Origin: an uncultured bacterium
GTDB lineage: Bacteria > Patescibacteriota > Doudnabacteria > UBA920
Assembly (NCBI GenBank): GCA_963749445.1
Contig: CAVVMJ010000010.1
Coordinates: 254,021 to 318,020 of the forward strand
Direction: 5' to 3'
DNA: 64,000 nucleotides
A model generated the notes under the pieces. That model ran no database searches. It was given only the letters and a program-made list of their open reading frames with translations, and was not told the DNA's origin. The translations under genes and the position numbers were made by a program. Below are positions 1 to 64,000 of this stretch, piece after piece (position 1 is the first letter of the stretch; each line of letters begins with the position of its first letter).

Positions 1-157
1 ACGGCGGGCAAAGCCACTCACCTTAGTCGGCATCGCCCGACGAAGCTTCAGCGAAGTCGGGTCGGGGTGGAACACCCCGGAGCCCAAGCTCTCGAGAAAA
101 TATTCTTGATTATAAACCCATTAATTAAATCCAATTTAATCTTACCCAATCAATTTT

Positions 158-1849
158 ATGCCGCATAAAATCCTCGCCTATCTCAAACAGCATAAAGTCA
201 GAATGATAATTATTGCCGTTATCGTCATCGCCCTGGGCTATTACTGGTACCGGCAAACGCACACCGCCGCCAAGTCCGTGCAATACATTACCGCCCCAGC
301 GCAAACCGACACCGTCATCGCCTCGGTTACGGGCACCGGCCAGGTGGCGGCTTCCAACCAGCTGGACATCAAGCCGCAAACCGACGGCCAGTTTACCAGC
401 GTCCCCGTCAAGTTAAACCAACAGGTTAAAAAAGGCGATGTTTTGGGAATTATAGACCAGCAATCGGCAGCCAATACCGTGGCCCAGGCCCAGGCCAATT
501 TGCAGCAGGCCCAGGCCAACTACGACAAGCTGATGGCCGGCGCCACGCAAAACGCCATTGATACGCAAAAACTCGCAATCTTGTCGGCCCAACAGGCGCT
601 GGATCAGGATAAAACGAATTACAGCAATGTCGTGGCCCAGCAGCAATTAAGCGTAAGCAAGGCTTCTTCCACCCTGCTCAGCTCCAATTTGTTGGCGGCC
701 CCGAGCGACACGCAAAGCACCGGAACGATTACGGTGAGCGGCAGTTACAACGGCAATAATCAGGGGCAAATTACAATAACCGTATACAATTCCGGAGACG
801 GCCTGCATTACAGCGTTTCAGGTTTGGGCACCGCCGGAACCGGCCTAATCCAGACAGGGCTTGCCCAAAGCATCGGCGACGGTCTGTTCATTACTTTCGG
901 CACTACCGGCAGTTTCTCGGTTTCCACGACATGGACTATTAATATACCCAATACCAACTCGGCAAGCTACCTTAATAACCTCAACGCTTTTAACTCCGCG
1001 GTACAAGCACAAACGCAGGCGCTGGAAAACGCCCAAGCCAGCATTGTCTCCGACCAAAACGCCCTGGACAGGGCCAATCTTTCCCTGCAAAATATAATGC
1101 TGCCGCCGACCGGCGCGGACATTGCCTCGGCCAAAGCCCAAATCACTTCGGCCCAGGCCCAACTGGCTAACGCCCAGACCACTTACCAAAACACGGTGCT
1201 GCGCGCCCCGTTTGACGGCTCGGTCGCGACTCTGGCTTTCAACGTGGGCGACAAAATTACCGCGGGCACAACCTTTGCCACCATCATTACCAACCAGCAA
1301 ATGGCAAAGATTACCTTAAACGAAGTTGACGTGGCCAAAGTCCAGCTCGGCCAAAAAGCCACCATGACTTTTGACGCCATTGACGGTTTGCAAATGACCG
1401 GCCAAGTCGGGGAAGTTGACACTTTGGGCGCGGTGAGCCAGGGCGTGGTCACTTATGGGGTGCAAATCGTTATGGACACTACTGACCCCAGAATCAAGCC
1501 CGGCATGAGCGTCAGCGCTTCCATCATTACCAAAGTGGCGGCGGACGTTTTAACCGTTCCGAACGCCGCGGTCAAATCCAGTACGGCGGGCGGGAATTAC
1601 GTGCAGGTCTTGGTTAACGGCCAGCCGCAAAACAAAACCGTCACCATTGGCATTGCCGATGATACCAACACCCAAATCCTAAGCGGCATAAACGCCGGCG
1701 ACCAGGTGGTCACGCAAACCATAACCACGGGCGCGACCAGTTCCACTACGGGAACCGCCGCGCAGACCGGCACCAGTATTTTGGGCGGCCTTGGCGGCGG
1801 CGGCGCGGTTAGAGCCATCAGCGGCGGCGGCGGCGCGCCAGGACGATAG
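158..1849 (+). CDS. HlyD-family membrane fusion (periplasmic adaptor) protein of a MacAB-like efflux pump. It has an N-terminal TM, coiled coil, a beta-rich insertion and a Gly-rich C-terminal tail
   Basis: 563-aa ORF. N-terminal TM then coiled-coil repeats (AQAQANLQQAQANYDKL). The C-terminal beta-barrel/MPD region resembles MacA/HlyD. It sits directly upstream of an ABC ATPase and an FtsX-type permease. Paralogous to 13734..15269. Confidence 0.75.
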   Translation: MPHKILAYLKQHKVRMIIIAVIVIALGYYWYRQTHTAAKSVQYITAPAQTDTVIASVTGTGQVAASNQLDIKPQTDGQFTSVPVKLNQQVKKGDVLGIIDQQSAANTVAQAQANLQQAQANYDKLMAGATQNAIDTQKLAILSAQQALDQDKTNYSNVVAQQQLSVSKASSTLLSSNLLAAPSDTQSTGTITVSGSYNGNNQGQITITVYNSGDGLHYSVSGLGTAGTGLIQTGLAQSIGDGLFITFGTTGSFSVSTTWTINIPNTNSASYLNNLNAFNSAVQAQTQALENAQASIVSDQNALDRANLSLQNIMLPPTGADIASAKAQITSAQAQLANAQTTYQNTVLRAPFDGSVATLAFNVGDKITAGTTFATIITNQQMAKITLNEVDVAKVQLGQKATMTFDAIDGLQMTGQVGEVDTLGAVSQGVVTYGVQIVMDTTDPRIKPGMSVSASIITKVAADVLTVPNAAVKSSTAGGNYVQVLVNGQPQNKTVTIGIADDTNTQILSGINAGDQVVTQTITTGATSSTTGTAAQTGTSILGGLGGGGAVRAISGGGGAPGR

Positions 1850-1912
1850 CCGATCATCTAACAATTTAACAATAAAACAATATAACAATTGTTAGATTGC
1901 TAAATTGTTCAA

Positions 1913-2640
1913 TTGTTTAACATTACCATTATGATAGAGTGTAAAAATATCTCTAAATCCTACTTTAGCGGCGATTTGGAAACCCAAGTTTTGCGCGATG
2001 TATCCTTTTCCATCAACGACGGCGAATTCGTGGCCATTATGGGCCCGTCCGGCAGCGGCAAGTCCACGCTCATGCACATTTTGGGCGCGCTGGACACGCC
2101 GACTCCGGCAAATATTTTTTGGACGGGCAAGACGTGTCGCAAATGAGCGACGATGAGCTGGCCGCCATTCGCCGCAAAAAAATCGGTTTTGTGTTCCAAG
2201 CGTTTAATTTGCTGGCTCGCGCTACGGTAGTCCGCAACGCCGCCCTGCCTTTGGTTTACGCGGAAGTCCCGAAAAACGAACGCGAAGAGCTGGCCAAAAA
2301 AGCGCTGCGGCAAACCGGACTGGACGAATCGCGGTTTTATCACTTATCCAACCAGCTGTCCGGCGGGCAGATGCAGCGCGTGGCCATTGCCCGCTCTTTA
2401 GTCAACGACCCCGCTTTGTTGTTAGCGGATGAGCCCACCGGCAACCTGGACACCCACACCGGCGAAATCGTACTGTCCACTTTCCAGTCGCTCAACAGGC
2501 AAGGCCGGACAATTATTTTAATTACCCACGAACACGACGTAGCCATGCACGCGCAGCGCATTATCCACATCCGCGACGGCCAAATTTTAAGCGACGAAAT
2601 TAATCGGCAACAAGTTTTGGCAAAAATTTCAAAAGAATAA
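1913..2640 (+). pseudogene. ABC transporter ATP-binding protein (MacB/LolD-like), interrupted by a -1 frameshift near 2100-2125
   Basis: ORF 1913..2146 carries Walker A (GPSGSGKST). ORF 2119..2640 in another frame carries the Q-loop, the LSGGQ signature, Walker B (LLLADEPTGNLD) and the H-loop. Restoring one T in the run at about 2103-2120 gives a continuous MacB-like ...[23 protein letters not shown]... Confidence 0.8.
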
Positions 2641-2763
2641 TAATTAAAAACTAAACTCTAAACACTAAATTCTAAACAAACTTTCAAAATATAAAATATA
2701 AACCGTTTAAAATTTTAGGGTTTGGATATTTAGGTTTTAGGGTTTAGTTTTTAGATTTTCTAT

Positions 2764-4002
2764 ATGAAAACATCGGATATATTCGAAGAGTCCTACAGCG
2801 CCCTAACCGTAAACAAAGTCCGGACGTCTTTGACCATGCTCGGCATTATTATCGGCATCGGCAGCGTCATTGCCATGGTGGCCGTGGGCCAGGGCGCGCA
2901 GGCTACGATTGCGGCCAACATTGCCTCCATCGGGTCCAATTTGATTATTGTTTCCCCGGGCGCCCAGCGCGGCCCGGGCGTTACCGTCAGCGCGGGCTTG
3001 GGCAGTTCCCAAAGCCTGACCATGGCCGACGAGCAGGCCGTGGCCCAGCAGGTTACCCTGGCCCAGGCTGTAGATCCGGAACTTTCCAAGCGTTACCAGG
3101 TTACGGCCAAAGGCACCAACACCAACACTACTGTCTTAGGCACGGACCAAAACTATCCCACGGTCAGGAATTTGACCATTGACACCGGCTCGTTCATCAC
3201 CGCCCAGGAAGTCACCGATTTGGCCAAAGTCGCAGTGCTCGGGCCGACCACGCGGGATGACCTGTTCGGCGTCGGAGCCAGCGCCATTGGCCAAACTATA
3301 AAAATTAACTCCATTGAATTCAAAGTCATCGGCATAACCACGGCCAAAGGCGGCAGCGGATTTACCAACCAGGATGACAGGATTTACATTCCCATTTCCG
3401 TATCCCAGCACTATTTAACCGGCCCCAACGCCGATGGGCAGCCGTATGTGAGCAACATCGCTGTTTCCGCCCAAAGCGCCAACGATATGTCTACCGTGCA
3501 ACAGGAAGTTACGGATGTCCTGCTGCAGCGCCACAAAATTTCTGATCCTACGCAGGCGGACTTTACCGTCCAAAACCAAGCGGACATTGTCTCGGCCGCT
3601 TCCTCGGTCACCGGCACGTTCACGTTATTGTTGGCCTCGATCGCGGGCATTTCCCTGGTGGTCGGCGGCATCGGCATTATGAACATGATGTTAACTACGG
3701 TAACGGAACGCACGCGCGAAATCGGTTTGCGCAAAGCCATTGGCGCCACGCGCAGCGACATTAATTTACAATTTTTGACCGAAGCGATTTTGCTCACCTT
3801 CATTGGCGGGACCATCGGCATCCTGTTCGGCTGGCTATTGGCTTTTTTGCTGTCGCACTTCGCGGGCACGACCACTTCGGTTTCCACCTCATCAATACTG
3901 TTGGCCTTTGGCGTTTCCGCGGGCATCGGTTTGGTATTCGGTTATTATCCGGCCCGCCGCGCTTCCAAATTAAATCCGATAGAGGCTTTAAGATTTGAGT
4001 AA
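2764..4002 (+). CDS. ABC transporter permease, MacB/FtsX family
   Basis: 412 aa. N-terminal TM, a large periplasmic domain, then three C-terminal TM helices with the FtsX-like motif (GIMNMMLTTVTERTREIGLRKAIGA). Operonic with the ATPase and MFP. Confidence 0.85.
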   Translation: MKTSDIFEESYSALTVNKVRTSLTMLGIIIGIGSVIAMVAVGQGAQATIAANIASIGSNLIIVSPGAQRGPGVTVSAGLGSSQSLTMADEQAVAQQVTLAQAVDPELSKRYQVTAKGTNTNTTVLGTDQNYPTVRNLTIDTGSFITAQEVTDLAKVAVLGPTTRDDLFGVGASAIGQTIKINSIEFKVIGITTAKGGSGFTNQDDRIYIPISVSQHYLTGPNADGQPYVSNIAVSAQSANDMSTVQQEVTDVLLQRHKISDPTQADFTVQNQADIVSAASSVTGTFTLLLASIAGISLVVGGIGIMNMMLTTVTERTREIGLRKAIGATRSDINLQFLTEAILLTFIGGTIGILFGWLLAFLLSHFAGTTTSVSTSSILLAFGVSAGIGLVFGYYPARRASKLNPIEALRFE

Positions 4003-4005
4003 AAA

Positions 4006-4106
4006 ATTGATGGGCATCTTCGTGAATCCACAAAGTTCGCGCGATAATTATCAGTTGTTAAAAAAATATAATTTGCCTTCAAATAACCACTAAGATGCCC
4101 ATCGAG
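4006..4106. repeat. TIR-element copy D1: about 100-bp intergenic element with imperfect 19-bp terminal inverted repeats (TTGATGGGCATCTTCGTG ... CTAAGATGCCCATCGA)
   Basis: The termini are mutually reverse-complementary, and the same termini recur at 8321, 15276, 31106 and 34990. Confidence 0.7.
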
Positions 4107-4218
4107 TCCGGAAGTCCTAAATTGGGGGATAAAGTTTAGGCTGAGGGCGGGATTATCCGACTTAAGCGGAGAAAGAGCGTCCTGGCCTAGCCCTTGTCCC
4201 CCAAAGCGCCATAAATGT

Positions 4219-4256
4219 GATCGCTTTTTTGACGGCCGTCAAAAAAGCGATCACTC
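4219..4256. promoter_or_regulatory. 38-bp perfect palindrome GTGATCGCTTTTTTGACGGCCGTCAAAAAAGCGATCAC. It may be an operator, or a bidirectional terminator
   Basis: The perfect dyad can be read directly. It shares the core TGACGGCCGTCA with the palindrome at 29023..29058. Confidence 0.5.
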
Positions 4257-4304
4257 AATAAATTATCAATCTATATTAACATTAAAGTAAGAAAGGATAA
4301 TAAG

Positions 4305-4772
4305 ATGAACAAGCAAACCATAATCATGGTTGTAGTAGCAGTAGTGTTCGCAGCCGCCGGATTTTTTGGCGGCTACAAGTACAGCCAGGGTAAAGCGCCC
4401 AAAGCCGGGGCCGCGCGTTCAGGCGCTTTTGCGGGCGGAGCAGGCGGCGCGGCAGGCGCCCGCAGGTTCGGCACGGGAAACGATTTTGTAAACGGCACGA
4501 TTTTGTCCAATGACAACGGCCAGCTAACCGTGCAGATGCGCGCCCTGCCCGGCTCTGCCACTTCCACCAGCAGCGGCTCCAAAATTGTTATCTTAAGCGC
4601 CAACACCCAAATTTTCAAAGCCGTAGCGGGCACGCCGGCCGATTTGAGCGTGGGCCAAAGCGTCACGGCCACGGGCGTGGACAATTCCTCCGGCGCCATG
4701 ACCGCGCAAACCATCCAAATCAGCCAAACTCCCCCCGCCGGCCAAGGCACTCCACCCCCGCCGGGACAATAA
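4305..4772 (+). CDS. hypothetical small secreted or membrane-anchored protein (Gly-rich linker, beta-rich C-terminal domain)
   Basis: 155-aa ORF with an N-terminal TM helix, a GGAGGAAG low-complexity segment and a Pro-rich C-terminus. Confidence 0.5.
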   Translation: MNKQTIIMVVVAVVFAAAGFFGGYKYSQGKAPKAGAARSGAFAGGAGGAAGARRFGTGNDFVNGTILSNDNGQLTVQMRALPGSATSTSSGSKIVILSANTQIFKAVAGTPADLSVGQSVTATGVDNSSGAMTAQTIQISQTPPAGQGTPPPPGQ

Positions 4773-4963
4773 ATCACTTTAATGTATTTCCATTTCGACC
4801 TTAAGCTTACCGAGAAGGAGAAATCTATTTATTAACAGATCTCTCCTCGGCTGCACTCGTCGAGATGGACACAATTTCAAAGGCTCGCCATCCATCGGAC
4901 GGTGAGCCTTTAAACTGTCCGCTTCCAAAGTATATACTTGGGTATATACTTTGATATATATTT

Positions 4964-5440
4964 TTATTTTTTTACAATTTGATAATACACCTCCTGGCCG
5001 CGCTCCCCCACCCGGGACAGCTTTCCCAAATTTACCAGATACTCCAAATACCTAGCGGCCGCGGCGTCAGAAATTTTAAGCGCCCGTTGCACATCACCGG
5101 CGGCCAGACGATTATTGCCTTGCGCCAGCGCCAATATCCTGTCCAAATTTTCCCTGCGCTTTGCTATCTGCTCCGGACTTAATAAATTCCCCGATGTGTC
5201 ATCCCCTCGCCCGCGGGAATTTTTTATTATCTGATAAATCCCAAACACGGCCAAAACCACCGCAGCCAAAATCGCCGCTGTTTTTGCGTTCCACATCGCG
5301 CCGAACAAAAGTATCAACGCGATAGCTATGGCAATCATTCCCAAAGTTTTACTACCCATAAAATTTAACCCAATGTCTTTATATTTTACACCTTTTGACA
5401 AAAACAGTGCAATAAAAAATAGCTTAAAGGTTGCGCCCAA
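4964..5440 (-). CDS. membrane-anchored protein with a C-terminal winged-helix-like domain, possibly a regulator paired with the divergent ECF sigma factor
   Basis: 158 aa. Two N-terminal TM helices, then a helical C-terminus (DVQRALKISDAAAARYLEYLVNLGKL). Divergently placed from the sigma-70/ECF gene. Same architecture as 32917..33300. Confidence 0.45.
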   Translation of the reverse strand: MGATFKLFFIALFLSKGVKYKDIGLNFMGSKTLGMIAIAIALILLFGAMWNAKTAAILAAVVLAVFGIYQIIKNSRGRGDDTSGNLLSPEQIAKRRENLDRILALAQGNNRLAAGDVQRALKISDAAAARYLEYLVNLGKLSRVGERGQEVYYQIVKK

Positions 5441-5487
5441 GCTGAAAAAGGCGTAAGATTTATATTGTAAATTAACTATTTCACTCT

Positions 5488-6141
5488 ATGAAAACAGAAA
5501 GCTCGCAAACTCCAGAAACGGCTTTTAACGAGGGCAACGGGAGCGGCTCGACAGAACAAGAGGCGCCGCCTTTGGCCAATAAAGAGTGCAGCGAACAGGA
5601 AATAATCCAGGCCTTAGCCGGCGTGGAAGCTAAAACCAGAAGACTACTGATAAAAATGCTAAAGAAACCCGATGAGGTTGACGATGCTTGGCAAGAAATA
5701 TCAGAACGAATATGGCAAGCTTTATCCGAAGCCAAGTTCAGGGGAGAGTCAACTTTTGACAGCTGGGTTTACCGTATTGCAACAAATGAGGCGAACAGCC
5801 GCCTGAAAAACAAAAAGAATAACCCTCTGCATTATGCCAGTGGGGAAGGTACGATCGATGAACCTCGGGATCACGGCCCAAACCCGGAAGAATTACTACG
5901 GCAAAAACAATTAACCGAACAAATAGCCCGTGTTATGCGAGTTTTGTCGGAAAGAGACCAAAATATTTTATTGCTGAGGGACAGAGACAATCTGCCTGTA
6001 CAAAAAATCGCTGACATTTACGGTTACGGGTTATCAAACACAAAAACATTAATACATAGGGCAAGGAAAAGATTCAGAAAAGAATTTACGCGGCAACAAC
6101 TAATTGACAATCGCGGTCACCCCGGGAAAAATCCTGAATAA
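5488..6141 (+). CDS. RNA polymerase sigma factor, sigma-70 ECF subfamily, with an acidic N-terminal extension
   Basis: Region 2 (WVYRIATNEANSRL) and region 4 HTH (LRDRDNLPVQKIADIYGYGLSNTKTLIHRARKRF) are recognisable. Confidence 0.8.
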   Translation: MKTESSQTPETAFNEGNGSGSTEQEAPPLANKECSEQEIIQALAGVEAKTRRLLIKMLKKPDEVDDAWQEISERIWQALSEAKFRGESTFDSWVYRIATNEANSRLKNKKNNPLHYASGEGTIDEPRDHGPNPEELLRQKQLTEQIARVMRVLSERDQNILLLRDRDNLPVQKIADIYGYGLSNTKTLIHRARKRFRKEFTRQQLIDNRGHPGKNPE

Positions 6142-6200
6142 AAATCATGGTCGGCAAATAACCGTTCGCCCACCGGAAATTTTTATGGTATAATCACAAC

Positions 6201-6785
6201 ATGTCGTGGTACCAACAACTGCTGGGTTTCGTGAGTTTTTCCCGCTACGCGATTGTGTTTGTCGGCTGCATCGTGGAAGGGCCGATTGTCATGATCACCA
6301 GCGGCTTTTTATTGCGCGCCGCCCAGTTCCAAATTTTACCGCTTTACCTTTCGCTGATGGCCGGGGATTTTACGGCCGACCTGGGCTGGTATGCGGTCGG
6401 CCGCTTCGGCGCCCGCACTTTGATCGACCGTTTTGGGCATTACTTTAACCTCACGCCGCTGATCATTACCAAAGTTGAACATCGTTTTAAAAGATACCAG
6501 GACAAAATATTGTTCATTTCCAAAATCACCATGGGCTTTGGCTTTGCCCTGGCCACGCTCATAGTTGCCGGCATGCTGCACGTGCCATTTAAGCGCTACG
6601 CGGCGCTGAACTTTTTGGGCGGCTTTATTTGGACGGCATTTTTAATGCTGTTGGGCTTCTTTTTCGGCAATGTCTATTACATGCTAGCAGGCCCGCTACG
6701 CGCGATTTTTGTGGCGCTGTTAATAATTGTGGTAATTTATGGTTTATGGGCGATTAATCGATATTTAATAAAACAAGAACTATGA
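6201..6785 (+). CDS. DedA/SNARE-associated (TVP38/TMEM64) family membrane protein
   Basis: 194-aa polytopic membrane protein with the DedA-like core (GCIVEGPIVMITSGFLL ... KITMGFGFA). Confidence 0.7.
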   Translation: MSWYQQLLGFVSFSRYAIVFVGCIVEGPIVMITSGFLLRAAQFQILPLYLSLMAGDFTADLGWYAVGRFGARTLIDRFGHYFNLTPLIITKVEHRFKRYQDKILFISKITMGFGFALATLIVAGMLHVPFKRYAALNFLGGFIWTAFLMLLGFFFGNVYYMLAGPLRAIFVALLIIVVIYGLWAINRYLIKQEL

Positions 6786-6792
6786 CGATTTT

Positions 6793-7518
6793 ATGATATC
6801 CTTCATCATTCCAACGCTCAACGAAGAGAAAGTTATAGAAAAGCTGCTGCGCAACCTACGGGAAATTACCACTCTCGATTATGAAATTATTGTCAGCGAC
6901 GGTAAAAGCACCGACAAGACAGTGGAAATAGCCAAAAAACTGGCCGATAAAGTTGTGGAAAACACTTCCGGCCAACGCCAGACCATTGGCCAAGGTCGAA
7001 ATGAGGGGGCCAAGGTTGCCTCCGGTGATCTGCTGATTTTTTTGGATGCCGATGTCCAGGTTCCCGAACCCAATGCGTTTTTTAGCCGCGCACTGGAACA
7101 TTTTAAAAAGGATCCGCAATTATTTGGCCTAAGCGGATGGGTCAGGGTGTTTCCCGAAATCGAAACCTGGGCCGATATTTTTGGCTACGTTATTGTATCG
7201 GACTGCATGTTTTATTTGCTGAACAATATTTTCCACCACGGCTCAACCTGCGGCGAACTTCAAATCATAAAAACCGAAGTGTTTAAAAAGGTTAACGGCT
7301 TCCGGGAAGAATTAGTCGCCGGCGAAGATAAAGATTTGTTCTACCGCATATCCAGACTCGGGCACACCCGGACCGACCCTAAACTTTTAATCTACCATAC
7401 CGGACGGCGGCCCCGGGCAATCGGCTGGCCAAGACTGCTTTGGCAATGGAGCCGCGATACCTTTCACGTGGCAGTCCTGAACAAATCGCACAGCAAGGAA
7501 TGGACGGTAATCCGTTAA
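6793..7518 (+). CDS. glycosyltransferase family 2
   Basis: N-terminal GT-A fold (IIPTLNEEKVIEKLL, DGKSTDKT, the LIFLDADV DxD motif). Confidence 0.8.
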   Translation: MISFIIPTLNEEKVIEKLLRNLREITTLDYEIIVSDGKSTDKTVEIAKKLADKVVENTSGQRQTIGQGRNEGAKVASGDLLIFLDADVQVPEPNAFFSRALEHFKKDPQLFGLSGWVRVFPEIETWADIFGYVIVSDCMFYLLNNIFHHGSTCGELQIIKTEVFKKVNGFREELVAGEDKDLFYRISRLGHTRTDPKLLIYHTGRRPRAIGWPRLLWQWSRDTFHVAVLNKSHSKEWTVIR

Positions 7519-7545
7519 AAAATATTTAAATACGCACGGATGTTT

Positions 7546-7600
7546 AGTGTCAAGGGTCACCCTTGACACAAAGGGTCACCCTTGACACAACTTGACACAA
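7546..7600. promoter_or_regulatory. operator-like repeat cluster: a 21-bp dyad TGTCAAGGG-TCA-CCCTTGACA plus three direct TTGACACAA repeats, immediately upstream of the M23 peptidase gene
   Basis: Read directly: gtgtcaagggtcacccttgacacaaagggtcacccttgacacaacttgacacaa. Confidence 0.5.
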
Positions 7601-8263
7601 TTCCAAATTATGCCAAAAAAATATTTGTTGCTGGCGATATTGCTCGCCGCGGCGGGGTGCGGCAAAACGATTTTGCCGATGAACAATCCGCCGGCCTCTC
7701 CATCGTCTACGCCGCAAACAGTGCAGCAGGCGACGACTACTGATAAGTCTCCGATGCCCCAGCCGACAATCACAGAGCCGATAAGCGGCGGTGTTTCGCG
7801 CGTGACCAAAAAACCGTTTGGCATTTACGTTACGCCGCAAAATTCGCCGGTAAGTCCGGAAAAATTTACCGGCTTTCACACAGGCATTGATTTTGAAACC
7901 ACGCCCACAGAGCAAAATATTGACGTAGCCGTTTACGCGATTTGCGACGGAAAACTGCTGATGAAAAAGTACGCAACAGGCTACGGCGGCGTGGCTGTGG
8001 AAAGTTGCACGATTGATAAAAATCCGGTAACAGTAATTTACGGCCATCTGCGCGAGTCAAGCATTAGCCCAAACATCGGACAAACGCTGACCGCCGGACA
8101 GCAAATCGCCGTGCTCGGCACCGGCTACAGCAGCGAGACCGACGGCGAGCGCAAACATTTGCATTTAGGCATCCATAAAGGCACAGACATTAACATTTTG
8201 GGTTACGTGCAAAAACAATCAGACCTGGCCGCTTGGATAGACCCGTTATTAGTGCTAAAATGA
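7592..8263 (+). CDS. M23-family metallopeptidase (lipoprotein signal, LytM-like)
   Basis: Lipobox-like N-terminus (LLAAAGCGK). M23 motifs HTGIDF and HLHLGIHKGTD. Confidence 0.75.
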   Translation: MTQFQIMPKKYLLLAILLAAAGCGKTILPMNNPPASPSSTPQTVQQATTTDKSPMPQPTITEPISGGVSRVTKKPFGIYVTPQNSPVSPEKFTGFHTGIDFETTPTEQNIDVAVYAICDGKLLMKKYATGYGGVAVESCTIDKNPVTVIYGHLRESSISPNIGQTLTAGQQIAVLGTGYSSETDGERKHLHLGIHKGTDINILGYVQKQSDLAAWIDPLLVLK

Positions 8264-8320
8264 TTTATGGATGGGTGCGCCAAATTGGACGCGCGAGTCG
8301 TACTAAACATAGACGCTTAA

Positions 8321-8422
8321 GTTGATGGGAATCTTCGTGAATGTTTTACCGCCGGCCGATTTTTGTCGGCAGCGGGATAATTACCATCAGCGGTAATACC
8401 AGCAAGAAGATTCCCATCAAAC
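8321..8422. repeat. TIR-element copy D2 (GTTGATGGGAATCTTCGTG ... AAGAAGATTCCCATCAAAC)
   Basis: Terminal inverted repeats with a compensatory change (GGGAATCTT / AAGATTCCC) relative to the other copies. Confidence 0.7.
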
Positions 8423-8475
8423 TGCCAGGAAACCAACCGCTTAAATCAAAAATCAATTAAAATTAACCAAAATTT

Positions 8476-9768
8476 ATGAACAACAATATGTCCCGCAAAG
8501 CGGGATCCGGCTCCGCCGGAAAAAAATACCTCCTTAGCTCCGCGGCGATAATATTCGCCATTTTTGGATTAACCCTAACCGCTTATGCCGCGCCTTTGGC
8601 CAACAGCGCCAAAGTCACGGGCCCAAACACCATTGTGATCACTTATTCCGTGCCGGTTAACACCAGTTTCGGCGACTACAGCAACTTAACCGGCCAGCTG
8701 GCCGGGCGGTCTTTGACCAACTTAAGCGGCAACGGCACCAACACAATTACCCTGACCTTTAGCGGCTCGGCGTTTGCGGCCGATGCCCACGGCGCCATGT
8801 CCGTGGCCAGCACCACCGTGGCCACCGCGGACAATTCCCCTTATACCAACGGCGACATTACCGTAACCGACGGGCAGAACCCGCAGTTCAGCACTTTTGG
8901 CGTTAACGTTTCTTCCAACAGCTCCGGCGCCAACTTGCCCAAAGTCGGCGACACCGTAACTTTAACCTTTACCACCAACGAATCCATTGCCCAGCCTTTA
9001 ATTACTTTGGATGGGCACGCTCTATATCCCAGCGGCACCGGCACCGGCCCGTTTACCCTGACTTATACTTTAGTCAGCGGCGATCCTTTGGGCGCAGTGC
9101 CCTTTAGTTTTAATTTGACCGATTTAACCGGCAATGCCGTACCCATCCAAGGCACGCTGAATTTGACCGGAACTTCCGCGACGGCCGCGCCAACCACAAC
9201 CGCCCCGTCCACTACCGCGACCGCTTCAACCACCGGCCCGGTAATTACCCAAACTACGCCCGTGCCAGACCTTTCCGCCACGGCCACGCCGGTTTACGTT
9301 TTTACCTCCACCGAAGCCGGCACCCTAAACCTTAGCGGCGATTGCAAAAGCTCGCAAACCACGGCGACTGCCGGCATCAACAGCGTTACCTTTACCGCCC
9401 TGGCGGACGGCGCGCACAATAACTGCGTCATCACCCTGACCGATGCGTCCGGCCTAACGAGCAACACAATTTTTATTCCGGCTTTCACGGTCAACACCTC
9501 CGGCGCCGCCGCAACTCCGACCGCAGCCGCACCGGCAACTTTGCAAAGCGACGGTTTTAAATTCACCAAATTCCTTCAGGAAGGAATGACCTCAAACGAC
9601 GTGCTGGAACTGCAACAACGCTTGGCTGCGGAAGGATTTTCACCGGCCCGGTCACCGGTAAATTCGGCGCCATCACTTTAGGCGCGGTCAAAGCCTACCA
9701 AAAAGCCCACGGCATTGACCAAAAAGGCTGGGTCGGCCCCGCCACCCGCGCCGCGCTGAATAAATAGC
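8476..9768 (+). pseudogene. secreted cell-surface protein with Thr-rich repeats and a C-terminal peptidoglycan-binding (PG_binding_1) domain. A -1 frameshift near 9640 truncates the PGB domain
   Basis: Signal peptide plus a long Thr/Ala-rich region. After the ORF stop at 9681, the PGB consensus (GKFGAITLGAVKAYQKAHGIDQKGWVGPATRAALNK) continues in another frame up to 9768. The T4 run in ggattttcacc is one T short of giving EGFFTGPVTGKFG. Confidence 0.6.
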
Positions 9769-9783
9769 AATTGATGAGTATTA

Positions 9784-9822
9784 AAAACCTCTTTCCGGTG
9801 ACTGGCGGGGAGAGGTTTTTTG
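9784..9822. terminator. bidirectional rho-independent terminator between convergent genes
   Basis: aaaacctctttccggtgactggcggggagaggtttttt: a GC stem flanked by A and T runs. Confidence 0.6.
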
Positions 9823-9826
9823 ATGT

Positions 9827-10621
9827 TTACCTTTTTTTCAAAAGGCTCAACCCAAATAAAATCAAGGCAAAAACAACAATCGCCGCGCCGCTCGGCAAAT
9901 TAAGATAAAAAGAAGTGAATAAACCCGCGATTACGGAAATCAAAGAAATTATAACGGCTAATAAAAGCGTTCTAGAAAAACTTTTGCCGAGTTGTATGGC
10001 GGCAAGCACCGGAATGACCATCAAAGCGCCGATGAGCAGGACGCCAACCACCCGCATGCTCAAGGCCACGGAAATGGCCGCCAAAACCATCAGGCCGACA
10101 TTCAAGCTGCTCACCGGCAAGCCATTGGCTTTGGCCAGCTCTTCGTCAAAAGAAACCAAAAAAAACTTTTTAAACAAAACAAAGGTCGCGAGTATAACCA
10201 CCGCTCCAAACCCGCCGATAATAAAAAGGTCGCTTGCGGAAACCGTGGTAATGCTGCCGAACAAATAAGAAAAGATGTTGACGTTCAGACCGTGAGACAA
10301 ACCGAGCAAAATGAGCGCGATGGCCAGACTGCCGCTCAAAAACAAGGCCAGCACCGATTCGCCGAAAAGTTTTCTTTTTTCTCGCAATTTTTCCATGCCA
10401 AAAGCCGCCAAGGTGGAAGCGGCTAACGCTCCAAAAATCGGATTAAAATTAAACAGCACTCCGGCGGCGACGCCGACCAAAGAAACGTGGGACAAAGTAT
10501 CGGCCAAAAGCGAATAACGCTTGACCACCAAAAAAATCCCCACAACCGGGGCCAGCAGCCCAATAACCAAACCTGCAATAAAGGCCCGGATCATGAAATC
10601 GTATTGGAATATTTCCAGCAT
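9827..10621 (-). CDS. znuB: metal (Zn/Mn) ABC transporter permease, ZnuB/MntB family
   Basis: 264-aa polytopic permease. Operonic with the ATPase and the TroA-like SBP. A Zur-type regulator is adjacent. Confidence 0.75.
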   Translation of the reverse strand: MLEIFQYDFMIRAFIAGLVIGLLAPVVGIFLVVKRYSLLADTLSHVSLVGVAAGVLFNFNPIFGALAASTLAAFGMEKLREKRKLFGESVLALFLSGSLAIALILLGLSHGLNVNIFSYLFGSITTVSASDLFIIGGFGAVVILATFVLFKKFFLVSFDEELAKANGLPVSSLNVGLMVLAAISVALSMRVVGVLLIGALMVIPVLAAIQLGKSFSRTLLLAVIISLISVIAGLFTSFYLNLPSGAAIVVFALILFGLSLLKKR

Positions 10622-10625
10622 AATG

Positions 10626-11381
10626 TCAGTGGGTATGATGAATGTGGGTAATTTTCTTGCCGTAAAGGTTTTCTATGATGTTACCCTCGTGCAAAAGCTC
10701 GGGCCTGTCCAGAAAAAACAGCCCCCGGTTCAGGCACAAAATGGATTTTACCTCTTCGGTAATCATGTCTATATCATGCGAAACAAAAACAATGGTCAAG
10801 TTTTGTTCTTGGTTTAATTGTTTTAAAAAGGCGTAAAAATCTTTTTGCGCGGCCACGTCTATACCCACAAACGGCTCGTCTAAGATTAAAATCTTTGGTT
10901 CAGTAGCCAATGCCCTGGCGACGTAAACCCTTTGCCGCTGGCCGCCGGAAAGGTTGCCGATAAGCTTATCCTTTAGTTCCTCAATGCGCGCTATGGCCAA
11001 GGCTTTATCAATCGCTTGCCTGTCTTGATTGGTCGTCCGCCCAAACCATCTGGCCTTTGGGGTCAACCCGCTTTCCACAACTTCATAAACCGTTGCGGGA
11101 AAAGCTATATTTTCCTGTCCCGACCTCTGCGGGACATAACCGATTTGGAATTTATTTTGGAATTGGCCGATGGGAGTGCCGGAAATCTTTACGCTACCGC
11201 TTTGCGCCTCTAAAAGGCCGACTAAAATTTTAAGCAGTGTGGTTTTCCCTCCGCCGTTTGGCCCGACAATGCCAACATAATCACCTTGCTCAATATTAAA
11301 GCTGACGCGCTCTAAAACGGTATTCCCGTTATAAGCAAAACTGACGTCTTTGGCTTCAATTATCGGCTCATTTATTGGCAT
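10626..11381 (-). CDS. znuC: metal ABC transporter ATP-binding protein
   Basis: Walker A GPNGGGKTT, signature LSGGQRQR, Walker B ILILDEP. Confidence 0.8.
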   Translation of the reverse strand: MPINEPIIEAKDVSFAYNGNTVLERVSFNIEQGDYVGIVGPNGGGKTTLLKILVGLLEAQSGSVKISGTPIGQFQNKFQIGYVPQRSGQENIAFPATVYEVVESGLTPKARWFGRTTNQDRQAIDKALAIARIEELKDKLIGNLSGGQRQRVYVARALATEPKILILDEPFVGIDVAAQKDFYAFLKQLNQEQNLTIVFVSHDIDMITEEVKSILCLNRGLFFLDRPELLHEGNIIENLYGKKITHIHHTH

Positions 11382-12322
11382 TGCAAAGCAATCCTTAAGT
11401 TGGCCAAATTGGCCTGCATCTGGCTGATGTAATTCTTGCCCTGGGCGATCTCCTGGTCGGTAAAACCCTCAATCGGGTTTAACTCTAAAGTTTTGGCGCC
11501 AATCTCGCTAGCCACCGTCTGGGACAATTTTGGACTGACTAGGCTTTCAAAAAAAATATATTTGATATTTTTCTGCCTGGCAACGGTGGCGACATCGGCA
11601 ATGGTTTTGGGCGAAGGCTCTTCGTCAGGCGACAATCCCAAAATATACAGGGTGGTTAATCCGTATTGGTTGGCCATATAGTTAAAGGCATTATGGGAAG
11701 TAACAATGAGGTGCTGTTGACATTGGACTAAACCGGTTTTGTATTCTTGATCTAATTCCGCCAGCTGTTGTTTGTAAGCGTCCCTATTTTGATTATATGC
11801 CGTTTCGTGCGCGGGATCAATTTTCACCAGGGCATCGGCTATTAAATCCACTTCCTTTTCGGCGTTAATCGGGTTTAACCAAAAATGCGGATCAAAAGCC
11901 AGATTGGGCTCATCCGGGGAATTATTTTTTAAGGAATCAAGGTGGTCGGAAATTTTTACCACCACCACACCTTTGCTTTCCAAGTCGCTCTGGATTTTTT
12001 CGCCCCAGGCGTCAACGCCGTTGCCGTTCATAATAAATAATTTGGCGTCATAAACTTTGGCGATATCCCTAGGTGTGGGCTCGTAATCATGGGGCTCGGC
12101 TCCGGCTGGCGTGATACTGGTAACTTGCGCGAAGTCGCCGCCGACATTTTTGGCAAAATCATACAGCGGAAAAAAACTGGCGACAACATTTATTTTTTGG
12201 CCTTGTTCCGTACCGGCAGTCTTTGCCGTTTGGCTGGTTAAATTTTTTTTGATTTTTGCGGCAGCAAACGCGCCGACTGCCAACACCGCCACTATAACTG
12301 CGGTCCAATATATTTTTTTCAT
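11372..12322 (-). CDS. znuA: metal ABC transporter substrate-binding protein (TroA/ZnuA-like)
   Basis: Signal/anchor N-terminus and cluster-9 SBP features (His-rich metal site DPHFW, SHNAFNY). Confidence 0.75.
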   Translation of the reverse strand: MKKIYWTAVIVAVLAVGAFAAAKIKKNLTSQTAKTAGTEQGQKINVVASFFPLYDFAKNVGGDFAQVTSITPAGAEPHDYEPTPRDIAKVYDAKLFIMNGNGVDAWGEKIQSDLESKGVVVVKISDHLDSLKNNSPDEPNLAFDPHFWLNPINAEKEVDLIADALVKIDPAHETAYNQNRDAYKQQLAELDQEYKTGLVQCQQHLIVTSHNAFNYMANQYGLTTLYILGLSPDEEPSPKTIADVATVARQKNIKYIFFESLVSPKLSQTVASEIGAKTLELNPIEGFTDQEIAQGKNYISQMQANLANLRIALQCQ

Positions 12323-12406
12323 ATTTAATGTTTATTAATTATCTTGTGGCGTTTGGCCGAAAGCTCTCGGCAAAACGCACGGGAAAAAATTATCTGCTTA
12401 TATCTT

Positions 12407-12425
12407 AATGCAAATCATTTGCATT
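12407..12425. promoter_or_regulatory. Zur/Fur box: perfect 19-bp palindrome AATGCAAATCATTTGCATT overlapping a TTGTCA-N17-TAATAT promoter in the znuA/zur divergent spacer
   Basis: Read directly. It lies between the divergent znuACB and fur-family genes. Confidence 0.65.
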
Positions 12426-12459
12426 TGTCAAGAGCCCGATTTTGTGCTAATATCAGAAT

Positions 12460-12888
12460 ATGGAATGCAAACAGCACAGCAAAGAATCCACAGGCCAGCT
12501 CAAACGCAGCGGCCTAAAAATCACTCCGGCCCGCGTAAAAATGCTGGACATTTTTAAGCACGCTCGAACGCCCTTAAACGCCAAGCAAATCGCCCGCCGA
12601 TTAAAATTCGCGGATGTTGATTTGGCCACAATTTACCGCAACCTGGAAACCCTGCAAAAGCAAAAAATTATCGCCGAAGTCAACTTAAAAAAAGAACAAG
12701 CTTACTATGAACTCTCCGGCACGCACCATCACCACATTATTTGCGAATCCTGCGGCAAAATTTCCGACGTCGGCAACTGCGGCATCCACAAACTGCAATA
12801 CCAAATTATGAAAAAGCACGGCTTTAAAAAAATCAGCCGCCACGAGCTGGAGTTCTTCGGCCTGTGCAAAGCCTGCGCAAAAGTTTGA
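12460..12888 (+). CDS. zur: Fur-family transcriptional regulator, probably Zur
   Basis: 142 aa. Fur DNA-binding N-domain, and the metal sites HHHHIICESCG and CKAC. Divergent from the zinc ABC operon. Confidence 0.75.
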   Translation: MECKQHSKESTGQLKRSGLKITPARVKMLDIFKHARTPLNAKQIARRLKFADVDLATIYRNLETLQKQKIIAEVNLKKEQAYYELSGTHHHHIICESCGKISDVGNCGIHKLQYQIMKKHGFKKISRHELEFFGLCKACAKV

Positions 12889-12932
12889 GCCCAATCTCAA
12901 TCTTGCAGATAAAACTCGTCAGCAAATCGCCA

Positions 12933-12957
12933 TAAAGGCGGTTTTTTTGATTGTAAT
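12933..12957. terminator. rho-independent terminator after zur
   Basis: cgccataaaggcggttttttt. Confidence 0.55.
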
Positions 12958-13039
12958 ATTTGTTGCATTTACGCGCACGTACGCATAAATGCAACAAATA
13001 TTTTTCAATAACCTATTGCCGACTTATCCTCTCAGGGAC

Positions 13040-13100
13040 TTGACAAATCCCAAAAATCGATTATAATTAGACAAACTAACAATTAGACAATCTAATTAAA
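13040..13100. promoter_or_regulatory. consensus sigma-70 promoter (TTGACA-N16-TATAAT) followed by the 17-bp palindrome AATTAGACAATCTAATT (and a second TAGACAA half-site). Probably the marR autoregulatory operator
   Basis: Read directly, upstream of the MarR-family gene. Confidence 0.55.
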
Positions 13101-13103
13101 TAT

Positions 13104-13523
13104 ATGGCTAAAAATTCCGCCACGCAAATTGTGGAATTGTTCTGGAGCATGTCCAAAATGTTCAAACAGCAACTGGACCATAGCAGCCCGGCATTTTACC
13201 TGACCATCGCCCAACTGGAAGCCTTACGATACGTTTCCGAGCAAAAAACGTTAACTATGAAGGAGCTGGCCGATTGCCTGGGCGTGGCTCCCCCTTCGGC
13301 CACGGCCATGGTGGACCATTTGGTCAAACTACATCTGTTAAACCGTCGCCACAGCCCCAAAGACCGGCGCGGCATTAATCTAAGATTGACCGATAAAGGC
13401 CGGTCAATTTACAAAAAAGCCATGGCCGAAAGATGCCGGTGGTTTACCAATTTGATCAAAAACCTCAGCGCCAAAGAGCGCGCCGAACTGGTGGAAATTT
13501 TAAAAAAGATGTCGCAGGCTTAA
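13104..13523 (+). CDS. MarR-family transcriptional regulator
   Basis: 139 aa. Winged-HTH MarR core (LTMKELADCLGVAPPSATAMVDHLVKLHLLNRRHSPKDRRGINLRLTDKG). Confidence 0.8.
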   Translation: MAKNSATQIVELFWSMSKMFKQQLDHSSPAFYLTIAQLEALRYVSEQKTLTMKELADCLGVAPPSATAMVDHLVKLHLLNRRHSPKDRRGINLRLTDKGRSIYKKAMAERCRWFTNLIKNLSAKERAELVEILKKMSQA

Positions 13524-13544
13524 AAATTATATACCTTATCTGTT

Positions 13545-13715
13545 CCATTCCGAGCGAGTCCGAATGCAGCTGAGGGCGAGTCGAGGAATCTGTTCTTCAT
13601 TTTACAGACCCCTCCGCTCCTACTCGCCCTTTCGACTTCGCTCAGGGCGACCCTGAGACTTGCCGAATGGGTCGGATGCACTCGTAGTCGGTCGGGGTGG
13701 CGAACAATTTATTTC
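13545..13715. repeat. GC-rich palindromic repeat, family A (copy A2, about 170 bp, internally dyad-symmetric)
   Basis: About 85% identical over about 78 nt to 42466..42548. Partial copies at 1..100 and inside holA at 44385..44448. Core ...GGCGACCCTGAG...GCCGAATGGGTCGGATGCACTCGT.GTCGGTCGGG.TGG. Confidence 0.7.
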
Positions 13716-13733
13716 TAATCTTTAACCTTATTT

Positions 13734-15269
13734 ATGAACCTCAAATCCTTGGAAAAACACCATATTTTCAGCGGCGCGGCCATTTTGGTAATTGTCGTAA
13801 TCGCGATTATCATCAGTTCTAAACTCAAGCAGCAGCCGAGCTACAATTTTGTCAGCGTAAAAAGGCAAACTATTACCCAGGGCGCCACGGAAACCGGCAC
13901 GGTGAAAGCGGCGCAGGATTTGTCTTTGTCATTCCAAAAAAGCGGCAATATTGTCGCGGTGAATGTCAAAGCCGGCGACCGGGTTAAAAAAGGCCAGTTG
14001 CTGGCCGCCCTGGACAGCAAAGACGCCTCCGCCGCCGTAAGCCAGGCCACAGCCGCCCTGGAAGCGGCCCAGGCCAATTACCAGAAAATTTTAAACGGCG
14101 CCACGAGCGCGGACGTTAACGTCGCCCAGACCGCCTTGGATAACGCCAAAAAGAATTCGGACGAGACAACTAAACAGCAAAATCTGATGGTGGCCAACGC
14201 TCTATCCGCCTACTTAAACACCGTTAATCCGACCGGCATGAGCAACGGTTTGTCAGCGGTTCCTAAAACCGGCAATCTCGGCACAGCCGTAATCACCTTA
14301 AGCGGCAGCTACGCCGACACCGCGCCGGGGCAGTATGTTTTGACCGCTTACAGCACCGGCTCGGGTATGAAATTTACCGTCAACGGTTTGGAAACTGCGA
14401 GTGTGGACGTCAAAACCGCACCCGTGGCTCTGGGCACCAAAGGTTTGTTCATCCAGGTCAGCGGCACGCCCGCGGCCAACGACAGCTGGACGGTAAGCAT
14501 CCCCAACACGCAATCCCCTTCCTATATTCCCGATTACAACGCCTACAATGCCGCCCAAGAAGCACGCAGCCAGGCAATACTCAACGCGCAAAATGCCGTG
14601 GACGCGGCCCAGGCCGCCCTGGATTTAAAACAAACCGCGGCCCGGCCCGAAGACATCGCCTCGGCCAAAGCCCAAATGGACGCGGCCGCGGCCCAGCTGC
14701 AGCTGGCGCAAAATTCCTACAGCGACAATTCCATTGTCTCCCCGATTGACGGCATCGTGACCTCTGTGGACGCCAAAGTCGGCGAACTGGCCAGCCCGGG
14801 CAAACCCATACTATCGCTAATCTCCAGCCAAAAATTTCAAATCGAAACCTACGTTTCGCAGAACGATTTGGGAAAAATTAAAATCGGCGACAAAGCCGCG
14901 GTCACGCTTGACGCCTACGGCAGTGGCGTAAATTTTGACGCCTCGGTAATCAGCATTGATCCGGCCGCCACCGTGCAGAACAACATTGCCGGCTACAAAG
15001 TCACTTTGCAGTTCAACCAAAACGACGATCGGGTAAAAGAAGGACTAAACGCCAACATTGCCATTTTTGACGATAGCCGTGACAATGTCCCGGCAATTCC
15101 GGCCGGCGACATTATTACCAAAAATAACCAAAAATTCGTTATTAAAGATGTCGGCAACGGCAAAACCGCGCAGGTGCAGGTGCAAACCGGTTTGATTGGC
15201 ATGGACAATATGGCGGAAATTACCAACGGCCTGAATGACGGCGACCGCATCGTGAATTTGGGAAATTAA
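13734..15269 (+). CDS. HlyD-family membrane fusion protein (paralog of 158..1849)
   Basis: 511 aa. Same architecture and the same beta-rich insertion (ITLSGSYADTAPGQYVLTAYSTGSGMKFTVNG...) as the first MFP. Confidence 0.75.
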   Translation: MNLKSLEKHHIFSGAAILVIVVIAIIISSKLKQQPSYNFVSVKRQTITQGATETGTVKAAQDLSLSFQKSGNIVAVNVKAGDRVKKGQLLAALDSKDASAAVSQATAALEAAQANYQKILNGATSADVNVAQTALDNAKKNSDETTKQQNLMVANALSAYLNTVNPTGMSNGLSAVPKTGNLGTAVITLSGSYADTAPGQYVLTAYSTGSGMKFTVNGLETASVDVKTAPVALGTKGLFIQVSGTPAANDSWTVSIPNTQSPSYIPDYNAYNAAQEARSQAILNAQNAVDAAQAALDLKQTAARPEDIASAKAQMDAAAAQLQLAQNSYSDNSIVSPIDGIVTSVDAKVGELASPGKPILSLISSQKFQIETYVSQNDLGKIKIGDKAAVTLDAYGSGVNFDASVISIDPAATVQNNIAGYKVTLQFNQNDDRVKEGLNANIAIFDDSRDNVPAIPAGDIITKNNQKFVIKDVGNGKTAQVQVQTGLIGMDNMAEITNGLNDGDRIVNLGN

Positions 15270-15275
15270 TTACAA

Positions 15276-15378
15276 GTTGATGGGCATCTTCTTGCGCCCA
15301 TATCGGTCAACGGATATTGGCTGGCTGATGCATCCATTATCATCAACTGTAATTTAACCACGAAGATGCCCATCAAAC
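15276..15378. repeat. TIR-element copy D3 (GTTGATGGGCATCTTCTTG ... CACGAAGATGCCCATCAAAC)
   Basis: 19-20-bp terminal inverted repeats around a unique interior. Intergenic, downstream of the MFP gene. Confidence 0.7.
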
Positions 15379-15423
15379 ACTAGTAATAATAATCCAACAA
15401 TAATTATCCTTCACCAAACACTT

Positions 15424-16119
15424 ATGGACGAACCAATCAACAATCAAGAACAAAAACCCGAAGCCGCGGCCAACGAAGCAACCAGCGCGCCCAAAGAGAA
15501 AAAGAGTTTGCTAAAAAACAAATGGGTCCGAAGCGGCGGTTTAGTGGCGCTTGTGCTGATAATTGCCGGCGGATTTTTGTACTGGCAAACGGCCAGCACG
15601 CGCGTCGGGATTGACAACTCGCTAATCTCCGCCCCAACCATTGCCCTGGCGCCCACCGCCGGAGGCACGCTTAACCAAATTTATGTTAACGTCGGCGACC
15701 AGGTGCCGGCCAACACGGCCGTGGCCGAAGTCGGCAACGAAATCATTAAAACCAAAGTGGCGGGGATTATTGTGAGCGAGCAAAACGACACCGGCAAAAT
15801 TTTCAGCCCGGGCCAGGCCGTGGTCAATATGATAGACCCAACCGAGCTGCGCGTGGTCGGCACCATCGCGGAAAACAAGGGCTTAAGCCAAATCCAGGTC
15901 GGCCAAAAGGCGGGCTTTACCGTGGACGCTTTTGGCTCCAAAAAATACACGGGCATAGTGGACGAAGTCAGTCCAACGGCCAACCAAGCCAGCGTAGTCT
16001 TTAACATTTCCGACCAACGGGTCACCCAGGACTTTGACGTCAAGGTCCGTTTTGATCCCGCCCAGTATCCGGAATTAAAAAACGGCATGTCGGCAAAACT
16101 CACTATTTTTACAAAGTAG
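15424..16119 (+). CDS. EmrA-like HlyD-family secretion/efflux adaptor protein (short form)
   Basis: 231 aa. N-terminal TM, then a biotinyl-lipoyl-like and beta-barrel region. Upstream of a DHA2 MFS pump. Confidence 0.65.
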   Translation: MDEPINNQEQKPEAAANEATSAPKEKKSLLKNKWVRSGGLVALVLIIAGGFLYWQTASTRVGIDNSLISAPTIALAPTAGGTLNQIYVNVGDQVPANTAVAEVGNEIIKTKVAGIIVSEQNDTGKIFSPGQAVVNMIDPTELRVVGTIAENKGLSQIQVGQKAGFTVDAFGSKKYTGIVDEVSPTANQASVVFNISDQRVTQDFDVKVRFDPAQYPELKNGMSAKLTIFTK

Positions 16120-16213
16120 CTAAAACTTTCCAGAAAATCGGAAGTCGGAGAAATCGGAATTCCGATTTTCTAATTTATCCGATTTTCCGATTATAACCTG
16201 GACTATCTGGATA

Positions 16214-17737
16214 ATGGATACTTTACCCTCGACGACAAATCAACCCACCACCGAATCCCCCGCCGAAAAATCCTCCCTCAAATGGTGGGTTCTGTTAACC
16301 GTAATCATCGGCACTTTTTTGGGACGCCTTGACCAGACCATTGTGAATTTGGCGCTGCCCAAAATCATCAGCGACTTCAGCATTTCGGTTTCCGACGCCG
16401 GCTGGATTGCCACGGCCTACATTTTGGCCAACGCGATTTTCGTGCCCATTTGGGGAAAATTAGGCGACACCATCGGCCGCAAAAAAGTTTACATTTTGGG
16501 CTTTAGCATTTTTATTCTGGGCTCGGTGCTGGCCGGGCTGTCTTGGAATTTAAGTTCCATGCTGTCTTTCCGCGTTATCCAAGCCATGGCCGCCTCGGCC
16601 GACTACCCCACGGCCATGGCCATTTTGGCCGTAACTTTCCGCGGCCAAAAAGAACGCGCGCAGGCCTTGGGCATTTGGTCGTCCTCGTTTGCCGCGGCCG
16701 CGGTGTTCGGGCCGCTCGTCGGCGGGCCGCTAATTGACAACTTCGGCTGGCGCAGCGTGTTTTTAGTTAATTTGCCGGTGGGAATTCTGGGCCTGTTTAT
16801 GGCCATCACGTTCGTTAAAGAATCGGTGTCCGAACACAAGACCACGCACTTTGACTGGTGGGGAGCCCTGACTTTGGGCACTGCGCTGTCGGCTTTGGTT
16901 TTGGTTTTGGACCAGGGGCAATCCTGGGGATGGCTGTCTATTAATTCTCTATTGTCCTATTTGACTATGGTTGTGTTTACGGCCGTGTTCATCCGCATTG
17001 AACACCATTCTCCCGAACCGATTGTGGATTTAAAATTTTTCAAAATCCCCGCTTTCGTCAATACGCTCTGGAATAATTTTATTGTGTTTATGGGGATGAT
17101 GGGAGGCGTGTTTTTGATCCCGATTTTCGCCCAGACTTTTTTGGGCTATAGCGCCACGCAGAGTGGCTACTTGTTTATTCCCATGGCCGCGGCCATGATG
17201 CTGGCAGCTCCCTTAGGCGGCAGCCTGATAGGCAAAGTCAAACCCAACTACGTAATTATGGCCAGCACGTTTGTGGCCGGCCTGGGCATTTATTTATTCT
17301 CGTTTTTAGACCCGCGCTCCACGGCTTTGGCCATAATTTGGCCCCTGTCCATAATGGCCTTTGGCCTGGGTTTTGGCATGGCCCAGCGAACTAATATTAT
17401 CGCTGTGATCGTCCCGCATGACGAAATCGGCGTTGCCTCTTCCATTTTGGCTCTGGCGCGCAACATTGCCGGCGCGTTCGGCATCGCGCTGTTTGCCACG
17501 ATTTTAACCAACGTGACCAACAGCAATGTCATTAAATACGAGCAACACAGTATTCTGCAAAGCACCAATCCGGCCGATTACCAAAAATTCCTCGGCCTGA
17601 TAATCCTAAAATCCCAGGTCGCGGCCTACGCCACCGTATTCGTCATCGCGGCCGCGGTAATTCTTGTAGGCGCCATAACCGCCTACTGGATCAAAGTTGA
17701 CCGCTCCATGACCGGCGAAAAAATTCTGATAGAATAA
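16214..17737 (+). CDS. MFS transporter, DHA2 (EmrB/QacA) family, 14 TMS
   Basis: 507 aa with MFS motif A (GKLGDTIGRKK) and motif C. The operon runs marR-MFP-emrA-emrB. Confidence 0.8.
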   Translation: MDTLPSTTNQPTTESPAEKSSLKWWVLLTVIIGTFLGRLDQTIVNLALPKIISDFSISVSDAGWIATAYILANAIFVPIWGKLGDTIGRKKVYILGFSIFILGSVLAGLSWNLSSMLSFRVIQAMAASADYPTAMAILAVTFRGQKERAQALGIWSSSFAAAAVFGPLVGGPLIDNFGWRSVFLVNLPVGILGLFMAITFVKESVSEHKTTHFDWWGALTLGTALSALVLVLDQGQSWGWLSINSLLSYLTMVVFTAVFIRIEHHSPEPIVDLKFFKIPAFVNTLWNNFIVFMGMMGGVFLIPIFAQTFLGYSATQSGYLFIPMAAAMMLAAPLGGSLIGKVKPNYVIMASTFVAGLGIYLFSFLDPRSTALAIIWPLSIMAFGLGFGMAQRTNIIAVIVPHDEIGVASSILALARNIAGAFGIALFATILTNVTNSNVIKYEQHSILQSTNPADYQKFLGLIILKSQVAAYATVFVIAAAVILVGAITAYWIKVDRSMTGEKILIE

Positions 17738-17791
17738 ATCCCCCGCTCCGTGTCATTGCGAGCGGAGCAAAGCAATCTCTTTTAGCAACAC

Positions 17792-17817
17792 AAATCGCCA
17801 CAAAGGCGATTTTTTGT
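17792..17817. terminator. rho-independent terminator (AAATCGCC-N5-GGCGATTTTTT)
   Basis: Read directly. The same hairpin type recurs at 19288..19312 and 12933..12957. Confidence 0.55.
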
Positions 17818-18061
17818 TATACTGTATTTATGGCCAATTATAAAAACTTTAAAAAGAAACTCCTAAAAAATAAAGCTATCAAAAGGACCTATAAAAAACT
17901 CGGCCCAAAATTTGCTTTGATCGAGCTGCCCATTTCAAAATCATAGATTATGTCCTGCGAAAAAATTCTAATTGGGTAAAAATCTCCCATTTCAAGATAA
18001 ACAAAAAAGCACTCCCTTGCGGTTGTGCTTTTTTAATCAATCCAACATTCCCAAAGCGAAA

Positions 18062-19243
18062 CTAAAATTCTTTGTCGGAGATTTTGGGTTGCAGAAAAAT
18101 AAAGGCGAGCATAGCGGCAAAAGTCACTATTGCCGCAAAGCCGAAAGCGTAGGTCGGGTGAAGCACCCATAACGCGCCGGCGATCGCGGAAGCCGGAAGA
18201 TAGACAAGTCCGGTGGTAAAATTATACATCCCGATAGCCGTGGCGCGGCGCTCCGGCTCAATATCCGCGATGAACGCCTTGCTTTGGGCTTCGTCAATGC
18301 TGTAAAAAATGCCGAACAATATAAATAATACCACGACTTCCCATTTTTGCGCGGCAAAAACAAAGCCGAGCGACATTATAATGTAGACCAGGTATTCCAA
18401 AATAATAACGGATTTCCTGCCGATAAAATCCCCGAGTTTGCCCACGGGCGCGGCGACAACGACGAACGAAATATTGAACAGCGCGTAAAGCAAGACAACG
18501 TCTTTTACGGAAAAGCCGATTGTGTACGCGCGCAACAGCAAAAATCCAAAGCTAAAATACGCCAGGGAAAATATTCCCGCCGGAATCAGGAACAGCTTAA
18601 AACTATGGCTTAACGTACCCCAGGCTTTAAAGATATTTTCCCGTTTCTGCGGCTGGGTGGGGCGGTCTTTTATAAAGGCCAGGGCCACTACCGCCAGCGC
18701 AGCCGCTAAAACAGCCACAATAAACAGAATATGGAAAGCGCGCAAATTTTGGCCAAACTTATTTAAAATGGCGTATGCCAAAAGCGGACCCAAAATCGCG
18801 CCGGATTTGTCCAGGGCTTTGTGTACGCCAAAAGCGTAGCCCCGGGAGGATTTTTCCGCCACGGCCGAAAGCCAGGCGTCCCGGGGCGGCCCGCGGAAAC
18901 TTTTCCCCAGCCGCTCTATCACCCTAAACAAAGCCAGGGCCGTGACGGAACTGGCAACCAATAAGGTGATTTTTGCCAAAGTGGAAAAGAAATACCCAAG
19001 CATGGCCAGCGGTTTGTTTTTGCCGGATCGGTCCGCCAGCCAGCCGGACAAGTAGTCCAGAGAAGACGCGGAGAAATCCGCCAATCCTTCCACCAACCCC
19101 AAAAGCGCCGCAGAAGCGCCGGCTATAGTGGTAAAAAAAACGGAAAAAACGGAAAAAATCGCTTCGGAACTCACGTCGGTCAAAAAACTCACCAGGCCTA
19201 ATTTTACCACGTCGGGATGGACGTTAAACAGGTCTTTTTTCAT
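18062..19243 (-). CDS. MFS transporter
   Basis: 393-aa 12-TMS protein with MFS motifs (GWLADRSGKNKPL). Confidence 0.75.
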   Translation of the reverse strand: MKKDLFNVHPDVVKLGLVSFLTDVSSEAIFSVFSVFFTTIAGASAALLGLVEGLADFSASSLDYLSGWLADRSGKNKPLAMLGYFFSTLAKITLLVASSVTALALFRVIERLGKSFRGPPRDAWLSAVAEKSSRGYAFGVHKALDKSGAILGPLLAYAILNKFGQNLRAFHILFIVAVLAAALAVVALAFIKDRPTQPQKRENIFKAWGTLSHSFKLFLIPAGIFSLAYFSFGFLLLRAYTIGFSVKDVVLLYALFNISFVVVAAPVGKLGDFIGRKSVIILEYLVYIIMSLGFVFAAQKWEVVVLFILFGIFYSIDEAQSKAFIADIEPERRATAIGMYNFTTGLVYLPASAIAGALWVLHPTYAFGFAAIVTFAAMLAFIFLQPKISDKEF

Positions 19244-19423
19244 ATTGTGATGGGTTAGATGTTGTTTTAAAGAATTTTAATCATTATAGCAAAAAATCGC
19301 CGCATTTGGCGATTTCATATCTTCATTCTGGGGTGCTATAATGAGCGGCGCAGGCCGGGCTTGCCAACCGGCAGTTTCCGATATATTATAAAGGGAACTT
19401 GCCAGAAGCATTAAAATTTTCAG

Positions 19424-19828
19424 ATGATAAAAAAATATATATTTTTCGGGTTAGCGGGTTTTGCGTTAATAGCGGCAGGCTGTCTGCTTTGGCAAAGCAG
19501 GCCGCAAAGCGCCGCCACGGGAGCCGTCAAAGGCGCCAGCATCAAATCGGAAATTTTTATGGACGTCCGGACCGACCAGGAATGGGCCGCCGGGCACTTA
19601 GATGGGGCCGTCCATTTTGAATTGGCGAAAATGCAACAGGGACAGCTGCCAGGTTTGCCCAAAGACACGCCCATCGCCCTTTATTGCCGCACCGGCATCC
19701 GCGCCGGGCAGGCTTTGGCCATCCTGAAACAAAACGGCTTTACCTATGCCCGCAATGCCGGAGGATACGCCGATTTGCTGGCGCAGGGGGAAAAATCCTG
19801 TACCGGCATGGAATCGTCCTGCGATTAA
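19424..19828 (+). CDS. rhodanese-domain protein (sulfurtransferase), secreted or lipoprotein
   Basis: Signal peptide. Rhodanese motifs DVRTDQEWAAGHLDGAVH and the active-site loop CRTGIRAG. Confidence 0.75.
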   Translation: MIKKYIFFGLAGFALIAAGCLLWQSRPQSAATGAVKGASIKSEIFMDVRTDQEWAAGHLDGAVHFELAKMQQGQLPGLPKDTPIALYCRTGIRAGQALAILKQNGFTYARNAGGYADLLAQGEKSCTGMESSCD

Positions 19829-19837
19829 TCTCCAAAT

Positions 19838-20077
19838 ATGAAAATCCAAGTCTTAGGCTCGGGCTGTCCGACCTGCAAAAAATTATTTGAAATCACAAAA
19901 AAAGCGGCTGCCGAACTGCGACTCCCCGACGAAGTGGAATACATTACCGATATACAGCAAATAGTAAATATGGGACTGATGTCCAGCCCGGTTTTGGCCG
20001 TGGACGGCAAACCCGCGCTGGTCGGCTTTGTGCCGGACGTGGAAAAAATAAAAGCGGCGATTAAAAAACATCAATGA
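19838..20077 (+). CDS. thioredoxin-fold small redox protein (redox-active disulfide protein 2-like)
   Basis: 79 aa with a CPTC motif. Typically paired with a DUF318 permease. Confidence 0.7.
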   Translation: MKIQVLGSGCPTCKKLFEITKKAAAELRLPDEVEYITDIQQIVNMGLMSSPVLAVDGKPALVGFVPDVEKIKAAIKKHQ

Positions 20078-21039
20078 GCGTATTCTCCCCCATTCAATGG
20101 CTTGCCGATTGGTTAACCCTTTCGGCATTTAATTTGGCCCCCGGAACTGCGCTGGCCGGGGCGGTGAATTTTTTTATTTTTGATACGGCCAAGATATTCA
20201 TTTTGCTGGCTGTGATAATTTTTGCGGTATCCGTCATCCGCTCTTTTTTGCCCCCGGAAAAAATCAGGCAAATCTTATCCCATAAAAATAAATACGCGGG
20301 AAACATTATCGCTTCGGTGCTGGGCATCGCCACCCCTTTCTGTTCCTGCTCGGCCATTCCCCTATTCCTCGGTTTTGTGCAGGCAGGCGTGCCGCTCGGC
20401 ACGACCTTTTCTTTCCTGGTGGCGTCGCCGATGATAAACGAAGTGGCTTTGGTTTTACTGCTCGGATTATTCGGCTGGAAAATCGCCTTACTTTACATTA
20501 TCAGCGGGCTGGTTATAGCCATTCTTTCCGGGATCATCATCGGAAAAATGAAAATAGAAAGTCTGGTAGAGCCGTTCGTGTTCCAAAATTCCATAAATAC
20601 CGATGTTGGCTTACCGAAAATGGAATGGAAAGACAGGCTGACCTATGCCAAAGGCTACACGCTGGACATTTTAAAAAAGGTTTGGCCTTACATTATTATC
20701 GGCATAGGCGTTGGAGCCTTTATCCACGGTTATGTTCCCACTGACTTTTTGGCCAAATACGCCGGCCGTGATAAATGGTACGCCGTACCTTTGGCCGTGC
20801 TTGTTGGCATCCCGCTTTATTCCAACGCCGCGGGAGTAATACCGTTAGTCAGCGCTTTAACCGAAAAAGGCGTCAGTATGGGAACAACGCTGGCTTTTAT
20901 GATGTCCGTCACCGCCCTGTCTTTACCGGAATTTATGATTTTAAAAAAGGTAATGAAATTAAAACTTATCTTAATTTTTGCGGGGATAGTGGCAATTGGG
21001 ATTATGCTGACAGGATTTTTATTTAATATAATTTTATAG
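20074..21039 (+). CDS. permease, DUF318/ArsP-like (UPF0718) family
   Basis: 321-aa polytopic protein with the conserved CSCSAIP motif. Confidence 0.7.
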   Translation: MSVFSPIQWLADWLTLSAFNLAPGTALAGAVNFFIFDTAKIFILLAVIIFAVSVIRSFLPPEKIRQILSHKNKYAGNIIASVLGIATPFCSCSAIPLFLGFVQAGVPLGTTFSFLVASPMINEVALVLLLGLFGWKIALLYIISGLVIAILSGIIIGKMKIESLVEPFVFQNSINTDVGLPKMEWKDRLTYAKGYTLDILKKVWPYIIIGIGVGAFIHGYVPTDFLAKYAGRDKWYAVPLAVLVGIPLYSNAAGVIPLVSALTEKGVSMGTTLAFMMSVTALSLPEFMILKKVMKLKLILIFAGIVAIGIMLTGFLFNIIL

Positions 21040-21183
21040 CTTAACTATTATCATTACAAATATGAAACCTGCCTACAATAAAAAAAAGGGTAAAAAAAAG
21101 GGGACATGACCCATATATAAAAATATACCTATATCAATAGGTATATTTTTGCTTGGGGAGGAGAGCTGTAACGTCGAAATGCT

Positions 21184-21537
21184 ATGAATGACGGCGGGAG
21201 GGTAAAGGTATATAATATAGATAATCTTATGAGCAATAAAAAAATTCCCTCGGGAACAGTGCATAAATTACCGCCCGATTTAAGAAAGACTCTTGTTTCC
21301 GACAAAGAGGCTTTGGCCGTGTGGCAGGGTTTGACGCCTTTGGCGCGCAATGAGTGGATATGCTGGGTTACGTTTGTCAAAAAGGAGGAAACGAGGAAGC
21401 AACATGTAGAGAGAGTGCGGATCGAGCTTAAAGAAGGCATGCGGAGGCCGTGTTGCTGGCTGGGTTGCATTCATCGTACGGATAAGAAAGTCAGCCCTTC
21501 GGTGCAGGGAATACTCAACAGACGGTCTAAAAAATAA
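21184..21537 (+). CDS. YdeI/OmpD-associated family protein
   Basis: 117 aa. Matches the YdeI-like C-terminal pattern (LARNEWICWVTFVKKEETRKQHVERVRIELKEGMRRPCCW). Confidence 0.6.
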   Translation: MNDGGRVKVYNIDNLMSNKKIPSGTVHKLPPDLRKTLVSDKEALAVWQGLTPLARNEWICWVTFVKKEETRKQHVERVRIELKEGMRRPCCWLGCIHRTDKKVSPSVQGILNRRSKK

Positions 21538-21541
21538 TCTT

Positions 21542-21892
21542 ATGAAACGCGCAAAGGACGTAAACCGATATATAGAGCAAGCGCCTAAAGAAATGCAAAG
21601 CGGCTTAAAAAAGCTTCGCGCTTTAATTAAGAAAACCGCGCCTAAGGCTTTAGAGAGCATTAGTTACGGCATACCATTTTACGGCTACAAAGGGCGGCTG
21701 GTCTATTTTGCGGCCATGAAAGGCTATCTCGGGCTTTACATTCCTCCCCCGATAATTGCCAATCATTCCAAGGAACTGAAAATTTACGCCACAACCAAGT
21801 CGGCCATCCATCTGCCGATCAAAAAACTGCCGGCCGCGCTTATAAAAAAATTGGTTAAAGCGCGGATAAAGCATAATAATACAATTCGTTAA
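21542..21892 (+). CDS. DUF1801 (YdhG-like) domain protein
   Basis: 116 aa. The DUF1801 pattern (ISYGIPFYGYKGRLVYFAAMKGYLGLY) is recognisable. Confidence 0.6.
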   Translation: MKRAKDVNRYIEQAPKEMQSGLKKLRALIKKTAPKALESISYGIPFYGYKGRLVYFAAMKGYLGLYIPPPIIANHSKELKIYATTKSAIHLPIKKLPAALIKKLVKARIKHNNTIR

Positions 21893-21956
21893 AGGTCGCG
21901 GTATTTCCCGCCAGAGGCGGGTCCGCCTTTGGCGGAAATTAACCAAATTTTATAAT

Positions 21957-22121
21957 ATGGTAAAAGGAAATTTTATCGGCGCGGCGATTGTCGCGATAAT
22001 CTACACAGTTTATATTGCATGGCATCCCCTTCCCTCGCGCACGCAAACAGCATTAGTATTGGTGGTTCTTAATGCATTAACCATCGTGCTGATGGCTTTT
22101 GCGTTCAAAGGTTTAAAATAG
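21957..22121 (+). CDS. possible small membrane protein (54 aa)
   Basis: ATG ORF below the track cutoff, with two hydrophobic helices and no SD. Weak support. Confidence 0.25.
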   Translation: MVKGNFIGAAIVAIIYTVYIAWHPLPSRTQTALVLVVLNALTIVLMAFAFKGLK

Positions 22122-22189
22122 GAGTTAATATGTGGCAATTGTATGTATTTGGTTTTTTAAGTGACTTTGCGTCTTAACCCCAAACGGTT

Positions 22190-22768
22190 TTGTACAATAA
22201 TCCTATGTCCGACTATGGCTATGTCATCGTCGCAAGTTGGTTGGTACTTATAACGGTATGGGTGATAGGTGCCTTTACCGCCAAACGCGACGCTTCAAAC
22301 AGATCAAGTATCGTTCTTTCGCTGTTACGGCTCCTTTTATTGGGGCTCTTGATTTTTGTTCTGCGAAATCCGCATGACGATGTGGCCGTCCTTGAGCGAA
22401 CATTCTTTAATTTCGGCCCCGCGGTAAACTGGGTTGGCGCGTTTTTGACCGTTATTGGGATCGCGTTTGCAATCTGGGCGCGATACCGCTTGGGACGCAA
22501 CTGGGGCTCACGTCAGAAAGAAGACCCTGTGCTGATAACCAGCGGTCCTTACGCATTTGTCCGCCATCCGATTTATACCGGCGCTACTTTTGCACTCCTC
22601 GGTAGTGCATTGACCGGAAGCATTGTTGCCGTTGTGTTGTTTATTATAAGCATCGTCTTTTGTCTACGCCGCATCGATAAAGAAGAGCGCATGATGCTCA
22701 GCCTTTTCCCCGGGCAATATCCGGCCTATCAAGCGCGTACTAAGCAGTTCATACCGTTCGTGTGGTAA
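22190..22768 (+). CDS. isoprenylcysteine carboxyl methyltransferase (ICMT)/phospholipid methyltransferase family membrane protein
   Basis: 192 aa. Matches the C-terminal ICMT motif (FVRHPIYTGATFALLGSAL ... EERMM). Confidence 0.65.
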   Translation: MYNNPMSDYGYVIVASWLVLITVWVIGAFTAKRDASNRSSIVLSLLRLLLLGLLIFVLRNPHDDVAVLERTFFNFGPAVNWVGAFLTVIGIAFAIWARYRLGRNWGSRQKEDPVLITSGPYAFVRHPIYTGATFALLGSALTGSIVAVVLFIISIVFCLRRIDKEERMMLSLFPGQYPAYQARTKQFIPFVW

Positions 22769-22818
22769 ACGAAGCATATATTGCGGCTTGGCACGACGGG
22801 CGCTCCCCCCTTAGATGA

Positions 22819-22847
22819 TTGACCAAAATCATATAAAATGATATACT
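22819..22847 (+). promoter_or_regulatory. strong sigma-70 promoter (TTGACC-N17-TATACT), about 150 nt upstream of tRNA-His
   Basis: Read directly. It would produce a leader or a small RNA before the tRNA. Confidence 0.45.
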
Positions 22848-23004
22848 ATTTTTACCTGGCACTTCTCGGCTTCGCTCGAAGCCTCCGGCAGCCACGGTAA
22901 GATGTTTGGCACAGCAAACATCAAACGCAACTCTTCACGATTCTGTGCGAGAGTTTTTCTTTTGTCCGACGTAGCTTTAGCGAAGTTGGATTGTTTGAAA
23001 ATAT

Positions 23005-23080
23005 GGCGACTATAGTTCAATGGTAGAACGCCGCTCTGTGGCAGCGGATACGAGGGTTCGATTTCCCTCTAGTCGCCCCA
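23005..23080 (+). tRNA. tRNA-His (anticodon GTG), with genomically encoded G-1 and 3' CCA
   Basis: Manual cloverleaf: acceptor GCGACTA/TAGTCGC, anticodon stem CCGCT/AGCGG, loop CTGTGGC, T-arm GAGGG-TTCGATT-CCCTC. G-1 pairs with discriminator C. A terminator hairpin and T-run follow (23083..23115). Confidence 0.9.
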
Positions 23081-23221
23081 AAAAAATATCCCGATTGGTC
23101 GGGATATTTTTTTATTTGATTTTTTCCGATGGATATGCTATAATTAATACATAAAGGTTAATTTCAGCAAGAAATAAAAACAAAATTTAACCAATGCGTT
23201 GGAATCGAGCCAAAAATAGGC

Positions 23222-25168
23222 TTGGTTTTAAGCATTAAACAAATGACTAAACCTGCCAAAAAGGCGAGGCCGCTGAAGAGACGGTCCAAAAAAATCGTTC
23301 GCAAGGCTATCCGCAAAGCCGGCAAAACACACGGCGCCTGGCATAATTTTTTTGAAATTCAAGTTAGCAGCGCCATAGCGCTAGTTTTGTGTCTTTCGAT
23401 CGCCGGCACGGCGGCCACCGCTGTCCTGCCCGCTTATAACGAGTTGGCCGATACGGGCCTTGTTTTAGCTTACGCCGCCTTGCCCCATCACCACACACAA
23501 GCTAGCCCGCAAGTGCTCGGCACAAGCACGACAACGACTGCGGCGCCGGCCCAAAAGCCAACGATGATGCAAGCCGCCGACGTTGAAGTGTCCCCTGCCC
23601 AGGACTTGCCCGCTGACGTAGGCGTGTACTTTTGGGACGGCCAGCTGGACAACGTCCCGGCCGGACAAATGCTAGCCAAAGGACAAGAACTGGCAGACAG
23701 TTTGGGAGTTAAAACTCTCCGCATTTTCATGTCGCCGAAATCGGACATAGATTATTCCATATCGAATAAATGCATCAGTAATTTTACCCTGGCCAAACTG
23801 GCGGCGCGCAGCGATTTTAAGGCCATTTTGAGAGACCCGCAATTTCAAACCATCATCATCACCGCCTACGACGGAACGACTTTTGGCAATTGCGTGAAAA
23901 AAAATTACATGATTCCGACATTTTTAACCCCAACCAAGCTGGCCAGCGTCCAAACCGAATACCGCGGCCTGGCAACCTATTTAAAACAGTTCAATAAAAC
24001 TTTCATTATAGACGCTTGGGAGGGCGACAACGATTTATACTGCGGCGACGCTTTTGACGCCACGCCCGGCAGCTGCCCGGGCATAAACGACAGAATCACC
24101 GGTTATACCAAATGGATGCAGGCGCGGGCGGCGGGAATTAAATCGGCCAAAACCGCAAACGTATTTAGCGCCATGGAATTCAACAACGTCCATTCGCTGC
24201 CGGACCAGGGAATGCCGAACATTCTTTATAATGTCCTGCCTAACGTGGATGTGGATTATTATTCCTATTCTTCCTACGAGTCCATTAACGTGTCAGCCGC
24301 ACAGCTGGCCACGGACATTGACGGCATAAGGGCATCGCTGTCCGGCTACGGCAAAGACCCGAGTCATTTGTTCATTGGGGAATTCGGTTTTGACTCCGAA
24401 ATCTTTGGCAAGGACGTGGCGGCGCAAAAAGTCGCGGAAACTATTGCCGTAGCCAGGCAAAAAAACATTCCTTACTCCATTCTTTGGAACCTAATAGACA
24501 ACCCGACCTTGGGCGCGTTTGATACCGGTGGAAATTTGACGGCTTACGGAAAAGCTTTAAGCGCCAGCCTTCCCGATCCCCCAACCCTGGACGCGGCACA
24601 GGGCTATAATACCCAAACCGGCCAGTATACCGATGGCTTTGGTTACGACAATGAATATCTGATTGCTTACGGCAATTTTTCCCAGACCGGCAATACCGTA
24701 TACGTCGGCGGCGTGGCCTTTACTCCCGACTATGAAGGCGCCAACCAAATCAACGTCAAACTGGACAATACCCGCCTAAACGCCGGCGACAGCAGCAACC
24801 AAGTCCAGGTTTATGTCTCCGACGCGGATGGACAAACCAGTTCACCTGCAACTTTCATCCTGGCTCCCGAAAACGCCATCGTTTACGCCGAAGGCTACGA
24901 CGCCCAAAGCGGCCAGTCTTCAGCCGGTTCGGCCGACGTTAGCGAATACCTCCTGTTGTTCGGAAACTTCGTTCCCAGCGGCAATTCCGTTTATATCAAC
25001 GGCACTGAATTCACCCCAATGTTTCAGAGCGGCATGGAACTTGTGGTGCCTTTGCAAAACAGCGGCAAAATCCAAGCCAGCCTAAGCGGTACGCCGGCGT
25101 CCGTGTACGTTATAAACAGCCTCGGCCGCACGCCAGAGGTTACGGTAAAATTTTATTTGGCCAAATAG
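23222..25168 (+). CDS. large secreted hypothetical protein, possibly a TIM-barrel glycoside-hydrolase-like domain (weak), with two tandem C-terminal beta-domain repeats
   Basis: 648 aa. N-terminal basic segment and a TM/signal anchor. Internal tandem repeat (YTDGFGYDNEYLIAYGNFSQTGNTVYVGGVAFTP / SADVSEYLLLFGNFVPSGNSVYINGTEFTP). The true start may be the internal M. Confidence 0.4.
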   Translation: MVLSIKQMTKPAKKARPLKRRSKKIVRKAIRKAGKTHGAWHNFFEIQVSSAIALVLCLSIAGTAATAVLPAYNELADTGLVLAYAALPHHHTQASPQVLGTSTTTTAAPAQKPTMMQAADVEVSPAQDLPADVGVYFWDGQLDNVPAGQMLAKGQELADSLGVKTLRIFMSPKSDIDYSISNKCISNFTLAKLAARSDFKAILRDPQFQTIIITAYDGTTFGNCVKKNYMIPTFLTPTKLASVQTEYRGLATYLKQFNKTFIIDAWEGDNDLYCGDAFDATPGSCPGINDRITGYTKWMQARAAGIKSAKTANVFSAMEFNNVHSLPDQGMPNILYNVLPNVDVDYYSYSSYESINVSAAQLATDIDGIRASLSGYGKDPSHLFIGEFGFDSEIFGKDVAAQKVAETIAVARQKNIPYSILWNLIDNPTLGAFDTGGNLTAYGKALSASLPDPPTLDAAQGYNTQTGQYTDGFGYDNEYLIAYGNFSQTGNTVYVGGVAFTPDYEGANQINVKLDNTRLNAGDSSNQVQVYVSDADGQTSSPATFILAPENAIVYAEGYDAQSGQSSAGSADVSEYLLLFGNFVPSGNSVYINGTEFTPMFQSGMELVVPLQNSGKIQASLSGTPASVYVINSLGRTPEVTVKFYLAK

Positions 25169-25176
25169 CGACATTT

Positions 25177-25206
25177 AAAAACGGCCTCAAAAGAGGCCGT
25201 TTTTTT
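25177..25206. terminator. rho-independent terminator
   Basis: aaaaacggcctcaaaagaggccgttttttt. Confidence 0.7.
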
Positions 25207-25309
25207 ACTGGATGTTTCCGCCAGAGGCGGATCTCAGCCGAAGGCTGACCAGCCTCTGGCTGGCGCAACCAACTTTGGCGGAAAAATATCATTATGATAA
25301 AATGCCTAT

Positions 25310-26227
25310 ATGGCTTCGGAACCCACAATCTGTTTCGGCCAACAACCTGCCGGGTTTTTCCCCAAGCGGTTTTTGGCGGCCAAAATCAATACCGCAAAAA
25401 AATTGCGCGATGAAATCGGCGGCAAGGTCGTCTTTTTTTATCACGACAGCGATGCCGACTATCGAGAAACGATTACGATTATGCGCGACCGAACGACCGG
25501 CGCGGAAGTCCGCTTAAATTTTACCCAGGAAAACAAACTGCAAAAAAAATTCTCCCCGCTTTACTTAAAAAGAATCCCTGCGGGCTGGAAAGGAGAAATA
25601 TTAAAACAGCTTCCGCGCTTTGCCGACAAGCCGCTGATAGATATTTTTACATCCACCGATGAAAAAACCGCAGCCGATTTTTGCCTGGAAATGTACCGCA
25701 AAATGAGATTACTTGAAAGAATTGGAATTTTAAGATCATCTGACAAAAATTTTAGGCAGAAAGCCCAAGACCTTGCCATAGACTACTTTGCCGATATAGA
25801 ATACCAGGGCGAAGTTGTGCGGGCCAAGGTTGAATCATTGCAAACTCCAACCACCTCCCCCCGCTTCGCGGGGTACTCCTCCTTAAAAAAGGAGGAGAGG
25901 CTCCGCACTTCATCGGATATTTCGGATGACCGCGGAGCTTCCCCTCCTACCAAGGAGGGGTGGACGCCGGAGGCGGACGGGGTGGTTGGAGTTCTCCACG
26001 AAGGCGGCAATAAATTTATCCGCTTTCCGATAAACCAGCCCATCCAAAAATCGCAAAAATCCCCCAACCGAGACCAAAGGTTTGCCTGGATGCAGTCAGT
26101 GATAAATTGCACCCACTACATTTACGGCGAAGGCGAAAAGGAATACCTGGATATTTCTAAATTTCCCGATATCAAATTCATTGACCGCGAAAAAATCGAC
26201 GACCCAAGTTATGCATGGTTAGGTTAA
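25310..26227 (+). CDS. BshC-like protein (short form) carrying an in-frame GC-rich repeat insertion
   Basis: 305 aa. The N-terminal segment ICFGQQPAGFF ... VVFFYHDSDADYRE resembles the BshC motifs ITGQQAGL and VFWVAGEDHDFAE. The family-B repeat at 25850..25998 is embedded in-frame. It sits directly upstream of bshB- and bshA-like genes. Confidence 0.4.
   Translation: MASEPTICFGQQPAGFFPKRFLAAKINTAKKLRDEIGGKVVFFYHDSDADYRETITIMRDRTTGAEVRLNFTQENKLQKKFSPLYLKRIPAGWKGEILKQLPRFADKPLIDIFTSTDEKTAADFCLEMYRKMRLLERIGILRSSDKNFRQKAQDLAIDYFADIEYQGEVVRAKVESLQTPTTSPRFAGYSSLKKEERLRTSSDISDDRGASPPTKEGWTPEADGVVGVLHEGGNKFIRFPINQPIQKSQKSPNRDQRFAWMQSVINCTHYIYGEGEKEYLDISKFPDIKFIDREKIDDPSYAWLG
25850..25998. repeat. 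GC-rich palindromic repeat, family B (copy B1), inserted in-frame in a CDS
   Basis: Shares CAAGGAGGGGTGGACGCCG.AGGCGGACGG ... GGGGTGGTTGGA with 28455..28550, and AAGCCTTGGCGA.GG.GGGGGTG with 37985..38075. Has internal dyads (ctcctccttaaaaaaggaggag). Confidence 0.7.
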
Positions 26228-26310
26228 GGATTACGGATTAATACGGATATACAGATAACTGCAGTATCCGTAATCCGTATATCCGTATTAAATCAGTAAT
26301 CTATAACCCT

Positions 26311-27003
26311 ATGAAAATCCTCGCAATCGGCGCGCACCCCGACGACGTGGAGTTCGGCGCCGCTCCGCTTTTAATCAAGGAAATCCAAAAAGGCAACCAG
26401 GCCAAAATCGCGGTGTGTTCTTTGGGCGAGGCCGGCACCAGCGGCACGCCCCAAGGCCGCAAAAAAGAAGCAACCGATGCGGCTAACGCCATCGGCGCGG
26501 AAATTGAATTCCTAAATTTAGGCGGCGACTGCCACATAGAATGCAATCCGCGAAACGGTTTTAAAATTGCCGCGATTTTAAGAAAATTTAAACCTAACAT
26601 TGTGCTTGCGCCGTCGCTGATGGAAAACCAGCATCCCGACCATTTGAATTTGGCAAAACTCACCCGCGATGCCTGCAGATTCGCGCGCTACGGCGGATTA
26701 AAAGAACTTAAAAGCTTACCGACGCACAAGGTCGGTATGTTGTATTATTACGGTTCCAGCGCAGAATGGGACAAAAAACCGGACCTTTTGGTTGATGTCA
26801 CGGACGTGGAAAGGCAGTGGCAAAAGGCCATGGCCTGCCACAAGAGCCAAATGAAAACCAAACAATACATAGATTTAATTTTTAGCAAATCGCGGGCACT
26901 CGGCGCTTCCTGCGGCGTCAAATACGCGGTGGGGCTTTATTCCAACGATCCGATAAGGCTTGATAGGCTTTCCGATATTACTCTGTCTTCAAGAAATTAT
27001 TAA
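26311..27003 (+). CDS. bshB: LmbE/PIG-L family N-acetylglucosaminyl deacetylase, BshB1-like
   Basis: HPDDVEFG metal-site motif and HPDH. Collinear similarity to B. subtilis BshB1 (YpjG). Confidence 0.7.
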   Translation: MKILAIGAHPDDVEFGAAPLLIKEIQKGNQAKIAVCSLGEAGTSGTPQGRKKEATDAANAIGAEIEFLNLGGDCHIECNPRNGFKIAAILRKFKPNIVLAPSLMENQHPDHLNLAKLTRDACRFARYGGLKELKSLPTHKVGMLYYYGSSAEWDKKPDLLVDVTDVERQWQKAMACHKSQMKTKQYIDLIFSKSRALGASCGVKYAVGLYSNDPIRLDRLSDITLSSRNY

Positions 27004-27096
27004 TATGAGATACCAATATACTAATACATGCGAATAATACTAATCAGTTTGCATTCGTATTATTAGTATCATTAGTACCATTGGTATATTAGTATC

Positions 27097-28230
27097 ATGA
27101 CTATGAAAATCGGCATTGTCTGCTGGCCTTCCATCGGCGGCAGCGGCGTGGTGGCCACCAATTTGGGCAATGAATTGGCCCGGTTAGGGCACCGGGTGCA
27201 TTTTATTTCCTACGAAAGGCCGTTTTTGCTCAACTTGCGGGCCAAAAACGTGTTTTTCCACCAGGTCAAAATAAACGAGTATTCGCTTTTTAAATATCCC
27301 GACTACACCCTGCCTTTGGCGGAAACCATTGTCAACGTCCAAGAAAAATATGGCTTGGATGTTTTGCACGTGCACTACGCGGTGCCGCACGCCACAGCCG
27401 CGCTTTTGGCGCGCCGCATTATGAGGCAAACCAACATTCCCCTGCCTAAGATAGTCACCACCCTGCACGGCACGGATATTACCCTGTTCGCCAGCGACAA
27501 AAGCATGTTTTCCACCATCAAATATTCCATTGAGCGCTCGCACTGCGTGACCGCGGTTTCGCAAAATTTAAAAAACCAGACCGTCAAAATTTTCAGGATC
27601 CAAAAGCCAATCCATGTAATTTATAATTTTTATAATCCGGTTTTAGTTAAAATTTCGCGCGAAAAAGTTAGACGACGGCTAAAAATCAAACCCGACGATT
27701 TCCTCGCCATCCATTTATCCAACCTCCGCCCGGTCAAGCGCATTCCGGACTTGCTTAAAATTGCCGCGCTGCTGAAAAAACAACGTAAATTTAAATTGCT
27801 AATTCTGGCCGGCGAGCCGTTTGCCAAGTACCGGCCTCTGGTAAAAAAATTGCGGCTGAATAATGTTTTGGTCAGAGAAAACGTCAAAGATATTCAAAAT
27901 TATTTAAACGCGTCCGATGCCGGCATTTACACTTCGCAGGACGAAAGCTTCGGCATGGGCATTTTGGAAACTATGTCTTACGGCAAACCGGTGCTGGCCA
28001 CGCGCGCCGGCGGCATCCCGGAAGTTATGCGCGACAAAATTGACGGATTTTTGCTCAAAATCGGCGACACCAAAAGTTTTGCGCAAAAATTGGAATTGCT
28101 AATGAATAACCCCGGGCTCACAAAAAAACTCGGCCAAAATGCCGGGTTGCGGGCCAAAGAAAAATTTTCCGCCGGCGTAATAGTAAAAGATTACGTCAAA
28201 CTCTATACCCGTACCTGCGGCAAATTTTAA
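27097..28230 (+). CDS. bshA: GT4 glycosyltransferase, BshA-like
   Basis: N-terminal MKIGIVCWPSIGGSGVVATNLGNELARLGHRVHFIS closely matches the BshA N-terminus. C-terminal GT4 EX7E region (ESFGMGILETMSYGKPVLA). Confidence 0.7.
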   Translation: MTMKIGIVCWPSIGGSGVVATNLGNELARLGHRVHFISYERPFLLNLRAKNVFFHQVKINEYSLFKYPDYTLPLAETIVNVQEKYGLDVLHVHYAVPHATAALLARRIMRQTNIPLPKIVTTLHGTDITLFASDKSMFSTIKYSIERSHCVTAVSQNLKNQTVKIFRIQKPIHVIYNFYNPVLVKISREKVRRRLKIKPDDFLAIHLSNLRPVKRIPDLLKIAALLKKQRKFKLLILAGEPFAKYRPLVKKLRLNNVLVRENVKDIQNYLNASDAGIYTSQDESFGMGILETMSYGKPVLATRAGGIPEVMRDKIDGFLLKIGDTKSFAQKLELLMNNPGLTKKLGQNAGLRAKEKFSAGVIVKDYVKLYTRTCGKF

Positions 28231-28295
28231 TAAAAAATTTTCTTCCGCTAAAATTTTATTACGACTTTTGCCGCAATTGCGGCAAAAGTCGTAAT

Positions 28296-29048
28296 TTATT
28301 TCGTATTCCATTCAATCAACTTGCCTGCCTGAATTTCAACCGGATCCGCTTTGCGTAAATTTTTTAGCTGCTGGCTGTTTAAAATTTTATAGTGTTTCGC
28401 TTTATCCAAATAATCCGGCAGATCCGCCAAATCCTTTTCCGTGGTGCGCCAATCAGCGCTTCCGCTCCCCTTCTTTTCAAGGAGGGGTGGACGCCGCAGG
28501 CGGACGGCTTGTCCTCCGAAGCCTTGGCGAAGGTGGGGGTGGTTGGAACTAAACGGGTGTTTATCGAAAAATCTCAGATCAAACGGCGCGGAGTATTCCC
28601 GCAGCGTCTTTCTGCCGCTGTCCAAAAAATATTCGTGGAAATACGACAACGACAATTCACGGATAGTTTTATATATCGGTTCGCGATAACGCAGCACCGC
28701 GTGGTTGGTTTTGCTAATCGCGCCCCAGCAGCCGAACTGCTTAAACAAGGCCACTACGTGATCTAAATCGTCATCTGTCGAACGTAAATCCAGTAAAAAC
28801 GGCTTATACCCATGAAATTCCAAAATTGCCGCGGCCAAAAGCGCGCCTTCCATACAGTGGGCTTTACCGATTTTTAAAACCTCCCGCGGGCTGCGGCACT
28901 CCACGCCGTCCTTGGCCGGATTATGCCTAATTTTAAACGCCAAAAAATCCTGAATTTTTTTGGGCGAATCCAGACTTTTGAATACTTTTATTTCCCGAGG
29001 TGTATAAAGAAGCATTTTGTGCCTGATTCTGTTTGTGACGGCCGTCAC
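28296..29048 (-). CDS. hypothetical protein with a possible papain/transglutaminase-like Cys-His core; contains an in-frame family-B repeat
   Basis: 250 aa with a GKAHCMEGALLAAAIL motif. The repeat at 28455..28550 is embedded in opposite orientation to copy B1. The N-terminus overlaps a perfect palindrome, so the true start is probably the internal MLLYTP. Confidence 0.4.
   Translation of the reverse strand: MTAVTNRIRHKMLLYTPREIKVFKSLDSPKKIQDFLAFKIRHNPAKDGVECRSPREVLKIGKAHCMEGALLAAAILEFHGYKPFLLDLRSTDDDLDHVVALFKQFGCWGAISKTNHAVLRYREPIYKTIRELSLSYFHEYFLDSGRKTLREYSAPFDLRFFDKHPFSSNHPHLRQGFGGQAVRLRRPPLLEKKGSGSADWRTTEKDLADLPDYLDKAKHYKILNSQQLKNLRKADPVEIQAGKLIEWNTK
28455..28550. repeat. GC-rich palindromic repeat, family B (copy B2), in-frame within a CDS
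   Basis: See 25850..25998. Confidence 0.7.
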
Positions 29049-29058
29049 AAACAGAATC
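29023..29058. promoter_or_regulatory. perfect 34-36-bp palindrome GATTCTGTTTGTGACGGCCGTCACAAACAGAATC at the junction of two tandem genes
   Basis: Read directly. Shares the core TGACGGCCGTCA with 4219..4256. Confidence 0.5.
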
Positions 29059-29060
29059 AG

Positions 29061-29969
29061 CTACTTTCTTGATTGAACTCCGTGGCCTCCAAATTGTTTC
29101 CTCAATAGTGCCACAATTTTATTGGAAAATTTTTCCTGATTTTTTTTGTCTGAGGATTCTTGACGCACTTTTAATGAATCTTCAATGACGCGCGCGTCCA
29201 CACCCAATTCTTTAGCCGCGCTCACGGTCCATTCCCCCTCGCCGGTAGCCTCGATGAATCCCGATGTTGATTCAATGTCTTCGTTTTCAAAAATATCGCG
29301 CACCAAGTCAATCAGCCAGCTTTTGATTACCGACCCTTCCTGGTAAATTTTGGTAACCTGGTTTAAATCCAATTTAAATTCACTCGCATGCAGCACGCCG
29401 TAGCCCTCAGCGATTGATTCCATCATCCCGTACTCAATGCCGTTATGCACCATTTTAACAAAATGCCCAGCGCCGTTTTTGCCGACCAGCCCATAGTTCT
29501 CTCCGGATGATAAAGCCTTCATCAGCGGCTCAATTTTTGGCCACTGCTCCTTTGGCCCGCCGACCATAAGCGCGAAACCGTTTTTTTCGCCCCACACTCC
29601 CCCGCTAGTACCACAATCATAAAACACTATCCCCTTAGCCCTTAGCCCTTCTGCCCTCCTGATGGAATCTTTATAGAAAGAGTTACCGCCGTCTATTACA
29701 ATATCGCCGGGCTTTAAATGCGGGCCGAGCTGGTTTTGCAAAAATTCGTCCACAATTTTGTGCGGCAGCATCAGCCAGAAAACTCGCGACTGATCAGTCA
29801 TATTTTTCAACAGCCGCCCAACATCAGCGAACGCCTTTACTCCGGCCTTGGCGACTTCTTCGCGCGGACCGGCCGACCGGTTCCACGCCAAAATCTCAAA
29901 CCCGCAGCTTTGCAGCCGCCGCGCAATCTGCCCGCCCATTTTGCCTAACCCAAATATCGCTACTTTCAT
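29061..29969 (-). CDS. gnd: 6-phosphogluconate dehydrogenase, decarboxylating, short (about 300 aa) NAD(P)-binding form
   Basis: Rossmann N-terminus MKVAIFGLGKMGGQIARRL plus the 6PGDH C-domain. Adjacent to zwf. Confidence 0.8.
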   Translation of the reverse strand: MKVAIFGLGKMGGQIARRLQSCGFEILAWNRSAGPREEVAKAGVKAFADVGRLLKNMTDQSRVFWLMLPHKIVDEFLQNQLGPHLKPGDIVIDGGNSFYKDSIRRAEGLRAKGIVFYDCGTSGGVWGEKNGFALMVGGPKEQWPKIEPLMKALSSGENYGLVGKNGAGHFVKMVHNGIEYGMMESIAEGYGVLHASEFKLDLNQVTKIYQEGSVIKSWLIDLVRDIFENEDIESTSGFIEATGEGEWTVSAAKELGVDARVIEDSLKVRQESSDKKNQEKFSNKIVALLRKQFGGHGVQSRK

Positions 29970-30406
29970 AACTTTATGAAATATTGGGTAATAATAAAAG
30001 TTAACGCCACGCCTTCAACCACGGCAAAAACAACGTCAAAAAAGCTGTGGCCGCTGAAGTCCAGTAAAATTTTGTCCTTGATGATTGTCCGCAAAGCAAG
30101 GTCTTGGCTTTTGGCAAAATAGCTTTCAAAAATCAGCTCCCGCTTGTGATCTTCCAACAGGCCGTAAATGATTATCAGCGCCAAAAACAGGCAAAAACCG
30201 AACAGTGCGCCAAGTCCCTGGCTCAAACCGACTAAATACAGCGCCGAGGTCAGCACCGCCGTATGCGCGCTGGGAAAGCTGCCGACCCACAAGACCGACC
30301 AGGAAAAACGATTGTCGAGAATGTTCCGCCGGCGCTTAAGCAGCACAAAAAATTTAATCAGCTGGTTAACAATATAGACTATCAGCGGCACCAAAATGAA
30401 TTTCAT
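29966..30406 (-). CDS. divergent PAP2 (DUF212, YuiD-like) family membrane protein
   Basis: 146 aa with a GSFPSAHTA motif and 3-4 TMS. Confidence 0.5.
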   Translation of the reverse strand: MKFILVPLIVYIVNQLIKFFVLLKRRRNILDNRFSWSVLWVGSFPSAHTAVLTSALYLVGLSQGLGALFGFCLFLALIIIYGLLEDHKRELIFESYFAKSQDLALRTIIKDKILLDFSGHSFFDVVFAVVEGVALTFIITQYFIKL

Positions 30407-30447
30407 ACTGTCTTAATTATAGCAAAAAATTGCCTTCTTGCCGATTT

Positions 30448-31056
30448 TTAATCTTTGATCCGCAAACTCGCCCAAAGATGACGGCTGGCAACGGTTTTAT
30501 ACGGGTGCCAGGCATCCAACAATTTTTCCAGTTTTCGATGGTGACGTTTTGCGTCTATCTTATATAGTTTTTTCAAACCATTGCGCAAACCCAAATCGCC
30601 GGCAGAAAAAACGTTCGGCCGCGCCAGGGAAAACATCAAAAACATTTCCGCGGTCCAGCGCCCGATGCCCTTTATGGTTATCAGTTGGCTGATAATTTCC
30701 TCATCCTCCATTTGCGAAAACTTTTTAAACTCCACATTCCCCTTTTCCACAGAACGGGCGAGATTCTTGATGTAGGATATTTTTTGGAACGACAGCCCGG
30801 CTGTGCGCAATTTTTTATCAGAAACTTTTAAAACCTCAGTTGGTTTGGGAAACCGCCCCATAAATAAATCGCGAAATCTTTTTTCTATCGTGGCCGCGGC
30901 CTTGCCCGAAAGTTGCTGGTTGATAATAGAAACCACCAAAGATTCAAAATGATTGCGGCGGGTCCTCAGCGGCATCACTTTGGCGCGCTTAATTACCGCG
31001 GCCATTATCGGGTCTGCCTTAGAAAGATGCAATAATGCCTGTTTATGATGATCCAT
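30448..31056 (-). CDS. DNA-3-methyladenine glycosylase II / HhH-GPD family base-excision glycosylase
   Basis: HhH-GPD motif (IKGIGRWTAEMFLMFSLARPNVFSAGDLGLRNG). Confidence 0.75.
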   Translation of the reverse strand: MDHHKQALLHLSKADPIMAAVIKRAKVMPLRTRRNHFESLVVSIINQQLSGKAAATIEKRFRDLFMGRFPKPTEVLKVSDKKLRTAGLSFQKISYIKNLARSVEKGNVEFKKFSQMEDEEIISQLITIKGIGRWTAEMFLMFSLARPNVFSAGDLGLRNGLKKLYKIDAKRHHRKLEKLLDAWHPYKTVASRHLWASLRIKD

Positions 31057-31105
31057 AAAGGTACTATATCAGTATTTCGCTACTTTTTAAAAACGTGGGC
31101 TTAAA

Positions 31106-31207
31106 GTTGGTGGGCATCTTCACGCGGTAACAAAGGCTAATCGATATTTATAAGCAGGCGCATCAGCCATTGTCAACAATAAACAACCTTAAAGATTCCC
31201 ATCAAAC
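31106..31207. repeat. TIR-element copy D4 (GTTGGTGGGCATCTTCACG ... TTAAAGATTCCCATCAAAC), partly degenerate
   Basis: Terminal motifs match family D, with imperfect pairing. Confidence 0.6.
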
Positions 31208-31450
31208 ATATTGGCAATCAGGGAGGTAACTTAAACAATTATTGCCTAAGATAAGACCAAAATCAATAAAATCATTGACAAAATTATTTAGATGTGACAT
31301 AATGTATAAACTAATCAATCTATTAGACTCGTACTCATACTTATCTGAAATACTGAAATATTTCCGACCTTTGAGAAAACGGGTCGGAAATATTATTTAT
31401 GACACCACCCTTCGGCTCCGCTCAGGGTTTCGGTGTCTAAATTGTAAAAC

Positions 31451-32852
31451 TATGATACCTCAACAACCTACGTTTGACGGCCTGGGCATTGCGCCAAAAC
31501 TTTTAGAGATACTTGACAGGCTCCAATTTAAAACGCCCACGCCAATCCAGCTCCAGTCCATTCCGACCGCCCTGCAAGGCAAGGACATTATGGGCATTGC
31601 CCAAACCGGCACGGGCAAAACCCTGGCTTTCGGCATACCCATGATCCAACGCCTGGCAAAGGACAAAGGCCGTGGCCTGATTATTCTGCCCACGCGCGAA
31701 CTCGCCGTGCAGGTGGATGAAGCCTTAAACAAACTCGGCCGGCCCATTGGGCTGAAGACCGCGGTGTTAATCGGCGGGGAAAACATCGGCAAGCAAATCC
31801 GCCAGCTAAGAAACAACCCGCACATTATTATTGCCACGCCGGGAAGGCTGATTGACCATTTGGAACAAAAAACCGTCCGACTCAACGACGTCGTAATTTT
31901 GATTTTGGATGAGGCCGACCGCATGCTGGATATGGGTTTTGCGCCGCAGATAAAAAAAATCCTGGTCACCGTACCGGCCAAAAGGCAGACCATGCTGTTT
32001 TCCGCAACCATGCCCCAGGAAATTGTGCAAATTGCCAACTCTTATATGCAGCTGCCCGTACGCGTGGAAGTTGCCCCGTCCGGCACCGCGGCGCAACTGG
32101 TAACCCACGAGCTGTTTTTTGTCCATAAGCAGGACAAAATGGCGCTGCTGGAAAACCTGCTTAAAGAATACAAAGGCAGCGTGCTGATTTTTTCCCGCAC
32201 CAAATTCGGCGCCAAAAAAATCGCGGCCAGCCTGAACCGCTTGGGTCACACGGCCGCGGAAATCCACAGTAACCGTTCACTAAACCAACGCCTGGAGGCC
32301 CTAAACGGCTTTAAGGTCGGCAAATACAGGGTTTTGGTAGCCACGGACATTGCCGCGCGCGGCATAGATGTTACCGGCATTGAACTGGTCATAAATTTTG
32401 ATTTACCGGAACAGGCCGAAGATTACGTGCACCGGATTGGCCGGACCGGCCGCGCCGAACACAGCGGCCACGCCATCTCCTTTGCCACGCCCGAGCAAAA
32501 ATTTGATGTCCGCGCCATTGAACGGCTCATTAAAAAACAATTACCCGTCTCTCCCCTGCCGGCGCTCCCCGAAAGAAAAATTACGGACGATTATTCTCCC
32601 GTGCGCCAACACCGCAGCACAGGTTTTGGCGGTTTCCGCAGGCCTGACCGGCATTCGCGCGACAGCTTTGGCAGCCACGGCCAATCCCGGCCGTCACAAA
32701 CCCCCGAGCCTTTGCGCAGCCGTTTTGCCCGCCACAGTCGCTCGAGCAGCGACGTGGCCCGCAGGACCGGGCCGCCATCAAGCGGCCAAAAATTCCGCCC
32801 CCGCCGGCAATTCAAAACCTTCCGCCGCATGCCCCAGGACAGATCGTTCTAA
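31451..32852 (+). CDS. DEAD-box ATP-dependent RNA helicase with an Arg/Ser/Pro-rich C-terminal tail
   Basis: Q-motif, Walker A AQTGTGKT, PTRELA, DEAD, SAT, HRIGRTGR. The track ORF begins at 31242, but the likely start is the M at 31451. The leader contains a 12-bp perfect-stem hairpin (atatttccgacc...ggtcggaaatat). Confidence 0.85.
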
Positions 32853-32857
32853 TCGAT

Positions 32858-32900
32858 ATAAAACCGCCTTTCGAGCGTAATCGAGAAGCGGTTTTTTAAA
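32858..32900. terminator. bidirectional terminator between convergent genes
   Basis: aaaaccgcctttcgagcgtaatcgagaagcggtttttt. Confidence 0.5.
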
Positions 32901-32916
32901 TTTCCAATCAACCAAT

Positions 32917-33300
32917 CTAAAACAAATTAAATTCCGAATCCTTATTCAAGGCAAAACTGTTGTCGCCGTTTTCATCCCTGAATTGGCGCACGATGCCCCG
33001 GGCTTCCAGTTGGCCCAAATACTGCACGGCCTGCGACTCTTCTACCAAAAGCGCTTGGATTACTTCCTGCATGGTAGCTCCCTCGCTATGCCCCAACAAA
33101 AAATTATAGAGTTTCTCCAGATTTTCCGCGTTCTCCTGGGCTTGTTTTGTCAGCCGGATCTGTTCCCGGCCGCCGGCCACGCTTTGCCGGCGCCAAATAA
33201 ACAAAACCAAGCCGATGCCCAACAGGACCCAGCACCGACTAGAACTACTTTGATTATCTCTGCATCCGACATTAAGCAATAAATTAATTCTTCTAGCCAA
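32917..33300 (-). CDS. membrane-anchored protein with a C-terminal winged-helix-like domain (paralog-like to 4964..5440)
   Basis: 127 aa. N-terminal TM, then ENLEKLYNFLLGHSEGATMQEVIQALLVEESQAVQYLGQLEARGIV. Confidence 0.4.
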   Translation of the reverse strand: MARRINLLLNVGCRDNQSSSSRCWVLLGIGLVLFIWRRQSVAGGREQIRLTKQAQENAENLEKLYNFLLGHSEGATMQEVIQALLVEESQAVQYLGQLEARGIVRQFRDENGDNSFALNKDSEFNLF

Positions 33301-33445
33301 ATTATAGCTTATTTTAACTGGAATGCAAACTCCGCCTTAGTTTTGCTAAATCGATGGCCAAAAAATCACGTGGGATATTTGTCTGATATCGGAAATTCAA
33401 CAAATCCTGTCTTGATTCATTCTTCATTATTCATTATTCTGAATA

Positions 33446-34930
33446 CTACCTCGTCTGCCACTTCCGGTCGTCTTTGGCCATAAGCTCGTCCGACTGCTTG
33501 GGGCCGTTACGCCCAGGTTTGTACTTATAAAGCGGCAGGCTCCTAAACACCGGGCTGTCGGTAATGCTGTCCACGAATTTCCAGGCGGCCTCTATTTCGT
33601 CGCTACGGATAAATAAGCGCTGGTCGCCCTCCATAAAATCGAGCAGCAGCCGTTCGTAAGCCGACGGGATTTCGCTCTGGAAATTTTTTTGGTAGCCAAA
33701 CTCGTAATCGCCCTGGTGGAGCTGGATGCCAAAGCCGGGCACTTTGTTGTTGAGCCGCAAATGCACGGACTCGTCCGGCTGGATACGGAAAGTCAAAACA
33801 TTGGCCGCGCAGCCTTCAAACAGGCAGCGCGCCTGTTCGCGGAAATGGATGGAAATTTCCGTGAGTTTTTTGCTCAGGCGTTTGCCGGTGCGCAAATAAA
33901 ACGGCACGCCGGCCCAGCGCGGCAAATTTATGTAAGTTTTTAGGGCAAAAAAAGTTTCCGTGGCGCTTGTCCCGCCCTTGGGGCTTAGGCTTTTGATGTC
34001 TTTGGCATAACCTTAGTACTGGCCCAAAACCAGCCGCGCCGGCAACTTGTCCGGCCCCAGAATCTGGAGCGCGTTAAGAACGCGCAGTTTTTCGTTGCGG
34101 ATCATGTCCGCAGTCAGCTGGTACGGCTCTTCCATGGCAATCAACGCCAACATTTGCAAAATATGATTTTGTAAAAAATCTTTAATCGCCCCGGTCCGGT
34201 CGTAATACGCGGCGCGGCCGCCCACGCTGTCTTTTTCCAAAACCGAAATTTCCACGTGCTCAATGAAGCGATTATTCCACAGCGGCTCAAACAAAGAATT
34301 GGCAAAACGCACCACCATCAAATTCTGCACCGTTTCCTTGCCCGCGTAATGGTCAATGCGGTAAATTTGGTCTTCGGCAAAATACTTGAGCAACAGGGCG
34401 TTTAAATCCCGCGCGGATTTTAAATTAAAGCCAAAAGGTTTCTCCGCCAAAATCCGGACTTTGCGCCCGTGTGCCGCGCAAGCGGAAAGCAGGCCGGTCT
34501 GCTTTAAAATTCGGGCGATGGAAGCGAAAAACTGCGGGCTGGTTGCAAAATAATATAACCGGTTAAAACACTTATGCCGAGGCTGTTCTTTGGTTTCCAA
34601 AAGTTTAGTTAGCGGGCCAAAAGACGATACATCCGTAAAATCGCCCTGAAAATAAGTCAAATTGCGCAAAAAATGCTGGCGCTGTTTTTGGGTGATTTTT
34701 TTAATGACCGAAGATTTTTTAACAATGAAGTCAAGATATTTTTCGCTGGTCAGAGGCCTCCTGCCCACGCAAACCAGCTGGAAATCTGCCGGCAGCATGC
34801 CTTCCTGGTCCATATGAAGTAGCGCCGGCAGCAGGTAGTCGGAGGACAAATCGCCGGTGGCGCCAAAGATGGTCAAAACCGTGGGCGGCAACTTTTGAAT
34901 TAAATAATGGAACCCAAAGCCATGTTTCAT
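33446..34930 (-). pseudogene. zwf: glucose-6-phosphate dehydrogenase (zwf) interrupted by a single in-frame TAA at 34013..34015
   Basis: N-terminal ORF has GATGDL, EKPFG, RIDHYAGKE and ends ...LVLGQY*. The same frame continues as GYAKDIKSLSPKGGTSATETFFALKTYINLPRWAGVPFYLRTGKRL..., which is the G6PD C-domain. The two halves are in one frame. Confidence 0.8.
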
Positions 34931-34989
34931 AAAAACCCCGATTTAACTATACATCAAGAAACCTAGTAAGACAATCCCCTGTTAATGCC

Positions 34990-35090
34990 TTGATGGGCAC
35001 CTTCGAGGTTGTAGTTTAGTTGACGGTCATAGACGCGCTGATTAATGAAAATCGACAAACCTATTTTGTCGCACGAAGGTGCCCATCAAG
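34990..35090. repeat. TIR-element copy D5 (TTGATGGGCACCTTCGAGG ... CACGAAGGTGCCCATCAAG)
   Basis: Terminal inverted repeats with compensatory substitutions (GGGCACCTTCG / CGAAGGTGCCC). Confidence 0.7.
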
Positions 35091-35161
35091 CGCATCAAAA
35101 AAATTTATGCCAACTCCGGCATAATAGTGTATAATACCAATAACCATTAACAATTTTTTCT

Positions 35162-35392
35162 ATGAGCTATTACGAACACCACAAGCGTTCCCTGGCAAAA
35201 ACCATTGGTTTCCACACCTTAATAATTTTGGCGGATTTAGTCGTGGTTTTTGTCATTACCCACCAATACCAAATCACCATCAGTATAATCTTGTTTACCA
35301 ATTTGATGAGCGGCTTGATTTACTTTTTGCACGAACGCGCCTGGAACCGCATCCACTGGGGGAAAAGCAGTTTGGAAATAGAGTTAAAATAA
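35162..35392 (+). CDS. DUF2061-family small membrane protein
   Basis: 76 aa with two TM helices. Matches the DUF2061 pattern (HKRSLAKTIGFHTL ... FLHERAWNRIHWGK). Confidence 0.5.
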   Translation: MSYYEHHKRSLAKTIGFHTLIILADLVVVFVITHQYQITISIILFTNLMSGLIYFLHERAWNRIHWGKSSLEIELK

Positions 35393-35394
35393 CA

Positions 35395-35455
35395 ACAACG
35401 ATAACTATAACCATAACCATAACCATAACAAAACCAGCCGTTATGGTTATTTTTT
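35395..35455. terminator. bidirectional terminator preceded by an (ATAACC)x4 microsatellite
   Basis: ataaccataaccataaccataacaaaaccagccgttatggttattttttatt. Confidence 0.5.
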
Positions 35456-35459
35456 ATTG

Positions 35460-36482
35460 TTATTGTTCTTTACCTTTTATATCGGTTCTGTAGATACCCA
35501 CCAGGGCCACAAAAATTGCCATCAAAATCGGGCCGAGCAAAACGCCCAAGACACCGAAGCTGACTACCCCGCCCAAAATGGCGAAGATAGTCAACAGCGG
35601 GTGCAGGCGGACCCGGGCCGAGACCAGCTTGGCCGCCAAAACGTTGTCAATGAGCGCCACTGAGGCCGCGGCCCAAATGGCCATGCCCACTGCCGCGCCA
35701 AAATGGCCGGTGACATACAAAAAACCGATGGCCGGCAGCCAGACCAAAGACGTGCCAAAGGTCGGCACGAACGCGGCCACGAACATTGCGCAACCCCACA
35801 ACAGGCTGTTGGGCAGCCCAAAAATCGAAAAACCGATAAACGCGGCGGTGGAAATGGACAGCACCACCAAAAACTGACCCTTGATTACGCCGCTCACCGC
35901 CTGGGTGAGTTTGTTGAACAAGATATTTTCGTTGGCCGCGGACAAAGGCAAAATATCTTTCAATAATTTTTTTATGGCGTCACCGTCGCGCAGCAAAAAG
36001 AAAGTGGAAAACGCCACCACAACCAAAGAGCCAAACAGCCAGCCCAAAGATGATAGCAGGCCGGAAAGCGAGGCGAACGCCTGGCTCGTAAGCTGGGCCA
36101 CCCATGCGTGAATGTCAACATTAAAGCTAATGGCTAATTGCTGCAAAGGCTGGGGCAAGCTGTGCACAAAAGCGCTGGACTGCCCGGGCAAATTACCCAG
36201 GTTCAGGGACCTATAAAAATTCGCCAACTCAAAAAATACCTGCTGGCCAATCAGCAGCACCGGCCCGGCAATGATGATGGCGATCAGCAACACCACAAAG
36301 CCCGCGTTTAAATTGGGCGCTTTGAGATGCCGCTCCAGGCGTTCGTAAAGCGGATGGAACAACACGGCCAAAATCAAGGCAAAAGCCAGCAGCTCCCAAA
36401 ACGGCCAAAAAATCTTTAATACGATTAGCGCCGCCGCCGCCAGCAGCACAAAGAACCCGATGGTTTGTGTTTTTTGTTTCAT
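35460..36482 (-). CDS. AI-2E family transporter (PerM/YhhT, UPF0118)
   Basis: 340 aa, 7-8 TMS, with AI-2E-like topology and motifs. Confidence 0.7.
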   Translation of the reverse strand: MKQKTQTIGFFVLLAAAALIVLKIFWPFWELLAFALILAVLFHPLYERLERHLKAPNLNAGFVVLLIAIIIAGPVLLIGQQVFFELANFYRSLNLGNLPGQSSAFVHSLPQPLQQLAISFNVDIHAWVAQLTSQAFASLSGLLSSLGWLFGSLVVVAFSTFFLLRDGDAIKKLLKDILPLSAANENILFNKLTQAVSGVIKGQFLVVLSISTAAFIGFSIFGLPNSLLWGCAMFVAAFVPTFGTSLVWLPAIGFLYVTGHFGAAVGMAIWAAASVALIDNVLAAKLVSARVRLHPLLTIFAILGGVVSFGVLGVLLGPILMAIFVALVGIYRTDIKGKEQ

Positions 36483-36753
36483 TTTAGATGATACTGATAT
36501 ACGGATTAATACGGATGATACCGATAATACTAATACGGTTAAATATCCGTATTATCGGTATTATCAGTATGCATCAGTATATCGGTATCTCATGTATATT
36601 ATAGCAAATTATTGACATTATTGTAAATTAATGCTATATTTTAAGCTACTTCCCGAAAAGTAGCGCGGGATTTTTTAGTGAACTAATTAAAAACAATTTC
36701 GAATTGCGTATTACGAATTCTTAATCCGTAATGCGTAATCCGTAATACTCAAA

Positions 36754-38706
36754 ATGAAAAGGGATAACATACGAAACATCGCCATTATCGCCCACGTGGA
36801 CCACGGCAAGACTACGCTGGTGGATGCCATGCTAAAGCAAACCCACAGCATCAAAGACGACGCCGCGGATTTGGTAATGGACAGTATGGATTTGGAGCGC
36901 GAGCGCGGCATTACTATCAAAGCAAAAAATGCATCTCTGATATATAATGGGGTAAAAATAAATATTGTAGATACGCCAGGCCACGCGGATTTTGGCGGCG
37001 AAGTGGAGAGAACTTTAAAAATGGCCGACGGCGTCCTGCTTTTGGTGGACGCCAAAGAAGGCCCAATGCCCCAAACCAAATTCGTGCTCAAAAAAGCTTT
37101 GGAGCTCGGACTTAAAGCCATTGTCGTCATCAATAAAGTGGACAAGCCCGACGCCCAGGTTGACCACAGTGTCAATCATACTTTTGATTTGTTCGTCAAA
37201 CTAAACGCCACCCACAACCAATTGGATTTTCCGATTATTTATGCTTCGGGGGTAAGGGGTCTGGCGGATTTGAATTTGGAAAATCTTTTGGAAAAAATCT
37301 CCGCCCAAGGCGGATCCGCCTCCGGCGGAAAATACTCTGGCGAACCCGACGTCTCTCCCCTGTTTGACGCCATCATCAAATACATCCCCGCCCCGGAAGT
37401 GGAAATGGAAGATGCCTTTGCCGTGCAAATTTTGGCTTTGGCTTACGACAACTACTTGGGCCGCCTGGGCATCGGCAAAGTGTTTTCGGGGAGCTGTAAA
37501 AAAAACCAGAACGCCATGCTGATTAAACAGAGCGGCGAGCGGATGACCTCTAAAATTACTTCCCTGCAAATGTACGAAGGCTTAAAACAAATTGACGTGG
37601 AAGAAGCCGTGGCCGGCGACATTGTGGCTTTTGGCGGCTTTGACGACATCCACATTGGCGACGTTTTAACCGATCCCCTAAATCCCAAAACCCTGCCGCC
37701 CGTGGAAATTGAGCCGCCCACAATAAAGATGACCTTTGGCGTCAACACTTCCCCGTTTGCCGGCCGCGAAGGCAAGTATGTGACCTCGCGCCAGTTGCGC
37801 GAACGCTTAATTAAGGAACTGGAAACCAATGTGGCGCTAAAGGTCCAGGGCTTGGAACAGGGTTCGGATTCGTTTTTGGTGTCCGGCCGCGGCGAACTGC
37901 ATTTGGCGGTTTTAGTGGAAACCATGCGGCGCGAAGGTTTTGAACTGCAGGTTTCCCAACCCGAAGTTATCTACCATTATCAAAGGCCGGACGGTTCTTC
38001 GTCCCCTCTCCCTTTGGGAGAGGGCCAGCCTGCCCGCCAAAGCCTTGGCGACGGCGGGGGTGAGGGTTCGGAGAAAATGACAAAACTCGAGCCATACGAA
38101 ATTCTAACGATTGATGTCCCTTCCGAACACCAGGGCGTCGTAATTGAAGAACTCGGCAAGCGCGGCGGACAAATGCAAATCCTGGAAACCGGCCACGGCG
38201 GCGACGTGCACGCCGAATATTTAATCCCTACGCGTGGCTTGATTGGCTTAAAAAACCTGCTGATGACGCGCACCCGCGGCACCGTGGTCATAAATAATCT
38301 TTTTGACAGTTATAGGCCCGTGCACGACATAGACACCCGCAGCAACGAACACGGCAGCTTGATTGCCTCAGAGTCCGGCCAAAGCAACTCTTACGGCTTA
38401 AACAACGCCCAGCAGCGCGGCATGTTGTTTATCGGCCCGGCCGTTGACGTTTACGAGGGCATGGTGGTGGGCAAAAATTCCGTGGACAGCGATTTGGAAT
38501 TAAACGTCTGCCGCACCAAAAAACTCACCAACATCCGCTCCTCCAGCTCCGATGAAGCCATTATTTTAACTCCTCCGCGTCCGGTGGAACTGGACTTCGC
38601 TCTGGAATACATCGGCGCCGACGAGCTGGTAGAAGTTACGCCGCAGTCCATCAGGATAAGAAAGCGGATATTAAACGCCACCGAACGCAAACGCGCCGCG
38701 AAATAA
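36754..38706 (+). CDS. typA: translational GTPase TypA/BipA, with two in-frame insertions derived from repeat elements
   Basis: G1 AHVDHGKTT, G3 DTPGH, G4 NKVD. Collinear with E. coli BipA throughout. It is 650 aa rather than the usual about 605, because of inserts at about 37300..37340 (GGCGGATCCGCC palindrome, peptide AQGGSASGGKYSGEP) and about 37985..38075 (family-B repeat, peptide RPDGSSSPLPLGEGQPARQSLGDGGGEGSE). Confidence 0.9.
   Translation: MKRDNIRNIAIIAHVDHGKTTLVDAMLKQTHSIKDDAADLVMDSMDLERERGITIKAKNASLIYNGVKINIVDTPGHADFGGEVERTLKMADGVLLLVDAKEGPMPQTKFVLKKALELGLKAIVVINKVDKPDAQVDHSVNHTFDLFVKLNATHNQLDFPIIYASGVRGLADLNLENLLEKISAQGGSASGGKYSGEPDVSPLFDAIIKYIPAPEVEMEDAFAVQILALAYDNYLGRLGIGKVFSGSCKKNQNAMLIKQSGERMTSKITSLQMYEGLKQIDVEEAVAGDIVAFGGFDDIHIGDVLTDPLNPKTLPPVEIEPPTIKMTFGVNTSPFAGREGKYVTSRQLRERLIKELETNVALKVQGLEQGSDSFLVSGRGELHLAVLVETMRREGFELQVSQPEVIYHYQRPDGSSSPLPLGEGQPARQSLGDGGGEGSEKMTKLEPYEILTIDVPSEHQGVVIEELGKRGGQMQILETGHGGDVHAEYLIPTRGLIGLKNLLMTRTRGTVVINNLFDSYRPVHDIDTRSNEHGSLIASESGQSNSYGLNNAQQRGMLFIGPAVDVYEGMVVGKNSVDSDLELNVCRTKKLTNIRSSSSDEAIILTPPRPVELDFALEYIGADELVEVTPQSIRIRKRILNATERKRAAK
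37985..38075. repeat. GC-rich palindromic repeat, family B (copy B3), in-frame inside typA
   Basis: cccctctccctttgggagaggg dyad plus aagccttggcgacggcgggggtgagggttcgg, similar to copy B2. Confidence 0.6.
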
Positions 38707-38751
38707 TTTCAATGTGTCATTCCGGCCTCCGAGCCGGAATCTATCTTTAAG

Positions 38752-38790
38752 CAAAACCCCGCTCCGGGCAAAGCCGAGGGGCGGAGTTTT
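38752..38790. terminator. rho-independent terminator after typA
   Basis: aaaaccccgctccgggcaaagccgaggggcggagttttt. Confidence 0.55.
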
Positions 38791-38795
38791 TAAAT

Positions 38796-39314
38796 TTACC
38801 ACTCCTTGTCGTCCGCGCTCGGGCCGTAAATTTTCGGCACCGCGATGTTGTTTAAGCGCATATAAACCGTAAGCTGGCCGCGGTGGTGGACCAAATGGTT
38901 AATAGTATCGCAGACAGTGTTCTTTTTGCTGTCTGTAGCCAAAACCTGATCTTTCATTTTTAAGGAAAAAGGCTTTTCCAAATCCGCGTCCGAAACTTTT
39001 TCCACGGCCCTCTTAGCTGCCGCGAGATTATTGTCAAAAAACTTGAGCATTTCTAAGGTCTTAGTTGGCCGCCCCATTTTAAACGTGGCAAAGTCAATAT
39101 CCCCTTTTTCAATAACGTGCGCGATCCACGCCGGAATACCGGCCACAGTTAAAACCAAATGGCCCATCTTCATGGACTTTTCGTGCGGCTTGTATTCATA
39201 CAAACTTTCCGGCACGCGCTCCAGACATTTCCTGCTGGCAGGCGCCTCGGCCTCCAGTTCCTTTAAATATAACCGTCCTAATGTATCGCTCATAATAGTC
39301 TCCTTTTCCGCCAA
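38796..39314 (-). CDS. DinB/YfiT-like (DinB_2) damage-inducible family protein
   Basis: 172 aa with the HLVHHRGQLTVYMRL motif. The true start may be the internal MSDTL. Confidence 0.6.
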   Translation of the reverse strand: MAEKETIMSDTLGRLYLKELEAEAPASRKCLERVPESLYEYKPHEKSMKMGHLVLTVAGIPAWIAHVIEKGDIDFATFKMGRPTKTLEMLKFFDNNLAAAKRAVEKVSDADLEKPFSLKMKDQVLATDSKKNTVCDTINHLVHHRGQLTVYMRLNNIAVPKIYGPSADDKEW

Positions 39315-39521
39315 AGACGGATCCGCCTTTGGCAGACTTTAATTTTTGATAATATTCTTCCAACGCTGTTCCAATAAATGGTTTGCCATATAAACGGCCC
39401 TAAAAATGTAAACGGATTCCGCGCGCCAACGTTACACATAAAGGAAGCTTTAACAAATTCAACAAAATCGCGTATCTGTAATATATGAAAGGTCGAAATT
39501 AATGTAGAAAGACATAAACTT

Positions 39522-39710
39522 ATGAAAACGCTATCATGCAAGGCCATGGGAGACCCCACCTGCAGCTTTGTCGCCAAAGGCGAAACCGACGAGGAGGTTA
39601 TGGATATGATGATGGAACACATTCAGGAAAAGCACCCGCGGGTTATGGATAACATGGATATGGCAGCCATGAAATCCAAAATGATGTCCAAAATCCAGGA
39701 AGTGATGTAA
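39522..39710 (+). CDS. DUF1059-family small protein
   Basis: 62 aa. MKTLSCKAMGDPTCSFVAKGETDEEVMDMMMEHIQEKH matches the DUF1059 pattern. Followed by a terminator at 39748..39786. Confidence 0.55.
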   Translation: MKTLSCKAMGDPTCSFVAKGETDEEVMDMMMEHIQEKHPRVMDNMDMAAMKSKMMSKIQEVM

Positions 39711-39880
39711 ATGCCCGCCTCCCCTGTCCGCGCCACCTAAAAAATCACCCCGAGCTTTTTCGAAGGGTGATTTTTTTGTTTGGCAAAACTCCGCACACAA
39801 TAAAGCTTCGGTTATATTTTACCTACCTATCCTTGATGGGTCGGGTGGGGGCGAACCCACAATAGGCATATATTTTTGAA

Positions 39881-40009
39881 TTATTTCTCAATAAAAAACA
39901 AACCCGTCGCAACGACTAAAAAAATAATGCCAGCCCTCAGCCAAACCTCGCTTTGCGCCGGGTTAGTTTTGTGTAAGCTCAAAGTGAAGAAATTATACCA
40001 AAATGTCAT
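39881..40009 (-). CDS. small hydrophobic peptide (42 aa) with an LSLHKTNPAQS motif, paralogous to 41251..41361
   Basis: ATG-to-TAA ORF below the track cutoff. Shares an about 50-nt conserved segment (ctttgcRccgggttRgttttgYgYaagctcaaRRtgaRg) with the second copy. Coding status uncertain. Confidence 0.35.
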   Translation of the reverse strand: MTFWYNFFTLSLHKTNPAQSEVWLRAGIIFLVVATGLFFIEK

Positions 40010-40117
40010 TTTAAAGTATATTTGGAGGTGTCTATGCCTTGGATTTCCATGTACTTGATTAAATTCGGTTTGGCAATATTGTTTAGAAATTCTATTGCTT
40101 TCAGCAAATCCGGCATT

Positions 40118-40366
40118 TTAGCTTTTTTTACCGGCTGACCAAAGACCTTTCTTTAGAAGCTGGTCATTTTTTAAAACGCCAATTTGTTTGTCCAGCTGTT
40201 TCTTTTCTTCCCCGGTTTTCTTATGCACGCCTCCGCCGTCCTTCATTTTGGCCAGCATGATAATTAAATTTTCGCGGTATTTTTTAAGCTCGTAATAATC
40301 GTCTACCCTCTCCTGTTCTTTTCTCTTTTCGTTCAAAGTTGGCCTGCCTGTTCTTTTGTTTGGCAT
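40118..40366 (-). CDS. hypothetical small basic protein (82 aa)
   Basis: ORF in an AT-rich islet. Lys/Glu-rich and helical. Confidence 0.4.
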   Translation of the reverse strand: MPNKRTGRPTLNEKRKEQERVDDYYELKKYRENLIIMLAKMKDGGGVHKKTGEEKKQLDKQIGVLKNDQLLKKGLWSAGKKS

Positions 40367-40379
40367 ATATTTTATAATG

Positions 40380-40562
40380 TTAATACTTATACGGCGTGCC
40401 TTTAAAGCCTAATTTTAGCATTTCTTCCGGCGAACGCAAAAAGGGATTTTCGCGATCCAAATTTTTAATAAATTCTTGGATCAAATGTTCCGTTTCCCCC
40501 GGCTCAAAATTAAATTCAGGTTCAAATACTTCTCTGGGTACAAACAGGCCCGGGCGATTCAT
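40380..40562 (-). CDS. hypothetical small acidic protein (60 aa)
   Basis: ORF in an AT-rich islet. Confidence 0.35.
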   Translation of the reverse strand: MNRPGLFVPREVFEPEFNFEPGETEHLIQEFIKNLDRENPFLRSPEEMLKLGFKGTPYKY

Positions 40563-40604
40563 CTCTAAAACTATTTCCTCCTCGTCGGGGTTATGCAGAG
40601 TTTA

Positions 40605-41228
40605 TCAACGAGTTGTCAATTTGAAAGTTTCAGTAATAGTTTTCCAGAATTTGATTGCGGAAAAACCATAATAATCATTTATTGCCGGGGATTCAATTTT
40701 AACAAAAGAGTTATCTAAATAAAATTCAACAAAATTTCTACCCCGGAGGTCTAATTCAGGGTCGTCTTTAAGAAGTTCAGGATCGCTATTAAGAAATCTA
40801 TATTTAATTCCTTGGGGGTTGGTAAACACGGCAGCTGATTCCCATTCCTGCTCTGGAGTGGAAGATTTTTTTACCTCAACATAGAAAGGAGCCGGTTTAA
40901 CTGGCTCTTTCATCTCTGGCGGTGCACCAGGAGGGATTTCCGCAAAACCAGACCATCCGATTTCTATTGAGCAAAAATTTTCATTGATTTTCTTTACTTT
41001 TATATCATCCCAATTTTTAAATACCGGAATCTTAAAAGTAACGCCGGAAATACCATCACAATAAAAATCTTGATTTTCAATTACCCCACTAGTATTCGGT
41101 GATGTAGAAACAGTATTATCCATAGTTTTGTGAAAAGGGTTAAATATTGCAACAGCCAAAATTAATATCAATAAAAGTAGTAGTAGTAATAGTATTAGTA
41201 TAGCAAATATTGAAAGTTTTTTTAACAT
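40605..41228 (-). CDS. hypothetical secreted or membrane-anchored protein with a poly-Leu N-terminal helix
   Basis: 207 aa. N-terminal LLLLLLLLLILILAVAIF anchor, then a hydrophilic domain. No recognisable family. Confidence 0.45.
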   Translation of the reverse strand: MLKKLSIFAILILLLLLLLLILILAVAIFNPFHKTMDNTVSTSPNTSGVIENQDFYCDGISGVTFKIPVFKNWDDIKVKKINENFCSIEIGWSGFAEIPPGAPPEMKEPVKPAPFYVEVKKSSTPEQEWESAAVFTNPQGIKYRFLNSDPELLKDDPELDLRGRNFVEFYLDNSFVKIESPAINDYYGFSAIKFWKTITETFKLTTR

Positions 41229-41250
41229 TATTGGGTGCCAGCTTGGCCAT

Positions 41251-41361
41251 CTAGTGGGGATGCTTGCCGGAACTTTGCACCGGGTTGGTTTTGCGCAAGC
41301 TCAAGATGAGGAAAATTATTCCGAGGGCGGCGAAGATTGTGGAGATGATGTTTGGGATCAT
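41251..41361 (-). CDS. small hydrophobic peptide (36 aa, MIPNIISTIFAALGIIFLILSLRKTNPVQSSGKHPH)
   Basis: ATG-to-TAG ORF. Paralogous segment to 39881..40009. Confidence 0.35.
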   Translation of the reverse strand: MIPNIISTIFAALGIIFLILSLRKTNPVQSSGKHPH

Positions 41362-41399
41362 ATTTAATATCTATACGGCGTGATTTTATTTAAACCATA

Positions 41400-41654
41400 C
41401 TATTTCACCAACCCCATATCTTTTGCCCAGGCTGCCAGTTGCCGGTCTCTCTTCATGTCTTTCTTAAGGATGGTTACAGCCTCGTCCAATGCTTTTTGCA
41501 ATTCAGTCCTGATTTCCTGTTCCTTATTTGGAATTTTTTCCAGTAAATCCTGGAATTCTAAAATAGGATCCTTAAAATTATCAAACTGATCGTTTTTGTA
41601 CATGCGCAGCACCGTTTCGGCACGTGTTATAAGTTCTTGATCATTGTTTGTCAT
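41400..41654 (-). CDS. hypothetical small helical protein (84 aa)
   Basis: ORF in an AT-rich islet. Charged and helical. No family recognised. Confidence 0.4.
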   Translation of the reverse strand: MTNNDQELITRAETVLRMYKNDQFDNFKDPILEFQDLLEKIPNKEQEIRTELQKALDEAVTILKKDMKRDRQLAAWAKDMGLVK

Positions 41655-42249
41655 ATATTTGTAGGGTTATTTATAAATTTAATTGAAAGAAGGAGTAATG
41701 GATATTATATATTTTAATAATGTTTTTTACAGTTCTCGACTTGGAACTTTTTAAAGTTGGGGTTGTTTTGTTTTTGCTTGTGTTGCATATTATCCATAGT
41801 CGCATAAAACTTATCAAACCTGTTCGCCTTTTGCAATCTTGTTTTTCCAGTAATCTATCGCTTTAATGCTGTGCTCAAAATATTGATCGAAATTGTAGTC
41901 CCTGAGCAAACTCAAGCACAATCCTCTAAGCATTTTGTCGGTTTCTATTAAACTTTTCATACGTTTATTTACTCATACTATACAATAAAAAGTAAATTTT
42001 AAAAGTTTTATTACATTTTAATATTATCCATATTTTTCCCCATTAGCTTATATAACTAATTTTACATTTTTCGAAATAATTGAAAGCTTTTTCTCTATTT
42101 TATTTAAGCATATACCCAAAGCCTGGTTATTGTAAATATCCCTTATTTTAGGCAATATTAAAAGGCCAGCCCTTCGGAAGGCTGAGGGCTGCGCCGGGCT
42201 GACACTTTAAAACATCCTTACAAACTTGAGAATGTAAGGATGATATTAT

Positions 42250-42459
42250 TCATCCGATAATATTCTGCACGCGGCCGACTTGGCCGCTTTGTAGGCGGAC
42301 TTTGATGCCGTGGGGGTGGAATTGGGAGTTGGTTAAAATGTCCGCCACCAAGCCGCGTGTGAGTTTGCCGGTTCTTTGATCTTCCTTAAGCACAATGTCC
42401 ACTTCCAGTCCGGGTGATATGTTTTCGCGATTTTGTCCGTCCATAATATATCCCTCCAC
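42250..42459 (-). CDS. YwbE-family (DUF2196) small protein
   Basis: GQNRENISPGLEVDIVLKEDQRTGKLTRGLVADILTNSQFHPHGIKVRLQSGQVGRVQNI matches the YwbE consensus along its full length. Confidence 0.8.
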   Translation of the reverse strand: MEGYIMDGQNRENISPGLEVDIVLKEDQRTGKLTRGLVADILTNSQFHPHGIKVRLQSGQVGRVQNIIG

Positions 42460-42461
42460 TC

Positions 42462-42548
42462 CTCCTCGCCCCTCGATTTCACTCGGGGCGACCCTGAGCG
42501 TAAGCCGAATGGGTCGGATGCACTCGTCGTCGGTCGGGATGGAATACC
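42462..42548. repeat. GC-rich palindromic repeat, family A (copy A3)
   Basis: About 85% identical to the right half of 13545..13715. Confidence 0.7.
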
Positions 42549-43778
42549 CTAAGCGGCGGTTTCTTTATCCCGCCGCAAAAGCCAGTAGCCCAAACCCGCG
42601 GCAATTAGAGCGGCAAAGCCGCCGACGGCTAGCCCCCAGCGCGGACCAACATACTGTCCTATAAACCCGATTATCGGCCCGCCAATGGGCGTGGAGCCAA
42701 GGAAAGCCATGGCCCAAAACGACATCACCCTGCCGCGCATTTGCGGGTCGCTTTCCAGCTGCAGCGTGGTATTGCCCAGGGCCAAAAAATTTATGGAATA
42801 AAACCCAACGGCCACCATGGCTATGAGCACCAAAGTAAACTTAGGCAAAACCGCAGCCAGCAGGACGGTAACGCCAAAAAACAGCGCGGCTTTTACCAGC
42901 GCGCCCGCGGTAGTGGTTTTGCGACTGGCCGTGTATAGCCCGCCGGCTATGGAACCAACCCCCATGGCCACGGTAAGCGCGGCGTAAGTGCCGGCATTGC
43001 CGTGAAATGTAAACTGCGCCACCAGCGGCAGAATTACGGAGAACTCGTAAGTGAGCGTGCCGATTATGGCCATCATAAGCAGCGTGTCGCGCAAAATTTT
43101 GTTGGACTTGATGTATCGCCAGCCTTCGCCCAACTGGCCTTTGGCGCGTTCGGCCGCAGGAGCGGAGCTTAATTCCTTTGAACGCATCATAAACAAAGCC
43201 CCCAGCACGGCAATAAAAGAAATCGCATTAATTAAAAAACACGGCGCCAAACCCAAAGAGGCAATCACGGCGCCGGCAATGGCCGGGCCAATCACGCGCG
43301 CCAAATTCACCATAGTGGAATTCAACGAAATGGCATTGGCCACGCTGTCTTTGCCCACCATCTCAAAAATAAAAGTCTGGCGGGTGGGATTGTCTATAAC
43401 ATTGACCAATCCCAAACCCAGCGCCAAAACGTAAACCATCCACAACTGCACGCTGCCGGTTACCATGAGCAGCCACAAAATCAAAGCCAGCAGTCCGGCC
43501 GAAGTTTGGGTAAAATATAAAACTTTGCGCTTACTGAAACGGTCGGCCACGATGCCGCCCAGCGGGGCTAAAAACAGCATGGGCAAAAATTGCACCGCGG
43601 CTATAAGTCCGAGCTGAGCGCCGGAATTGGTCAGCTTAAGCACCAGCCAGGCCTGGCCAATGGTTTGCATCCAGGTGCCGCATAAAGAAACGGCCTGGCC
43701 GATAAAGTACAGGCGGTAATTACGGAGTTTAAGTGAGGCAAAAGTCTGGTTGCTGAAGTTTAAAAAATTTTTTCGCAT
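42549..43778 (-). CDS. MFS transporter
   Basis: 409 aa, 12 TMS, with MFS motif A (GGIVADRFSKRKVL). Confidence 0.75.
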   Translation of the reverse strand: MRKNFLNFSNQTFASLKLRNYRLYFIGQAVSLCGTWMQTIGQAWLVLKLTNSGAQLGLIAAVQFLPMLFLAPLGGIVADRFSKRKVLYFTQTSAGLLALILWLLMVTGSVQLWMVYVLALGLGLVNVIDNPTRQTFIFEMVGKDSVANAISLNSTMVNLARVIGPAIAGAVIASLGLAPCFLINAISFIAVLGALFMMRSKELSSAPAAERAKGQLGEGWRYIKSNKILRDTLLMMAIIGTLTYEFSVILPLVAQFTFHGNAGTYAALTVAMGVGSIAGGLYTASRKTTTAGALVKAALFFGVTVLLAAVLPKFTLVLIAMVAVGFYSINFLALGNTTLQLESDPQMRGRVMSFWAMAFLGSTPIGGPIIGFIGQYVGPRWGLAVGGFAALIAAGLGYWLLRRDKETAA

Positions 43779-43799
43779 GATGGAAATTTGATAAAAAAG

Positions 43800-43875
43800 T
43801 TTCTGTCATCCCGGAATTTTTCACGCAGGCGATTATCATCAGTCGTGAAAAATATCCGGAATGACACTGAAATGC
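43800..43875. repeat. GTCATCCCGGAAT...ATTCCGGAATGAC hairpin element (family C)
   Basis: gtcatcccggaatttttcacg ... cgtgaaaaatatccggaatgac inverted repeat. Related copies at 54655..54720 and 38712..38740. A variant (gtcattgcgagcgg) at 17755..17785. Confidence 0.55.
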
Positions 43876-43876
43876 T

Positions 43877-44941
43877 TTAAATAAACAGCTGCGCCAAAAT
43901 CAAGTCCAACAAAACCCGCGGCGGGGTGGAGGTGGTTTTAAGCTCCTTGTCCAGCGCCGCCAATTTATTGAGCGTCTGCTTGACTATATCCGGCTTAAAC
44001 CGGCCAGCGATTTTTTTGAGCACATAAAGCCGGCCGCTTTTCCAAGCCGTAAGGCTTAAAATTTTGTCATCCGAGATTTTGCGGGCCAGCAAATCCGAAA
44101 GCGCGTAAATATTGCGGAACTGTTCGCTGAGCAGAGCGTTTAGCTGGATAATTTGCGCCTTAGTGTCGCCCTCGCTTAAAAACTTACCGATAAGCTCCAA
44201 AGCCGCCTGTTTGTTATGGTCGCCTATGGCATTGATAATTTTAAACACATCCACTTCCCCGTTTTCGGAAACCAGATTGTTAACGTCCGCTTCTTTGATT
44301 TCCTGACCGTTTGCGTATGCGATTAATTTGCGGATTTCGGAATCCGCCTGCCACAGACTGTAAATTTCTTCGCCCGCGATAAGTTTGCCGCCCCCTCGAC
44401 TTTGCTCGGGGCGGCCCTGAGCCTTGCCGAATGGGCCGCCCGCCCGGATTTCTTTGGCGTCATCCCGCCCCAATTTTTTGGCCAAAAACGCTGCCGCGCC
44501 CTTGCTTATTGTGCTGTTTAACTCTTTGGCGCGGCTGGTAATCCATTTATCCAAATCCGCGCCGTGCGGCAAATCAAATTGTTTAACTTCCGCGCCCTTG
44601 TGCGCCAGCCACTGCTTATTATTGGACAGGCGCTTGTCTACTTTATCCTCCTCAAACACAATAACATTTTTGCCGACCACTAGCTTATCGGCAATTTCCT
44701 GATTATAATCATATCCGGCCAAAAGATTTTGTAGAACCACGACTTTGGTTTTGGAAAACAAATCCTGGCCAAAAAGCCCTGACAGTTGCGGCCGCTCCTC
44801 TGCCGAAACAAAAAATTCCGCCTCGGCTTTATGCTTTTTGGCCAAAGAGGAAATCTGGCTGTCTTTAGAAAAATTGTCCGGTCCGAGAAAGAAAAACAAC
44901 ATAAATTTTGGTGGGTTGGGTGGGGATCGGACCCACGACAC
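43877..44941 (-). CDS. holA: DNA polymerase III subunit delta (HolA), carrying an in-frame family-A repeat insertion
   Basis: The N-domain (LFFFLGPDNF...KVVVLQN) and C-domain (VFKIINAIGDHNKQAALELIGKFLSEGDTKAQIIQLNALLSEQFRNI) match HolA. A segment of about 25 aa (DAKEIRAGGPFGKAQGRPEQSRGGG) is encoded by the repeat at 44385..44448. The likely start is the internal MLFFFLG. Confidence 0.65.
   Translation of the reverse strand: MSWVRSPPNPPKFMLFFFLGPDNFSKDSQISSLAKKHKAEAEFFVSAEERPQLSGLFGQDLFSKTKVVVLQNLLAGYDYNQEIADKLVVGKNVIVFEEDKVDKRLSNNKQWLAHKGAEVKQFDLPHGADLDKWITSRAKELNSTISKGAAAFLAKKLGRDDAKEIRAGGPFGKAQGRPEQSRGGGKLIAGEEIYSLWQADSEIRKLIAYANGQEIKEADVNNLVSENGEVDVFKIINAIGDHNKQAALELIGKFLSEGDTKAQIIQLNALLSEQFRNIYALSDLLARKISDDKILSLTAWKSGRLYVLKKIAGRFKPDIVKQTLNKLAALDKELKTTSTPPRVLLDLILAQLFI
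44385..44448. repeat. GC-rich palindromic repeat, family A (partial copy A4), in-frame within holA
   Basis: ctcgactttgctcggggcggccctgagccttgccgaatgggcc is about 80% identical to the core of A2/A3. Confidence 0.6.
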
Positions 44942-45005
44942 GCGGCTTAAGAGGCCGCTGCTCTACCAACTGAGCTACCAACCCATGTGCAAACAATTGA
45001 CAATT
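44929..45005 (-). tRNA. tRNA-Lys (anticodon CTT), with encoded CCA
   Basis: Manual fold of the reverse complement: acceptor GGGTTGG/CCAACCC, anticodon stem GCGGC/GCCGC, loop CTCTTAA, T-arm GTGGG-TCCGATC-CCCAC. Confidence 0.85.
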
Positions 45006-45092
45006 GACAATTAACTGTCCAAAAAATTAATCGTTAATGACTAATGGTTTTCCGTATCCTTGATATTTTAGCTTATATCACGGAAAATTTCA

Positions 45093-45169
45093 ATGGTGCA
45101 CCCGGTAGGATTTGAACCTACTGCCTCGTGGTCCGAAGCCACGCGCTCTATCCAAATGAGCTACGGGTG
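45093..45169 (-). tRNA. tRNA-Arg (anticodon TCG), with encoded CCA
   Basis: Manual fold: acceptor GCACCCG/CGGGTGC, anticodon stem CGTGG/CCACG, loop CTTCGGA, T-arm GTAGG-TTCAAAT-CCTAC. TTGACA repeats lie between the two tRNAs. Confidence 0.8.
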
Positions 45170-45261
45170 CAGTCCTTATATTATATAAAAAAATCCCATT
45201 TAAAGCCAGATGGGATTTACAGCCAAAAAGCCGGATACCGCGGCGCTAAAATCCGTGCCGC

Positions 45262-45588
45262 CTATTGGGGTGTGGCGCCCGCCGGAGCCGGCGCGGCCGC
45301 GGGGTTAAAAGGATCTCTGGTCAGGCCGCCGCTGGGCTGGAAATTTTGCCCGCTTTGGATGCGCTGGACGTCATAATCATAATCCGAAAAATTTATCCTC
45401 GCCCCGGGTCCGGCGGCGGAAACCGGGGCAATCTGGTTTTCCAGCTTAATGACCATGTCAATGGCGTCCTTGGCGACCAAACCGTCCATAACCAATACCA
45501 CCAGCAAAATCGCCAAAAACAAATAACGGACGTCAAATTTGAAGTGGCGGAGGTCTTTTAAATTAAGATTGGCGGAGAGGTTCTTCAT
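45262..45588 (-). CDS. PilP-like type IV pilus assembly protein
   Basis: 108 aa. N-terminal TM and an RDPF motif near the C-terminus. Last gene of the pilMNO(P) operon. Confidence 0.45.
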   Translation of the reverse strand: MKNLSANLNLKDLRHFKFDVRYLFLAILLVVLVMDGLVAKDAIDMVIKLENQIAPVSAAGPGARINFSDYDYDVQRIQSGQNFQPSGGLTRDPFNPAAAPAPAGATPQ

Positions 45589-45702
45589 AAATTTAAGCTA
45601 GCGCGCCATTAATTTAAGATTGATGGCCGCAAACATTGTAAAGACATTCTGCCGATGGAATTTTTGGTGGTATCGAATAAACATAATTAAATTAAAAGCG
45701 CG

Positions 45703-46245
45703 CTAATGGCTGCGGATATAGAGGGTGGCGCTAATGGCGGCATTGACCGTGCCGCCGGCGCCGGTTAGATTTAAAGAGTTCAGGCTGACGGCAAAATCCA
45801 GATTTTCCAAATTCTCAACGGTGTCCACCACCTTGCTGAAAGAGCCGTTAATTGAAATGCTCACCGGGATCAAATAAAGCGGGCTTTTGGTCGGGGCTTT
45901 GGGTACGCTCCCGATGGTGCCGCTAATTCCTCCCAAAGTTAAGCTCACGCCCCGGACATTGCCCAAATTCTCAAAAACCTCAATTTCTTTAACCAAGGTA
46001 ATGTCTTGGCTAAAAAAATCTATCGGCTGAAGGGATTTGGCTTTCATGTCGTTCAAATCCTGCAGGGCCAACTGATAATTTTTGTCTTCCGCCTGTAAAG
46101 CCAACAACTGGTTCTTTTGTTTGGAAATTTGCGCCAAAGCGGCGCGGTTAGACTGGTCCAGAATTTTAAAACCGTACAAAAACATCGCCCCGCAAAGGCC
46201 CAGCCACAACACGGCAGCAAGATAAATTTTAGTCCTAATACTCAT
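45703..46245 (-). CDS. pilO: type IV pilus assembly protein PilO
   Basis: 180 aa. N-terminal TM plus coiled coil, then a periplasmic domain. Operon position after pilN. Confidence 0.6.
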   Translation of the reverse strand: MSIRTKIYLAAVLWLGLCGAMFLYGFKILDQSNRAALAQISKQKNQLLALQAEDKNYQLALQDLNDMKAKSLQPIDFFSQDITLVKEIEVFENLGNVRGVSLTLGGISGTIGSVPKAPTKSPLYLIPVSISINGSFSKVVDTVENLENLDFAVSLNSLNLTGAGGTVNAAISATLYIRSH

Positions 46246-46282
46246 AAGTCAATCGGGCAAAATTTCTTGAAATCTTATTTAA

Positions 46283-46837
46283 TCACTTCAGCAGGCTGTC
46301 AACCACTTGAAAAGTGAAGTGGAAAGAATCATTTTTCGGCGCGGCCACGTTCTCCAAAGGGTAATCTATACCATAAAACTCCTTGCTGTCGGCCAAGATA
46401 TTATTATAGAGCTGGATGACGACGTCCCGGGTTGAGGCGGTACCGGTTATGATGATTTTTTTGCTTTGAAAGTCCGGGGCAAAAGAGCTTATGACCACGC
46501 CCGGGGGCGGCAAAACCGCAAACGCCTTTAAGACCTTGGACCATTTGGGAATACCCGAAGACAGGTCCTTATAGTCAGTAATGTAATTATTGATATCCGC
46601 AATATCTTTTTTCGTGCTGGCATTTTCCTGCCTTTTGACCTGGCTTTGCAGCTGGGCGATGCTGGCCCCGATGGAAGTCGCCTGGTTTTGCAGATACAGT
46701 TTGACGCCAAACTGCGCGCCAACCACCAAACCAAAACCCAGCACGCTGTAGCCCATCAGCGCGAGCAGCGCCCGAAACACGGCTTCCTGCTCGAGGAGCT
46801 TTTGACGGGCCGGCGGCAACAAATTGATAATTTTCAT
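46283..46837 (-). CDS. pilN: type IV pilus assembly protein PilN
   Basis: 184 aa. N-terminal LLPP/arginine segment (MKIINLLPPARQKLLEQE) and TM, typical of PilN. Confidence 0.65.
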   Translation of the reverse strand: MKIINLLPPARQKLLEQEAVFRALLALMGYSVLGFGLVVGAQFGVKLYLQNQATSIGASIAQLQSQVKRQENASTKKDIADINNYITDYKDLSSGIPKWSKVLKAFAVLPPPGVVISSFAPDFQSKKIIITGTASTRDVVIQLYNNILADSKEFYGIDYPLENVAAPKNDSFHFTFQVVDSLLK

Positions 46838-46857
46838 AAATCGTTAGGCATTTAAAA

Positions 46858-46916
46858 AATTCTCTAATTCTCTAATTCTCTAATTCTCTAATTCTCTAAT
46901 TCTCTAATTCTCTAAT
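46858..46916. repeat. tandem octanucleotide repeat (TCTCTAAT) x about 6.5 in the pilM-pilN spacer
   Basis: Read directly: ttctctaattctctaattctctaattctctaattctctaattctctaattc. Confidence 0.9.
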
Positions 46917-47967
46917 TCAACCCGCGCATGGCCAATCCCACGGCAGTGGCAAATCCCAAGGATTCGCCCGGATCTAAAGGCTGCGACTTTAACCCCAAAA
47001 TCCCCTGCCAGGGATTGCCCAGCTCCACGGGCGGGCTGCCGAACTCGCTGAACTGCGGGCTTAAAAACTCGGGCAAATTTTTTAGCCGGGCGGCGCCGCC
47101 CGCCAATAAAATTTTCTTAACCTGCTTGCCGGAATGCTCGCCGTGGAACCTTAAAATGCTTTTGATCTCCGCGCTGAGATTGTTCAGCACCGGCAGTAGC
47201 GCGATTTTGATATTCGGGTAGTCGGCGGTGTTGGCAATACCCACTTTCTTTTTGATTTCCTCGGCCTTGACGTTGGATACACCCAAAATTTTGGCAATAT
47301 TCTCGGTAAAATTATTACCGGCAATGGGCACAGTGGAAGTGAACTGTAAATTTCCATCCTCCACCATGACCAGGCTGCTGCGAAACGCGTCCAAATCCAC
47401 AATCAATACCGTGTCCCGGCCGCCGGGCGGCAATAATGCCCGCAGGCAGCTTTGCGACTCCACCTCCAAGGCCGCAGCCTTGACGCCGGCACTGTCCAAC
47501 AGCGACAAATATTGGTCCACAAAATCCTTTGGGGAAGCCACAATTAAAATATTAAGCTTGCCCTCGCTGCTGCCGATTTTTTGCCAGTCCAAATCGACCT
47601 GGTCCACGGGCAAAGGGATAAAACTTTCGGCTTCCACCGGCACCGCGGACTGCGCCTCACTGTCGCTCATTTGGGGAATCTGAATAACCCGGACAAAGGA
47701 CTTGGATTCCGGAAGGCTGACGACGGCGTAATCAGTGTGCAGCTGCCCGTGCTGGCACTTCTGCAAACTGGCTTTCAACATTTGGCTAAAGGCTTTGCCG
47801 TCGGCAAAAGCTTCGTTGACTATCATGCCCTTAGGCAGCGGCACGTCGCTAAAGGCGCGCAGTTTGACTTCCTTGCCGCTCTTGCCCAGCTCCAAAATCT
47901 TCAAGGCGCTGCCGCTGACGTCCAAACCAAAGGCTTTTTTTTGATTGCTAAACAGTTGCCAGGACAT
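46912..47967 (-). CDS. pilM: type IV pilus assembly protein PilM (actin-like ATPase fold)
   Basis: 351 aa, with PilM/FtsA-like motifs throughout. Confidence 0.8.
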   Translation of the reverse strand: MSWQLFSNQKKAFGLDVSGSALKILELGKSGKEVKLRAFSDVPLPKGMIVNEAFADGKAFSQMLKASLQKCQHGQLHTDYAVVSLPESKSFVRVIQIPQMSDSEAQSAVPVEAESFIPLPVDQVDLDWQKIGSSEGKLNILIVASPKDFVDQYLSLLDSAGVKAAALEVESQSCLRALLPPGGRDTVLIVDLDAFRSSLVMVEDGNLQFTSTVPIAGNNFTENIAKILGVSNVKAEEIKKKVGIANTADYPNIKIALLPVLNNLSAEIKSILRFHGEHSGKQVKKILLAGGAARLKNLPEFLSPQFSEFGSPPVELGNPWQGILGLKSQPLDPGESLGFATAVGLAMRGLN

Positions 47968-48185
47968 ATTTACCCGCCTAAATTTGCAATTAGCTATAAA
48001 TAATTTTTAAATTTGATAAATCCAATCCAATTAGACTCTATTTCCTAAACCCAGAGCAAATTTCGGCGGGTTAACTCCGCCTAAATTTTGCCTTAGTTTG
48101 TAAAGTTTATTTTTAATTCCACCCACTAAACTATTATTTTTGCAAAGATGATAAAAATTTCGCAAAATTTTGGCGGGTAAATTAA
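47968..48185. promoter_or_regulatory. conserved leader element of about 210 bp (copy E1), upstream of pilM
   Basis: Block-wise conserved with 51635..51860 (upstream of pilB). Shared blocks: TTTACCCGCCTAAATTTGC, AAATCCAATCCAATTA, GGCGGGTTAACTCCGCCTAAATTTTGCC, TTTTGCAAAG, TTTTCGCAAAATTTTGGCGGGTRAATT. Internal GGCGG/CCGCC dyads. Confidence 0.7.
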
Positions 48186-49393
48186 TTAATATTCTGCGCT
48201 ATCTGGTAAATCGGCGCAATCAGCGCCATGGCCAGCACGCCCACCACGCCGCCGATCACCAACAGCAAAAGCGGTTCAATAATGGACGACAGGTTCTTGA
48301 GGGTGTCATCGACTTGGCCTTCATAATGCTCAGCCAACTGGCCTAACATATCTTCCACCGTGCCGCTCTCCTCCCCCACCTCCAGCATCTGCACCACAAT
48401 GACCGGAAACAAATTGGGATCTTTGCCCAGCGACTCGGTTAAGGGCTTGCCTAACTTGACGTCAACCGCGGCTGCTGCGACCAAGTCTTGATACCAGACA
48501 TTGCCCATGGAATCAGCCGAAACTTCCAAACCCTGGACAATGGGAATGCCGCTTTTCAGCAGGGAGCTCAAAATGCGCGCAAACCGCGCCAGATTAATTT
48601 TTTTGATAATGCCGTTAACGACCAAAAAATGCAGCAGCAGCCAGTCAAGGACCCGTCCTCCGAAAGAAGTTCTGATAAAAGCTATTACTCCCGCCACCAA
48701 ACCGAACATCAGCCCGATGACCAGCGCCGCGTGATGGCTCATAAAGTCAGAAAAAGCGATGACGACTTTGGTGGTAAGCGGTAAATCGCCGGTGCCGAAG
48801 TCCGAAAGCGTGGAGGTTAAGCTGGGCAGGACGAAAATTGACAAAAACACGCCGATGATAATCATAGCCGAAACAATTACCGAAGGATAAATCATGGCGC
48901 CCCGAACCTTGGAACGCAGGTCGGCGTCTCGCTGCAGCTGGATGGTCAAATATTCCAAACTCTTTTCCAAATTTCCGGAAATCTCGCCGACTTTGATCAT
49001 GCTCACAAAAATGTTAGAAAAATTATGCGGATATTTACTAAGAGCCTCGCCCAGGCTTTTGCCCGATTCCACCTGCCCGGCAATATCGCTTAATATGTTC
49101 TTAAACCTGGGGTTTTTGGTCTGCTTGACCTGAATGCTCAAGGCTCGGCTGACCGCAATTCCGGCTTTGAGCATAATGCCCAAATTTTCCGCAAAGCCTA
49201 TCTTTTCCGCAAAGCTGACCGTGCCGAGTTTCTGCAATTGGTCCAAAAACGAAAGCCCCTTGTGTTCCTCCAGCAAAGTCGGCAGAAGGCCCCGCTCTTT
49301 CAGCAAATGGCCGGCGGCGGCCAAATTGCCGGCGGCAATCATGCCGCTTTCGCGGTGCCCGTCTTTAGTTATGGCGTTATATGTAAAATCCAT
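48182..49393 (-). CDS. pilC: type IV pilus assembly / type II secretion platform protein PilC (GspF family)
   Basis: 403 aa with two T2SSF repeats and three TMS. Confidence 0.85.
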   Translation of the reverse strand: MDFTYNAITKDGHRESGMIAAGNLAAAGHLLKERGLLPTLLEEHKGLSFLDQLQKLGTVSFAEKIGFAENLGIMLKAGIAVSRALSIQVKQTKNPRFKNILSDIAGQVESGKSLGEALSKYPHNFSNIFVSMIKVGEISGNLEKSLEYLTIQLQRDADLRSKVRGAMIYPSVIVSAMIIIGVFLSIFVLPSLTSTLSDFGTGDLPLTTKVVIAFSDFMSHHAALVIGLMFGLVAGVIAFIRTSFGGRVLDWLLLHFLVVNGIIKKINLARFARILSSLLKSGIPIVQGLEVSADSMGNVWYQDLVAAAAVDVKLGKPLTESLGKDPNLFPVIVVQMLEVGEESGTVEDMLGQLAEHYEGQVDDTLKNLSSIIEPLLLLVIGGVVGVLAMALIAPIYQIAQNIN

Positions 49394-49438
49394 TGTGGGA
49401 TTGACAAGAATTAAAAGATTTAAATGATTGACAAGAAT

Positions 49439-49828
49439 TTAAGACAATTTGCCCGGGTGATTTTTTATTGAAGTATTTCTGGAAGACGTCATAATGGCAG
49501 TTAATTCATCAGCTTCCTTAAGCAAATCTTGAACTAAAGAAAGCGGAACTACGCCTGACGCGACCAAAAGTTCCAGCCAGCCCAAAGTCTCGTCAGCCTC
49601 TTCAACCACGGTACCCATTTTTGAAATAAAATCCTTGGCTGACTTACATCTGCATACCGCTCGATAATTACCGAAAACACCCGTACCAGAACGTAAAACC
49701 TGGTCGCCCAGCTTCCTTCCGACATTGCCGCAATTCTTTTCCAAATACTGGGCAAGTTTTATAATCTTAATTGCGAATTGTTTTGTTTTTTCCTTTAATT
49801 CTTTTGGATCCATAATTTTTAAAATCAT
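49439..49828 (-). CDS. four-helix-bundle protein (formerly 23S rRNA intervening-sequence protein family, PF05635)
   Basis: 129 aa. LAQYLEKNCGNVGRKLGDQVLRSGTGVFGNYRAVCRCKSAKDFISKMGTVVEEADETLGWLELL is the family pattern. Inserted between pilB and pilC. Confidence 0.8.
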   Translation of the reverse strand: MILKIMDPKELKEKTKQFAIKIIKLAQYLEKNCGNVGRKLGDQVLRSGTGVFGNYRAVCRCKSAKDFISKMGTVVEEADETLGWLELLVASGVVPLSLVQDLLKEADELTAIMTSSRNTSIKNHPGKLS

Positions 49829-49882
49829 GTCGCCGCTTCAATCATGTCAATCTTTTAAATCATGTCAATCTTGTCAATCACA

Positions 49883-51634
49883 CTACTCTTTGCTCACCCG
49901 CACAATTTCTTCCACCGTCGTTATCCCCTTGGCCGCTTTTATAAAACCGTCCTCCCACATCAAAACCATGCCCTCCTTTTCCCCCTGCTCCTGGATTTCC
50001 GGCGCGCTATTGTGGGCCATGATCATCTGCGAAATGGCCGGGCTGACTTCCAGAATTTCGTGGATGCCGACGCGGCCGCGGTAGCCGGTATGGCTACACT
50101 TGTCGCAGCCTTCGCCTTTGAAAAATTGGATGTCCGCCAATGATTTGGCTTTTTCGGGCGCCGCACCGCGCCGCGCCAAAACCGGCAGGAGTTTTTCCAA
50201 ATGGAATTGCTTGGCCAGGCTGCCGAGCACAACCTCGTCCAGCTTAATGGCCGCTTTGCAGTCCTTGCAGATCACGCGGACCAGGCGCTGCGCCAGCACC
50301 GCGTTGATGGTGGAAGAGATCAAGTAAGGCTCCACGCCGATGTCCAAAAGCCGGGGCAAAGCCGAGGCCGCGTCGTTGGTGTGGAGAGTGGAAAACACAA
50401 TGTGGCCGGTCATGGCCGCGTGTACCGCTTCTTCGGCCGTTTCCTTGTCGCGGATTTCGCCGATCATAATGATATTCGGGTCCTGCCGCAGAAGCGCCCT
50501 TAGGCCGATGTCAAAAGTCAGGCCGATTTTGGGGTTGATTTGCATCTGGTTGGCGCCGACCAGCCGGTATTCCACCGGGTCTTCAATGGTGGAAATGTTC
50601 ACGCTCTTGGTATTCAGCATGCTCAAGACCGTATACAGCGTGGTGGATTTGCCGCTGCCCGTGGGGCCGGTCACCAGCATCATGCCGTGCGGCTTTTTGA
50701 TGTTGCGCGTAATCAGGTCAATGCCTTCCGGCTCAAAACCTAAATCTTCCAAAGACGCGGCCTTGGCTGACTCGTCCAGCAGGCGGATGACGACTTTTTC
50801 CCCGTCGAAAATCGGGATCGCGGACACGCGCATGGAAAATTTATAGCCTTCCTTTTCAATCTTAAACCGGCCGTCCTGGGGCAGGCGATGCTCGTCAATT
50901 TTTAAATTGGTCAAAACCTTGATGCGCGCCACAATCGCCGCCTGGATGACTTTGGGCAAAGTCATAACGTCATGGAGCACGCCGTCAATGCGGTAACGGA
51001 CAATCACCGCATTCTCCTGCGGCTCAATGTGGATGTCGGAAGCTTTTTCAAAAATCGCATACTCAATTAACGTGTCCACCACGCGGATGACGGGGATTTC
51101 CTCGGCCATTTTTTTCAGGCCGTCCTCGGCGCTCTCCCCTTCCGGACTGGCTTTCAACGGCTTGTCGGAACCTGTGAACAGGTGTTTGATTTCCTTTTCC
51201 AGGCTGGAGTGGTATTTGGACAGGCCGAACTCCAAACTGCTTTTGCCAATGAGAAAAATTTTAATCTTCAGGCCGGTCTTTTTTTGGATGAATTCCTTGG
51301 TCTGCAGGTCCGACGGGTCGGTCATAGCCAATGACAGGTCTTCCTTGGTTTTGGCGAAACTGATGACCTGATGACGATGGGCAATCGGCTCGGGCACCAG
51401 ATTGAGCACGTCCTGGGCAATGGTTTCGTTGCGCAAATCCACCACCGGCGCGCCCGTGGCTTCGCTTTTTATGGCCAAAAGCTGGTCTTCGGTCACGATT
51501 TTTTTCTCAACCAAAAAATCTTCCCACGACGTAGGCGCCTTTTGGGAATTTAAATCCTTTTCCAGCTGGGCGATGCTGGCATCGGTCAAAAGCTTTTTGC
51601 TTTTTAACACTAAATTGAGTTCCTTTTTATCCAT
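49883..51634 (-). CDS. pilB: type IV pilus assembly ATPase PilB (GspE family) with N-terminal GSPII_E_N domains
   Basis: 583 aa. Walker A GPTGSGKST, Asp and His boxes, and a tetracysteine motif (CKDC...CDKC). Confidence 0.9.
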   Translation of the reverse strand: MDKKELNLVLKSKKLLTDASIAQLEKDLNSQKAPTSWEDFLVEKKIVTEDQLLAIKSEATGAPVVDLRNETIAQDVLNLVPEPIAHRHQVISFAKTKEDLSLAMTDPSDLQTKEFIQKKTGLKIKIFLIGKSSLEFGLSKYHSSLEKEIKHLFTGSDKPLKASPEGESAEDGLKKMAEEIPVIRVVDTLIEYAIFEKASDIHIEPQENAVIVRYRIDGVLHDVMTLPKVIQAAIVARIKVLTNLKIDEHRLPQDGRFKIEKEGYKFSMRVSAIPIFDGEKVVIRLLDESAKAASLEDLGFEPEGIDLITRNIKKPHGMMLVTGPTGSGKSTTLYTVLSMLNTKSVNISTIEDPVEYRLVGANQMQINPKIGLTFDIGLRALLRQDPNIIMIGEIRDKETAEEAVHAAMTGHIVFSTLHTNDAASALPRLLDIGVEPYLISSTINAVLAQRLVRVICKDCKAAIKLDEVVLGSLAKQFHLEKLLPVLARRGAAPEKAKSLADIQFFKGEGCDKCSHTGYRGRVGIHEILEVSPAISQMIMAHNSAPEIQEQGEKEGMVLMWEDGFIKAAKGITTVEEIVRVSKE

Positions 51635-51860
51635 TTACCCGCCTAAATTTGCGGTTACCCACAAATAATTTTTAAATTTATTCAAAATCCAATCCAATTA
51701 ATTCAAACTCTGTTTGTTATCAGGGCAAATTTTGACGGGTTAACTCCGCCTAAATTTTGCCCAAATTGGCAAATTTATATTCTCAACCGCCAAAATTGTC
51801 ATTTTGCAAAGCTTATCGAGAGTTTTCGCAAAATTTTGGCGGGTGAATTTTTTGTTTCAA
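51635..51860. promoter_or_regulatory. conserved leader element of about 210 bp (copy E2), upstream of pilB
   Basis: See 47968..48185. Confidence 0.7.
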
Positions 51861-51957
51861 TGTTGCTGATTTGCCTATTCATTATACCACAAACCTTGCC
51901 AAACGCGCAAAAATAGCACCACTGATAAAAAATATGCGCTCCGCGGCGGCAAAATTA

Positions 51958-52359
51958 TCAGTGGATGAATAAAGCGATAAACATGGCCGTAAAGTTGGCG
52001 GCCGAAATCACGCACCAGGTGCAGAAAGCGCGCAACACAAAGGCTTGGATAAAAGTAAAGTATACGGAGAACAAAAAGCCAAACACAACCACGGCCTTCA
52101 CCAGCCACGGCGCGGCCAGGCCGATGGCGGCAAAATAAGTCAACCCAATAATGGCCAAATACATCAGCAAACCCAAAAACGGATTCGGCACGCCGAACGT
52201 CTTGCTGAATTTGCTGTACTGCACTTTTTTGCACCACTCGGCCGGAAACCACCAGCACGCTACGTCCGTGCGCTTTATGGCATGATAGGATAAATAAACA
52301 GTATCCACCAAACCAACGACGGAAAAAAGATAAAACTCCATCGCCGTTCCCTGGTTCAT
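51958..52359 (-). CDS. vitamin K epoxide reductase (VKOR) family protein
   Basis: 133 aa, 4 TMS. A loop Cys pair (CWWFPAEWC) and the TM4 CTWC redox motif. Confidence 0.7.
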   Translation of the reverse strand: MNQGTAMEFYLFSVVGLVDTVYLSYHAIKRTDVACWWFPAEWCKKVQYSKFSKTFGVPNPFLGLLMYLAIIGLTYFAAIGLAAPWLVKAVVVFGFLFSVYFTFIQAFVLRAFCTWCVISAANFTAMFIALFIH

Positions 52360-52493
52360 ATATTTTATTTTTTGTTTTAATGATAAATCTATAACCTTTC
52401 AGAACTTGCCCTGCGGGCCAAATGGTGGAAATGACCCGCAGCGATTGCGGGTCATTATCGTCCCTGCCTTTCGGCTACGCTCAAAACTGCGGC

Positions 52494-53807
52494 CTAGCGG
52501 CCTTGCCAGGTAAAAATATAATACAAGGTCTTTAGGATAATCTCCAAGTCAAACAGTACGCTGCGGTGCTTAATGTAATACAAATCGTACTGCAGCTTGA
52601 GCCTGGTTTCCTCCAGACTGGCGGCGTAGACGTTGTTGATTTGCGCCCAGCCGGTCAGTCCCGGCTTGACCAAATGGCGCTCGTCGTAAAACGGGATATG
52701 CTGTTTCAGTTCTTCAACGATGTGCGGCTGTTCCGGCCTCGGTCCGACCAAACTCATATTGCCAAGCAGCAAATTAATAAACTGCGGCCACTCGTCAACG
52801 CGCGACATGCGCAAAAAGCGCCCAACTTTGGTAATGCGCGGGTCATTAGCGCTTGTCCAGGTATTGGTCGCTCCCCACGACTGCATAGTGCGGTATTTAT
52901 AAACCTTGAAGACTTTGTTGTTTTTGCCTACGCGCTCTTGGACAAAAAAAATCGCGCCGCGCGAAGTGAACTTAATCAGCAAAGCAATCACGGGAAAAGT
53001 CACGGCAAAAACTACGCCGGCAGTCAAGCCGACAACCAAATCGATTATTCTTTTTAATAAATTGTAAAACCGTTTCTCTCGGTAATCGATGTTTTCCAAA
53101 AACCACAGCTCGCTGATCTGGGACAAATAGACGCGGCGCAGCAAGCTTTCGTAAAAATCCTTGTAATTGTAAAAATCCACTCCCGACCGCCTGAGCTCGT
53201 AAAATTTCTTCAGCACCTCCGGCCGCTCGCCTAAATTGTCGGGCAAGACAATGGCCGCGCCTTTGGAAAGCGCCGCCTCGGGCAGGCTCTGGCCGCTGAT
53301 GTGCCCGAGCACCCTAAAACCCAAATAGTTGTGGTGCGCGATTTCCTGCTCCAGCTCGCGCAGTTCGTTGTTAAAAGAAAACAAATACACGCCTTGGGAA
53401 ATCCGGTTCTTGATTAAATACTTAATGAGCAGGTGCCAGCCCAAAATCAACACGAAAGAGACGGCCGCGTCAATCAACAAAAACCTTCTGGGCGTGAAAA
53501 TCAGCAACGGCTGGAAGTAGAAAAAAATGATGGCCGCCAAAACGTTAAACATCATGGCGGAAACCAGGCTGAACACCAGACTGGTGTAACGACGCAGGGA
53601 AGAAAAATCAAACAAGCCGTGGATAAAAAAAATCACGGCCCAGACCAAATAAATCAAGGAAAACAGCCGCAGATGGTTTAGCCAGACCAAAGGCGAAAGG
53701 CCGCCGCCGTAGCGGATTTGAACCGTCAACCACAAACTTAAATAGAGCAGCAGGACGTCGGGCAGCAGGATGATGAGAAAATTTTTGGGCTTATTTACGC
53801 TGGCCAT
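52494..53807 (-). CDS. polyprenyl glycosylphosphotransferase (bacterial sugar transferase, WbaP/CpsE-like), initiating enzyme of exopolysaccharide synthesis
   Basis: 437 aa. N-terminal TMS, and a C-terminal Bac_transf domain (VGKNNKVFKVYKYRTM ... DEWPQFINLLLGNMSLVGPRPE). Confidence 0.85.
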   Translation of the reverse strand: MASVNKPKNFLIILLPDVLLLYLSLWLTVQIRYGGGLSPLVWLNHLRLFSLIYLVWAVIFFIHGLFDFSSLRRYTSLVFSLVSAMMFNVLAAIIFFYFQPLLIFTPRRFLLIDAAVSFVLILGWHLLIKYLIKNRISQGVYLFSFNNELRELEQEIAHHNYLGFRVLGHISGQSLPEAALSKGAAIVLPDNLGERPEVLKKFYELRRSGVDFYNYKDFYESLLRRVYLSQISELWFLENIDYREKRFYNLLKRIIDLVVGLTAGVVFAVTFPVIALLIKFTSRGAIFFVQERVGKNNKVFKVYKYRTMQSWGATNTWTSANDPRITKVGRFLRMSRVDEWPQFINLLLGNMSLVGPRPEQPHIVEELKQHIPFYDERHLVKPGLTGWAQINNVYAASLEETRLKLQYDLYYIKHRSVLFDLEIILKTLYYIFTWQGR

Positions 53808-53826
53808 AAGCTGATTATAGCAAAAA

Positions 53827-54609
53827 TCAGCGGTTTTTGAAACGCCGCCAAATTGGCCCGGCGCCCCACAATTGCAGGCGCCATTTTAGCCTTGCCCAAA
53901 AATAGTTCGGATAAAAATCGCGGTATTGTTTAATCAGCCGTAAAATAGCGCGGATTTGGAACCGGTTTTGGCGTCGCGTAATCCCTTGTTCATTTAAACG
54001 GTGTCCGACCATTACATCGGGCAGATTAGCCAACCGGCCCTTTTGGCCCAAGCGCAACCACAAGGCGTAATCTTCCACGTGAAGATCTTCGGCGCGATAA
54101 CCGCCTGCCTGCAACAAGGCCGATTTTCTGATAACGACGGAGCTGTGCACAAAACAATTATGGAGCAAAATTTCCTTGCGGATTTGGCTATCGTTGGCGG
54201 GCGGGCGGAAGTCGTAAAGTTTTTTGCCCGATGCGGCGGTTACCACAGCGCCGGTGCCGACTAAATTACAATCAGGATGCTCCCGCAAAAATAAGATTTG
54301 CTTAGCCAGCTTTTCGCGGCCTGGCCAAACGTCGTCCGCATCCAGCCGCGCCAGTAATTCACCGCGGGCAGCACCCACGGCATCATTAAGCGACTTTACC
54401 AATCCCAAATTTTGCGCGTGACTGATAAGTACCACGCGGCTGTCACGGTTTTGGAATCGCGCAACAATGTCCGGCGTGTTATCGGCGGAACCGTCATTGA
54501 CAATAACCAGTTCCCAATCGGCGAATGACTGATTAAACACACTTTGCACAGCCGTCTCTAAATCGCGGTCGCCGTTATACACCGGCAAAATTATGGAAAC
54601 TTGGGGCAT
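53827..54609 (-). CDS. glycosyltransferase family 2
   Basis: IILPVYNGDRDLETAVQSV ... NDGSADNT ... LDADD motif set. Confidence 0.8.
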   Translation of the reverse strand: MPQVSIILPVYNGDRDLETAVQSVFNQSFADWELVIVNDGSADNTPDIVARFQNRDSRVVLISHAQNLGLVKSLNDAVGAARGELLARLDADDVWPGREKLAKQILFLREHPDCNLVGTGAVVTAASGKKLYDFRPPANDSQIRKEILLHNCFVHSSVVIRKSALLQAGGYRAEDLHVEDYALWLRLGQKGRLANLPDVMVGHRLNEQGITRRQNRFQIRAILRLIKQYRDFYPNYFWARLKWRLQLWGAGPIWRRFKNR

Positions 54610-54654
54610 AGATTAATTCACCAATGCTTTTTAATAAACCATTCTAAACTCTTA

Positions 54655-54720
54655 CTGTCATTCCGGATATTTTTGCCTGCTTCCGGGACATCATCGGCAG
54701 GCAAAAATATCCGGAATCTA
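54655..54720. repeat. GTCATTCCGGATATTTTTGCCTGC...GCAGGCAAAAATATCCGGAAT hairpin element (family C)
   Basis: Perfect long inverted repeat, visible directly. Confidence 0.6.
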
Positions 54721-54816
54721 GGATTGTACTATTCCTTGTTTCTGGATCCCGCATATTTTTTGGACTGATGAATACCCTTTAGCCAAAAAATTGTGGGATG
54801 ACACTAAGTGGATTGA

Positions 54817-55446
54817 CTAAAGGAAATTCTGGGATCTCGGATCTTTTGCCCAAGCCTGAACGGTTAAGCCGCCGCGGTCTTTATCGGAAATCAGCAAGCC
54901 AGGACTTTTTAAAACCTGTACAAACTTTTTGTGCAAACCCGACTCGCACAAAGACCAGTCAATGTCCTTAGACAACGGCGAAATCCCCTCTTCGCAATCG
55001 GGATTATATTCTCCGGAACAAAAATACTCAATCGCCGTTTCCTCCAAGTAAAAATTCCCGTGGGCGAACCCCGGCGGCAGCCAAATCCATTCCGAAAAAT
55101 CGTTTCTGGGATCCTGCGGCATATTGTACATAATGGCTTTGCCGTAAGCCAGCGAATTTTTGCGGATATCCATCGCAACGTCAATCATGTGGCCAAAAAC
55201 CGTGCGCACCAGTTTGCCGACATAAGGGTTCCACTGGAAATGCAGCCCGCGCGCCGTGCCTTTGCGGGAATAGCTTTCGTTGCTTTGGACAAAATTAACA
55301 TTGCGGATAAAATCCAGCTCCGGCTTGCCGCGAAAATCGCTCTCCCGCCACGGCTCGCTGAAATATCCGCGGCGGTCCAAAAACCTGCCAAACCGGATAA
55401 CCTTGACCTCCGGAAAAACCAAACTTTTTACTTCCAAAATTTTCAT
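54817..55446 (-). CDS. dTDP-4-dehydrorhamnose 3,5-epimerase family protein (RmlC-like cupin)
   Basis: RmlC motifs: FxDxRGxFxE-like (FLDRRGYFSEPW), RGLHFQ, and LPPGFAHG. Confidence 0.75.
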   Translation of the reverse strand: MKILEVKSLVFPEVKVIRFGRFLDRRGYFSEPWRESDFRGKPELDFIRNVNFVQSNESYSRKGTARGLHFQWNPYVGKLVRTVFGHMIDVAMDIRKNSLAYGKAIMYNMPQDPRNDFSEWIWLPPGFAHGNFYLEETAIEYFCSGEYNPDCEEGISPLSKDIDWSLCESGLHKKFVQVLKSPGLLISDKDRGGLTVQAWAKDPRSQNFL

Positions 55447-55570
55447 ATCGTTTTAATCATACCATTTTTTTGCCAACAAAAAAAGCCTTTACATTTAAGG
55501 ATTTTTAGGGTATAATGCTTGGTCACGGCACGAGCCGCGAGACAGTCCACAACCTGGACTGGAGGAAAAA

Positions 55571-56500
55571 TTGCGCAGGCATATTTTTGACACCATTATG
55601 GCCGCCATGAAAGCGGCTATGATGGCAGTCTACGACTACCAGATTGGCAACAGGCGGCTCGTTGCGCCCGCGGAAATTAAGGCGCACGATGCCACGCTGC
55701 TGACGCAGTGCGACAAGGACAGCGATGTTGCTGCCAAAGCGCACCTGCTCACGCTACCGACGGAATACGACATCCAGCCCGAAGACGGCGACGGACGCAC
55801 CACGCCCGGAGCCGAGTATTTAGTCTGGCTGGATAACCTGGACGGCACCCGGCCGTTCACCAACGGCCTGATAACCTCAACTGTTATTTTGGCCGTTTAT
55901 GACTACGCCGTCAGACAACTGGTCTGGTGCGCGATCGGCGAGCCCATTAGCGGGCGCATTTGGATCTCGTCCCTACCCGGACAGGAAACCAAGGGAGCTT
56001 GGTTGGTGGGGATGTCGCACCAAAACCAAACGCTTTCGGTACCACGACCGATCCAAGTTAATGCCGACCCCCTCGACGGCCAAGCCACGGTACTTATGGA
56101 TTTAGCCAAAGGATTCCCGCGCAAGGGCAAAGACAACTCTGTGCGACAAATCCTCACCAACAATCAGGTACACAACCTGATCAACGCCGTCACTGCCCAA
56201 GGCCCATACGTACTGGTCTACCAATCTAACGGTTGCCAGCAGGCTGCCGTGGCCAATGGCGGCGAGAAAATGGTAGCCTCCATTACGACCGCCATGGGCG
56301 GCGAGTGGGACGCGGCGGGCGTGTTGCTGGTTCTGGAAGCCGGCGGCGCGGCGCGGGCGTTTCGGAGGAATGACGACCATACGCTGACCGAAGCCGATCC
56401 GCTCGATCCGTTCAGCTACGACCTGCTGGTCTGCGCCAACAGCAAAACAGCGGCCGACCAACTGGCCGCCACGCTGATCGAGGTATGCAAAATCGTCTAA
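55571..56500 (+). CDS. inositol monophosphatase (IMPase/FIG) family protein
   Basis: Motifs WLDNLDGT and WDAAGVLLVLEAGG. Alternative TTG start. Confidence 0.6.
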   Translation: MRRHIFDTIMAAMKAAMMAVYDYQIGNRRLVAPAEIKAHDATLLTQCDKDSDVAAKAHLLTLPTEYDIQPEDGDGRTTPGAEYLVWLDNLDGTRPFTNGLITSTVILAVYDYAVRQLVWCAIGEPISGRIWISSLPGQETKGAWLVGMSHQNQTLSVPRPIQVNADPLDGQATVLMDLAKGFPRKGKDNSVRQILTNNQVHNLINAVTAQGPYVLVYQSNGCQQAAVANGGEKMVASITTAMGGEWDAAGVLLVLEAGGAARAFRRNDDHTLTEADPLDPFSYDLLVCANSKTAADQLAATLIEVCKIV

Positions 56501-56564
56501 CAATCAAGAGAGCAGGAACGCCGCGTTCGCGCGACGGGCCTGCTCTTCTTCATTTACAAAAAAA

Positions 56565-57776
56565 TTATTTATCTTTCTTGCCCCACTTTTTTATGGCCGC
56601 GTCGTATTCTTTGCCGTAGTTGCCGTCTATGGCCTGCCTCATGGCGCGGACGCCGGCTAAGGTGCCCATGGGGTGGGAGGTTAGGGCGCCGCCGACGTTG
56701 GCCATCCAGTTGGCATGGCCGACTTCGGCTTTAATATACTCCACGAGCCCAGGCTGCATACCGCAGCTAAGTGCCGGCACACAGTTAATATCGTTAAGAT
56801 CCTGGATAATGCGCTTGGTGCGCTCGGTTTCGTCGTTAAGATAGCCGCCGATCATGCCCACATGCAAAGTACTGCAGCCGCTTAAACCGGCCAGGTTAAA
56901 AATTACCCGCTCGTTAATGTTATAGGGACCGGTATTTAAAACTTTGTCCCCGCTTTTTTGGAAATGCATAAGCAAAGGCAAATCCAGTTCGCGCAGGGAT
57001 TTATAAACCCCTAAACCGCAATGGAAATTTATATGGATGCCGTTACCGCCCAAATCCGCCACCAATTTGGCCCGCTTTAAAATATGCGCGGGGTCGGAAC
57101 TCATGGACACGCAATAAAAAACTTTGGCGCCGCTGTCCCTTAAATATTCCATAACCAGCGGCACGCGTTTTTCTATGGGGCAATGCGCCGGATCGGACAA
57201 AATTTCGTCTTCCTTGATAAAATTACAGCCCCCGTCTATAAGCTGTTTGACCAAATCCAAGTGCCGCTCCGGCGACAGCCCGACTTTGGGCTTGACTATG
57301 CCGCCGAACAAAATTTTATTTTCCGGGACGCCGCAATATTCCTTCATCTCCCGCAGGCCTACTTTAGGTCCCAAAAGGCACTTGCGCATATTCGGGGTCA
57401 ACCGGACATCCAGCAGCTCGCAGCCCTCAATGATGTCTATGTCCATTTGTCCCCCCATGGTTTGCACCAGGAGCTGAGAGACGCCGTCAGTCTGGAAATT
57501 AATATTGGCTTCCGGAAAGGCAATCTGCACCGTCCCCTGCTTTAAGCGCTCCAGACTTTTTTCATCGCTGAGCACCAGGCAGGAATGGTGCTCAAACAGC
57601 TCATCGGTTTCAAATTCCGAACGGTTTTTGGGATTGCCCACCGACTGGCCGATGGCCAAATCCCACGCCGCGTCCCTTAAGTTGGTCTGGCTTTTTAAGC
57701 GGTAAGTCGCGATGTAATATTTATTAAAAAATTCTTCCGAAAGCTCGGAGCTCGATCCCCGAAAAATATCAATCAT
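56565..57776 (-). CDS. RuBisCO large-subunit family protein, probably a RuBisCO-like protein (type IV RLP)
   Basis: Strong match to the RuBisCO core LFGGIVKPKVGLSPERHLDLVKQLIDGGCNFIKEDE (KPK, carbamylation Lys and acidic metal ligands present). The HIHRA-equivalent segment reads IHINFH, so the catalytic His/Arg look substituted. About 403 aa, shorter than bona fide RuBisCO. Confidence 0.65.
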   Translation of the reverse strand: MIDIFRGSSSELSEEFFNKYYIATYRLKSQTNLRDAAWDLAIGQSVGNPKNRSEFETDELFEHHSCLVLSDEKSLERLKQGTVQIAFPEANINFQTDGVSQLLVQTMGGQMDIDIIEGCELLDVRLTPNMRKCLLGPKVGLREMKEYCGVPENKILFGGIVKPKVGLSPERHLDLVKQLIDGGCNFIKEDEILSDPAHCPIEKRVPLVMEYLRDSGAKVFYCVSMSSDPAHILKRAKLVADLGGNGIHINFHCGLGVYKSLRELDLPLLMHFQKSGDKVLNTGPYNINERVIFNLAGLSGCSTLHVGMIGGYLNDETERTKRIIQDLNDINCVPALSCGMQPGLVEYIKAEVGHANWMANVGGALTSHPMGTLAGVRAMRQAIDGNYGKEYDAAIKKWGKKDK

Positions 57777-58096
57777 ATGATTTCAAATTTATCGTTTTTT
57801 ACTGACGGAATTTTGACCACGATGAGTTCGCATTCCGTAAAAAATACCGGGTCGGCGACTTCACCGGGTTTAATGATAAAGACGTCGCCTTTAGTGAATG
57901 TCCTGTTCATCAGCTTCATTTTGCCCCGAATCAGATAATTGATTTCCGTGGCCACTTTGTGGTAATGCTTGGCCCAGCGCTCGCCTTTGGGGTGGAGCTT
58001 AAAACAAACTTCAAAGTCTTGGGTTTTATGGGCGGCCGGGCGGAAATTGCCAATGAACCAACCGCCTTTCCATTTTTTGGATTTATGGACTTCCAT
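57773..58096 (-). CDS. cupin-domain protein
   Basis: 107 aa with a two-His cupin motif (KHYHKVATEINYLIRGKMKL). Confidence 0.6.
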   Translation of the reverse strand: MEVHKSKKWKGGWFIGNFRPAAHKTQDFEVCFKLHPKGERWAKHYHKVATEINYLIRGKMKLMNRTFTKGDVFIIKPGEVADPVFFTECELIVVKIPSVKNDKFEII

Positions 58097-58100
58097 AAGG

Positions 58101-58820
58101 CTATAAATTTCTCCATTTCTTGTAATTTTCGTAGTCTTCCGGTATGCCGATGGGAAAATGCATATTAAAATGGTAAGGGAGAATCTTCATGCCTTTTTTC
58201 AGCATATAGTTGTAGGAAGGTGCGACATAATATTCGCCGTTTAAAGCATCTTTATTCTGCTCCATTTCCTCAACCGATTCCACAAAATATTTCCCTTTTT
58301 TCCAGTAATGCAGCCCGTTGGTGGCCAAATTGCTAATGACGACCTTTTCCTTGGTTTCAGTCACCAGGTTACTTTCATTGATTTTAACATAGCTGTTTTT
58401 GGGGCTGCTGGAAAAGAACGTGCCCAAAACCCCGTCGGGATTGTGGAAATCGCAAAAATTCTTGAATTGTTCGTAACTGAAATCCTCTATAATTTGGTCG
58501 CAGTTGACCACGATAAGCGGCGTATCGTTATTGATATGCCGCTTGGCCTGCATGCAGGACATGGCCGAACCCTGGGGCACGTAATCTATTTCCACCAGCT
58601 TATAATCGGAAATCAGCCCGTCCAGTTTTGCCTTAAGCGCGGCCGGGTCCAGGCTTTTTTTGTTCACCACAAAAATAAATTTTAAATCCGGATGCGCCAA
58701 GTTTTTGACCACGCGCTCTATCATAGTGGATTTGCCCATAGGCAAAAAAGGCTTGGGCACCTTGTAACCCATATCGCTGAACCTTTGGCCAAGTCCGGCC
58801 ATGGGAATCAATATATTCAT
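58101..58820 (-). CDS. sugar-phosphate nucleotidyltransferase (GT-A-like NTP_transferase fold)
   Basis: N-terminal ILIPMAGLGQRF...KPF motif, characteristic of nucleotidyltransferases. Confidence 0.6.
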   Translation of the reverse strand: MNILIPMAGLGQRFSDMGYKVPKPFLPMGKSTMIERVVKNLAHPDLKFIFVVNKKSLDPAALKAKLDGLISDYKLVEIDYVPQGSAMSCMQAKRHINNDTPLIVVNCDQIIEDFSYEQFKNFCDFHNPDGVLGTFFSSSPKNSYVKINESNLVTETKEKVVISNLATNGLHYWKKGKYFVESVEEMEQNKDALNGEYYVAPSYNYMLKKGMKILPYHFNMHFPIGIPEDYENYKKWRNL

Positions 58821-58833
58821 AAAGTTTGATTAA

Positions 58834-59289
58834 TTATAGATATTTGGTTATGAAATCGCTGCAAATTCCGGCGCAAGCCTTTAGCCCACGGTTGTCTTTG
58901 CGCGCTTCCGGCAAAACACAAATGCTGTTTTTCAATAACCGCCCTTTGAAGCAATGGACCCAAATGTAGCCTTTGGAAGTCAAAGCGTAGTCGTCTTCCT
59001 GGTGCCAAAAATAGTGCAGTCCGGGACGCTGTTTTAAATAGACAAGCGCCGCGGCGTTTTTAGCGTGATACCAGGCGCGCGCCGGATCAAGCTCCGTAAA
59101 AAGAGTTTCGTCAACTTTATATTGCGGCCCATCGTGCCCCAAAAACAGGCCGCCTTGGGTATGCCATAAATCAAGCTCAATGTCAAAACCTAAAGATTGA
59201 GCGAACTTTAGGTACGAAGGCTGGTTTTCTTTTTCAGGCCTCGCCCCCTCTGTATTGCCGCGATGGGATATTAATATCATTTTAAACAC
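58834..59289 (-). CDS. glycerophosphodiester phosphodiesterase (GDPD)-like family protein, short
   Basis: N-terminal ISHRG motif and an E-x-D motif (FDIELDLW). Confidence 0.45.
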   Translation of the reverse strand: MFKMILISHRGNTEGARPEKENQPSYLKFAQSLGFDIELDLWHTQGGLFLGHDGPQYKVDETLFTELDPARAWYHAKNAAALVYLKQRPGLHYFWHQEDDYALTSKGYIWVHCFKGRLLKNSICVLPEARKDNRGLKACAGICSDFITKYL

Positions 59290-60373
59290 CTGTCTTAATG
59301 TTCATGCTTTGCATGCGCCTATGGTGTTTTTGCGCGATTGATTGAACGACAAAGGCATGGAATTTTGGAAATTGTTTCTTGATGAAAAACCGGAAATTAT
59401 AAACCACCGCGTAAGCCAGCTCCTCAAAAATATTCGGGACAATGACTAAGTGGTTGTTGGCGTATTTATTAAGCAGTTTTTTGTATTCGGTAAAAGTGTA
59501 CGGGCCGCCGTTGTTCAAGAAAGGGGCTTTCGCAAAGGCCACGCCGGGAAATTTTAACCAATTTATCCCGGCCCGCCGGCTGCTTAACAGGATGCAATTG
59601 CTGGCAAAATATTTTTCCGAGAGGGCGATATTGTCATGGGAAATATCCTCAATGTGCTCAAAATGCATTGGCTTGTATTTTGACAAAAACTGGGACCAAA
59701 TGTACTGTTCCGCCGAATATGGGTTAATAGCGACGCGCTCATCGCCGTTTTGGTCTTTCCTGGTCGTTTGCTTATTTATTAACGGGATGTCGAAAATATT
59801 TTTAACGTCTTCGGTTAACCCGAAAAAAAACCAGTCGCAGCAGTTAAACGGCCATTTTTGCCTCCGGTTGGGGTTGCAGGTGGTTAAGGTAACGACTCTT
59901 TGCTTTAAAATTTTATAATTTTGGTCAAACGGCAGCTGGCTGTATTTAATGAAATAATCTATAAATTTTTTCCCCTTAAGCTCCAAATCGCTTCTCATTT
60001 TGATGGCGTATTTGGTCCGGCAGGCTTTCAGGCCGTTGCCGGAAGAAACTATCTGGCGGAAACAATTGGTAGGATTATCCCCCATCTGATTGGGACCCGG
60101 GTCTTTGCTTAAAATTAAGACATCGTAATCCAAATTTTCCGTATCCGCGCCTTCCCAGGTGGATAAAATTATCTGGGCGCCGGGCAAATATTTGCGGACG
60201 CTCTTTAAACAAATATGCGTCAGCCTGTGCTTGGGATTGTTATTTTTCGAACCGGATACAGCCCCCTGGACCACGACCGATATTTCGCTGTTTTTAATAT
60301 TTTCCGTTGTCATATGTATTTGAATGTTTGATAAGCTTGGCTGCGCCCCGGAAGCAAACGCAAAATCGCCCAA
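59282..60373 (-). CDS. polysaccharide/LPS biosynthesis protein, WavE-like (tentative)
   Basis: 363 aa. ISVVVQGAV...STWEG N-terminal pattern. Sits in a glycan cluster. Family assignment from memory only. Confidence 0.3.
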   Translation of the reverse strand: MGDFAFASGAQPSLSNIQIHMTTENIKNSEISVVVQGAVSGSKNNNPKHRLTHICLKSVRKYLPGAQIILSTWEGADTENLDYDVLILSKDPGPNQMGDNPTNCFRQIVSSGNGLKACRTKYAIKMRSDLELKGKKFIDYFIKYSQLPFDQNYKILKQRVVTLTTCNPNRRQKWPFNCCDWFFFGLTEDVKNIFDIPLINKQTTRKDQNGDERVAINPYSAEQYIWSQFLSKYKPMHFEHIEDISHDNIALSEKYFASNCILLSSRRAGINWLKFPGVAFAKAPFLNNGGPYTFTEYKKLLNKYANNHLVIVPNIFEELAYAVVYNFRFFIKKQFPKFHAFVVQSIAQKHHRRMQSMNIKTGV

Positions 60374-60472
60374 ATTGCACCATAATTACAAACAAAATTC
60401 AACGCGATCCCACAATTATCACCCACTTGTAATTATAGCTCATCCAGCGGCTTTTTGCATCCCGAAACCAGG

Positions 60473-61518
60473 CTACAAGGTGAATAATTTTTTTAGGTTT
60501 GCCTCAACCGCGGCCTCGCTGCAATCCCTTAAAATATCCTGCCGGCACCTTTCGTTTTGTCCTTCGGCAATCCCGGGGTGTTGTAAATAATATAAAAGGT
60601 TTTCCGCCAATTTGGCGGAATCGGTCGGCTCATGAAACAAGGCCTTACCGCTAAACACTCCTATAAAGGACATTATTTTCGGCAGGCACAAAGCGCAGCC
60701 GCACAGAGCCGCGTCGTAGACGGCCACGCACTGGCCTTCGTCAAAAGACGAATTCACGCAAACCGCAAACGAATTTAAAACGGCCGCCAAATCGGCCTGG
60801 GCAAAAAACCATAAGTCTTAACATTATCTTTTAAGCCCCGTTTCTCCGCCTCCGGCCAAAAACTTCCGTCGTTAAGCGCGCCAATTACATGCAACTCTAT
60901 TTCCGGCATGCTCTTTTTTAGAATCTTTAACGCGGCAAGGATGGTCGGCAAATTTTTTTTAGGCGCGACATTGCCCAAATAAACCACATTCTTACGCGGC
61001 AAATTGCCGAACTTGTAAAAATATTTCGCTGAAACTGCCAAAGGCGCCACAAATAGTTTGCCCGGCGCGCACCCCCGGGCGACCAGAAATTCCTTTTCCC
61101 GCTCATTGTTTAAACGCACACGGACAAAAAATCTAAACACAAAATCCTGGATCTTTTGCTTAAGCTTGGTCTGCCTGACCACGTGAGTATGGCCCATAAA
61201 AATAGATTTGCCGGCGACAAACGGCACTAAAAAAGACTGCCACTCATAACTGTTCACATAAAACAACGCCCGGCGGTATTTAAACAATTGCCAAAAAAAA
61301 TTCCAGAAATTTTTATAATCAACCACTTTGATGTCCGGATCAAAACGGGGGTCGTTTTGCATATTGCCCGGGCCTTGCCTAATGAGAGCGATCGGCTGGT
61401 AACCCAAAGACTTAGCGACTTTCAGCGCCTGCAGGTGGTAATTTTCTTCCGGCGCAAAATCATACATTTGCCGCGAATAGCCCCAAATTACCGAAACAAA
61501 ATACTTTGGCTGGCTCAT
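60473..61518 (-). pseudogene. glycosyltransferase family 4 (GT1 fold), split by a -1 frameshift near 60775..60795
   Basis: The N-terminal ORF (60775..61518) and C-terminal ORF (60473..60790) overlap. The C-terminal ORF carries the GT4 EX7E-region pattern. The junction lies in a T6/C3 homopolymer context. Confidence 0.7.
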
Positions 61519-61543
61519 GGAAGTTTGATTAATAAAACTTTAC

Positions 61544-62611
61544 TTAAATGTCAAAAATTATGTTAAAAATCTCCCGGAACCGGATTTCAAAAGTGTGTTC
61601 GCGCAAGGTGCGCTCGTATCCGCATCTGGCTATGGCCTCGCGCTCCCGGGGATTTTCCAGATAATATTTAATCTTGCGCGCCAGCTCCGCGTTATCCTTA
61701 AATACGATGATCTCGCGGCCATCCTCGTAATATTCCCCCAGGTTATCGGCATAACCTGTGAGCAAAAAACCGCCGCAGCCCGGCACTTCAAAAGTCCGGC
61801 CTTTGATTTGGTCTCTCTGGTGGCCCAAAAACGAGCGGCAGTTTTCCGCCCAGCGCCAGGGGTTGTGCGGCCTGACGCGGCCGTGCTGTTTGTACAAAAA
61901 AACTCGCGCCACTGACCGCAGCGAATTATAACCGGAACCTTTGGTCAGGTTCAAATTTATCCGCGATTTATAAAACGCCTCAATCATTCCGGTCTGGTCA
62001 ATCCTGCCGTTGGGCCAGCCGGCGCCAAAGCAGGAAACGTCAATTCCCTGCTCGGCTAACTCCGCCATAATCTTTGCCCTGTCCCCATGCACCTGGCCGA
62101 TAAAACTGGCCCCGTAGGTATAGTCTTTTGGCGGCACCGGCCCCGCAGGTTTGTACAAAAAATGGTTGCAGGCCCACTGGGTTTTTATGGCATTATTGTA
62201 ACCAATGCGGCGGTATTTTTCCGGCGCCTCGGAATCCGTGGTGGAGACAAAACTAAAGTTCGGCGCGTAGTACTTGGAAAAATTGTCAAACCGCCAGTGG
62301 TCGTCGGCAAACCAGTTAAAAGTTTTAATGCCCATATTAGTAATTTGTTTGACGGTTTGAGGCAAAATTTCATTGCGGAACAAATAAAAAAAACACAAAT
62401 CCGGTTTTTCGGAGGAAACGGTCTCCAAAAGCTTTTGGTTCATGGCCTTATGGCCGCTTTCGCGCATAATTTCGTCAAACGCAAAATACAATACCTTATG
62501 CCGGCCGTTGTCCATCTTCGCAAGCGTATCGTAAAAATTGTAATATTCCACCGACAAGCCCCTTTCGGGTTTGCCGGTATCGTGCTTTAAGGCTACAAAT
62601 AAAATTTTCAT
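61544..62611 (-). CDS. CgeB-family / DUF3880-type glycosyltransferase-like protein
   Basis: 355 aa. C-terminal Glyco_trans_1_2-like segment (GCGGFLLTGYADNLGEYYEDGREIIVFKDNAEL). Confidence 0.5.
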   Translation of the reverse strand: MKILFVALKHDTGKPERGLSVEYYNFYDTLAKMDNGRHKVLYFAFDEIMRESGHKAMNQKLLETVSSEKPDLCFFYLFRNEILPQTVKQITNMGIKTFNWFADDHWRFDNFSKYYAPNFSFVSTTDSEAPEKYRRIGYNNAIKTQWACNHFLYKPAGPVPPKDYTYGASFIGQVHGDRAKIMAELAEQGIDVSCFGAGWPNGRIDQTGMIEAFYKSRINLNLTKGSGYNSLRSVARVFLYKQHGRVRPHNPWRWAENCRSFLGHQRDQIKGRTFEVPGCGGFLLTGYADNLGEYYEDGREIIVFKDNAELARKIKYYLENPREREAIARCGYERTLREHTFEIRFREIFNIIFDI

Positions 62612-63453
62612 ATTTTTTTATTCCCAAAAAAAAACTTTTTTAAAACCGGCCGCACGGGCATACCTCCGATTAACCTTCTGATAATTAAGCGCGTGTAAGC
62701 AAAAAACAAAGCGGAAGTAAAACGGGGATAGGTTTTCCCATACTGCTTGATCAAACTGACATTTTTGATTTGTTGTTTCAATAAATTTTTTCCCCCGTCC
62801 GAACTCGGACGGAGCCGGCATCTCACGCCATAAAAAGGCAAGTTGGCCATTTTTCCCACAGTCCCCAAATTCAGCCACAGCTCATAATCTTCCACGTGCC
62901 TCATAACTTCCCCGGCTTTATAGCCACCCACGGCCTTAAAAGCGGCTTTGCGGAATACCACGCTGGAATTAATGAAGCAGCTGCCGAACAAAATGTTTCT
63001 GCGGATTTTTTCATCGGTTTGGGGCGGGATGTAATCGTAAGCTTTGCGGCCCTTCTCATCCACGCCGCGCATCCCGGTGCCCGCCAAAACGCAGTCCGGA
63101 TGGTGTTCAAAAAAATCCAGCTGCTTTTTTAATTTACCGGGGTCAATCCATTCATCGTCGTCGTCAAGCAGCGCAACAAATTCTCCCCGCGCGTCGGCGA
63201 TGCCGAAATTTCTGGCCGCGGCCTGTCCGGCGTTGTCTTGCCGCAGATAACGCACGCGGCCATCCTGCTTGATCAGTTCCCCGACGATTTCCGCCGCGTT
63301 ACCCACGGTGGAGCCGTCATCGATGACAATTATTTCCAGATTTTGATAACTTTGCGATAAAACCGAAACCACCGCCTGCCTAATGAATTCGGAGGAGTTG
63401 TAAGTAGGCATTATGACTGAAACCAAATTTTCCATAAAATTTCTAAACTTCAA
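62608..63453 (-). CDS. glycosyltransferase family 2
   Basis: VIMPTYNSSEFIRQAV ... DDGSTVGN ... LDDDD motif set. Confidence 0.8.
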   Translation of the reverse strand: MKFRNFMENLVSVIMPTYNSSEFIRQAVVSVLSQSYQNLEIIVIDDGSTVGNAAEIVGELIKQDGRVRYLRQDNAGQAAARNFGIADARGEFVALLDDDDEWIDPGKLKKQLDFFEHHPDCVLAGTGMRGVDEKGRKAYDYIPPQTDEKIRRNILFGSCFINSSVVFRKAAFKAVGGYKAGEVMRHVEDYELWLNLGTVGKMANLPFYGVRCRLRPSSDGGKNLLKQQIKNVSLIKQYGKTYPRFTSALFFAYTRLIIRRLIGGMPVRPVLKKFFFGNKKI

Positions 63454-64000
63454 ACGCCTTAAAAATGTTTTTTAAACCCTGCTCATAAGTATAGTGCTTG
63501 ACCGCCTCCTGCTGCTGGCGGACAAAATCCTTATACTCCCTCTCGGACAGGCTTAAAGCCTTATCCACCATCTCGCTAATGCTGCCTTTTAAAGTGACAA
63601 ATAAGTCGTCAAATTTTTTGATGTTGGAAAAGGCCAGCTGGCCGTAAGAAATATTTTTGAACATCCGGCAGGGCAAATAATTATGCGCGGCCTGAAAACC
63701 TCCGCCGATGGCCGGAGCCAGCCTTGAACGCCTGATTAAAAACCGGTGCAGGCCGTCGGGCACAAACCTTACGGGATAAAACGCCAGGCCGCGATTTTTT
63801 AATACCTCTTTTAATTCAGCAATTTCGCGCAGGTTCCCCTGGTTATGCTCGTCATTCCAAACGCTGCCGACCCAAAATACGCGCCGGTGGCGGTTGAACG
63901 TCGGCGGCTTAAATTCGCCCGGCAACAAATCTGTGCCCCAGGGCTGGTATAAAATCCGGAAACGCGGGTTAAAAAAAACGACTTTATCCCATTGCTGGTT
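63443..64000 (-). CDS. hypothetical glycan-cluster protein (CgeB-like C-terminal region?), 5' end probably beyond the window edge
   Basis: The frame stays open upstream of the annotated TTG start up to position 64000. Confidence 0.4.
   Translation of the reverse strand, partial: NQQWDKVVFFNPRFRILYQPWGTDLLPGEFKPPTFNRHRRVFWVGSVWNDEHNQGNLREIAELKEVLKNRGLAFYPVRFVPDGLHRFLIRRSRLAPAIGGGFQAAHNYLPCRMFKNISYGQLAFSNIKKFDDLFVTLKGSISEMVDKALSLSEREYKDFVRQQQEAVKHYTYEQGLKNIFKAFEV

What the first reader, a model, noticed from the sequence alone, without database searches (positions are those of the whole stretch)
54817..60373. RuBisCO-like protein embedded in a glycan-biosynthesis cluster (RmlC-like, IMPase-like, cupin, nucleotidyltransferase, GDPD-like)
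A RuBisCO large-subunit homolog (KPK and KxDE-type carbamylation and metal sites present, HIHRA-equivalent replaced by IHINFH) sits between an IMPase-family gene and a cupin-nucleotidyltransferase-GDPD-like string. Flanking these are a sugar transferase, GT2 and GT4 glycosyltransferases and CgeB-like genes. Known RLP roles (methionine salvage, sugar-acid metabolism) do not normally sit in this context. The arrangement suggests an uncharacterised sugar-phosphate isomerisation or enolisation step feeding a nucleotide-sugar for cell-surface glycan synthesis.
Basis: partly seen in the sequence, partly recalled or inferred. Interest (0 to 1): 0.6.

Follow-up and report, generated by a model that had tools for sequence, protein, structure and literature searches.

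The report
RuBisCO-like enzyme in nucleotide-sugar cassette
A non-carbon-fixing relative of RuBisCO is the signature gene of a small mobile cassette, shared by phages, giant-virus-like contigs, SAR11, CPR bacteria, DPANN archaea and Legionella, that is always paired with a sugar-activating enzyme in surface-glycan clusters, which points to an undescribed job for the RuBisCO superfamily.

Summary
Window 56565-57776(-) encodes a 403-aa RuBisCO large-subunit homolog in a glycan cluster. One detail is wrong: the HIHRA equivalent is LMHFQKSGD, not IHINFH.

It is not a carboxylase. Only 10 of 20 active-site positions match form I. The Mg/carbamate triad, K175, K177, H327 and the P1 glycines are kept. 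N123, E60, T65, H294, R295, H298, K334 and G380 are replaced, identically in 26 members down to 34% identity.

It belongs to a monophyletic clade separate from the MtnW, OiaX-type, form III and form I references used. This is probably Jaffe 2019's function-less 'form IV-like' phage/Beckwithbacteria clade.

- **Distribution:** 385 IMG/VR contigs and 46 species genomes, including cultured Legionella, Azospirillum and Pelagibacter (SAR11 HVR2).
- **Conserved core:** NTP-transferase, mini-cupin, RLP, often a methyltransferase, then a 148-aa mini-GDPD.
- **Adjacency:** an NTP-transferase family gene lies in the RLP locus in 87/88 and 41/46 loci, usually adjacent.
- **Fusions:** RLP-NTPtr (128-member cluster), GDPD-RLP, NTPtr-cupin and HAD-NTPtr.
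- **Not conserved:** the IMPase and RmlC genes.

Best reading: the RLP is an enolising isomerase/epimerase that feeds a GDP-mannose-like nucleotide-sugar route. The substrate is unknown.

The parts
56565..57776 (-). RuBisCO-like protein (403 aa), non-carboxylating, 'form IV-like' clade; signature gene of the cassette
   Evidence: Pfam PF00016 1.5e-31. Below every NCBIfam equivalog cut-off. 10/20 active-site residues match form I. The family is monophyletic in an NJ tree. 37-sequence alignment with 60+ invariant positions. The ATGA start overlaps the cupin stop.
57773..58096 (-). 107-aa metal-type mini-cupin (H44-x-H46-x4-E51, H35 invariant)
58101..58820 (-). Nucleotidyltransferase (239 aa), the near-universal partner of the RLP
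   Evidence: Pfam NTP_transferase 3.1e-11. Best PDB hit is 4evw, a V. cholerae NDP-sugar pyrophosphorylase. After that, the family profile ranks mannose-1-P guanylyltransferases, RmlA and a GDP-heptose pathway enzyme well above IPCT, IspD and LicC. In the RLP locus in 87/88 and 41/46 loci. RLP-NTPtr fusion P0362 is 37% identical to it.
58834..59280 (-). 148-aa minimal GDPD-fold phosphodiesterase-like protein ('p151')
59282..60373 (-). WavE-family protein (LPS-synthesis family of unknown mechanism), first gene of the five-gene minus-strand string
   Evidence: Pfam WavE 1.4e-52. Present near the module in 24/88 and 8/46 loci. No relation to LicD by hhalign. Its stop lies 1-2 nt from the p151 start.
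55571..56500 (+). IMPase-family phosphatase, convergent with the RLP; local neighbour, not part of the conserved cassette
   Evidence: Pfam Inositol_P 1.3e-12. No PDB hit at 1e-3. Found next to the RLP only in this organism's own copy, 1/88 loci. GC 58.8% against 43-51% for neighbours, with its own promoter-like site.
54817..55446 (-). RmlC-like cupin epimerase; neighbour, not conserved with the RLP
   Evidence: Pfam PF00908 3.6e-35. TIGR01221 scores 124.6 bits, below the cut-off of 155.75. Present in 2/88 loci.
52494..54609 (-). Downstream glycan genes: Bac_transf priming sugar transferase (52494-53807) and GT2 (53827-54609)
   Evidence: Pfam Bac_transf 4.8e-60 and Glycos_transf_2 4.1e-29.
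60473..63453 (-). Upstream glycan genes: GT1/GT4-type gene split in two frames (60775-61518 and 60473-60790), Glyco_trans_1_2/CgeB-type (61544-62611), GT2 (62608-63453)
   Evidence: Pfam hits. 16-nt overlap between the two frames.

Best explanation
The gene encodes a catalytically competent but non-carboxylating RuBisCO-like protein. It is the defining enzyme of a horizontally mobile cassette that makes a nucleotide-activated sugar for surface or virion glycans. The cassette is a sugar-1-phosphate-type nucleotidyltransferase, a mini-cupin, the RLP, often an O/C-methyltransferase, and a minimal GDPD-fold phosphodiesterase. It often also carries a beta-phosphoglucomutase-like HAD domain, an SDR (in some loci a GDP-mannose 3,5-epimerase homolog) and a WavE-family protein.

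Proposed mechanism:
1. The carbamylated Lys188, Asp190 and Glu191 bind Mg2+. With Lys162/Lys164 and His305 they enolise a phosphorylated 2-keto-sugar held by the retained P1 phosphate site (Ser337, Gly339, Gly362-363).
2. All residues that handle CO2 addition, hydration and C-C cleavage are replaced (N123, E60, K334, H294). The enediolate is therefore simply reprotonated. The outcome would be an epimer or a carbonyl-shifted isomer of a common ketose phosphate.
3. The cupin (aldose-ketose isomerase-like), plus a mutase or phosphatase (HAD, the host's, or here possibly the IMPase), converts this to a sugar-1-phosphate.
4. The nucleotidyltransferase turns that into an NDP-sugar, most likely a GDP-manno-type hexose or heptose. 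SDRs, methyltransferases and glycosyltransferases then tailor and install it.

Shown: family membership, the residue pattern, conserved synteny, the fusions, the folds of the small partners, and the distribution. Inferred: that the RLP is an isomerase or epimerase, that it acts before nucleotidyl transfer, the nature of the sugar, and the role of the GDPD-like protein, which remains unexplained.
For: - **RuBisCO_large homology, no known subfamily:** it reaches no NCBIfam equivalog cut-off for form II, form III, MtnW or OiaX.
- **Residue pattern:** K175, K177, K201, D203, E204, H327, S379, G381, G403 and G404 are kept. E60G, T65N, N123G, H294Q, R295K, H298D, K334Y and G380C are substituted. The pattern is the same in nearly all of 26 members from viruses, bacteria and archaea down to 34% identity. 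Strong purifying selection is evident.
- **Synteny:** NTPtr occurs in 87/88 loci, mini-GDPD in 74/88 and cupin in 73/88. NTPtr occurs in 41/46 species genomes. The commonest extended operon orders are NTPtr>cupin>RLP>(MT)>p151(>SDR).
- **Fusions:**
  - RLP+NTPtr, 667 aa, in a 128-member cluster seen in many independent assemblies.
  - p151+RLP, 546 aa, followed by NTPtr+cupin, 415 aa, on one contig.
  - HAD+NTPtr in 14 cases, NTPtr+cupin in 4, NTPtr+GDPD in 1.
- **NTPtr profile:** nearest to sugar-1-P guanylyl/thymidylyl-transferases, not to CDP-alcohol-forming enzymes.
- **HAD domain:** nearest to beta-phosphoglucomutase.
- **Cupin:** its highest-identity structural neighbours are mini phosphomannose isomerases.
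- **SDR:** the gene directly after the module in SAR11 is a GDP-mannose 3,5-epimerase homolog, 2.4e-95.
- **Glycan context everywhere examined:**
  - The window.
  - SAR11 HVR2, with WecA-like, Wzy_C and GT1 genes.
  - Phage contigs with GT10, GT25, GT2, GT17 and FkbM methyltransferases.
Against: - There are no biochemical data for any member, and none was found in the literature.
- If cupin, HAD and NTPtr already equal PMI, PMM and GMPP, the RLP and the GDPD-like enzyme have no assigned step. The role of a phosphodiesterase in a nucleotide-sugar route is unexplained.
- The cupin and p151 are dispensable in some lineages. Legionellaceae carry only LicD, RLP and NTPtr.
- Many cellular loci carry two distinct NTPtr paralogs, one beside the RLP and one beside the GDPD. 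The simple linear model does not predict this.
- The RLP could equally act on the nucleotide-bound sugar.
Confidence: 0.55

Rival explanations
1. Same cassette, but the RLP works after the nucleotidyltransferase. It binds the diphosphate of an NDP-(keto)sugar in its phosphate site. By enolisation it catalyses an epimerisation, a keto-isomerisation or a carbon-skeleton (alpha-ketol, branched-chain) rearrangement on the nucleotide-bound sugar. The cupin, methyltransferase and SDR act as fellow tailoring enzymes.
For: - The RLP-NTPtr fusion has the RLP at the N-terminus and the NTPtr at the C-terminus.
- The operon order is NTPtr>cupin>RLP>MT>p151>SDR.
- Sugar C-methyltransferase-type genes (Methyltransf_13/14) lie next to the RLP in L002 and L005.
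- Known RLPs of the apiose pathway handle branched-chain sugar acids (Carter 2018, as cited in PMC6389311).
Against: - SDR dehydratases that would create the keto group are present in only about 37% of loci.
- Every characterised RuBisCO-superfamily substrate is an acyclic phosphate monoester or bisphosphate, not a nucleotide sugar (established knowledge).
- The Legionella loci have RLP and NTPtr with no SDR.
Confidence: 0.2
2. The cassette makes a CDP-type activated phospho-alcohol or ketose-phosphate, of the CDP-ribitol, CDP-6-fructose or CDP-choline kind. This is transferred as a phosphodiester-linked substituent. The RLP makes the unusual phospho-compound. The GDPD-like protein or LicD handles the phosphodiester chemistry.
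For: - In four Legionellaceae genomes the RLP-NTPtr pair sits beside a LicD-family phosphotransferase and lacks p151.
- A GDPD-fold phosphodiesterase is a core member and is even fused to an NTPtr or to the RLP.
- A GDPD, an NTP_transferase-family LicC and LicD are functionally linked in the phosphocholine decoration pathway of Haemophilus (my own knowledge).
- L141 lies next to a phosphonate-decoration gene set: PEP mutase, split TPP decarboxylase, Fe-ADH and NTP_transf_3.
Against: - The NTPtr family profile scores IPCT, IspD and LicC five to seven orders of magnitude worse than mannose-1-P guanylyltransferases and RmlA.
- The HAD fusion partner is beta-phosphoglucomutase-like.
- A GDP-mannose 3,5-epimerase homolog and GT10 fucosyltransferase-type genes are adjacent.
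- LicD-family enzymes can also transfer sugar-1-phosphate from GDP-sugars (yeast Mnn4; my own knowledge), so LicD does not discriminate between the readings.
Confidence: 0.12
3. A methionine-salvage-like trio. The RLP acts as a diketo-phosphate enolase (as MtnW), a HAD enzyme as the enol-phosphatase (as MtnX), and the cupin as an acireductone-type dioxygenase (as MtnD). Together they process a 2,3-diketo-1-phosphate.
For: - An RLP, a metal cupin with an HxH..E motif and a HAD domain co-occur.
- MtnW is among the best-scoring solved relatives of the RLP.
Against: - HAD is present in only 17 loci, is always fused or adjacent to the NTPtr, and is beta-PGM-like.
- No mtnK/A/B genes are in the neighbourhoods.
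- The residue pattern differs from MtnW: K177 and H327 are kept, H294 is lost. The NCBIfam MtnW models score 103-126 bits against cut-offs of 409-514.
- This reading ignores the near-universal NTPtr partner and the glycan context.
- The cassette occurs in CPR bacteria and DPANN archaea, groups generally regarded as anaerobic fermenters (my own knowledge), where a dioxygenase is unlikely.
Confidence: 0.03
4. A bona fide form II/III or form III RuBisCO working in the CO2-incorporating nucleotide (AMP) salvage pathway known from CPR bacteria and DPANN archaea.
For: - The best single NCBIfam and PDB scores are to form III enzymes.
- The KPK motif and the metal triad are intact.
- The host is probably a CPR bacterium, a group in which such RuBisCOs are known (PMC6389311).
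Against: - Only 10/20 active-site residues are kept. K334Y, N123G, H294Q, R295K and E60G are invariant in the family.
- It scores 137.8 bits against a cut-off of 497 for TIGR03326.
- Its clade is separate from the form III reference.
- No deoA or e2b2 genes appeared in the Pfam-annotated neighbourhoods, whereas true e2b2-RuBisCO fusions look quite different (P0396).
Confidence: 0.01

Closest known systems
'Form IV-like' RuBisCO-like proteins of phages and Beckwithbacteria (Jaffe et al. 2019, Mol Biol Evol, PMC6389311)
   Same: Same superfamily and the same kind of carriers. Large uncultivated phage scaffolds carry it (385 IMG/VR contigs), as does a Beckwithbacteria genome (L099, 48% identity). 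It is divergent from all other RLPs and lacks several conserved catalytic residues. This is almost certainly the same clade.
   Different: - That paper gave no genomic context and no function, and suggested oxidative-stress or unknown roles.
- I could not compare with their sequences directly.
- The conserved cassette, the fusions, and the occurrence in SAR11 HVR2, Legionella, Azospirillum, DPANN archaea and giant-virus-like contigs are added here.
- Their eight Parcubacteria RLPs were placed inside IV-Photo. This window's protein scores worse against the IV-Photo structures 1tel/1ykw (65 bits) than against MtnW or form III (104-108 bits).
Characterised RLPs: MtnW/YkrW DK-MTP-1-P enolase, R. 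rubrum MTRu-1-P 1,3-isomerase, OiaX and related apiose/tetronate-pathway decarboxylases
   Same: All use the carbamyl-Lys/Asp/Glu Mg2+ site to enolise a phosphorylated keto compound without fixing CO2 (established knowledge). K201, D203, E204 and the G403-G404 phosphate site are shared.
   Different: - 25-31% identity and a separate clade.
- Below all NCBIfam cut-offs.
- This family uniquely keeps K177 (KPK) and H327 but changes H294 to Q, R295 to K and K334 to Y.
- The context is anabolic (nucleotidyltransferase, glycosyltransferases), not catabolic or salvage. There is no DUF1537 kinase and there are no mtn genes.
Bifunctional type II phosphomannose isomerase / GDP-mannose pyrophosphorylase (ManC/AlgA/XanB) with phosphomannomutase
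   Same: An NTP_transferase domain is paired, and sometimes fused, with a small metal cupin. The NTPtr profile is nearest to mannose-1-P guanylyltransferases. A mutase-like HAD domain is fused in 14 cases. A GDP-mannose 3,5-epimerase homolog lies downstream in SAR11.
   Different: - The cupin does not match the MannoseP_isomer Pfam model (only weak Cupin_2/Cupin_7).
- The mutase candidate is HAD-type, not alpha-D-phosphohexomutase.
- No known GDP-mannose route contains a RuBisCO-like protein or a GDPD-fold protein.
Glycerophosphodiester phosphodiesterases (GDPD, PF03009), relevant to the 148-aa partner
   Different: About 100 residues shorter than any solved GDPD. It does not reach the Pfam threshold. 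The residue I take to correspond to GDPD's third metal ligand is His75 (my own reading of the W-x-H-x-K motif; not tested). The substrate is unknown.

Membership tests
RuBisCO large-subunit superfamily | Catalytic TIM-barrel domain matching PF00016 above the gathering score | tested here: met
   110.2 bits against a cut-off of 30.1, E 1.5e-31.
RuBisCO large-subunit superfamily | Carbamylatable Lys plus Asp/Glu Mg2+ ligands (K201, D203, E204) | tested here: met
   K188, D190 and E191 are invariant in the family. Carbamylation itself is not testable here.
Bona fide RuBisCO (forms I-III) | Full set of catalytic and RuBP-binding residues (E60, T65, W66, N123, K175, K177, K201, D203, E204, H294, R295, H298, H327, K334, S379, G380, G381, G403, G404) | tested here: not met
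   10 of 20 scored positions match. K334Y, N123G, H294Q, R295K, H298D, E60G, T65N and G380C are substituted.
Bona fide RuBisCO (forms I-III) | Reaches curated equivalog scores (TIGR03326 form III, PRK13475 form II, PRK04208) | tested here: not met
   137.8 against 497.45; 87.3 against 489; 125.2 against 438.
Bona fide RuBisCO (forms I-III) | RuBP-dependent CO2 fixation | not testable with these tools
   Needs an enzyme assay.
MtnW/YkrW DK-MTP-1-P enolase (form IV) | Equivalog score and mtn-gene context | tested here: not met
   TIGR03332 103.1 against 513.6; NF007095 125.8 against 409. No mtn genes among the recurrent neighbours.
OiaX-type RLP decarboxylases (apiose / four-carbon acid sugar pathways) | Equivalog score and an adjacent DUF1537 four-carbon acid sugar kinase | tested here: not met
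   NF042437 126.1 against 700. The reference loci have the kinase next door; these loci do not.
'Form IV-like' phage/Beckwithbacteria RLP clade (Jaffe 2019) | Carried on large phage scaffolds and in Beckwithbacteria | tested here: met
   385 IMG/VR contigs. Phage-type replication genes lie beside it. Beckwithbacteria MAG locus L099 carries it.
'Form IV-like' phage/Beckwithbacteria RLP clade (Jaffe 2019) | Groups with the published sequences, outside all other RLP clades | tested here: inconclusive
   The NJ tree shows a separate monophyletic clade.
GDPD family (for the 148-aa partner) | GDPD TIM-barrel fold with the catalytic His/Arg/Glu/Asp/His set | tested here: met
GDPD family (for the 148-aa partner) | Matches PF03009 over its full length | tested here: not met
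   No Pfam hit for the window protein. Only 1 of 39 members gave a match, at E 0.24. It is about 100 residues shorter than GDPDs.
Type II PMI-GMP (ManC/AlgA) analogue (for NTPtr + cupin) | NTP_transferase domain plus MannoseP_isomer-type cupin | tested here: inconclusive
   The NTP_transferase domain is met and the profile is nearest to mannose-1-P guanylyltransferases. The cupin hits only Cupin_2/Cupin_7 weakly. Structural similarity to mini-PMIs is not discriminating.

The most novel reading that the evidence does not exclude
The RLP catalyses a reaction with no precedent in nucleotide-sugar biosynthesis. There are two candidate forms.

1. It converts a central ketose-1,n-bisphosphate (FBP or SBP type) directly into an aldose-1,n-bisphosphate. 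This would be the reverse sense of the MtnA / ribose-1,5-bisphosphate isomerase reaction. It would yield the glycosyl-1-phosphate without any kinase or mutase.
2. It carries out a Mg2+-dependent alpha-ketol rearrangement to a branched-chain sugar.

Together with a miniature GDPD-fold enzyme this would define a new route to a GDP-sugar. Phages, giant viruses and streamlined cells (SAR11, CPR, DPANN) would trade this route to diversify surface glycans in the virus-host arms race.
Probability: 0.15. Interest if true: 0.9.

Novelty: new variant of a known kind. Interest (0 to 1): 0.72.

Why it matters
- **New role for the superfamily.** RuBisCO-superfamily enzymes are so far known from CO2 fixation, methionine/MTA salvage and acid-sugar catabolism. 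A conserved anabolic role in nucleotide-sugar and surface-glycan synthesis would be a new functional branch of a much-studied superfamily.
- **Ecological reach.** The cassette lies in SAR11's hypervariable region 2. It is also carried by hundreds of uncultivated large phages and by giant-virus-like contigs. It therefore bears on how viruses and abundant marine and groundwater microbes vary their surfaces.
- **Annotation.** JGI labels many of these genes 'ribulose-bisphosphate carboxylase large chain'. That invites false inference of carbon fixation or 'photosynthetic' auxiliary genes in viral and MAG surveys.
- **Testability.** Cultured carriers exist, so the question can be tested directly: Legionella drozanskii ATCC 700990, L. 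nautarum, L. maceachernii, Azospirillum oleiclasticum and Pelagibacter sp. uisw_094.

Tried and rejected
- **True form II/III RuBisCO:** rejected on residues and scores.
- **IV-Photo membership** (as Jaffe found for other Parcubacteria RLPs): the Chlorobium structures score lower than MtnW and form III.
- **IMPase and RmlC as cassette members:** rejected, present in 1 and 2 of 88 loci.
- **WavE as a LicD analogue:** hhalign probability 0.1% and no PDB relative.
- **Cultured or deposited phages carrying the RLP:** none in INPHARED.
- **Plasmids:** only unrelated RLPs at 31% identity or less.
- **tmRNA predicted by ARAGORN inside the RLP gene:** no Rfam support.
- **Promoter and terminator scan:** counts equal those of shuffled sequence, so it is uninformative except for a promoter-like site before the IMPase gene.
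- **Literature searches** for a function of phage or SAR11/Legionella RLPs, or for RLPs in polysaccharide clusters: nothing beyond Jaffe 2019.
- **SDR neighbours:** heterogeneous (GME-like in 9 loci, RmlB-like in 2 loci at 40% identity or more, the rest more divergent), so they do not fix the sugar.

Full report
**1. What is in the window**

Five tightly packed genes lie on the minus strand at 56.5-60.4 kb:

- WavE-family protein, 59282-60373
- a 148-151-aa protein, 58834-59289
- NTP_transferase, 58101-58820
- a 107-aa cupin, 57773-58096
- a 403-aa RuBisCO large-subunit homolog, 56565-57776

The cupin stop and the RLP start overlap as ATGA. The other junctions are 1-14 nt. This fits one operon.

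An IMPase-family gene (55571-56500, + strand) converges on the RLP. It has its own promoter-like site and a distinctly higher GC (58.8%). An RmlC-like gene follows at 54817-55446.

Further out lie a Bac_transf priming transferase, two GT2 genes, a GT1/GT4-type gene (Pfam Glycos_transf_1) split over two frames, and a Glyco_trans_1_2 (CgeB-type) gene.

The rest of the window is ordinary cellular DNA: BipA, DNA polymerase III delta, type IV pilus genes, MacB/HlyD, MFS transporters and three tRNAs. The closest RLP homologs are from Parcubacteria and Saccharibacteria MAGs. The host is therefore probably a CPR bacterium. That is an inference, not something I established.

**2. The RLP is real, conserved and not a carboxylase**

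It matches PF00016 at 1.5e-31. It stays far below every curated NCBIfam cut-off:

| Model | Score (bits) | Cut-off (bits) |
|---|---|---|
| Form III (TIGR03326) | 138 | 497 |
| OiaX (NF042437) | 126 | 700 |
| MtnW (NF007095) | 126 | 409 |
| Form II (PRK13475) | 87 | 489 |

I aligned it with a form I enzyme, several annotated RLPs and three PDB sequences, and scored 20 active-site positions.

- **Kept:** K175, K177, K201, D203, E204, H327, S379, G381, G403, G404.
- **Changed:** E60G, T65N, W66 (variable), N123G, T173V, H294Q, R295K, H298D, K334Y, G380C.

By established RuBisCO enzymology, the kept set is the metal/carbamate site, the enolisation lysines and the P1 phosphate cradle. The lost set is what stabilises the carboxylated intermediate and performs hydration and cleavage (K334, N123, E60, H294), plus part of the distal phosphate site.

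H248, N250 and F251 of the IHINFH motif are nevertheless invariant in the family.

The core signature is the same in all 26 family members tested, down to 34% identity. Departures are confined to T173, R295 and H298 in a few members and to the variable W66 position. A 37-sequence alignment has more than 60 invariant positions. This is an enzyme under strong selection, probably with one conserved reaction.

In a coarse NJ tree the family is monophyletic. It stands apart from MtnW, the OiaX/3nwr group, a form III structure and form I, with 21-31% identity to these.

**3. Distribution**

- The word-indexed protein search found 2395 relatives with E-value up to 1e-5, a figure that is not restricted to this clade. 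The best 120 are 53-100% identical.
- A scan of IMG/VR found 385 viral contigs encoding relatives, many of them 70-290 kb.
- Neighbouring genes on such contigs include DNA polymerase B, RecA-like, DnaB, primase, GIY-YIG and PD-(D/E)XK nucleases. These look like large phages.
- No genome in the INPHARED collection of phage records downloaded from GenBank has it. Plasmids carry only unrelated RLPs.
- A scan of one genome per species found 46 carriers:
  - Bacterial MAGs and single-cell genomes: Saccharibacteria, Patescibacteria, Beckwithbacteria, many Pelagibacteraceae, Verrucomicrobia, Planctomycetes, Elusimicrobia.
  - DPANN archaea: Woese-, Pace-, Micr- and Nanoarchaeia.
  - Cultured strains: Azospirillum oleiclasticum, Legionella drozanskii, L. 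nautarum, L. maceachernii, and Pelagibacter sp. uisw_094 (complete genome; bioRxiv 10.1101/2025.02.13.637858).
- One contig carrying a fused version also encodes a eukaryote-type topoisomerase IB, a TFIIS zinc ribbon, a cathepsin-type peptidase and WLM. It looks like a nucleocytoplasmic large DNA virus (inference).
[quoted passage not shown] This is hypervariable region 2. It sits among WecA-like, Wzy_C, GT1 and SDR genes.

This matches the 'form IV-like' group that Jaffe et al. 2019 reported on about 80 phage scaffolds and in Beckwithbacteria, with no function. I found nothing later on its function.

**4. The conserved cassette**

I ran iterated profile searches with the window's proteins against all ORFs of the fetched loci.

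| Partner | Metagenome/viral loci (of 88) | Species genomes (of 46) |
|---|---|---|
| NTP-transferase | 87 | 41 |
| 148-aa protein ('p151') | 74 | 29 |
| Cupin | 73 | 12 |
| WavE | 24 | 8 |
| RmlC-like | 2 | 0 |
| IMPase | 1 | 0 |

. Most genome contigs that lack the NTP-transferase are only 1.6-3.7 kb long.

Gene orders:

- The commonest orders are NTPtr>cupin>RLP>p151, NTPtr>cupin>RLP>MT24 and RLP>NTPtr (13 loci each).
- p151>NTPtr>RLP>NTPtr follows (6 loci).
- Longer strings have WavE in front and an SDR behind.
- A Methyltransf_24 or FkbM-type methyltransferase follows the RLP directly in about 30 loci, often with p151 next.

Two architectures exist:

- **A (viruses, CPR):** one NTPtr plus the cupin.
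- **B (many SAR11, DPANN):** no cupin but two NTPtr paralogs. One sits beside the RLP. The other sits beside p151 or a full-length Pfam GDPD that takes its place.

The Legionellaceae version is minimal: a divergently transcribed LicD-family phosphotransferase, the RLP and an NTPtr.

**5. Fusion proteins link all the parts**

- **RLP-NTPtr**, 667-671 aa. The cluster has 128 members at 90% identity, from Tara, JGI, MGnify and ENA assemblies. Its NTPtr part is 37% identical to the window's.
- **p151-RLP**, 546 aa, on four contigs.
- On that same contig the next gene is an **NTPtr-cupin** fusion of 415 aa. The four core activities are thus encoded by two polypeptides.
- Also **HAD-NTPtr** (14 cases), **NTPtr-cupin** (4 cases) and **NTPtr-GDPD** (1 case).

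**6. What the partners are**

- **NTPtr.** The family profile's best PDB hit is an uncharacterised V. cholerae NDP-sugar pyrophosphorylase (4evw, 5.7e-37). Next come two uncharacterised nucleotidyltransferase-family entries (1e-12 to 1e-11), mannose-1-P guanylyltransferases (1e-11 to 1e-10), then RmlA and GDP-heptose pathway enzymes (about 2e-9). IPCT, IspD and LicC are far weaker (3e-6 to 9e-5).
- **HAD domain.** Closest to beta-phosphoglucomutase (2e-16), below the NCBIfam cut-offs.
- **SDR.** The gene directly after the module in two SAR11 loci is a strong GDP-mannose 3,5-epimerase homolog (2.4e-95). Such GME-like genes lie within 5 kb in 9 loci. Other SDR neighbours are heterogeneous.
- **GT10** fucosyltransferase-type genes abut the NTPtr in some phage contigs.

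**7. Interpretation**

Firmly supported: this RLP clade works together with a sugar-nucleotidyltransferase, a mini-GDPD and usually a mini-cupin, in glycan-building loci. The unit moves horizontally among viruses, bacteria and archaea.

Inferred mechanism:

1. The RLP enolises a phosphorylated 2-keto-sugar.
2. It releases an epimer or carbonyl-shifted isomer.
3. Cupin-type isomerisation, a mutase or phosphatase step and nucleotidyl transfer follow. The product is a GDP-manno-type sugar that is further tailored.

The theme of NTPtr similarity, beta-PGM-like HAD, PMI-like cupin, GME and GT10 points that way.

Weak points:

- If cupin, HAD and NTPtr already make up a PMI/PMM/GMPP set, the RLP must create an unusual starting ketose phosphate, and I cannot name it.
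- The phosphodiesterase has no assigned step.
- The two-NTPtr architecture and the LicD association leave room for two other readings: a phosphodiester-linked product, or an RLP that acts on the nucleotide-bound sugar.

I give the main reading 0.55, action at the NDP-sugar level 0.2, and the CDP-type phospho-donor reading 0.12. The methionine-salvage-like and carboxylase readings are essentially excluded.

**8. Novelty and verdict**

The clade's existence on phages was published in 2019. Its conserved cassette, the fusions, the glycan context, its presence in SAR11 HVR2, cultured Legionella and Azospirillum, DPANN and giant-virus-like contigs, and the resulting functional hypothesis appear not to have been described in the literature I could search.

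It is a new functional variant within a known superfamily, not a new kind of system. It is wrong on one motif, and it over-inclusive on the cluster, since the IMPase and RmlC genes are local neighbours only.

Noticed in passing
window 56613-56976 (+): ARAGORN calls a permuted tmRNA inside the RLP gene on the opposite strand. Rfam finds nothing there at gathering threshold, so it is a false positive.
   Followed up: yes
window 60473-61518 (-): The GT1/GT4-type glycosyltransferase (Pfam Glycos_transf_1) is split into two ORFs in different frames with a 16-nt overlap (60775-61518 and 60473-60790). This is a frameshifted pseudogene or an assembly error.
   Followed up: partly
window 40001-42000: GC drops to 36% against a window mean of 48%. 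The content was not examined.
   Followed up: no
window 55571-56500 (+): The IMPase-family gene has 58.8% GC against 43-51% for its neighbours, and a near-consensus promoter-like site at 55488-55516. It has no PDB relative at E 1e-3. It may be a separate acquisition. A role as the distal phosphatase of a sugar bisphosphate is only a guess.
   Followed up: partly
database proteins P0396, P0445: Fusions of an IF-2B (ribose-1,5-bisphosphate isomerase-type) domain with an intact form III-like RuBisCO. These are two consecutive enzymes of the AMP salvage pathway in one polypeptide. Unrelated to the family studied here.
   Followed up: partly
database protein P0408: A TIR_2 domain fused to the N-terminus of a different RuBisCO-like protein (583 aa). 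It may be defence-related. Not examined.
   Followed up: no
database protein P0398: An unidentified domain of about 330 aa, with no Pfam hit, fused in front of the N-terminus of this RLP family. The protein is contig-truncated.
   Followed up: no
L096 7995-13238; L097 7968-12481: In SAR11 the RLP module lies 1.3 kb from the 23S rRNA gene (L096) and 3.2 kb from the 5S rRNA gene (L097). It is therefore inside hypervariable region 2. A pntA sRNA and pntAB follow in L097.
   Followed up: yes
L141 2707-5381: Next to the RLP-NTPtr fusion lies a phosphonate-type gene set: PEP mutase, a split TPP decarboxylase, Fe-ADH, NTP_transf_3 and sulfatase-family transferases. The contig has 29.6% GC. This suggests a locus that combines several unusual glycan decorations.
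   Followed up: no
L143 850-5745: The contig with the p151-RLP and NTPtr-cupin fusions also encodes a eukaryote-type topoisomerase IB, a TFIIS zinc ribbon, a C1 peptidase and WLM. It looks like a giant virus of eukaryotes rather than a phage.
   Followed up: partly
window 46912-51634 (-): Type IV pilus genes (PilM-, T2SSF- and T2SSE-type) with a 23S_rRNA_IVP four-helix-bundle gene (49439-49828) between them.
   Followed up: no
L007/L008 15910-17179: The viral contigs carrying the module also encode a giant ORF, 2163 aa as called, running off the locus. It has no Pfam hit.
   Followed up: no
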